Assembly: GCA_020137815.1 (NCBI GenBank)
Contig: CM035356.1
Span: 4,402,001-4,466,000 of the forward strand
Source: Hormiphora californensis
Lineage: Eukaryota > Animalia > Ctenophora
Direction of reading: 5' to 3'
Length of the DNA: 64,000 bases
This document shows positions 1 to 64,000 of this stretch, piece after piece. Numbering within the stretch: the first letter of the stretch is position 1; every line of letters starts with the position of its first letter. The notes under the pieces are model-generated. The model made no database searches. It was not told the origin of the DNA and saw only the letters and a list, made by a program, of their open reading frames with translations. The position numbers and the translations under genes are program-made.

Positions 1-1727
1 GAGCGATAAGCAGATTGAACTTCACTGAACAGTCCATTACTCTCCACGTAGTCAGTAAGCTGGTCAGCGACGCATTTCTCCAGGACCTTCGAGATGAACG
101 AAAGGTTTGAGATTGGTCGATAACTATTAAGTTCATCAGGGTCTAGGTCACTGTTTTTGTATGATGGTCGAATAACAGCAGACTTTAAGCTATCAGGGAC
201 TTCTCCTTTTGTGAGACTGGTGTTCACAATCTTAGACACTATTGGAATGAGGGCTGGAAAAGCATCGTTGACAAATGAAGTTGGCATAGGGTCCAGGGTA
301 CAGTGTTTCTTGTTCATAGCACGGACAGTAGCAGCCAGCATCGAATCGGAGACAGGTTGAAATTTCGCAAACTTTGGCAACTCTGCATCTGTTTCTAGTC
401 GCGGTGTCAGTTCAGGAAGATCGGCTGTGAAATCCGGATCAAGCTGAATTTTCTCATAGATTGCCTCGATCTTGGAAGTGAAAAAGTCGATCATCCGGTC
501 TGGAAGCCCATCTGGATCGTCAGTGGAGGGGAGTTGGGTCGGCGTCTTTTCCTTTCCGAGCAGGTGGTTTAGGATTTGATACAACGCAGCATGATTTCCG
601 TCTGCTGCCTCTAGACGCTGTTGGAAGAATTCTCTTCTGGTGCGATTGAATACAGTTTTAGTAAACCGGATCTCAGCTATGAACAACTTTTCAGCTATTA
701 GAACTTTTTCGTGGCAGACTGGTTTGTTCTTTTGCTTCTGTTTAAGGGCTTTCTTGTACGCTGACTTGTACTTCCGCTCTGCTTTTCGGCGTTTGTGTAG
801 AGCATCATAGCACTCTTGACTAAACCAGGGGGGCTTAGAGGATTCCGAAACAACTTTATCCTCAATCGGTGCTAACTGGTCAAGTATGTCTTCAAGTATG
901 GTGTTATACAGTTTGACACATTCATCGACTGATTCAGGAAGCGGAGATTGACACAGTTTTGATTTCAGAATCATATCCCGCACCAATTCAGTAGAGACTC
1001 GTTTCATCGAGCGGCCAGTGATCATTTTCTTATGTTTGATCCCGTTTGCTGAGCCACAATGCATTTTGAAGTCAACTAAGAAGTGGTCGGGTACTTCAGG
1101 GGTAGGTGTGACATTCAAAGAATCAAGAAGTGGGACATCTTTTGTCAGTACTAGATCAAGGGTGCCCCCGTGGAGGTGAGTCGGTTCTCGAACATGCTGT
1201 ATCCAACAATGATCCTCAAGTATTTGCAAGAAACTTTGGGCGAATGGACAGAGCAGTTTTTCCACGTGAACATTAAAGTCACCAGTTATCAGATGATGTC
1301 CAGACTTCGATGAAAACACTGAAAGAAACTCCTCGAACTCCTCAAGGAAGATCGCCTGTTTGGAAGAATCAGGGGGACGGTAGATAACAGCAACTCTCGT
1401 CAGGTCTATTCCAGGTCCATCAAGTATTGCTTCCAGCAACTCAAAGCTCGAGAAGACTTTACGAGATTTACATCGTTTCACTTTTAGTTCTTTCCTGTAA
1501 ACAATGGCAACTCCACCACCTCTGCTACCGCGAGGAACACTGAGCAGCTTGTAGGGGAATTCTTCTATCTCCTTTGATAGAGCAGATTCTTTTGGAGATA
1601 GCCAAGATTCGGTTACACACATCACATCTATTTCCTGATCCATAGTTAGTACCAAGACTTCCTCTGTTTTGTTGCGAATCGAGCAGCAGTTGATGTTTCC
1701 GAAACTAAGAGAGGGAACTTTAGACAT
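1..1727 (-). CDS. LINE ORF2: apurinic endonuclease plus start of reverse transcriptase (partial)
   Basis: Hand translation from ATG 1727: NINCCSIRNK, VTESWL, RGGGVAIVY, IYRPP, ITGDFN, PTHLHGGTLDLVLT, PDHFLV, then pre-RT YRPISNLSFISKVLEK and QSAYR. Appears open to the window edge. Confidence 0.92.
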   Translation of the reverse strand, partial: MSKVPSLSFGNINCCSIRNKTEEVLVLTMDQEIDVMCVTESWLSPKESALSKEIEEFPYKLLSVPRGSRGGGVAIVYRKELKVKRCKSRKVFSSFELLEAILDGPGIDLTRVAVIYRPPDSSKQAIFLEEFEEFLSVFSSKSGHHLITGDFNVHVEKLLCPFAQSFLQILEDHCWIQHVREPTHLHGGTLDLVLTKDVPLLDSLNVTPTPEVPDHFLVDFKMHCGSANGIKHKKMITGRSMKRVSTELVRDMILKSKLCQSPLPESVDECVKLYNTILEDILDQLAPIEDKVVSESSKPPWFSQECYDALHKRRKAERKYKSAYKKALKQKQKNKPVCHEKVLIAEKLFIAEIRFTKTVFNRTRREFFQQRLEAADGNHAALYQILNHLLGKEKTPTQLPSTDDPDGLPDRMIDFFTSKIEAIYEKIQLDPDFTADLPELTPRLETDAELPKFAKFQPVSDSMLAATVRAMNKKHCTLDPMPTSFVNDAFPALIPIVSKIVNTSLTKGEVPDSLKSAVIRPSYKNSDLDPDELNSYRPISNLSFISKVLEKCVADQLTDYVESNGLFSEVQSAYR

Positions 1728-2430
1728 ATCTAGTTTTTTGCCTGTTCTTCAATGAGGGATAGACGGAATGGGCACAGCCGTTCTCCACTGTGATGATCTC
1801 TGGCTCGTGTTTTAAAAGTTTGAGACTTGTTGCAATTGACACAGAACTTCTTATCTCGGTTAGTACAGGTTTTTACATCGTGGTCTTCACCGCAGAGTTT
1901 ACATACCAGAACAGTGCTAGTACAGTCCGCTGTTTTGTGTTTAAACCCATGACACTTGAAACACTGGGGCACATGAAATCGCTCAACTACATTCAGTCGG
2001 GACCAGCCATAGTAAACCTTTCCTGTTTCGAGAAGGCGTTGTTGGAGGGGAACAGGGATTCTTAGGGCAACTGTACACTTATCTTTGTTCTGGAAGTGGC
2101 TCTTTATGTAAACCACTGTTACATCCGGTGACAGCAAACATGGGTTTTTCTGTTGCAGAGTTTTCAGTACTCGATCTTTGGCCTCTTCCGTTGATAAGTT
2201 TTCTATGTTTTCTGGAACATGAAGAATCGTGACCTTGGCAGTTCCAGAGACCACAGATATGGTGGCATCCTGGGGGATTGAATTGGTGACCAGATCCTTG
2301 ATCGACTCAATATCAGTTGATTCAGGAAAACCCACCCTGATTTCAGCAGCATGATTTGTATCCATGAAGAGCATAGGAGTCTTTGCCAGACAAGTGTTTA
2401 GGTCCTTCTGAGAGAGATGGTCGAAAAAGG
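1..2430 (-). mobile_element. L2/CR1-group non-LTR retrotransposon (5'-truncated ORF1 plus ORF2 running off the window)
   Basis: ORF1 with CCHC knuckles is followed after a 2-nt spacer (TAG-AT-ATG at 1732-1725) by an APE-RT ORF2. Confidence 0.93.
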
Positions 2431-2461
2431 TAAGGAAAGTTAGGTGAAATGAGTAGTACAC
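1730..2461 (-). CDS. LINE ORF1 gag-like nucleic-acid-binding protein (N-terminally truncated)
   Basis: Zinc knuckles QCFKCHGFKHKTADC, CKLCGEDHDVKTC and CVNC...H...CP. Homology fades near 2420, so the listed start is probably not the real one. Confidence 0.88.
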   Translation of the reverse strand: MYYSFHLTFLTFFDHLSQKDLNTCLAKTPMLFMDTNHAAEIRVGFPESTDIESIKDLVTNSIPQDATISVVSGTAKVTILHVPENIENLSTEEAKDRVLKTLQQKNPCLLSPDVTVVYIKSHFQNKDKCTVALRIPVPLQQRLLETGKVYYGWSRLNVVERFHVPQCFKCHGFKHKTADCTSTVLVCKLCGEDHDVKTCTNRDKKFCVNCNKSQTFKTRARDHHSGERLCPFRLSLIEEQAKN

Positions 2462-2848
2462 AGTCCTCCACCGGTGTCTCTGTTAATAATTCATGACATT
2501 TAATATACCGCTTAATAGTGTTTAAAATAAATGGCTTGCTACTGATTCAATCAGATCGATGCTACACCATTTACCACTTTCTAAAGCGGTTCGCCAACCA
2601 GCAGATTTTCTTTTCCCTTGAAAGTTGAAAGTGAACGACCAAAAATAAAAAACAACCCCAACACCGATTGCCATCACTTTTCAGCAGCCAAGGAGAGGCT
2701 GCTGAAGAGAGAAAGGGGGTAGCCGTTATGAAGAGTTAATCGCGACCAAAAATTGAAAATTGTCGATTGTGCGGAATCAACAATTTTCAAGTTTCGAAAC
2801 TTAGAAACAAACGCGCGCGATGTGCTCGCATATTTGCAGCGCTATAAT

Positions 2849-2924
2849 AAATAATTCGCGCCCTGCAAACAAAATGACCACGGTTAGATAGTGGTCATTT
2901 TTGTTTGCAGGGCGCGAATTATTT
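2849..2924. repeat. Isolated hairpin (about 32-bp stem, 9-nt loop)
   Basis: AATAATTCGCGCCCTGCAAACAAAATGACCAC-ggttagata-GTGGTCATTTTTGTTTGCAGGGCGCGAATTATT. Confidence 0.8.
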
Positions 2925-3119
2925 TTTCTAATAACTTAGAAAAGTGGTTTGAGCATCAAAAGATTCAAAACGGCTCAACTGTTTGGGTTGAAGTATTCAG
3001 AAACCAGTGGATATTGAATAATATAATAATGAATAAGAGGCAAAATTTTGGAAAATGATATCAAAATTGAAATAATGATATCAGAATTGAAATAATATTT
3101 CATATTGATAATTGATATA

Positions 3120-3291
3120 CAGTCAGACCCCGATTTACCGGGCCCCGATTTACCGGAACCCCGATTTACCGGGAGGATAAACTTCCCCCGGTATAGGAAA
3201 ATAACGGTATTTGACCCCGATATACCGGGCACCCCGATTTACCGGGCAAAACCCTTTCCCCCGAGCATCCCGGTAAATCGGGGTCCGACTG
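3120..3291. mobile_element. Tc1/mariner-type MITE (CAGTCGGACCCCGATTTA family)
   Basis: TIR CAGTCAGACCCCGATTTA...TAAATCGGGGTCCGACTG, TA on both sides, internal CCCCGATTTACCGG repeats. Relatives at 7430, 31188 and 45516. Confidence 0.9.
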
Positions 3292-3375
3292 TATCACTAT
3301 CAGTCACACAATTTGACAAAAATGAAACATCAACATCATGCATTTAATTCATTCATTTATCAACTAGTATAATAG

Positions 3376-5342
3376 TCACTCTACATTGTCAATACCACAC
3401 TCCCCACTGCTACAAGTATGGTGGCTAGCTTTCTTTAAGTGCTCCGCTCTCCCTCTCAACATCTCAACCTCACTCCGTACATTCTTCTGCGCATTTTCCT
3501 CGGCAAATTGTCGAAATTCTCGGGTCGCGAACACAAACTTCCTGTCCACAAACCGGGACATAATCTGAAAAAAAGAATGGTAAAAATTAAGCTAATAGCT
3601 ACTAGAGATCGGACTAAGCCTGTATGGTCGCGGCGCCAGACAGGGCTAGCAGTAATAATTACCGCGGCTCTGCGTTCACAGAACTCCAGCTCCGGAACAT
3701 GTTCATACTCCTTCCTTATCTTCCTGGCGTATAAAGTGTACTCGATGGGGTTAGCTCCCAGAATGGCAAGGTCAAAGTCCAGGAAATAATGGATGTCGCG
3801 GGCTCTACCACTGTCTGACTCATGTTCCTAGGGAGGAAGGAGGTTGTTCAGCTAAATTTACACTTCTCTGTTACAGCTACAATTACAGTAGTAACACAGA
3901 AGTAACACAGCAGTTTTAGTAAACCTAGACGAGGTAGGGGGAAGATATTGGACCGGACAGAGGATTAGCAAAACTAGACGAGGTAGGGGGAAGATATTGG
4001 ACCGGACAGAGGATTGGGGAATCCTGACGTCTGTGTGATGGTTTTAGATTGAAAGGGGGGGGGGCTCATCAATCTGCAGAAACGTCTGTGTGATGGTTTT
4101 AGATTGAAAGGGGGGGGGCTCATCAATCTGCAGAAACGTCTGTGTGATGGTTTTAGATTGAAAGGGGGGGGGGCTCATCAATCTGCAGAAACGTCTGTGT
4201 GATGGTTTTAGATTGAAAGGGGGGGGGCTCATCAATCTGCAGAAACGTCTGTGTGATGGTTTTAGATTGAAAGGGGGGGGGCTCATCAATCTGCAGAAAC
4301 GTCTGTGTGGTGGTTTTATTTTGGAGAGTGGTTCTATATCTGCCAACAAATCTCTAGTACCTCTGTGTGATGTCCAGTGCTAATCTCTAGTACCTCAGTG
4401 TGATGTCCAGTGCTAGTCGTTGTAATCATCTCAACCACATCCCTGATGAGATCGCTCTCCAGATTTAGGTCCTCAGCACACCTCTCAAACGCCTCCACAC
4501 TTTTCTCCTCATTGTCTGCTCGCTGCATGGTGGACACATGCAGTTATTAATTATTATTAATTATTAATTATTATAATGAATTTCCAACACCCCTTACTCA
4601 AAAATTCAAAAAACAATCAGTCATTGTTTGACAAGAGAGCCTCGTTCCTAGAAGGAATGATTCATAGAAGCCTAAGGAATGAGGTTCTTACCTTGGGATC
4701 ATACTCATAGTCATGGAAGAAAATGGAAAAGAGGACTGTTTTTGGAAAGGTGAGCTCCTGGACAAAGTGCTTGTGGTTCAGTATCATTTGGTATATGTGT
4801 TCTAGGTTGTGATACTTCCTGCAGGGATTTGTTATTGTTAGGGGGGTGGGGGTGGTTGGGGTTGTTGGGTTGGCGGGCTGGGGGGAGTGTGGGGGGGGGG
4901 GGCGGGGTGGTGGCGGGTATATGTGTTCTAGGTTGTGATACTTCCTGGGGGATTTGTTATTGTTTGTTAGGGGGGTGGAGGGGGGTTATTCAGGGGTTGA
5001 GGGAGGGTTCATGTTCTTCAGGGGGTGGGGGGGGGGCGATCGAGGCTCACGAAGTGAAAATAGGTTGCAATAGATCCAATTATGATACCTATGTGGTTGT
5101 GTGTATTGGGATATAATATCGTGGAACCATTCTCCAATCACCAACTTGTCGTCTGAGAAGGAACCTGCCAGGGTCTGCCACTCTGGAAACACAGTGATGT
5201 TATGTCGATGTTATATGCGATACTATTGTCATTGAGTAAAAAAGCACAAATTGAAAAACTGACCTATCCAAACCATTTCCTGTTTCATATCAATAAATCC
5301 CCGGTCCCTTTTGCTCCGTTTTTCACCCATCTGCTGGTCCAT
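3376..5342 (-). CDS. Predicted metal-dependent HD-superfamily phosphohydrolase (COG4339-like), 6 coding exons
   Basis: Phase-compatible GT-AG exons at about 5342-5264, 5183-5089, 4818-4692, 4522-4394, 3827-3663 and 3564-3376. Motifs PHRKYHNLEH, FFHDYEYDPKRADNEEKS and FLDLDLAILG...YARKIRKEY. Confidence 0.85.
4028..4312. repeat. About 54-bp minisatellite, about 5 copies, intronic
   Basis: Unit CTGTGTGATGGTTTTAGATTGAAAG(n)CTCATCAATCTGCAGAAACGT. Confidence 0.92.
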
Positions 5343-6064
5343 CTGGCAAAGATAAAATTTATAAAGGAGCACCTGAAAATATTTATGAAGGAGCAACGGA
5401 GTTGCAGAGTAAAAGCACACGCAACAGGAAGTGTGTGTGTGTGCGTGTTAAAGCAATGTACATTTTCTTCTATCTTGAGGCAGTTGGTGAAAATGGAAGT
5501 ACTTAAACCCAGTTGAACAAATCGGCCATCCGATTTCCAAGTGATAATTTCAAAAAAGGTCTGATTTTGTGGGAAATCGAGAATTGAATTAACACAATTT
5601 ACACACAAACACTTACACACAATGAAACACAAACAATGGCCATTGAAAGCAATTAACACTTTATACATTGATCGTGTCCAAGATTTGGCAGATACCAACT
5701 CAACAATTCTAACTCAACATAAAAATGGCCCACGTACGGCGTACAGTCTGTACAAAACCAGCTCTTCTCTAAATAGTAAACTGCAGTCTTCACAGACAAA
5801 CGACAAACACAGCATGAACTAAAGTTAGCTGAGAGGAATCATAAAACAATTCATACCGGATCCTTGTGGATCAGAGTTATGTCAGATCAACCCCACTAGC
5901 TATTACTATAATATGGTCCCTGTCAGGCCAATGTTCCATACTGTGAACCCTCTTGGTAGCTGTGTATCACTCGAATCGAGCTGTATAGTATACAGTGTAT
6001 ACTCACTCTCTCAGCCGTGCGAGATGTTACAGTCAGTGCCGGACAACTATATACTCACTCAATC

Positions 6065-13293
<7,229 letters not shown>

Positions 13294-13631
13294 GTTTTAA
13301 CTCTCCCCTTTTGGGTGGTTTAACTCTCCCCTGCCCGTGCTGCTATAATGTAAGATCTGGGATGCTCCCCTGCCCGTGCTGCTATAATGTAAGATTTGGG
13401 ATGGTTATAACAATTCAATCAACTACTATAACTCTCGACTGGTATTCTGCATGTACAAAGGGCTGGTGAGAGGTAACAGAAAGAATTCATACCAAGATAA
13501 AATATGAAACGTGATACAGGCAAGTAGAGGGGGATGCGAAATATATCCATGAGTACGTGGTACGACGTTTGGGATACATTTACGAAATCTGAAAACCTCA
13601 AACTACAGTCATGAAACGGAGTGAAAGAGAA

Positions 13632-13764
<133 letters not shown>

Positions 13765-14086
13765 TTCCTGCAGGTAGGTATAGAACAAACATCCTTGTTT
13801 TCTATCTTGAACCCTCCACATCCACAATGTGTATTACACATGCTGTATCCTAATAGAGTAGAAATGTGGAAATGGGGAGAACTTTCCATATCACAGCAAC
13901 CGCTATACCGGCGCCGTATCCCGGAAAAAAGGAAAGGCTCGGGATTTTTGGTGGTAAGAAGGGTCAGGTAGCAAAAAATGAAAAACACACACATAAACAG
14001 AATGGCCTCGCACCATTGCAAATTGTCCAGCAACTCGTTCAGTCTTTGTATCTCTCTTTCTCTCTCTCTCTCTCATAATTCCATCT

Positions 14087-14190
<104 letters not shown>

Positions 14191-14429
14191 CCTCACTTTC
14201 TCTCCTCTATAGAAGTCCAACTATGCACCTTACCAAGACCGGCTTGCTATGGTACTATTCGATGTCCAAGTATCTACTCTGGTCGGCCCCTCGTCCGTCA
14301 AAACTCAGATACTGTTCCGGAGAATCCTGAATGGGGTTGGTGAGTTAGGGATGAAGCACTATGTGGTATGTGGTCATGTCCGATTTTGAGTTAGGGGTGA
14401 AGGATACATCAATAATGGGGATTGGGGTT

Positions 14430-17062
14430 GTTGAGTTAGGGGTGGAGAATCCTGAATGGGGTTGTTGAGTTAGGGGTGGAGGAGACATCAAGAATGGGGT
14501 TGTTGAGTTAGGGGTGGAGGAGACATCAAGAATGGGGTTGTTGAGTTAGGGGTGGAGGAGACATCAAGAATGGGGTTGTTGAGTTAGGGGTGGAGGAGAC
14601 ATCAAGAATGGGGTTGTTGAGTTAGGGGTGGAGGAGACATCAAGAATGGGGTTGTTGAGTTAGGGGTGGAGGAGACATCAAGAATGGGGTTGTTGAGTTA
14701 GGGGTGGGGGAGACATCAAGAATGGGGTTGTTGAGTTAGGGGTGGAGGAGACATCAAGAATGGGGTTGTTGAGTTAGGGGTGGAGGAGACATCAAGAATG
14801 GGGTTGTTGAGTTAGGGGTGGTGGAGACATCAAGAATGGGGTTGTTGAGTTAGGGGTGAAGGAGACATCAAGAATGGGGTTGTTGAGTTAGGGGTGGAGG
14901 AGACATCAAGAATGGGGTTGTTGAGTTAGGGGTGGAGGAGACATCAAGAATGGGGTTGTTGAGTTAGGGGTGGAGGAGACATCAAGAATGGGGTTGTTGA
15001 GTTAGGGGTGGTGGAGACATCAAGAATTGGGTTGTTGAGTTAGGGGTGGAGGAGACATCAAGAATGGGGTTGTTGAGTTAGGGGTGGAGGAGACATCAAG
15101 AATGGGGTTGTTGAGTTAGGGGTGGTGGAGACATCAAGAATGGGGTTGTTGAGTTAGGGGTGGAGGAGACATCAAGAATGGGGTTGTTGAGTTAGGGGTG
15201 GAGGAGACATCAAGAATGGGGTTGTTGAGTTAGGGGTGGAGGAGACATCAAGAATGGGGTTGTTGAGTTAGGGGTGGAGGAGACATCAAGAATGGGGTTG
15301 TTGAGTTAGGGGTGGAGATATCAAGAACGGGGTTGTTGAGTTAGGGGTGGAGGAGACATCAAGAATGGGGTTGGTGAGTTAGGGGTGGAGGAGACATCAA
15401 GAATGGGGTTGTTGAGTTAGGGGTGGAGGAGACATCAAGAATGGGGTTGTTGAGTTAGGGGTGGAGATATCAAGAACGGGGTTGTTGAGTTAGGGGTGGA
15501 GGAGACATCAAGAATGGGGTTGTTGAGTTAGGGGTGGTGGAGACATCAAGAATGGGGTTGTTGAGTTAGGGCCCCCCTATAATAGGGGTGGAGGAGACAT
15601 TAAGAATGGGGTTGTTGAGTTAGGGGTGGAGGAGACATCAAGAATGGGGTTGTTGAGTTAGGGGTGGAGGAGACATCAAGAATGGGGTTGTTGAGTTAGG
15701 GGTGGAGGAGACATCAAGAATGGGGTTGTTGAGTTAGGGGTGGAGGAGACATCAAGAATGGGGTTGTTGAGTTAGGGGTGGAGATATCAAGAACGGGGTT
15801 GTTGAGTTAGGGGTGGAGATATCAAGAACGGGGTTGTTGAGTTAGGGGTGGAGATATCAAGAACGGGGTTGTTGAGTTAGGGGTGGAGATATCAAGAACG
15901 GGGTTGGTGAGTTAGGGGTGAAGGAGACATCAAGAATGGGGTTGTTGAGTTAGGGGTGAAGGAGACATCAAGAATGGGGTTGTTGAGTTAGGGGTGGAGG
16001 AGACATCAAGAATGGGGTTGTTGAGTTAGGGGTGGAGGAGACATCAAGAATGGGGTTGTTGAGTTAGGGGTGGAGGAGACATCAAGAATGGGGTTGTTGA
16101 GTTAGGGGTGGAGGAGACATCAAGAATGGGGTTGTTGAGTTAGGGGTGGAGGAGACATCAAGAATGGGGTTGTTGAGTTAGGGGTGAAGGAGACATCAAG
16201 AATGGGGTTGTTGAGTTAGGGGTGGAGATATCAAGAACGGGGTTGTTGAGTTAGGGGTGGAGGAGACATCAAGAATGGGGTTGTTGAGTTAGGGGTGGAG
16301 GAGACATCAAGAACGGGGTTGGTGAGTTAGGGGTGGAGGAGACATCAAGAATGGGGTTGTTGAGTTAGGGGTGAAGGAGACATCAAGAATGGGGTTGTTG
16401 AGTTAGGGGTGAAGGAGACATCAAGAATGGGGTTGTTGAGTTAGGGGTGAAGGAGACATCAAGAATGGGGTTGTTGAGTTAGGGGTGGAGGAGACATCAA
16501 GAATGGGGTTGTTGAGTTAGGGGTGAAGGAGACATCAAGAATGGGGTTGTTGAGTTAGGGGTGAAGGAGACATCAAGAATGGGGTTGTTGAGTTAGGGGT
16601 GGAGGAGACATCAAGAATGGGGTTGTTGAGTTAGGGGTGGAGGAGACATCAAGAATGGGGTTGTTGAGTTAGGGGTGGAGGAGACATCAAGAATGGGGTT
16701 GTTGAGTTAGGGGTGGAGGAGACATCAAGAATGGGGTTGTTGAGTTAGGGGTGGAGGAGACATCAAGAATGGGGTTGTTGAGTTAGGGGTGGAGGAGACA
16801 TCAAGAATGGGGTTGTTGAGTTAGGGGTGGAGGAGACATCAAGAATGGGGTTGTTGAGTTAGGGGTGGAGGAGACATCAAGAATGGGGTTGTTGAGTTAG
16901 GGGTGGTGGAGACATCAAGAATGGGGTTGTTGAGTTAGGGGTGGAGGAGACATCAAGAATGGGGTTGTTGAGTTAGGGGTGGAGGAGACATCAAGAATGG
17001 GGTTGTTGAGTTAGGGGTGAAGGAGACATCAAGAATGGGGTTGTTGAGTTAGGGGTGGAGGA
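14430..17062. repeat. 38-bp minisatellite array, about 69 copies
   Basis: Unit GAGTTAGGGGTGGAGGAGACATCAAGAATGGGGTTGTT, with 35-bp variants (GGAGATATCAAGAACGGGG). Confidence 0.97.
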
Positions 17063-17649
17063 AGAATTGGGGAATCATGGAGGTAGAAATATAGGTAAAA
17101 AACGAGCGCACGAGAAGGGGGGGGGGACAACTGAAAAATCCGACTTTATATCAAGTATGAAGAATAAAGAGGATAACAAGAAAAGTGAAGAGTGAAAAGT
17201 TATCTTTCTCCACTTTTCAATATTTTATCTCTGAGTTCAGGTGATGTTGTGTTGAATCAAAATTCCCACGATCTGAAAGTGTTACCTTCAGTACCATTGA
17301 AGATCTGCTTCAATGGTACTGATGCGGGTACTTGTACAATGTACACACAGTACACACAGCTAGTGTTCTGAGTGAGACTCCTTGTAGTATCTAGATACTG
17401 TTAGACTGTAGACTGTCGAAATATTTTGTTGTAGGTGGATATCGATACAGTAAATTGTTGTTGAGTAAGGGGGAACAAGTAAATTGTGTGTCTACTACAA
17501 AAAAAAACTTATCGACCTGTGCTTCTTGTATTTAATTGCTTTTCCTTTTCAGCAACTAGACACAACGCATGACACTGCAGCTCTATAGCTATACCCCCGC
17601 TATACCAATGGTGTATTGAGTATCTAACACCCCCCTGACTTCTAAATTA

Positions 17650-18015
17650 CTCCACATTCTCCGACTCTGTCTATAATTCCTCTCCTTCTTCACGCCTCGC
17701 CCTCTACTACAAATACGCATTCTGACTCAGTCTATAATTCCTCTCCTTTTTCACACCTAGCCCTCTACTACAAATACGCATTCTGACTCTGTCTATAATT
17801 CCTCTCTTTCTTCACACCTAGCCCTCTACTACAAATACGCATTCTGACTCTGTCTATAATTCCTCTCCTTCTTCACGCCTCGCCCTCTACTACAAATACG
17901 CATTCTGACTCTGTCTATAACTCCTCTACTTCTTCACGCCTCGCCCTGTACTACAAATACGAATTCTGACTCTGTCTATAATTCCTCTCCTTCTTCACGC
18001 CTCGCCCTCTACTAC
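17650..18015. repeat. About 61-bp minisatellite, about 6 copies
   Basis: Unit TTCTGACTCTGTCTATAATTCCTCTCCTTCTTCACGCCTCGCCCTCTACTACAAATACGCA. Confidence 0.92.
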
Positions 18016-20360
18016 ATGTGCAGCAGCTCTCCGCTGTACACTGTGTATTAGTCGTTAGTGAGGCCCCCGTTCTTCAAGAGTGGCTGCACACTCCGTTCTA
18101 GCCATGTCCCTTGTATAATGTGTGTCATTATATATGCACCATGTCGTACTTGTTAGATTGGCCCGTCTGAACGCTGTCCCGGTCTTGCAATGTGTAGGAG
18201 AGTTCTCAAATGTTCAAATTAATATCTCAGGATGTACATTTATTCCTGTTTTTGTATATAGCTCTCTCCCAGCTCTCTCCCAGCTTTAAGTGGTTCGTTT
18301 TATACACTATAAGTTGTTCGGCTCCACAAATGCAGACAAACCTCACTCTCGCACATATCATGCTAATACAGCAGGTCTATGAGTTTGAATTGCAGCTCTC
18401 TTTGCCACTCATGATTTGCAGTCCTCCATGATTTGCATATCATTCTCTTGTGCAGTCTACCTCTCTCTCCTTCTCCCCAGTATAGTAGCTTTCTCTCCCT
18501 AGTTGATATATTCCCCAAATGGAGACAACTGCAGCACAATGAAAGGGTGTTTCCATTCCTCATGTACCTATAGGTCCTAGAGTCTATAGACTCTAGGTCC
18601 TAAAGCACACATGTATAATTCTAGCACATGTGTTGTAGTACTCCCTGTTCTGAACTACCGCTGAGATGCAATGTTCATTCAACATGCTCTCTTTTTCTCG
18701 CTTAGTATGCTGAGTCGGTGCATTGCTGACGTTGTTTTCTCTTTTCTCTTTGTCAACCCATAACCACGAATTAGTATGGTTCATTATACAGTAATTATAC
18801 CCGCTCTATGCAATTGTGGCATGTGCATTACTACTTTCGTATCCGGTTATATCGATCTGTCTCACTAACTGCACTAAGATGTCAGATACCCGACATAGTA
18901 CGACATAATCGACATACTAATTAGTAATTAGTATAGCGTGGTTACTCGACAGCTCATACATTATGCCTTTATGTAGCTTCATGGATAAGGCATAACCAAT
19001 ATTCTTTGAATCTTGAATCTATAAATTGACAATTCTTAGGGCACCATGATGACGGTTAAAATTCAGTCATTATAAGTTGAATGTTGAACACGAGTATTAT
19101 ACGAGTCAGACCAATGCTTTGACAGCGGTTTATGTGCATCACGCGTCTTTCATTCGAGAACATTTCAAATTGTTAGGGAAATAGCGAAAGTTGGAGAGAA
19201 ACATATTATCTAGTTAAAGGAAATACAGTTCCTTGAATTGTTAATTATTTTCTCATATTCACATAATATGTGTGTTTGAAAATAATTCGCTGTATTGTTC
19301 TCATGTGTCCCCACAGTCCACACGGATAATTTCAACTGGTGTCTGACACGAAGCTAGCATCGCATTTATCTCACTTCTGTCTTCTAGAAGTTTAGATCTA
19401 TGTCTTTGCGGTTTACATGCCAACATGTTGTCATTTTGAAAATATCACGTTTCTTACCGTGTCTTCGCTGTTATGTTCCTCCGCGTCCACTATTGCTGTT
19501 GTATCTTCTTCCCCTGAAAGAAGGAGGATATAGATGGAGGGGAGAAAGAGGGAGGGGAATCGAGGAGAGCGAGAGGGAGGGGAATCGAGGAGAGCGAGAG
19601 GGAGGGGTGGAGGAGAGAAAGAGGGAGGTGGATGGAGGAGAGAAAGAGGGAGGATATAGAGGAGAGAGATGGAGGGGATGGAGGGGAGAAAGAGAGGGGG
19701 AGAGAAAGATGGAGGGGATGGAGGGGAGAAAGAGGGAGGGGAATCGAGGAGAGCGAGATGCGAATATGAAATAAAAGAAAGACATTATAGAGATAAAGAG
19801 GAGGAAAGGGAACTATATCGAGATAGATGGAGTACAAGAGGGAAAGATCAGAGACATGGTAATATTATGGTGAGCTGATAATAGAGCGGTGGAAGCCATG
19901 GTTCTAAGAAATGAAAAGGAGCCAGCCTTTAACCCTTTGAGGGCGATAGAGCATAGTCCTCACAGATTAGCGTGCAGTGTGAGCCACACAAGGGGATCTA
20001 TAGACCTGTAATTAGGGGCATCTCTCTAGCTATGTAATTAGGAGCACCTCTCTATGTAACATATGTTTGATGAGGTCCTTTTTGAATTTATGTAGCAGAT
20101 CTTCAAACCTGCTAGCACGCTTCTCTTTCATCCTGCACAGACTCTATATTTGCCTTGCTCGACCCTTTGTCACCCTCTCTCAGTTGGAGGTCAGCAAATA
20201 AAAAGCTTCTAGTTCTCAATTATGCAGGGTGCAGAGAGAGAGAGGGAGTCGAGAGGGAGTTGAGGGGGGGGTCGAGGGATAGCTATAACGGATACCTGCC
20301 ACATATTGCATTATTGCTATTTCACACGTGTTGCTATACTCCACATGTTACTATTATAAT

Positions 20361-46215
<25,855 letters not shown>

Positions 46216-47317
46216 TCGGACATGCGGGATGCTAGTTGAGAGGGGGGAGTTATTGGGGCTATATTTACCCGTGTTTTAAAGATTCCTATCTATATATGAG
46301 GCATAAACTCTGGCCACTGGCGCGTTATTTCAGATAACTTTCTCCCAGCGCGCCGCTGGGAGAAGTTAGCGGATAAACTGGTTTAAATCACGACGACGAT
46401 CCTGAGGCGTAGCCGAGGGAGAGGCGGAGGGGTTTAAACCAATAACGTGCCATTGGTCAGAGTTTATGGGTTATATACCCTGCTTTAGTTGTTTGTTTCA
46501 AGTATTACACACTAACAAGAGAGAGAACGCTAATCAAAACACACAAAGAGAACTGAGAAACAGTCAAAAACATCTCTCAATTGAGTGTATATTGTTTGGT
46601 AACAGTTACTAAGGAGAGAGAGAAAGAAATAACAAGATATGGGGCATGCCAGACATAACACAGAGGAATTGAGATAGTGAAACAAAAGGGGAGATAAAGA
46701 GAGAGAAATTGACGGAATGTGTTGTTTCTTTCTCTCCAATGCAGTGTGTAACTCTTGCAAACAGTGTTCCCTCTGTATTTCAGTAAGAACTGATCATTTA
46801 CACACACTTTGAATGTAACATAGGAGTTAATAATAAACAGCCAGCCAGTGGGAAATAATCTGCCGCTGGACTGGCTGTATATTGAGAGCGCGCCAGTGGG
46901 ACTTCTCGCCGCTGGCGGGTTATTTAAGTTAGCAGGGTATATAAATATTTAGATTTGCATTATAGTATGTTTTCAAACCGGGCAGTGGGTGTTCCCCTCT
47001 CCACCTCTAAATCTATTGGGGAAACCGTACGTCATAATTTTATTGTTTTTGTGATGATTTAGTGACCAGTGGCATAGTGGGAAATAAGAGTGCTGGAAGA
47101 AATGGAAGAATATTGAACAAGATAGAGAGAGAAATAAAGGGAGATATTAAAGCAAAATGGGGTGTAAAATGTGAGTACCCAGTATGATAATGCAGGAGAC
47201 TTAAACTTAGTCTGGCACCATGTGGTCAACGTGAGAAAGAGAGAAAGATAGAGAGAAAGATAGAGAGAGGGAGAGAGATAGAGAGATAGAGAGAAAGAGA
47301 AAGAGAGGGGATGGCAC

Positions 47318-47345
47318 TATAAGTACCGCCTGTTTTGCTCACTTT
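47318..47345 (+). promoter_or_regulatory. Candidate TATA box plus Inr of the small secreted-peptide gene
   Basis: TATAAG at 47318, TCACTT at about 47339, ATG in CAAC-ATG context at 47391. Confidence 0.45.
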
Positions 47346-47390
47346 TTCAAACCATCAATAGTATTCCACCAACTTTGTACCTCTCCCAAC

Positions 47391-47588
47391 ATGTTCAAGT
47401 TTTTTGTGCTATTCCTTGTTGCCGGACTTGTAGCCGCTGCCCCCATTGAAGAGGAGAAGGTGGCTGCTGAGGGACTGTCCCTGAGCGCCCTAACTGCGGA
47501 GCTAGGATCTGGATCTGAGGCTGCTCCTGCCGTTCTGGAGGAGGGAGCTGGAGAGGCAGAGTTTGGATTCAAAGACATCAAAGGATAA
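47391..47588 (+). CDS. 65-aa secreted prepropeptide, candidate amidated neuropeptide or defence-peptide precursor
   Basis: Signal peptide MFKFFVLFLVAGLVAA, acidic Ala/Glu/Gly-rich pro-region, C-terminal EAE-FGFKDIK-G-stop. A GC-richer coding-like island in an AT/GA-rich background. Confidence 0.75.
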   Translation: MFKFFVLFLVAGLVAAAPIEEEKVAAEGLSLSALTAELGSGSEAAPAVLEEGAGEAEFGFKDIKG

Positions 47589-47875
47589 ATAATGGAATTA
47601 TGTTTTAACATGTTTTCTGCATAACTTAAAAAGAGTGCTTTGTATTTCTTGTTAAAAAAGAGCCACCCTCCATGTTTGTAACCCCCGCTCTTTAGCAGGC
47701 GATATATCCTATCACTCCCTCCACTGTAAGAAGTGTCAGCCTTCAGACAACTTCCCCTCTCGAGAGAGGGATAATGTTGTCGTATATGTCGCAGGATTCT
47801 CCCAAATGTAGTTTACCAATACTAGCAAAACTGGGGCGATCGTACCGATCGCTAATCGAGGAATCTGTTTCCATA

Positions 47876-47960
<85 letters not shown>

Positions 47961-47965
47961 CTCTC

Positions 47966-48074
<109 letters not shown>

Positions 48075-48719
48075 TCTGTCTATCTCACTGTCTATCTCAC
48101 TGATTGTCTCTCCCTCTCTCTCTCTGTCGTTCTGCAGTCTGTTTCACTGTCTCTCCTTCACTCTCTTTCGCTTATGATATATGCTATGTGATGTGATCCC
48201 TCTCTTTTTCCTCTCTCTCTTTCTCTCCCTTTTATGTATGTGAAGTGACCCCTTTAGTTCGCAAGCAGTTCTCTAGCACTTGTGATACGTGATACCTACG
48301 AATCACGTCGTCACACTGACGGATCACGTCGTCACATTGACGGATCACGTCGTCACAGTGACGTATCACGTCGTCACACTGACGATAGGGTGTCACATTT
48401 CCACCCAAATTTGCATTAGATATAGTTAGATGTTGCAGTTGACCACACTGTTTGATCCATCAGGCCTCAGGATAGCGGCTACGGGACATATCCATTATTC
48501 TTAAGCCTTTCCCCAGAGATACCTCCCTCCCCGGATCCTTCCTGTGAAGGACCTGCAGCACCCTCCTCCCTGAGATTAGGCCCTAGGCTGCCACAGGGAG
48601 TCACAAATCTTGACACCTGACCTCCCCCCCCCTGCTAAAACAAAGGCGTGAGAGCCAAGTTTTATATGGCTGAGCTACTTGACTTTATGGCGACCGGAGA
48701 GGACGAGTAGTAATGGACG

Positions 48720-50350
48720 ATTTCCAGTTATCCCGGTTGCACATAAGTTCAAGCATTTCGTTACTATTATCACACACATCGTCCAGGTCTTGTAATAGGA
48801 CATCTGGGAATGTTAGTAACGGGCAGCTGGCCATGAGCTGGTTTCCACATTTAGTAGTTCATGTCCCACTAGGTCATCGTGTCTAGCAAGGTGCCCTGCC
48901 ATTCTCAGTCTCTGGCTTCTTATCTTCTCAGTTACACGAGGGATATCTTGGAAAACCACGGCATTTGACACTCTGTCCGTACACCTGATGTTCAGGGCAG
49001 GTGAGTAGAACTTCGCTCCTAATAAAAGGCTGCAATAAAAGGCTGCAATAAAAGGCTGCATTAAAAGGCTGCAATAAAAGGCTGCAATAAAAGACTGCAT
49101 TAAAAGGCTGCAATAAAAGGCTGCAATGGATCACGTATCCAACTGGAATAAAGCAGGAGAGACCGAATCAGGAAATAGACCGAATCGTCCTCGCCTAACA
49201 GTGTTTCGTTTCACGTATCGGCCTCTACCATAAGCGGTAGTGAGACCGAATCACCCGCCCCTAATTATAGCGATTCGTGCCATGTATCCAACTAAACCAT
49301 AGACGGAGATAGACGGAGATAGAGAGTTAGAGAGGTGAGAGTGAGAGATCCGAATCATGGACGACTAATCAAGTATTGTATCACGTTTCATGATATCCTC
49401 TAATTAATTAAATGAAAGACGGTTACCTATAATTTGACTTAATCGGTGCCAATACGTGATTACTGATTTTCTGCCGTTATTCGCCAATGTACACAATTCA
49501 GTAGAGCGGAATCACACATAGTACTATGATAGGTGAACCATTGGTGACATGGGTGGTTCACCTGTCATCGTGCTACACGCGCAATCAATAGATCTACCCT
49601 ACCTCATTAGACCAACACTCTCAGTAGTTACTGACTACCTCTACTGAATCGTGGATCTATACGGAAAGACTAATGGAGAATACATAGCGGTAGAGAATCA
49701 CGTATCGGGACCGATGAGGTCTCATTGTCAATTGGTAACCGCTTTTCATTAGAGGATACCATGGTACGTGATACCATACCATGATTCTGATTTTTCACTC
49801 TCTCAGTTCTCACTCGTACTCGCTCTCTATCTCGGTCTCTCTATCTCGGTCGATCTCTATCGCCTATGGTCTAGTTGGATACGTGACACGAGTCACTATA
49901 ATTAGGGGAAGGTGATTCGGTCTCTCTACAGCCGATACGTGATACGAAACACTATTAGGGGAGGACGATTCGGTCTATCTCTCGCTTTAGTCTGGTTAGA
50001 TACGTGATCCCTTGCAGCCTTATATTGCAGCCTTTTATTGCAGCCTTTTATTGCAGCCTTTTATTGCAGCCTTTTTCTGCAGCCTTTTATTGCAGCCTTT
50101 TATTAGGAGCGAAGTTCTACTCACCTGCCCTCAACATCCTCGAGTAATACCCATCAATCTTCTTGCCTAGGCTCTTGGTTATTGTCCACGTTTCAGATCC
50201 GTAGACCGTAGAGAAAGATGTAAGATGGTCTCAACAGTGGATCTGAACAACCTCACTTTCATCTTTCTAGACATCTTAGATTTCCAGACTCTGTTCATAT
50301 TATTTAGGGCACCCCAAGCCTTGGCCTTCCTAACTTCGAAATACATTTAT
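48720..50350 (-). pseudogene. Degraded RTE-clade LINE RT C-terminal fragment, split by a MITE
   Basis: KAWGALNNMNRVWKS...VRLFRSTVETIL...YGSETWTITK...YSRML / NIRCTDRVSN...QRLRMAGHLARH, with frameshifts. Confidence 0.8.
48995..50130. mobile_element. PIF/Harbinger-like MITE
   Basis: TCA|GGGCAGGTGAGTAGAACTTCGCTCCTAATAAAAGG...CCTGCCC|TCA with 13-bp subterminal repeats AATAAAAGGCTGC. Removing it restores the RTE frame RMLNI. Confidence 0.85.
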
Positions 50351-51122
50351 CGTAAACTCGATCGAGGATGTACTAGGAGGGCACCTCCGGGGCATTGATC
50401 ACCAGCCAACAAGTGTTGCTCTCAGTAGACTGAGTCTTCTCACGGATGGAGGATGGTTTCGGCGTAACTTTCCTTGCCCCCCCCCCCCCGTTTTCGCAAA
50501 GTTTGTTTCTGCGATATCTCTGGTTCCTGATAAAAAACTTCATTCCGGGTACATTGGAACGATGAATTTAAGACCTTTCCAATGCACTCGGGATGAAGTC
50601 GCTATCTCATCAGGTAGAAAACCGGAGTTAGAAACGTAAAAAATGTTAAAAAATTTAGAAAGCTAAGAAAAACGGAATAAATAAATTAATTCATGGTCTT
50701 GATAATTCTTCTTATCCTCTTCTTATTCACTTCACCGTTCACGTAACTAGCTCAGTACAGGCTAGGTTGGCGATGGCGATCTTCCTCCGATTTCCTCTTG
50801 CCACCACTGTCTCTTCAGTCCTTGTCACGCCCATGCTTCACCCTCCTCTCCCAGCACCTCCCCCACTACCCGTACATTCAGGTTCCCACATCTGGCATCC
50901 CTACCACCCACATCACAGTCACTGTTCCCTCTACCCTCCATCTCTCCCTACCTCCCAGTACTATCCATCGCATTCTACGTCCCATGTATTCTTTATCCTC
51001 TACCCTACCTCCTTACCCTCCCTCCCCTAACCTCGCCACTGTTGTTCGTTCCCTCCTCCCCTCCACCATCTTAATCTATTTATTGTTACTTGGTTTATGA
51101 GTGTGTTTTTCATATATATCAT

Positions 51123-51511
51123 AGTGAACCATAATAAAGTTCAAGAGCCTCCAAGAGCGCCAAAGAGTGCACCCCATCGAAGAGAGACCACACCTGAGAG
51201 CGCACCACACCCAAAAGAGATCACATCCAAGAGCGCACCACCTCCAGAAGACACCACTCCAAGAGCGCACCACATCCAAGAGAGCTCCCCATCCAGAAGA
51301 TACCACATAACACGCAGGGGACACCACACGCAGAAGAGACCAGCACAGCGTTGTACTTGCGTGTGTGATCTCTTCTGCGTGTGGTGTCCCCTGCGCCTGG
51401 TATCTTCTGGATGGGGAGCTCTCTTTGATGTGGTGCGCTCTTAGAGTGGTGTCTTCTGGAGGTGGTGCGCTCTTGGATGGGGTGCACTCTTGAACTTTAT
51501 TATGGTTCACT
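51123..51511. repeat. Palindromic element with internal about 33-bp repeats (MITE-like)
   Basis: AGTGAACCATAATAAAGTTCAAGAG...CTCTTGAACTTTATTATGGTTCACT; no clear TSD. Confidence 0.7.
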
Positions 51512-52304
51512 TCGGGGATGGGTGACCCAAATACAAATACAATTATAATTTATATCCCGCTTTTGGGCCTATGCATTGTTAGTGCTAGGAGGACGCCGCT
51601 TCAATCAGTCGATTGAAGCAACGCACCCACCACTAACAAGCCTTCTAAAGCGGCTGAAGCCCTGATTTATTTTAAAACTTGTCAAAACTTGTCATTGGCA
51701 AACGCTGCTGGCCCCCTTGGCAAACGTAGCTGGCCCCCGATAGCAGGGATAAGCAGCACTTTTCAACTGGCCCCGCAGCGCGGGATAAGGCAGTGCTTTT
51801 CAAAACTTGTCAAAACTCGACTTTAAAAGTTTGATTTTTGTTTTCAAATATTTTAAGTGAATGCGCGGCGTCGTTATGCAGCGTGGAATAGCCAATTTTG
51901 GCGTGTAACGTTTAAAAACCCGTTTGCAGACATCGCGAAGTTAACGCGCGCGCGATAAGTAACTTTAAAATTCCCAAAAAGCTTTCTTCGAAATTTTAAA
52001 GTCGGATTTTTTGACACCCCGGTGTCGGATTGCTGTTTCCATAAGAAGATTTTTTGAAGTTGAACAAGAATTTTGTCGACAGAACAACCTTTAATTCAAT
52101 CCCCTCATCTCGTGCGTCGTCAATTCTCCTCAACCCCAACCATCATGCTAGTGCTTACTGCTTGACCACCGACCGGGGGGAGGCGACCGAGAGTAACATC
52201 CGTGTTCCAGCCGACCAGGAGAGAAGCCCCTGCATCCCCTCCATTCTTTAATTCCTTTTTAATGCAATTTCTCTACTACTAGCAATGTAAGATACAGATT
52301 TGAA

Positions 52305-55300
52305 ATGGGGGACCAGGAGCTAAGTCAGCTCCTGAATATGGGCTTCGGGTACGAGGAAAGTACAGCTGCTCTGGAATCCTTGTAAAAACAATGTCGCTGA
52401 AGCAGTGGCTTATTTGACGGAGAAGGCTGTTGCTGTTGTGCCCTATGGTCCAGATAATAAGAAAGAAACTGCCATGGAGATTGAAACCTTCGATGAAACT
52501 GAGGAATTTCCCAAACAAGGTACTGCACCTGAGAGTTGTCTGTCTCCAGATACATATTTACTCAACTTAATGAACTTTTGATCTTGATTTATATTTCAGT
52601 CTAGTTTTGACAAAATCAATTTATATTTCAGTTTTGATGAATATAAAAGGTCGGATTTACAGTGAGAATTGGTCGATGACCTACGTAGAGGGTGATGGTA
52701 TTCTAAAATGTATTAAATCTGCGATAAAACTAGCTGAGAACGACTCCATCCAATCTAATGAAGATTGCAAAAAGTTTGTTTTTGAGGTAAACCTAGCGTG
52801 ACTTTGTTTAATTCCAACATGATAATATTGGATGCTAACACTAGGTTAACTTTCAGGTGTTACCCGTGGCCCTTAACAAACTCCTAACAAACACTACAGT
52901 ACACGACAGCGAGCTACAAGATGCTATACTGAATATAACTACCACTTATCTTACACTTGCTGTTACCCAACTTAGACATAGGTCAGTAAGACATTTTAAT
53001 ATCGCTTAGTTTGAGTCGCTTTGACATCGTATGAACAATTCAACGCTTAGTCTGTTGTGGGGGAGGGGGTTGAATTATTTGTAAGTGTAGAGACTTTGAA
53101 ATTGTATAAACCAATTAATATTATTTTAACTTGTAGGTTAGAAGTTAGCACACTGAAACTGTTATCTACCATTATGGATCCAAGATGCGAGTTCAACTTT
53201 AGAAACAGATCGAAACGAACCAAACATAATTCTAGCCAGGTAACTGCCACACAATTCGAATCATTCGCCATTCTACTGTATCTTCAACAGTTTTAGTTTC
53301 ATCAGTTACATCAAAATAATACGTTTTAAATTACCATATATATTCCAGGGAGTGCTATACGGTCAGTGTCCGTCTCGAACCACGTTCAGAGACCCGTACG
53401 GCTGGCTGGTGACTCTAATTAACGCTTTTGGAGCTGCTGGGGGATTCCAGGCCATACTCTCTCATGTGGTGGACCCACCTCCCAGTCCGTTCCTTCTGGC
53501 TCATATTCTAGCACCGTGGGGGAAATGTATAGAGTATGTGATACCAGATACAATAGCACCCATACTGAAACAACTCATGAAGGTATTGAGGGGGGCATTA
53601 GCTTGTTGCTAACTGTTTTACCCACTGAGACTTACCTTGGGTAATATCCCCCCTTCTTCTATCCTCCTGTGTTGTCTCTCTCATGTTATTGCGCGCGCTA
53701 CGTTTAGTTATGGAGAGGGGACACTGTACCCACTGAGACTTACCTTAGCTCGGTGTATTTTCTGTTTTCTGATACCACTAAAACGATCGTATATTTTCGA
53801 CACCATTATTACCCCCAAACATCCTCTCATTATATAATCGCTTTTTCCTAACCCCCTTTACTATAGCTACACCATTATAATTCCACCCTCCCCCACTCCT
53901 CCCTCCCCCACTCCTCTATCAAACTCCCAATTGCCTCTGTTAGAACATAATAAACTCCCAGCTCGTCTCCCCCCGTTAGACCGCTGAGAGAGCTACTAAG
54001 AGAGGCTCTCTCTCCCATGACTAACCTCTGAGAGAGCTACTAAGATCAAGAGAGGCTCTCATCCCCTGATTAATCCCCAATCCCCCGTTAGACCTCTCCC
54101 CCCTGATTAATCCCCAAATCCCCCGTTACACCTCTGAGAGATCAAGAGAGGCTATCTCCCCTGACTAATCCCCCAATCCCCCCGTTAGACCACTCTCCCC
54201 TGACTAATCCCCCAATCCCCCCGTTAGACCACTCTCCCCTGACTAATCCCCCAATCCCCCCCGTTAGAGGTTCTCTCCCCTGACTAATCCCCACATCCCC
54301 CCCCCCCCCCCCCCCGTTAGAGGTTCTCTCCCCTGACTAATCCCCCCAATCCCCCCGTTAGACCACTCTCCCCTGATTAATCCCCCAATCCCCCCGTTAG
54401 ACCACTCTCCCCTAATTAACCCCCCGATCCCCCCCCCCCCCCGTTAGACCTCTGATTAATCCCCCAATCCCCCCCGTTAGACCACTCTCCCCTGATTAAT
54501 CCCCCAATCCCCCCGTTAGACCACTCTCCCCTGATTAACCCCCCGATCCCCCCCCCCCCCCGTTAGACCTCTGATTAATCCCCCAATCCCCCCGTTAGAC
54601 CACTCTCCCCTGATTAATCCCCCAATCCCCCCGTTAGACCACTCTCCCCTGACTAATCCCCCAATCCCCCCGTTAGACCACTCTCCCCTGACTAATCCCC
54701 CAATCCCCCCGTTAGACCACTCTCCCCTGACTAATCCCCCAATCCCCCCCCGTTAGAGGTTCTCTCCCCTGACTAATCCCCCAATCCCCCCCCCCCCCCC
54801 CGTTAGAGGTTCTCTCCCCTGACTAATCCCCCCAATCCCCCCGTTAGACCACTCTCCCCTGATTAATCCCCCAATCCCCCCGTTAGACCACTCTCCCCTG
54901 ATTAACCCCCCGATCCCCCCCCCCCCCCCGTTAGACCTCTGATTAATCCCCCAATCCCCCCCGTTAGACCACTCTCCCCTGACTAATCCCCCCCCAATCC
55001 CCCCGTTAGACCACTCTCCCCTGACTAATCCCCCAATCCCCCTCGTTAGACCACTCTCCCCTGACTAATCCCCCAAACCCCCCCCCCCCCCGTTAGACCT
55101 CTCTCCCCTGACTAATCCCCCAAACCCCCCGTTAGACCACTCTCCCCTGACTACTAGAGGCTCTCTCCCCCCTGACTAATCCCCCTCCCGTTAGACCTCC
55201 ATCGAAGTGATCCGAGATATGGGATGTGAGGACTATAAAAGCAAAGAGATTGGGCTGGTTTGCGATCTGATATTATCCATGAAATACATATGTACAGGAT

Positions 55301-56057
55301 GCGGTCAGCAATTTAATATGAGTGTAAGTTAAATACACGTTACTACTACACGTGACACTACACGTGTCATGTCATTTCCACTTCCTACCTGTCAACTAGA
55401 TATTACATACATGATATACATGTCAGTACGCCCCAACTAAATCTAACATCACATATAATGTTACCCTTCCCAACACCACTAATACCTGATGTTACAGTTT
55501 ACACTAATTAATCCCAATTACTACAGTTTACACTAATTAATCCCAACTACTACAGGACGCTAATTAATCCCAATTACTACAGGACGCTAATTAATCCCAA
55601 TTACACTACAGGACGCTAATTAATCACAATTACTACAGGACGCTAATTAATACCAATTACTACAGGACGCTAATTAATCCCAATTACTACAGGACGCTAA
55701 TTAATCCCAATTACTACAGGACGCTAATTAATCCCAATTACACTACAGAACGCTAATTAATCCCAATTACTACAGGACGCTAATTAATCACAATTACTAC
55801 AGGACGCTAATTAATCCCAATTACTACAGGACACTAATTAATCCCAATTACTACAGGACGCTAATTAATCCCAATTACTACAGGACGCTAATTAATCCCA
55901 ATTACTACAGGACGCTAATTAATCCCAATTACTACAGGACACTAATTAATCCCAATTACTACAGGACGCCCAGGGAATGGATGTAATGAGGCTGGAACAA
56001 ATTCAAAAGATGCTCAAGACATCCCATTTTAATGCGAGGATGAACGCCCTCAATGAG
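52305..56057 (+). CDS. USP24: Ubiquitin carboxyl-terminal hydrolase 24-like, N-terminal 7 exons (UBA plus helical region); +1 frameshift in exon 1
   Basis: Exons 52305-52519, 52632-52786, 52857-52981, 53137-53239, 53348-53582, 55195-55323 and 55965-56057. They encode LSQLLNMGF...KNNVAEAVAYLT (UBA), RIYSENWSM, DPYGWLVTLINAFGAAGGF and MRLEQIQKMLKTSHFNARMNALNE, collinear with USP24 as recalled. The exon 8 start (TLRIVEET) is present only as a tandem array. Confidence 0.82.
53970..55194 (+). repeat. About 39-bp minisatellite equal to branch point plus acceptor plus exon start of USP24 exon 6
   Basis: Unit ACCACTCTCCCCTGACTAATCCCCCAATCCCCCCGTTAG, about 30 variable copies; the last reads CCGTTAG|ACCTCCATCGAA. 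Confidence 0.92.
55495..55964 (+). repeat. 27-bp minisatellite equal to acceptor plus first 5 nt of USP24 exon 7
   Basis: Unit TAATTAATCCCAATTACTACAG|GACGC, about 17 copies; the last continues GACGCCCAGGGAATG. Confidence 0.94.
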
Positions 56058-56689
56058 GTACTTGCCTAGTATATATATAGCTAGACTGTGTAAAGGAGGG
56101 TTAGAACAATGAGGTACAGCCATTATACAATTGGATTATTTAATAATTTTGCGGGATTGTTCGTGATGGGGTGGCACTGCCACCGTGGCAGGGCATGTAG
56201 ATTGTTCGGCTGTCCCTCCCAATCTTTCCCACACCCAATTAGTTGAAGTGTTAATTAGATAGAGTTTACAGGATAGAGTTTCAACTAATGACAGGTGTTA
56301 GCTTGTTGCTTGATAGTATCAAGGTGATGTTATATCCCTCTCTCATGTTTCCTGTAACTCAATATTTTACCCCCTTTCTAACTCCTGGCACCTCCCCTCT
56401 CTTATAACACCCCTAACACCCCCTTTAAAACACTCGATCCTGGCACCTCCCCTCTCTTATAACACCCCTAACACCCCCTCTCTAACACCCCTAACACCCC
56501 CTTTCAAACACCCCTAACACCCCCTCTCTTATAACACCCCTAACACCCCCGTTCAAACACCCCTAACACCCCCTTTAAAACACCCCTAACACCCCCTCTC
56601 TTATAACACCCCTAACACCCCCGTTCAAACACCCCTAACACCCCCTCTCATACACCCCTAACACCCCCGTTCAAACACCCCCGTTCAAA

Positions 56690-58812
56690 CACCCCCTTTC
56701 AAACTCCCTCAGACACTGCGAATAGTGGAGGAGACAAGAGACATGAACATGAAACACCCCCTTCTAACACCCTCTCCCTCAGACACTGCGAATAGTGGAG
56801 GAGACAAGAGACATGAACATGAAACACCCCCTTCTAACACCCTCTCTCTCAGACACTGCGAATAGTGGAGGAGACGAGAGACATGAACATGAAACACCCC
56901 CTTCTAACACCCTCTCCCTCAGACACTGCGAATAGTGGAGGAGACAAGAGACATGAACATGAAACACCCCCTTCTAACACCCTCTCCCTCAGACACTGCG
57001 AATAGTGGAGGAGACGAGAGACATGAACATGAAACACCCCCTTCTAACACCCTCTCCCTCAGACACTGCGAATAGTGGAGGAGACAAGAGACATGAACAT
57101 GAAACACCCCCTTCTAACACCCTCTCCCTCAGACACTGCGAATAGTGGAGGAGACAAGAGACATGAACATGAAACACCCCCTTCTAACACCCTCTCCCTC
57201 AGACACTGCGAATAGTGGAGGAGACAAGAGACATGAACATGAAACACCCCCTTCTAACACCCTCTCCCTCAGACACTGCGAATAGTGGAGGAGACAAGAG
57301 ACATGAACATGAAACACCTCCTTCTAACACCCTCTCCCTCAGACACTGCGAATAGTGGAGGAGACAAGAGACATGAACATGAAACACCCCCTTCTAACAC
57401 CCTCTCCCTCAGACACTGCGAATAGTGGAGGAGACAAGAGACATGAACATGAAACACCCCCTTCTAACACCCTCTCCCTCAGACACTGCGAATAGTGGAG
57501 GAGACAAGAGACATGAACATGAAACACCCCCTTCTAACACCCTCTCCCTCAGACACTGCGAATAGTGGAGGAGACACGTGACATGAACATGAAACACCCC
57601 CTTCTAACACCCTCTCCCTCAGACACTGCGAATAGTGGAGGAGACAAGAGACATGAACATGAAACACCCCCTTCTAACACCCTCTCCCTCAGACACTGCG
57701 AATAGTGGAGGAGACAAGAGACATGAACATGAAACACCCCCTTCTAACACCCTCTCCCTCAGACACTGCGAATAGTGGAGGAGACGAGAGACATGAACAT
57801 GAAACACCCCCTTCTAACACCCTCTCTCTCAGACACTGCGAATAGTGGAGGAGACGAGAGACATGAACATGAAACACCCCCTTCTAACACCCTCTCCCTC
57901 AGACACTGCGAATAGTGGAGGAGACAAGAGACATGAACATGAAACACCCCCTTCTAACACCCTCTCCCTCAGACACTGCGAATAGTGGAGGAGACAAGAG
58001 ACATGAACATGAAACACCCCCTTCTAACACCCTCTCCCTCAGACACTGCGAATAGTGGAGGAGACAAGAGACATGAACATGAAACACCCCCTTCTAACAC
58101 CCTCTCCCTCAGACACTGCGAATAGTGGAGGAGACAAGAGACATGAACATGAAACACCCCCTTCTAACACCCTCTCTCTCAGACACTGCGAATAGTGGAG
58201 GAGACAAGAGACATGAACATGAAACACTCCCTTCTAACACCCTCTCCCTCAGACACTGCGAATAGTGGAGGAGACAAGAGACATGAACATGAAACACCCC
58301 CTTCTAACACCCTCTCCCTCAGACACTGCGAATAGTGGAGGAGACGAGAGACATGAACATGAAACACCCCCTTCTAACACCCTCTCTCTCAGACACTGCG
58401 AATAGTGGAGGAGACAAGAGACATGAACATGAAACACCTCCTTCTAACACCCTCTCTCTCAGACACTGCGAATAGTGGAGGAGACGAGAGACATGAACAT
58501 GAAACACCCCCTTCTAACACCCTCTCCCTCAGACACTGCGAATAGTGGAGGAGACGAGAGATATGAACATGAAACACCCCCTTCTAACACCCTCTCCCTC
58601 AGACACTGCGAATAGTGGAGGAGACGAGAGACATGAACATGAAACACCCCCTTCTAACACCCTCTCCCTCAGACACTGCGAATAGTGGAGGAGACGAGAG
58701 ACATGAACATGAAACACCCCCTTCTAACACCCTCTCCCTCAGACACTGCGAATAGTGGAGGAGACGAGAGACATGAACATGAAACACCCCCTTCTAACAC
58801 CCTCTCCCTCAG
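56690..58812 (+). repeat. 70-bp minisatellite, 30 copies, equal to acceptor plus start of USP24 exon 8
   Basis: Unit CCCCTTCTAACACCCTCTCCCTCAG|ACACTGCGAATAGTGGAGGAGACAAGAGACATGAACATGAAACA, preceded by degenerate AACACCCCT repeats at 56385-56700. Confidence 0.96.
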
Positions 58813-61800
58813 ATACATTTGCAGTTTCATATTTGTTTCATTTTGAATGCTCTGTTACACTGACATACACCCGTCTAAGTCTCTCTTTAATCCTAAATCT
58901 ATCAATTTACAACCGCATCGCCTAGTCTGGTTCAGTCATTCTGTCAAATAGTGCTCCTTTCCTGTATCTTTCAACACAGTACCTCTAATCCCCACTGTTT
59001 TTACCCCTTGTGTTCGCTGAGTTAACATTTATCCCTATTTGTTAACCTAGTTGATTTTACCTACATTTTCTAACACCTGTCATCCCTCTCCCACCACTGC
59101 ATGTCATGAACTTAGTATGGGTACTTTCTGGCGACGAGGAGGTGGGGAGGAGCTGGGTGGTCTACTGCTGCCGCTGCTGCTGGCTCTACTGGGCGCAGGT
59201 TTGCTGTTTAACCACAACCCCCTTTTCCCTATCTGACATTAACCTTAATCTTCTAGTCATTTGTAATTGCTCTATATGTAACCCTGGCCCTCGCGGACTC
59301 AAAGTTTTGTATAATAATGTTCAGGGTTTGGTTAGTCCGGGTAATCTCAATTCGGTCTCACCGCCCCTGAATATGATCAAGGTTTATGAGGCCCAGGATT
59401 ATGTGTATGACAATTCCATAGATATAGTCATTCTTAATGAAACTTGGCTGAAGAGCAAGGTTTCTTCTACTTCTATATTCCCTGTTAACTACAAATTTTT
59501 TAGACTAGATCGCTCTGGGTACACCCACCCCTGTGATCCTTCAAACCCCTCCAGGTTTAGGGAGAATGGAGGTGGTGTGCTCATTGCTCACCGGGAGAAC
59601 ATTAATATAACCAGTTTTAAATTCGCCAAACCTAATGCTAAGGCGGAGCTTCTTACCATTTTTCTTACTCTCTCATCCGGAAAGAAACTCTGCCTTTCCA
59701 CCTTCTATCGGGTGGGGACACTTGGGGATGTTAACTTTGCTGAGTTCAAGCAGCACTTCGATTGTCTGTTCTCAGCGAGAAGCATCTCCAAGCACATTCT
59801 CATTGGCGATTTTAACTTTTCCCAAGTTAACTGGCCAGCTTCATATCCTCGCAATCGTGTGGAGGAGCTATTTCTATCTTATCTCTTGAGTGACCTCGGT
59901 CACACCCAGCTTATTAGCTCCCCCACACATTGCAAGGGACGTACACTTGATCTTATGTTTACTAACGATCCAGCGTGTGTCACCGATATCAGTGTTCTTG
60001 ATCAGCATAGTTTCTGTTTTAGTGACCACTATCCAGTGTCATTTACTATTAACATTGATATCGGTGGTACCCGTCAGGCTCGGAGAAACATTAGATTATA
60101 CGACAAAGGAGACTATGAGAACATGTCGGCTGATTTGAGCTTTATTGACTGGGTGGCTGAGTTCAATGGTGATATTAATTACAATGTCAATAGATTTAAC
60201 ACCATTTTGTACAGTCTCCTAGACAAGCATGTACCTTCCAAGGCTGTCAAGCCTATTCTTCTCCCCATCTGGTACGGTCATGAATGTGAGAGTGCTAGGG
60301 TGAGAAAGGAGAATCTTAGAAATAGGTGGAAGGAATCTAAATCTCAGACCGACTATGACAATTACAAAGCTGCTAGAAGTCATTTCAAGAATGTGTGTAA
60401 CTCCAGTTCTCGACTATACTGTGACATCGAGGATTGTGACACCGTTAGTAGGAAATTTTGGAGACAGGTTAAAGTTACCTCCAAGTCTACCAGAATACCA
60501 CTCATTGTCAATGATGGTGAGGTGTTTAGGTCTGATTTGGAGGACCAAGCCAACCTTTTCAATAAGCAATTTGCCTCCAATTTTTCTGAATCGAGTAGCT
60601 ATGATATTGATGTTAACAGCAATAACCCCTCCATTCTTTGTGACTTCTCGGCTAGCTCTGTGTACAACGTCTTATCTAAACTCAATGCTCGCAAGGGTCC
60701 TGGTCCCGACAACCTACATAGTATTATTTTCAAGAGATGTGCGGGAGCTCTGGCTTATCCCTTGTCTCTGCTCTTTGAGCAGGCGTACGGCGGCGGCGGA
60801 CTTCCGTCTATCTGGAAATCTGCCAATGTTGTTCCTGTTCACAAGTCTGGAGACAAGAGGGATGTCCGGAACTACCGCCCTATCTCTCTGACCTGCATTG
60901 CGAGTAAAGTTTACGAGAGAATTGTTACACAGCGACTATTAGAACATTGTTACGACAAAATTGACAGTAGACAACACGGATTCTTGCCGGGGAGGTCTTG
61001 TCTGACCCAGCTTGTTTCTGTGTTTGACGACCTAGTTCTGACCGACAATGACAAACGTACCTCTGACCTTATTTATTTTGATTTTAGTAAAGCTTTTGAT
61101 TCCGTTAATCATGATTTAATTCTGCATAAACTTAAAAATAGATTTAATATAGATGGCAATATGCTTTCCTTTATTCGTAATTATCTCTGTGATCGCACTC
61201 AACAAGTGGTTATTGGGGGGAAGTTCTCTTCTAGTCTCAGGGTACTATCCGGTGTCCCACAAGGTAGTATCCTAGGCCCCCTTTTATTTGTACTATTCAT
61301 TAATGACATCACTGAGTGTGTGCATGGTGAGTGTAAGATAGCCTTGTATGCTGATGATCTGAAACTCTGGGCTAAGATCGCTAGTATGCAGGATCACATT
61401 GACATGCAGATCTCTGTTGACAATCTTCACAGCTGGTCAGTCATTAACAAGATGAAGTTTCATCCTAGTAAGTGTAAAGTTGTTTCTACCCGCTCATCAA
61501 GATGTGAGGCTACATGGGGCGAGCTCCCCTGTTTCCTACATTCCTATGTTCTAGGTGATACTGTCTTGGATAATGTCACTGTTCAGAGAGATCTGGGTGT
61601 ACTTGTCAATAACAAACTTTCATGGACTGACCATACTGAGCACATTCTTGAACGCTTCACTGACAGATTCAACCTAGTTCGTAGAACAACCCACTTTGTT
61701 GGCAACCCTCATCAACGCCGAACTCTGTTTCTTACTTTGGTTCGATCTCTTCTTGAGCACTGCTCTCCAGTTTGGGCTCCCCACTCTGTTGGGTTGCTCG

Positions 61801-62906
61801 ATTCACTGGAAGCTGCACAGAAGAGGTCAATCAAGTGGGTACTAGGTGTCTCACACCTCACTAGCTGGAGTATCCAGATCTATCATAGTCACCTTATCAC
61901 ACTGAATATCCTACCTATTAATCTTCAATTCAAGTACAATGACATGAAACTTATGTATAAGGTTATGACTGGTTTAGTACCTGTGATACTTCCAAATTAC
62001 CTGTATATCAAGTCTCTAGACGATGTTTCCTACACTACTAGATCCAATAGGGATATCATTGACAACACTGACTTTACTACTTTATGCTGTACTGTCAAAC
62101 CTTCTAGTGCTGTTTTCCGGAATAGCTATTTCTATCGTTCTTTCTCCTATTGGAACTCTCTTCCTTTATCTATCAGACAGTCACCCACTTTTCCCACATT
62201 TTGTCATCGGCTCAAGTTACACTTGTTTAATTCTATCTCTATCCCTAGCCCCTTCCCGTAACCGTGGTTTTCAGCGTATCTGTTGCCCTCTTCCAGCAGC
62301 GGTCATCGGCGGTGGATTCACCTTCTTCTCCCCTCCCTTCTCCTAGCTAGCAGCCCCTCTACATTTATAAAGCAGTGTGGTGGTGCTTGAGCAAGATGGC
62401 CTTAACTATAAACACTCTTGTATCTGGACTGTATTATAATTTATCTATTACTTGACTAGGTCCCTAACTAGATATTGTCTACTCCTACTTGAGTGGCTTC
62501 TCTTTTACTTGACAGTTTTATGTCGTTGTTCTCGTAACTTATTAACTTGTTGTATTTTGTTTGTGTGTGCTGTGTGTGTTGTGAGTATGTGTGTTGTGAG
62601 TATGTGTGTTGTGAGTGTGTGAGTGTGTGAGATGTATCCATTTGATTTGTGAACCTATATGTTTTTTCTTTTTTCGGCTTAGTATTTAAATCTAACCTTC
62701 CTATTTAGATATCTAATAATTTTACTTTAGTCGTGTGTCTAATTTTAGCTTCTATTTTTAGTAAGAATTATTATGAGTAAGAGCGTTTTGGGTGCCACCT
62801 GTAATTGTGGCTAAGCTGCGTTGGTGGAGCCCGTGGACGATGATATTTAACGTTTTATTTATATTGTTTGTATACCAGTTCTAAATGTTTTCCCGATAAA
62901 AAAAAT
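58813..62906 (+). mobile_element. CR1-group LINE with one intact ORF and about 640-bp 3' UTR
   Basis: Intact APE-RT ORF and an A-rich tail near 62897-62906. Boundaries are approximate and no TSD was seen. Confidence 0.85.
59106..62261 (+). CDS. LINE endonuclease-reverse transcriptase (1051 aa)
   Basis: APE motifs YNNVQG, LNETWL, GGGVLI, IGDFN, TLDL and SDH. RT motifs YRPISL, QHGF, YFDFSKAFDSV, GVPQGSILGPLLF, YADD and RDLGV. Confidence 0.96.
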   Translation: MNLVWVLSGDEEVGRSWVVYCCRCCWLYWAQVCCLTTTPFSLSDINLNLLVICNCSICNPGPRGLKVLYNNVQGLVSPGNLNSVSPPLNMIKVYEAQDYVYDNSIDIVILNETWLKSKVSSTSIFPVNYKFFRLDRSGYTHPCDPSNPSRFRENGGGVLIAHRENINITSFKFAKPNAKAELLTIFLTLSSGKKLCLSTFYRVGTLGDVNFAEFKQHFDCLFSARSISKHILIGDFNFSQVNWPASYPRNRVEELFLSYLLSDLGHTQLISSPTHCKGRTLDLMFTNDPACVTDISVLDQHSFCFSDHYPVSFTINIDIGGTRQARRNIRLYDKGDYENMSADLSFIDWVAEFNGDINYNVNRFNTILYSLLDKHVPSKAVKPILLPIWYGHECESARVRKENLRNRWKESKSQTDYDNYKAARSHFKNVCNSSSRLYCDIEDCDTVSRKFWRQVKVTSKSTRIPLIVNDGEVFRSDLEDQANLFNKQFASNFSESSSYDIDVNSNNPSILCDFSASSVYNVLSKLNARKGPGPDNLHSIIFKRCAGALAYPLSLLFEQAYGGGGLPSIWKSANVVPVHKSGDKRDVRNYRPISLTCIASKVYERIVTQRLLEHCYDKIDSRQHGFLPGRSCLTQLVSVFDDLVLTDNDKRTSDLIYFDFSKAFDSVNHDLILHKLKNRFNIDGNMLSFIRNYLCDRTQQVVIGGKFSSSLRVLSGVPQGSILGPLLFVLFINDITECVHGECKIALYADDLKLWAKIASMQDHIDMQISVDNLHSWSVINKMKFHPSKCKVVSTRSSRCEATWGELPCFLHSYVLGDTVLDNVTVQRDLGVLVNNKLSWTDHTEHILERFTDRFNLVRRTTHFVGNPHQRRTLFLTLVRSLLEHCSPVWAPHSVGLLDSLEAAQKRSIKWVLGVSHLTSWSIQIYHSHLITLNILPINLQFKYNDMKLMYKVMTGLVPVILPNYLYIKSLDDVSYTTRSNRDIIDNTDFTTLCCTVKPSSAVFRNSYFYRSFSYWNSLPLSIRQSPTFPTFCHRLKLHLFNSISIPSPFP

Positions 62907-63129
62907 ATCTGATCTCTAACGCACTCAATACCTGCTCGTTTTCTTGTACTAGTCGCTTATCGCGTGTAACAACTCACAATTGTTCTTATCTGTCCCACCC
63001 GTCTTGTCCTATAGAACATCGTACACAAACTACACATCCTAGTGACGCTACAATCTGTCCCACCTCTTAATTGTATTTGATCATTTTTGTTCATCTTGAT
63101 CTCTTATACTGGAAGTGGAAATGGTACAC

Positions 63130-64000
63130 CTCTCATCTGATCACCAAAAACATCACGGTACACGGTGCACCAGAAGGATCGTCAACCCAAAAGTGAGCCC
63201 GCAAAACAAACTTTTGTTGGGGGTGACCCAGGAGGCCTTCCTGAACATCCCCACGGTGAGAAAAGTATATGTTATCGGGGGAAATTTTTGTTAAAATCGA
63301 AAAAACTGGTTTTTGGTCCAAATTTGTGCATAACTTACTTGACTGCCGTTTGATGAAATATCTGATTGACATAAAATAAGTATACAAGACCTATTTTTGC
63401 ACGAGGAATCGATTGCCGGTGGAGAGAAATCTCTAAAATGACCGGAAAATTGTCAAATATGGGAATTTTGTCATTTTTTTGAGGTTTTTGGCCCTTTAAC
63501 CATTGAAAACGTTGAGATAGGAAGTTGGCAATAGCGCCAATCGTTAAAATGGTCATTTTTCTACGGGATCCCAAAATTTCATGTATATCCGATTTATGGT
63601 TAGATTTTGGCAAACTATTGAGATGTGCTTACTGAAAAAATGATAACTTGATTTTCTCGTTTTTTGCGATTTTTTAACTTTTGACAGAATTCTGATTGAA
63701 ATGGCCGATCAGAGCCATGCTAAAGTTGTTTATGGGACAATTTTCGACCAAAATCCAAGATTTCATGCAAATCCAATGACAGATCATTGATTTATAGAAA
63801 GTTGAAATAGGCAAAAAAGGCCAATTTTTACCATGAAAATAAAAATTCACACTTTTTCTGGTCAATTTCCGTCAACAACTGGTACCCTACCTATTTTTGC
63901 ACGTAGAATCGATTGCCGGTGGAGTGGATCCTCTTAAATGATTGGAAAGCGGTCGAAATGCCATTTTTTGGAGGCCCAAAAAACCGCCCAAAAATGGCAT
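63130..64000. mobile_element. Non-coding repeat, probable DNA-transposon internal region (runs off window)
   Basis: The motif CTATTTTTGCACG(A/T)(G/A)GAATCGATTGCCGGTGGAG recurs at about 63390 and 63890 and, inverted, at about 23605-23640. Confidence 0.5.

Follow-up and report, generated by a model that had tools for sequence, protein, structure and literature searches.

Mirage-type tandem copies of splice junctions in the introns of five genes of the ctenophore Hormiphora californensis

The window analysed, a 64,000-nucleotide stretch of the Hormiphora californensis contig CM035356.1, holds five genes that could be rebuilt: an HD-domain gene (HD), a mucolipin (MCOLN), a GPCR, CD36 and USP24, with 40 closed introns and 80 junctions in total. 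The best named relatives of the mucolipin and of CD36 are ctenophore proteins. USP24 was identified by a Pfam match to ARM_UBP24_USP9X-Y together with weak matches to UBA and USP9X, and a search for its relatives with the exon at 53349-53585 gave none among 72 candidates. Related loci were also sought in two metagenome scans, in which 0 of 18 and 0 of 593 pattern matches were confirmed. Two of the CD36 introns host genes.

At 11 of the 80 junctions (six donors and five acceptors, in gene models with continuous frames) a copy of the junction lies in the adjacent intron, while the other 69 have none. The 11 cases rest on junctions supported by homology or open reading frames:

4349-4415, minus strand: HD donor duplication, 33 nt in two copies with 22 nt of exon and 12 nt of intron in common; real GT 4393, decoy 4360
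4790-4987, minus strand: HD acceptor (4790-4857; real AG 4820) copied 126 nt upstream at 4916-4987 (decoy 4946) with 29 nt of exon start; spacer G-rich on the plus strand
10083-10103, minus strand: MCOLN donor repeat with 12-nt spacing; GT at 10097 and 10085
12680-12801, minus strand: MCOLN donor duplication, 60 nt in two copies; real GT 12773, decoy 12713
35873-36073, plus strand: GPCR donor duplication, 105 nt in 1.9 copies with 58 nt of exon; real GT 35931, decoy 36036
37069-37131, plus strand: GPCR acceptor duplication, 31 nt in two copies; real AG 37116, decoy 37085
39747-39823, minus strand: CD36 donor duplication, 37 nt in two copies; real GT 39813, decoy 39776
40818-42181, minus strand: CD36 donor minisatellite, 31 nt (10 nt exon, 21 nt intron) in 44 copies; real GT 42171
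52587-52632, plus strand: short USP24 acceptor copy, 14-nt match; real AG 52630, decoy 52598, 32 nt upstream
53970-55197, plus strand: USP24 acceptor array, unit of about 39 nt (branch-point-like motif, C-rich tract, AG and 3 nt of exon); real AG 55193
55493-55969, plus strand: USP24 acceptor array, 27 nt in 17 copies; real AG 55963

Four further repeats were set apart from these cases:

13326-13403, minus strand: MCOLN, 39 nt in two copies at the predicted acceptor of the first coding exon; AG 13341, copy 13380
14423-17062, minus strand: 38-nt array in 70 copies, resembling a branch point, tract and start of a putative 5' UTR exon
56050-56117, plus strand: USP24 donor (GT 56058) and an 11-nt copy of it at 56107-56117, flanking a dispersed piece of about 45 nt
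56704-58813, plus strand: 70-nt array in 30 copies with acceptor-like AG and exon-like start

Other arrays and duplications lack an intact junction:

3916-4015, minus strand: HD, 49-nt duplication in two copies, intron sequence only
4027-4318, minus strand: HD intronic array, 54 nt in 5.4 copies, counted as non-junction
56383-56708, plus strand: C-rich 23/72-nt array without an AG junction, running into the 70-nt array

A preliminary description of this DNA had proposed, as a window-wide rule, that the intronic repeats are amplified copies of the adjacent splice site, centred on the exon/intron boundary. The repeats are real, and the donor copies it listed in HD, MCOLN (12680-12801), GPCR and CD36 (both), as well as the acceptor copies in HD, GPCR and USP24 (52587, 53970 and 55493), all lie at well-supported junctions; the HD exon behind the acceptor at 4820, for example, matches HD relatives. 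The MCOLN repeat at 10083-10103 was added here, with only 9 nt in common, and it may have arisen by chance. In the assembly, the CD36 minisatellite of 44 copies contains 44 intact GT sites, i.e. the real one and 43 decoys. Similarly, the two USP24 acceptor arrays contain 23 and 16 intact AG sites, of which 22 and 15 are decoys. As a general rule the proposal did not hold, since in addition to the 69 junctions without a copy, 18 of the 29 duplications in the closed introns do not have a junction inside the unit, compared to 11 which do. The duplication at 3916-4015 directly contradicts it, whereas the HD array at 4027-4318 is possibly a decayed derivative of the decoy donor copy, with which it has 11 nt in common. 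The boundary is not at the centre of the unit either, the exon part ranging from 1 to 58 nt. Each locus has its own unit, copied from a stretch of exon DNA and the intron DNA contiguous with it, with a unit length or spacing of 12-126 nt, and in a self-comparison of the window no unit sequence was common to two loci.

The claims made for the four repeats set apart could be followed only in part. The MCOLN duplication at 13326-13403 is present, but its acceptor at 13341 is predicted from signals alone and not fixed by homology. The 14.4-17 kb array resembles a putative acceptor at 14328, the exon behind which is a candidate only; the AG is replaced in 66 of the copies and intact in one (14453). 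The supposed donor copy at 56107-56117 looks like a target-site duplication rather than a tandem copy, an 11-nt direct repeat around a piece which recurs, inverted, at 40384-40414. This is the only repeat to involve a dispersed piece; introners or transposon-derived repeats were rejected as a source of the others, since their units copy local exon/intron sequence. The 70-nt array does resemble an acceptor AG with the start of an exon, but no USP24 exon was recognised behind it in the window (10 plus-strand frames had no Pfam match, and one frame also compared with solved structures gave no USP24 continuation), so that its exon-proximal copy cannot be named.

The view that the exon-proximal copy gives the correct frame was supported by the gene models. 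These sites give continuous frames of 261 aa for HD, 605 aa for MCOLN (compared to 599 aa in the Bolinopsis relative) and 399 aa for GPCR. The CD36 and USP24 models have one single-base frameshift each (in CD36 exon 4 and USP24 exon 1), unrelated to the repeats. If the nearest decoy were used, a frameshift or stop would result in 8 of the 11 cases; the MCOLN decoy donor 12713, for instance, runs into a stop. In the other three cases the insertion is in frame and free of stops (11, 42 and 35 aa, from the HD decoys 4360 and 4946 and the GPCR decoy 36036), and at these three the frames cannot by themselves show which site is chosen. The frames, together with homology, suggest that the mRNA is joined at the exon-proximal site. 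A search of sequencing runs with 35760-39250 listed no RNA run, and X8, a possible RNA run, gave 0 contigs on 35360-39300; neither result bears on expression.

It could be argued that the copies are retained for a function, as alternative sites, for recursive splicing or for tuning of the splicing rate. The three in-frame decoys would fit this, as would the units or spacings divisible by three in 7 of the 11 cases, and the nearest pseudo-sites are used in the human 6-16 and CBS genes according to PMC1557585. However, 10 of the 18 non-junction units are likewise divisible by three, and a bias towards such units was dropped for this reason. Most nearest decoys would destroy the frame, and AG is missing from 66 copies of the 14.4-17 kb array. 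In a check for recursive-splicing AG-donor ratchets, based on sequence only, the three large verified arrays each repeated a single site kind, and the units do not carry AG|GT ratchet pairs unless the exon begins with GT. A function of this type is therefore improbable.

It is very improbable that the repeats are artefacts of assembly. The two single-base frameshifts do suggest consensus errors, the 70-nt array stops abruptly without an exon, and read-derived contigs were compared at the two GPCR repeats only, the other copy numbers being as in the assembly. However, copies at many loci differ by substitutions, and record 14 (36786-37194) of run X5, a 2019 sample from study P2, spans the GPCR acceptor pair with 0 differences; record 3 of run X1, the possible source of the assembly, bridges it too. 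Thus, the GPCR acceptor duplication is not an artefact. At the GPCR donor repeat the contigs of both runs end, as a duplication predicts. Divergent contigs of a second form (allele or paralog) depart from the assembly in GPCR intron 1 at 35945 and rejoin it at 36193; they do not have the 13-nt array at 35680-35755.

The association with junctions depends on unit size. Among units of at least 25 nt, 10 of 14 contain a junction, while among shorter units 1 of 15 does, with 1.1 expected; the 25-nt cut was chosen post hoc, in a single window which had been picked for showing the pattern. An automated test of this window gave a junction excess of 1.8-2.2-fold (P 0.028-0.11), and the excess for curated events was 2-5-fold. 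Similar repeats cover 3.6 % of intergenic positions; inside introns the share is 5.4 %, and at junctions it is 11 %. With a null model using present-day collapsed intron lengths, 3.6 of the 14 long units were expected to contain a junction compared to the 10 observed (P 0.0003), and 5.0 when the two gene-hosting CD36 introns were removed (P 0.0045). When detectability was doubled, the respective P values were 0.013 and 0.086. The median intron length is 161 nt after removal of copies and inserts. With every intron set to 130 nt the expectation was 7.7 (P 0.14) and with 100 nt it was 9.0 (P 0.37), i.e. the excess vanishes if introns measured 100-130 nt when the duplications arose, both this length and the 2-fold weight given to detectability being assumptions and not measurements. 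A junction excess is thus there, but a junction-associated mechanism is not required, since short introns and the loss of fully exonic duplications can yield most of it. All four of the largest long-unit intronic arrays derive from a junction or resemble one, and so does the 14.4-17 kb array, which is not obviously predicted by random placement.

A junction-biased origin, in which breaks, nicks or stalling are more frequent beside exon edges, so that duplications begin there more often and then pass through the same filter and amplification, is a serious if minority possibility. Nucleosomes are positioned on exons, and candidates for such a bias are the resulting linker DNA, R-loops and the G-rich template opposite C-rich acceptor tracts. 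A residual 2-3-fold excess with present-day lengths speaks for it, and the target-site-like repeat at 56050-56117 also sits on a donor. The acceptor tracts are rich in C (of 800 nt, 264 are C and 284 are T), and in a scan of 10 arrays, 4 had G-quadruplex motifs, in three cases on the template strand beside acceptors. On the other hand, no such motif occurs in the CD36 array of 44 copies or in the USP24 arrays with units of 27 and 70 nt, the breakpoints have no fixed offset from the junction, and there is no excess among the short units; the post hoc cut and the choice of window also count against it. We would only tentatively suggest that exon edges duplicate preferentially (2-3-fold) through a bias linked to chromatin or transcription, which would extend from comb jellies to chordates. 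The compact genome offers a natural genome-wide test, and, if the suggestion is true, a genome with about one in seven junctions copied and 15-43 intact decoy donors or acceptors per array would test both the bias and the choice of the exon-proximal acceptor among identical sites upstream of it.

The cDNA- or lariat-linked repair proposed earlier, in which junction sequence would be rewritten into the gene, fits poorly. In its favour, donors and acceptors are both copied, in five transcribed-looking genes. However, exon and intron are joined in every unit just as they are in the genome, exon-exon or lariat-type joints are absent, and the splice site is never a fixed breakpoint. The possible template is unspliced pre-mRNA only, which leaves the position unexplained, and we regard this origin as highly unlikely. 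Intron growth overall is not driven by the duplications, contrary to what had been claimed: of the 34,370 nt of intron, local repeat copies account for 4,174 nt, while transposon-like sequence and microsatellites account for 13,750 nt, yet three introns are about 70-75 % occupied by junction arrays. Rogers, Zhuo, Gao and Lynch have reportedly dealt with intron gain by tandem duplication.

Structures of this kind are known as mirages in amphioxus, for which Canestro et al. 2002 is said to be the source. They occur in the amphioxus genes for Adh3, the globins BflGb6 and BflGb9, troponin C and PGBD5 (PMC3087553, PMC3902484), and like those described here they are minisatellite-like copies of both 5' and 3' intron/exon boundaries in several unrelated genes, with units of 10-160 nt (here 12-126 nt), many of which have an intact AG or GT. 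The present repeats likewise span boundaries, at both donors and acceptors, with AG/GT kept in many copies but not all. In human genes, junction-spanning VNTRs are found in F7 IVS7 (37 nt, 5-9 copies), 6-16, CBS IVS13, lamin B2 and PDGF intron 4, and the upstream-most donor, at times the next two, is used (PMC1557585). In F7-type VNTRs the donor is reiterated and the first unit reaches across the boundary from exon to intron, a layout shared by the CD36 minisatellite. The preliminary view that no genome-wide mechanism of this form was known is thus half right: the structure has already been named and described, but the origin of mirages was called unclear (PMC3087553). The host phylum differs, and the copy number is up to 44, or 70, here, while it is 2-7 in the amphioxus globins and PGBD5 (supplementary alignments might show more). 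In amphioxus, length polymorphism and normal splicing were shown, whereas the ctenophore repeats are known from the DNA itself. The human VNTRs listed above are donor-only single loci in long introns, in contrast to the equally common acceptor arrays and 11 of 80 junctions found here. Internal tandem repeats at exon-intron boundaries (PMC2812944) are also short local duplications, of about 30 nt, where parts of a gene meet, but they create or alter introns, while here existing introns were lengthened and no new intron was evident.

On balance we favour, as the somewhat more probable account, that these mirage-type repeats are ordinary local tandem duplications of an exon edge and its splice signal, which survive at junctions because splicing would go on choosing the exon-proximal site. 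This is favoured by the continuous frames with exon-proximal sites and the frameshift or stop at most nearest decoys, by the many duplications without a junction and the similar intergenic repeats, by the variable exon share of the units, and by the same structure with normal splicing in amphioxus (PMC3087553, PMC3902484) and human F7 (PMC1557585). It is weakened by the excess that persists with present-day collapsed intron lengths and in the automated test. Overlap at the joint was measured in six two-copy cases, including one without a junction, and was 0-3 nt. Small duplications would start anywhere, through staggered-break fill-in or slippage; those wholly within coding exons would be purged, while those crossing a junction would leave the exon-proximal site and the protein intact. 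In introns of about 100-170 nt, many tolerated duplications of 25-100 nt would have to span a junction, and the conserved original may keep junction pairs recognisable for longer. A few pairs would then expand to minisatellites of 17-70 copies via unequal exchange or slippage. Judging from the frames here and the F7 and amphioxus data, the decoys would be mostly ignored and recursive use would be unnecessary. The repeats are likely to have come about, without harm, as a by-product of ordinary small duplications where introns are short, with no general rule behind them.

A literature search found no ctenophore report of mirage-type repeats and no genome-wide test of mirages against chance. The present case extends them to one of the earliest-branching animal lineages and suggests that they belong to compact invertebrate genes in general and are not peculiar to amphioxus, and a genome this dense in copies makes a test of the excess easy. 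The acceptor arrays are the more informative, as an upstream copy would be taken if sites were simply scanned from the first branch point onwards; choice of the last copy would indicate exon-side definition, even in a short-intron animal. In practice, such copies trick gene predictors into false mini-exons.

The five gene models were built from Pfam matches, tblastn with Bolinopsis and Mnemiopsis relatives, and splice signals; their junctions are predictions from homology and frame, without an RNA basis.

HD-domain gene, minus strand: 6 exons, 261 aa, open frame
Mucolipin (MCOLN), minus strand: 15 exons, 605 aa, open frame
35792-37674, plus strand: GPCR, 5 exons, 399 aa, open frame
46215 to 20360, minus strand: CD36, 12 exons, one frameshift (exon 4)
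USP24, plus strand: 7 exons, one frameshift (exon 1), 3' end open

Together they provide 40 closed introns and 80 junctions, in eukaryotic sequence of 32-50% GC (2-kb bins). Among named proteins, the mucolipin exon is closest to Bolinopsis microptera mucolipin-3-like (82% identity), and the sole named full-length relative of CD36 is a Mnemiopsis leidyi protein; the source is therefore probably a ctenophore. The single-base frameshifts, at ~42280 (CD36) and ~52380 (USP24), are either consensus errors or broken alleles. The GPCR gene and a second ORF-bearing gene (~44472-45110, plus strand) lie antisense within CD36 introns, resembling the nested genes reported for Hormiphora. The available part of PMC8527503 describes tandem repeats at 13%, a high heterozygosity of indels in introns and numerous nested genes for this ctenophore, all of which fit the window.

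Tandem Repeats Finder, an unbiased local-repeat scan and self-comparison bore out ten of the junction copies listed in the preliminary description, at supported junctions, and added a small one at 10083-10103. When a site was counted as intact if its dinucleotide was preserved and its flanks had no more than two mismatches, the CD36 array held 44 donors and two USP24 arrays held 23 and 16 acceptors, the real site included in each case. Other listed cases were less clear. The pair at 13326-13403 duplicates an acceptor that is predicted for the first coding exon of mucolipin. The 14.4-17 kb array, beside a putative exon, does resemble an acceptor plus exon start in sequence, but 66 of its copies have other letters in place of the AG and a single copy keeps it. 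The supposed donor copy at 56107-56117 instead flanks a ~45-nt piece that recurs in another part of the window, an arrangement resembling a target-site duplication. The USP24 array of 70 nt x 30 runs to 58813, and no USP24 exon could be recognised beyond it; given the frameshift and this missing exon, the USP24 copy may be truncated. After the array comes an uninterrupted LINE ORF (59055-62261, plus strand; 1068 aa) with endonuclease and reverse-transcriptase domains, and a second LINE-like fragment was seen by eye at 1-2400 on the minus strand. Two pyrimidine-rich arrays, 17663-18016 (61 nt x 5.8) and 44432-44471 (13 nt x 3), end a few bases before a plus-strand AG and are thus near-junction repeats lacking the dinucleotide. 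In intron 5 of USP24, a direct repeat of 20 nt (53619-53638 and 53727-53746) reads as a strong donor on the opposite strand; it was scored as non-junction, and may be the end of an antisense exon together with a copy of that end.

The rule that intronic repeats are always centred on a junction does not hold, since only 11 of 29 intronic duplications contain one. These events were listed by hand from Tandem Repeats Finder and the local-repeat scan within closed introns. The count excluded from the outset repeats within transposon-like elements, microsatellites, a 13-nt array that precedes the GPCR start, and the features at 13326, 14423, 56050, 56383 and 56704, these five lying outside closed introns. 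A junction was found in 10 of 14 events with units of at least 25 nt and in 1 of 15 with shorter units, a cut chosen post hoc with the data already seen. With random placement of the 14 longer-unit events among tolerated positions, 1.8 junction hits were expected when copies alone were collapsed, 3.6 once transposons, microsatellites and nested genes were also removed (P 0.0003), and 5.0 without two gene-hosting introns as well (P 0.0045). Doubling the detectability of junction pairs raised the latter two to 5.6 and 7.1 (P 0.013 and 0.086). Setting all introns to 100, 130, 160 or 200 nt gave 9.0, 7.7, 6.6 or 5.6 (P 0.37, 0.14, 0.047 or 0.012). In an uncurated automated word test an intron-side copy occurred at 9 of 80 junctions, compared with 5.4% of interior and 3.6% of intergenic positions (2.1-fold, P 0.029; 1.8- to 2.2-fold, P 0.028-0.11, over four word sizes), which is conservative because the interior takes in intronic halves of junction units. 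Any of these P values is inflated, as the window was flagged for this very pattern. A junction excess is likely present but modest, and geometry can explain much or all of it.

The preliminary description knew of no described genome-wide mechanism of this form; the repeat class itself is already on record. Minisatellite-like copies of intron/exon boundaries are known as mirages in amphioxus (PMC3087553, PMC3902484), and the part of PMC3902484 available adds PGBD5 and troponin C to the mirage genes. Accessible sections of PMC1557585 describe human minisatellites (F7, 6-16, CBS, lamin B2, PDGF) whose first unit spans the boundary, F7 splicing picking the most upstream donor without competition; those of PMC2812944 report human duplicated genes with repeats at exon-intron boundaries. 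What is available of PMC10078293 has no bearing on repeat origin, and that of PMC8527503 does not mention junction repeats. The literature search found no ctenophore case and no genome-wide enrichment test. The window holds a dense and real example of a repeat class that is known but has received little study, here in a new phylum. There may be a moderate junction bias, which can be tested.

Every unit is contiguous genomic exon plus intron sequence, with an exon part of 1-58 nt, and the overlap at the joint was 0-3 nt in the six pairs measured. No breakpoint pinned to a splice site and no exon-exon joint was found in the units examined, which disfavours the cDNA- or lariat-linked repair suggested earlier. 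The simplest explanation would be local duplication of an ordinary kind, after which wholly exonic duplications would be removed, junction-crossing ones would survive because the exon-proximal site remains, and minisatellite expansion would follow. If the nearest decoy (the intron-side copy) were used, a frameshift or stop would result in 8 of 11 cases and an insertion of 11, 42 or 35 residues in the other three. The earlier argument from frame for the exon-proximal copy is therefore decisive in eight cases only. A bias in the sites where duplications originate is a serious alternative, with which C-rich acceptor tracts, an insertion footprint on a donor and G-quadruplex motifs in 4 of 10 arrays agree, although no motif of this kind occurs in the 44-copy donor array.

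Read-derived contigs from four runs were compared over 35360-39300, a region with two GPCR repeats and none of the long arrays. The GPCR acceptor pair is bridged by a contig of run X5 (2019, study P2; 36786-37194, no differences), and also by run X1, a possible source of the assembly. Contigs of both runs stop at 35902 and resume at 35989, the pattern that the presence of the 105-nt GPCR donor repeat would produce. Over 35360-37600 the contigs also reveal another GPCR form, whose exons differ by several percent, whose introns are shorter and whose depth ratios differ strongly among runs X1, X5 and X6. Its joints shorten three GPCR introns and bypass the second donor copy, intron 1 being read from its joints. 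This form is an allele, a paralog or the product of pooled individuals.

Junction-associated duplication had also been proposed to drive intron growth. The intronic total of 34,370 nt includes 4,174 nt of local repeat copies, 13,750 nt of transposon-like and microsatellite sequence and 2,775 nt of nested genes, and junction arrays dominate only CD36 intron 4 and USP24 introns 5 and 6. The 15.6-kb CD36 intron holds a ~9.6-kb element (22966-32569) whose terminal inverted repeats are nested and which contains a palindrome of 890 nt (24186-25078) and a 5-kb satellite of a 10-nt palindromic word. Short inverted-repeat elements with common termini form a family (3116-3293, 7426-7608, 31185-32041, 45514-45606), one member lying within a mucolipin intron and another starting just inside a CD36 intron. 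A 65-aa ORF (47391-47588, plus strand) opens like a signal peptide, continues with an acidic spacer and closes with a short C-terminal peptide that has Gly before the stop; it is a candidate amidated-peptide precursor with a weak Pfam match (E 0.064).

Follow-up and report, generated by a model that had tools for sequence, protein, structure and literature searches.

Tandem copies of 3' splice sites at three consecutive junctions of a ctenophore USP24-like gene resemble amphioxus mirage minisatellites

Mirage minisatellites are known from amphioxus (lancelets), in which they have been described from Adh3, the globin genes BflGb6 and BflGb9, troponin C and PGBD5 (PMC3087553, PMC3902484). There the arrays are unstable in length and leave splicing undisturbed, with regular RT-PCR products (PMC3087553, PMC3902484). 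The class itself is already known, and the apparent novelty of the present case is its host: within a stretch of 64,000 nucleotides of the ctenophore Hormiphora californensis ("the window"), a USP24-like gene carries three consecutive arrays of acceptor copies. Our literature search found no ctenophore mirage. This would be the first, apparently, and the habit would reach one of the earliest-branching animal lineages.

As in the amphioxus mirages, tandem copies lie across the exon-intron boundary and reach into the intron with their AG mostly intact, several arrays occur per gene, and the mature mRNA appears normally spliced where tested; units of 27-70 bp fall within the 10-72 bp range of Adh3. 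Apart from the ctenophore host, the differences are copy numbers exceeding the 3-6 units of BflGb6, two units with no more than 3-5 bases of exon sequence, and a third array that adjoins a LINE. All three units cross the boundary, the exon contributing about 42 bases to the unit of array 3 and 3-5 to those of arrays 1 and 2. The copies lie by the authentic junction and carry its splice signals, the authentic exon of array 3 being outside the window. Regular splicing is seen as use of the last AG of intron 5 in two of three sequencing runs only, from RNA donors whose alleles may differ from the assembly.

Competition between identical acceptors has been studied on engineered substrates with duplicated 3' splice sites, in reports that cite earlier work of Reed and Maniatis from 1986. 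In vitro the downstream site wins by 6:1 (co-transcriptionally) or 25:1, because the piece of exon behind the upstream site lacks enhancers, and a lone upstream duplicate captured roughly 1 in 7 co-transcriptional events (PMC1450099). In another study duplicated acceptors could also be occupied together, which inhibited splicing (PMC5389562), so that 17-30 decoys may carry a cost. The locus shares with these beta-globin substrates (PMC1450099, PMC5389562) the identical rival acceptors and the preference for the site beside the full exon, but two sites in human extracts there compare with 18-31 naturally occurring ones in this ctenophore. Finally, the same amphioxus literature contains a model of intron gain by tandem duplication of a proto-splice site (PMC3087553). 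The origin by duplication across a junction is alike, whereas no unit here has a usable donor. The features of the locus, all on the plus strand, are as follows:

52305..52519, +, exon 1 (UBA domain) of the USP24-like gene, with a +1 frameshift at 52380-52383; donor confirmed by an RNA joint
52632..52786, +, exon 2; 5' end from an RNA joint, 3' end from frame and GT only; tblastn match to USP24
52857..52981, +, exon 3; 3' end from an RNA joint, 5' end from frame and AG only
53137..53239, +, exon 4; both ends from RNA joints
53349..53582, +, exon 5; supported by RNA and by named USP24/FAF-like proteins that are 34-41% identical
53962..55194, +, array 1 in intron 5, called from repeats: 26 decoy acceptors and the used one (AG ends at 55194); RNA uses the last AG
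55195..55323, +, exon 6; RNA contigs leaving exon 5 run 30 bases into it as a loose end; USP24 alignment
55497..55964, +, array 2 in intron 6, with 17 decoys ahead of the last acceptor, whose use is suggested by frame and homology
55965..56057, +, exon 7; Pfam PF25010 (UBP24/USP9X/USP9Y ARM repeat), E=1.5e-7
56406..56708, +, degenerate C-rich repeat derived from the branch and pyrimidine segment of acceptor 3; periods 23/49/72, sharing unit positions 41-60
56704..58812, +, array 3: 30 units of 70 bp and 31 acceptors, each unit with about 42 bases of exon-8 head and 28 bases of intron end
58813..62261, +, LINE retrotransposon adjoining the last acceptor; 5' boundary (58813) placed by the end of the array

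Pfam, alignments and tblastn agree that the gene is a ctenophore USP24-like gene, with a UBA domain at the N-terminus (Pfam E=0.0015, under the curated cut-off) followed by the USP24/USP9 ARM region. Exon 2 matches USP24 with E values of 1e-6 and 4e-7, compared to 0.42 for a FAF-X-like protein, and the exon-8 head within array 3 lengthens the USP24 alignment by 8-9 residues in all three proteins tested. No USP24 sequence past this exon-8 head was found in the window, and the remainder of the gene lies outside it or is lost. Among 72 candidates, none was a longer homologue of exon 5, in a search confined to proteins of up to 2000 residues, which is shorter than USP24; fibronectin-type repeat proteins among the phmmer matches (P0003 and similar) were unrelated and set aside. 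The initial annotation had assigned the gene to USP24 and placed donors at 53582, 55323 and 56057: these are the correct exon ends, and spliced RNA contigs confirm that the gene is transcribed in the species.

Tandem repeats were called with TRF (score threshold 50), which reported period 39 with 24.3 copies at 54155-55153 (score 995), period 27 with 17.0 copies at 55504-55969 (score 815) and period 70 with 30.1 copies at 56704-58813 (score 4073). The three arrays are unrelated to each other, and every unit combines the 3' end of an intron with the head of the next exon. We counted 27 acceptor copies in array 1 (53979-55194), 18 in array 2 (55497-55964) and 31 in array 3 (56712-58812); the unit lengths of 39, 27 and 70 bp proposed earlier were thus correct, while the accompanying copy numbers of about 30, 17 and 30 slightly overcounted array 1. 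Its units are C-rich, 32-59 bp long, degenerate at the 5' end of the array, and include 3-5 exon bases each. Array 2 consists of units of 27-29 bp, likewise with 3-5 exon bases, and its main unit is devoid of any GT. The expected anatomy of branch motif, pyrimidine tract, YAG and exon head is mostly present, almost every unit listed having a branch-like motif at a distance of 15-37 nt from its AG; exceptions are a few degenerate array-1 units without such a motif, and array 2, whose tract is interrupted by A and is no real pyrimidine tract, yet still obtains a good acceptor score from a matrix trained on the window. Structured variants and higher-order blocks are found among the copies. In another haplotype (P0001), intron 5 is different in its 5' part, so intron 5 appears labile; variant blocks and this different haplotype could at most be indirect signs of variability in array length.

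Spliced RNA joins 53582 to 55195, i.e. it takes the last AG of array 1, in contigs from two of three seawater runs of one study. This exon 5-6 joint is the only one of the three array junctions so far observed in RNA. Among the matches listed, 11 of 12 near-identical RNA contig pieces differ by 0-2 bases and one by 3. Being derived from wild samples, the contigs may represent alleles without the arrays; rare isoforms are lost in contigs, and nonsense-mediated decay (NMD) would hide such isoforms, so the absence of any upstream-AG junction from these contigs argues weakly. A query with the first unit of array 3 and its flanks (56680-56795) found no contig in any of the three runs, a blank which we do not count as evidence; the third run (X3) gave no contig for the other exons either. 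In the case of exons 6 and 7, splicing at any AG but the last would lose the conserved frame, in agreement with the initial annotation.

The decoys are not inferior sites: 17 of the 26 in array 1 score at least as high as the used site, and most of those in array 2 are identical to it from -22 to +5. Decoys as strong as the used site imply that the acceptor must be selected by context beyond the site itself, a point on which the initial annotation was right. It had also implied a conflict with the first-AG rule. This rule holds downstream of the chosen branch point, and since each copy has its own branch motif no splicing rule is broken. Array 2, with 17 decoys, mostly identical from -22 to +5 and spaced by 27 bases, is a clean natural test substrate that isolates the role of exon context in picking one acceptor among equals. 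Acceptor arrays also mislead gene prediction. The best donor score among in-array GTs is 1.1, compared to 2.8-9.6 for 35 real donors, and use of the arrays as micro-exons or for recursive splicing was rejected because no unit has a usable donor; existing introns were lengthened, with no indication of a new intron or micro-exon.

We consider it probable that the arrays are mirage minisatellites, likely of slippage and unequal-exchange origin and likely tolerated, the spliceosome picking the copy beside the complete exon. A first duplication may have arisen at a microhomology of 2-4 bases between exon head and intron, with replication slippage and unequal exchange as the likely route of expansion. 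Growth would proceed into the intron only, as exon-side copies would be purged; the last AG would be chosen via exonic enhancers and the downstream donor, and any leak would be cleared by NMD. Since spliced RNA takes the last array-1 copy, the extra copies are likely tolerated clutter and not a regulatory device. No regulatory job is needed to explain the arrays. The initial annotation had held special regulation to be required, which is not supported: duplicates in vitro favour the site of the enhancer-bearing exon (PMC1450099), and amphioxus mirages do not disturb splicing (PMC3087553, PMC3902484).

Regulation by array length is unlikely. It would have the decoys divert transcripts to NMD, with a selected copy number setting USP24 output. 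Such a function could draw on the strength of the decoys, on the stop codon that follows within 3-30 codons of each of the 43 decoys in arrays 1 and 2 (predicting NMD-type transcripts), on the share that a single upstream duplicate takes in vitro (PMC1450099) and on the presence of three arrays in one gene. However, the branch motif contains TAA/TGA, so that decoy stops come free; comparable structures also occur at donors and in unrelated genes, in the long array at 14423-17062 hardly any copy still has its AG, RT-PCR in amphioxus gave regular splicing, and the RNA contigs lack upstream-AG junctions, a weak point for the reason given above. We regard a selected dosage function as decidedly improbable. 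If copy number did alter mRNA output, expression variation in highly heterozygous marine invertebrates would have a source that has so far been overlooked.

The three arrays had been placed before the next USP24 exon in each case, which applies to arrays 1 and 2; the last AG of array 3 (58812) runs straight into the LINE, and the rest of exon 8 is absent from the window. The LINE has an uninterrupted frame of 1068 codons (59055-62261) with endonuclease and reverse transcriptase. In exon 1, named USP24 proteins align on both sides of the frameshift, four bases occupying the space of one codon, and the shifted frame meets a stop at codon 27; the initial annotation had made no mention of this frameshift. 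Given the shift and the position of the LINE, directly behind acceptor 3, the copy in the assembly may be dead. The initial annotation had considered an untranscribed dead paralog; the gene is spliced in wild samples, yet the frameshift and the LINE keep part of that concern alive. The assembled copy could be a dead allele or a truncated USP24 duplicate, in which arrays lengthened under relaxed splicing selection, a scenario compatible with a mirage origin. The intact LINE, the lack of later USP24 exons past the exon-8 head up to 64000 and the clustering of three long arrays in one gene point in this direction. On the other hand, exons 2-7 are open and in frame throughout, and the RNA contig pieces listed are near-identical to the assembly; equally long junction arrays exist at other loci of the window (40818-42181; 14423-17062); the frameshift may be an assembly error, and exon 1 has a later ATG; and exon 8 may sit past the window, behind nested insertions. 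Furthermore, the exon portion of array 3 shows three variants, none of which changes the encoded residue; the chance of this, reckoned post hoc, is about 0.001-0.08, and the pattern would be consistent with sequence exchange with live exon-8 alleles. Taken together, a dead copy appears possible but rather unlikely.

That the arrays, or the join between array 3 and the LINE, are assembly artefacts is very improbable. Mis-joins are common at repeats, the end of array 3 is abrupt, a coding exon holds one single-base indel, and the DNA evidence comes from the assembly. Assembly duplication errors do not, however, make structured variants and higher-order blocks, and the 3.2-kb LINE frame and exons 2-7 are free of indels.

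Junction copies are present at 8 of 54 other splice junctions in the window, in five of the six unrelated neighbouring loci examined, and among these 54 junctions all lie on the intron side and none on the exon side. These similar copies suggest a local mutational habit that is not specific to USP24. Two are long arrays: 44 donor copies at 40818-42181 and 70 acceptor-derived copies at 14423-17062. The excess of junction copies in the window is about 2-fold, with p values that depend on the settings (0.03, 0.09, 0.03 and 0.044). If junctions are independent, and with a rate of two long arrays per 54 junctions, three consecutive long arrays are expected at about 5e-5 per triple, and three consecutive junctions with copies of any length at 1.5e-3 to 3e-3, a rarity that weighs against the preferred reading. 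A bolder combination of these elements, which we hold to be improbable, would make the arrays live, length-variable decoy sinks, whose leak grows in proportion to copy number and is removed by NMD as a heritable dosage dial of USP24, with array 3 trading sequence with working exon-8 alleles and junctions being true repeat-seeding hotspots.

Pfam assigned no family to 10 of 12 neighbouring exons. A stretch of 21 bases from the exon-8 head had no exact match in metagenome contigs, and the one locus that a protein scan of these contigs returned from 597 stretches (L001) has 63% GC and was dismissed as a chance match. G-quadruplex instability was rejected as a general cause, being high only in array 1 and absent in array 2: the share of G4-prone 25-mers is 0% in array 2, 17% in array 3 and 84% in array 1 (template strand), compared to 6.5% window-wide.

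The tandem acceptor copies in introns 5, 6 and 7 of the USP24-like gene are real and dense. They belong to a repeat class already described, here in a phylum new to it, and are most likely tolerated clutter. Mirages, tandem repeats across exon-intron boundaries, were named in amphioxus Adh3, where the units measure 10-72 bp; they also occur in globins, troponin C and PGBD5, and are length-unstable while regular splicing is undisturbed (accessible portions of PMC3087553 and PMC3902484). No report of a ctenophore mirage was found in the literature searched, most subscription papers being outside its reach, and the word 'minisatellite' is absent from the main text of the Hormiphora genome paper in the portion available.

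Tandem acceptor arrays of the USP24-like gene (Tandem Repeats Finder)
54155-55153, + strand: array 1, intron 5, period 39, 24.3 copies
55504-55969, + strand: array 2, intron 6, period 27, 17.0 copies
56704-58813, + strand: array 3, intron 7, period 70, 30.1 copies

Tandem Repeats Finder bears out the initial annotation, which had described three mutually unrelated arrays. Its description of the unit as an acceptor plus the start of the exon holds for all arrays, with the exon share limited to 3-5 bases in arrays 1 and 2; it is about 42 bases in array 3. Split at the acceptor, arrays 1, 2 and 3 contain 27, 18 and 31 acceptor AGs, and among the units viewed the branch-like motif lies 15-37 bases before the AG in nearly all. 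Read by eye, each unit has 2-4 bases common to exon head and intron where the two join, as expected of slippage. The gene itself is identified by exon 7, which matches Pfam PF25010 (UBP24/USP9 ARM repeat; E 1.5e-7), by a weak Pfam match of exon 1 to UBA, and by exons 2 and 5-7, which align to proteins named USP24 or USP24-like of a sea spider, a crinoid and a horseshoe crab. The best named match of a mucolipin exon at another place in the window is in the ctenophore Bolinopsis microptera (82%), and the other five of six matches reach 64-66%; the DNA is therefore most likely from a ctenophore of another species.

Introns 5, 6 and 7 are all in phase 0. Every decoy, that is every AG before the last one, meets a stop, after 3-22 codons in array 1 (26/26) and after 3-30 codons in array 2 (17/17); the exon end is reached from the last AG alone, in line with the earlier statement that for exons 6 and 7 the last AG gives the conserved frame. 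From all 31 AGs of array 3 a stop follows after 16-60 codons. With an acceptor matrix trained on 30 other acceptors of the window, a small set, 17 of the 26 decoys of array 1 score at least as high as the used site (the last AG, 55194), and most decoys of array 2 score 12.2 vs 13.4 for the last acceptor. Decoys are thus about as strong as the used site, and acceptor sequence is not what chooses it. We rejected the units as micro-exons because every GT inside them scores below the weakest of 35 real donors.

Once a branch point has been chosen, the 3' splice site is usually the first suitable AG after it. The conflict with this rule implied by the initial annotation disappears, since every unit has its own branch point and the rule is unbroken. 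According to PMC1450099, the downstream of two duplicated 3' splice sites was favoured in vitro 6:1 in transcription-coupled splicing and 25:1 when the RNA was made beforehand, the reason being the lack of enhancers in the upstream piece of exon; in a second study splicing went to the distal site only, and joint occupation of two sites inhibited splicing (PMC5389562). In the arrays, the enhancers and donor of the complete exon would select the adjoining AG, and any leak to decoys would presumably be removed by NMD. With 17-30 decoys such a leak could carry a cost. Tuning of dosage by array length, which had been proposed earlier, is possible but unsupported, and we regard it as very improbable.

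RNA evidence comes from two seawater runs of a single study, whose RNA label is a guess and which share 20% of sampled words. Introns 1, 3 and 4 are absent from the contigs of both runs, cut at GT..AG, and the contigs are therefore spliced transcripts. In both, the exon 5 contig runs on into exon 6 (its first 30 bases), so that donor 53582 is joined to the last AG of array 1, one of the junctions the initial annotation had proposed to check; contigs lose rare isoforms, and the sampled wild animals possibly lack these arrays. One loose end past exon 5 measures 213 bases, with room for exon 6 (129) and 84 more; 30 letters of this end are visible and stop short of the exon 6-7 junction. A third run gave no matching contig, and the first unit of array 3 had none in any of the three runs. 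The metagenome protein P0001 represents another haplotype; it extends from exon 5 into intron 5, which there apparently lacks a stretch of about 108 bases found in the window. Transcription of the locus, which had been in question, is indicated by spliced contigs in wild samples, although the assembled copy may be damaged.

That the assembled copy is indeed damaged seems to us rather unlikely, and would be compatible with tolerated clutter. Four bases replace one codon inside the UBA of exon 1 (52380-52383), a +1 frameshift leading to a stop at codon 27; RNA coverage of the spot is unreliable, and the frameshift is an assembly error or a null allele. Within array 3 the exon-8 head adds 8-9 residues to the USP24 alignment in all three proteins, but sequence past the last AG gives no extension, and tblastn found no later USP24 sequence within the window. 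The third acceptor adjoins an intact sense-strand LINE (58813-62261) with an unbroken frame of 1068 codons. Exon 8 may lie past 64000 behind nested insertions, or be lost. A second LINE-like stretch, seen by eye on the reverse strand, opens the window (1-2400). A long-dead locus, however, is at odds with the open exons 2-7 and with the variants of array 3 (56713-58812): the three in the exon part of the 70-bp unit all prove synonymous (Thr, Arg by a double change, Asp), whereas each of the three in the intron part would alter a residue in that frame. Counting the two single changes alone, such a pattern has a chance of 0.08; including the double change lowers it to about 0.001, both values being post hoc and resting on few variants. 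The commonest exon-part variant occurs mainly in copies 24 and 26-30, at the end of the array. The pattern suggests that array 3 may exchange sequence with working exon-8 alleles.

Arrays are not specific to USP24. At neighbouring loci we mapped 54 junctions (27 of mucolipin by homology, 27 read by eye using frames and GT/AG), excluding three more candidate acceptors that could not be placed. A junction-spanning copy is present on the intron side of eight (acceptors 3/26, donors 5/28) and on the exon side of none of the 54. Against 59 of 830 intronic AG/GT control positions, this gives a Fisher p of 0.044 (0.03-0.09 under other settings), a weak excess, coming from one window with non-independent positions and some exons called after the repeats had been seen; conversely, about 20 of the 59 control hits belong to these very junction arrays, as their far ends. 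Two of the eight copied junctions are long (40818-42181 and 14423-17062). At these rates, three copied junctions in a row have a rough probability of 1.5e-3 to 3e-3 if any copy counts and of 5e-5 if only long arrays do; this is unusual, yet could be met in a scan of a whole genome or where instability is local.

Junction repeats at neighbouring loci
40818-42181, - strand: 44 tandem 31-bp units, last 10 exon bases plus donor (donor at 42171)
39747-39823: two-copy donor duplicate in the same gene
14423-17062, - strand: 38-bp unit repeated about 70 times, with the acceptor at 14326 as its source; branch motif kept, AG lost in nearly all
35873-36073 and 37069-37131, + strand: duplicated donor (105 bp, two copies) and acceptor (31 bp, two copies) of a rhodopsin-family GPCR gene (Pfam 7tm_1)
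4349-4415, 4818-4975 and 12680-12801, - strand: junction sequence present in two copies, within an HD-domain-like gene and at a donor of mucolipin
7868-8066, - strand: 10-bp unit in 20 copies, similar to the mucolipin donor close by at 8097; failed the junction-copy test

The gene with the long donor array, which we take to be CD36/SCARB-like, matched no Pfam family, and neither did the presumably HD-domain-like gene. Exon 14326-14234 looks non-coding and is possibly a 5' UTR exon of mucolipin. Elsewhere in the window, an AT-rich satellite of about 5-6 kb (25100-31000), with a near-palindromic 10-mer base and higher-order periods, is flanked by mirrored repeat blocks (~22970-23220 and ~32340-32560), and the whole resembles a large element with inverted ends.
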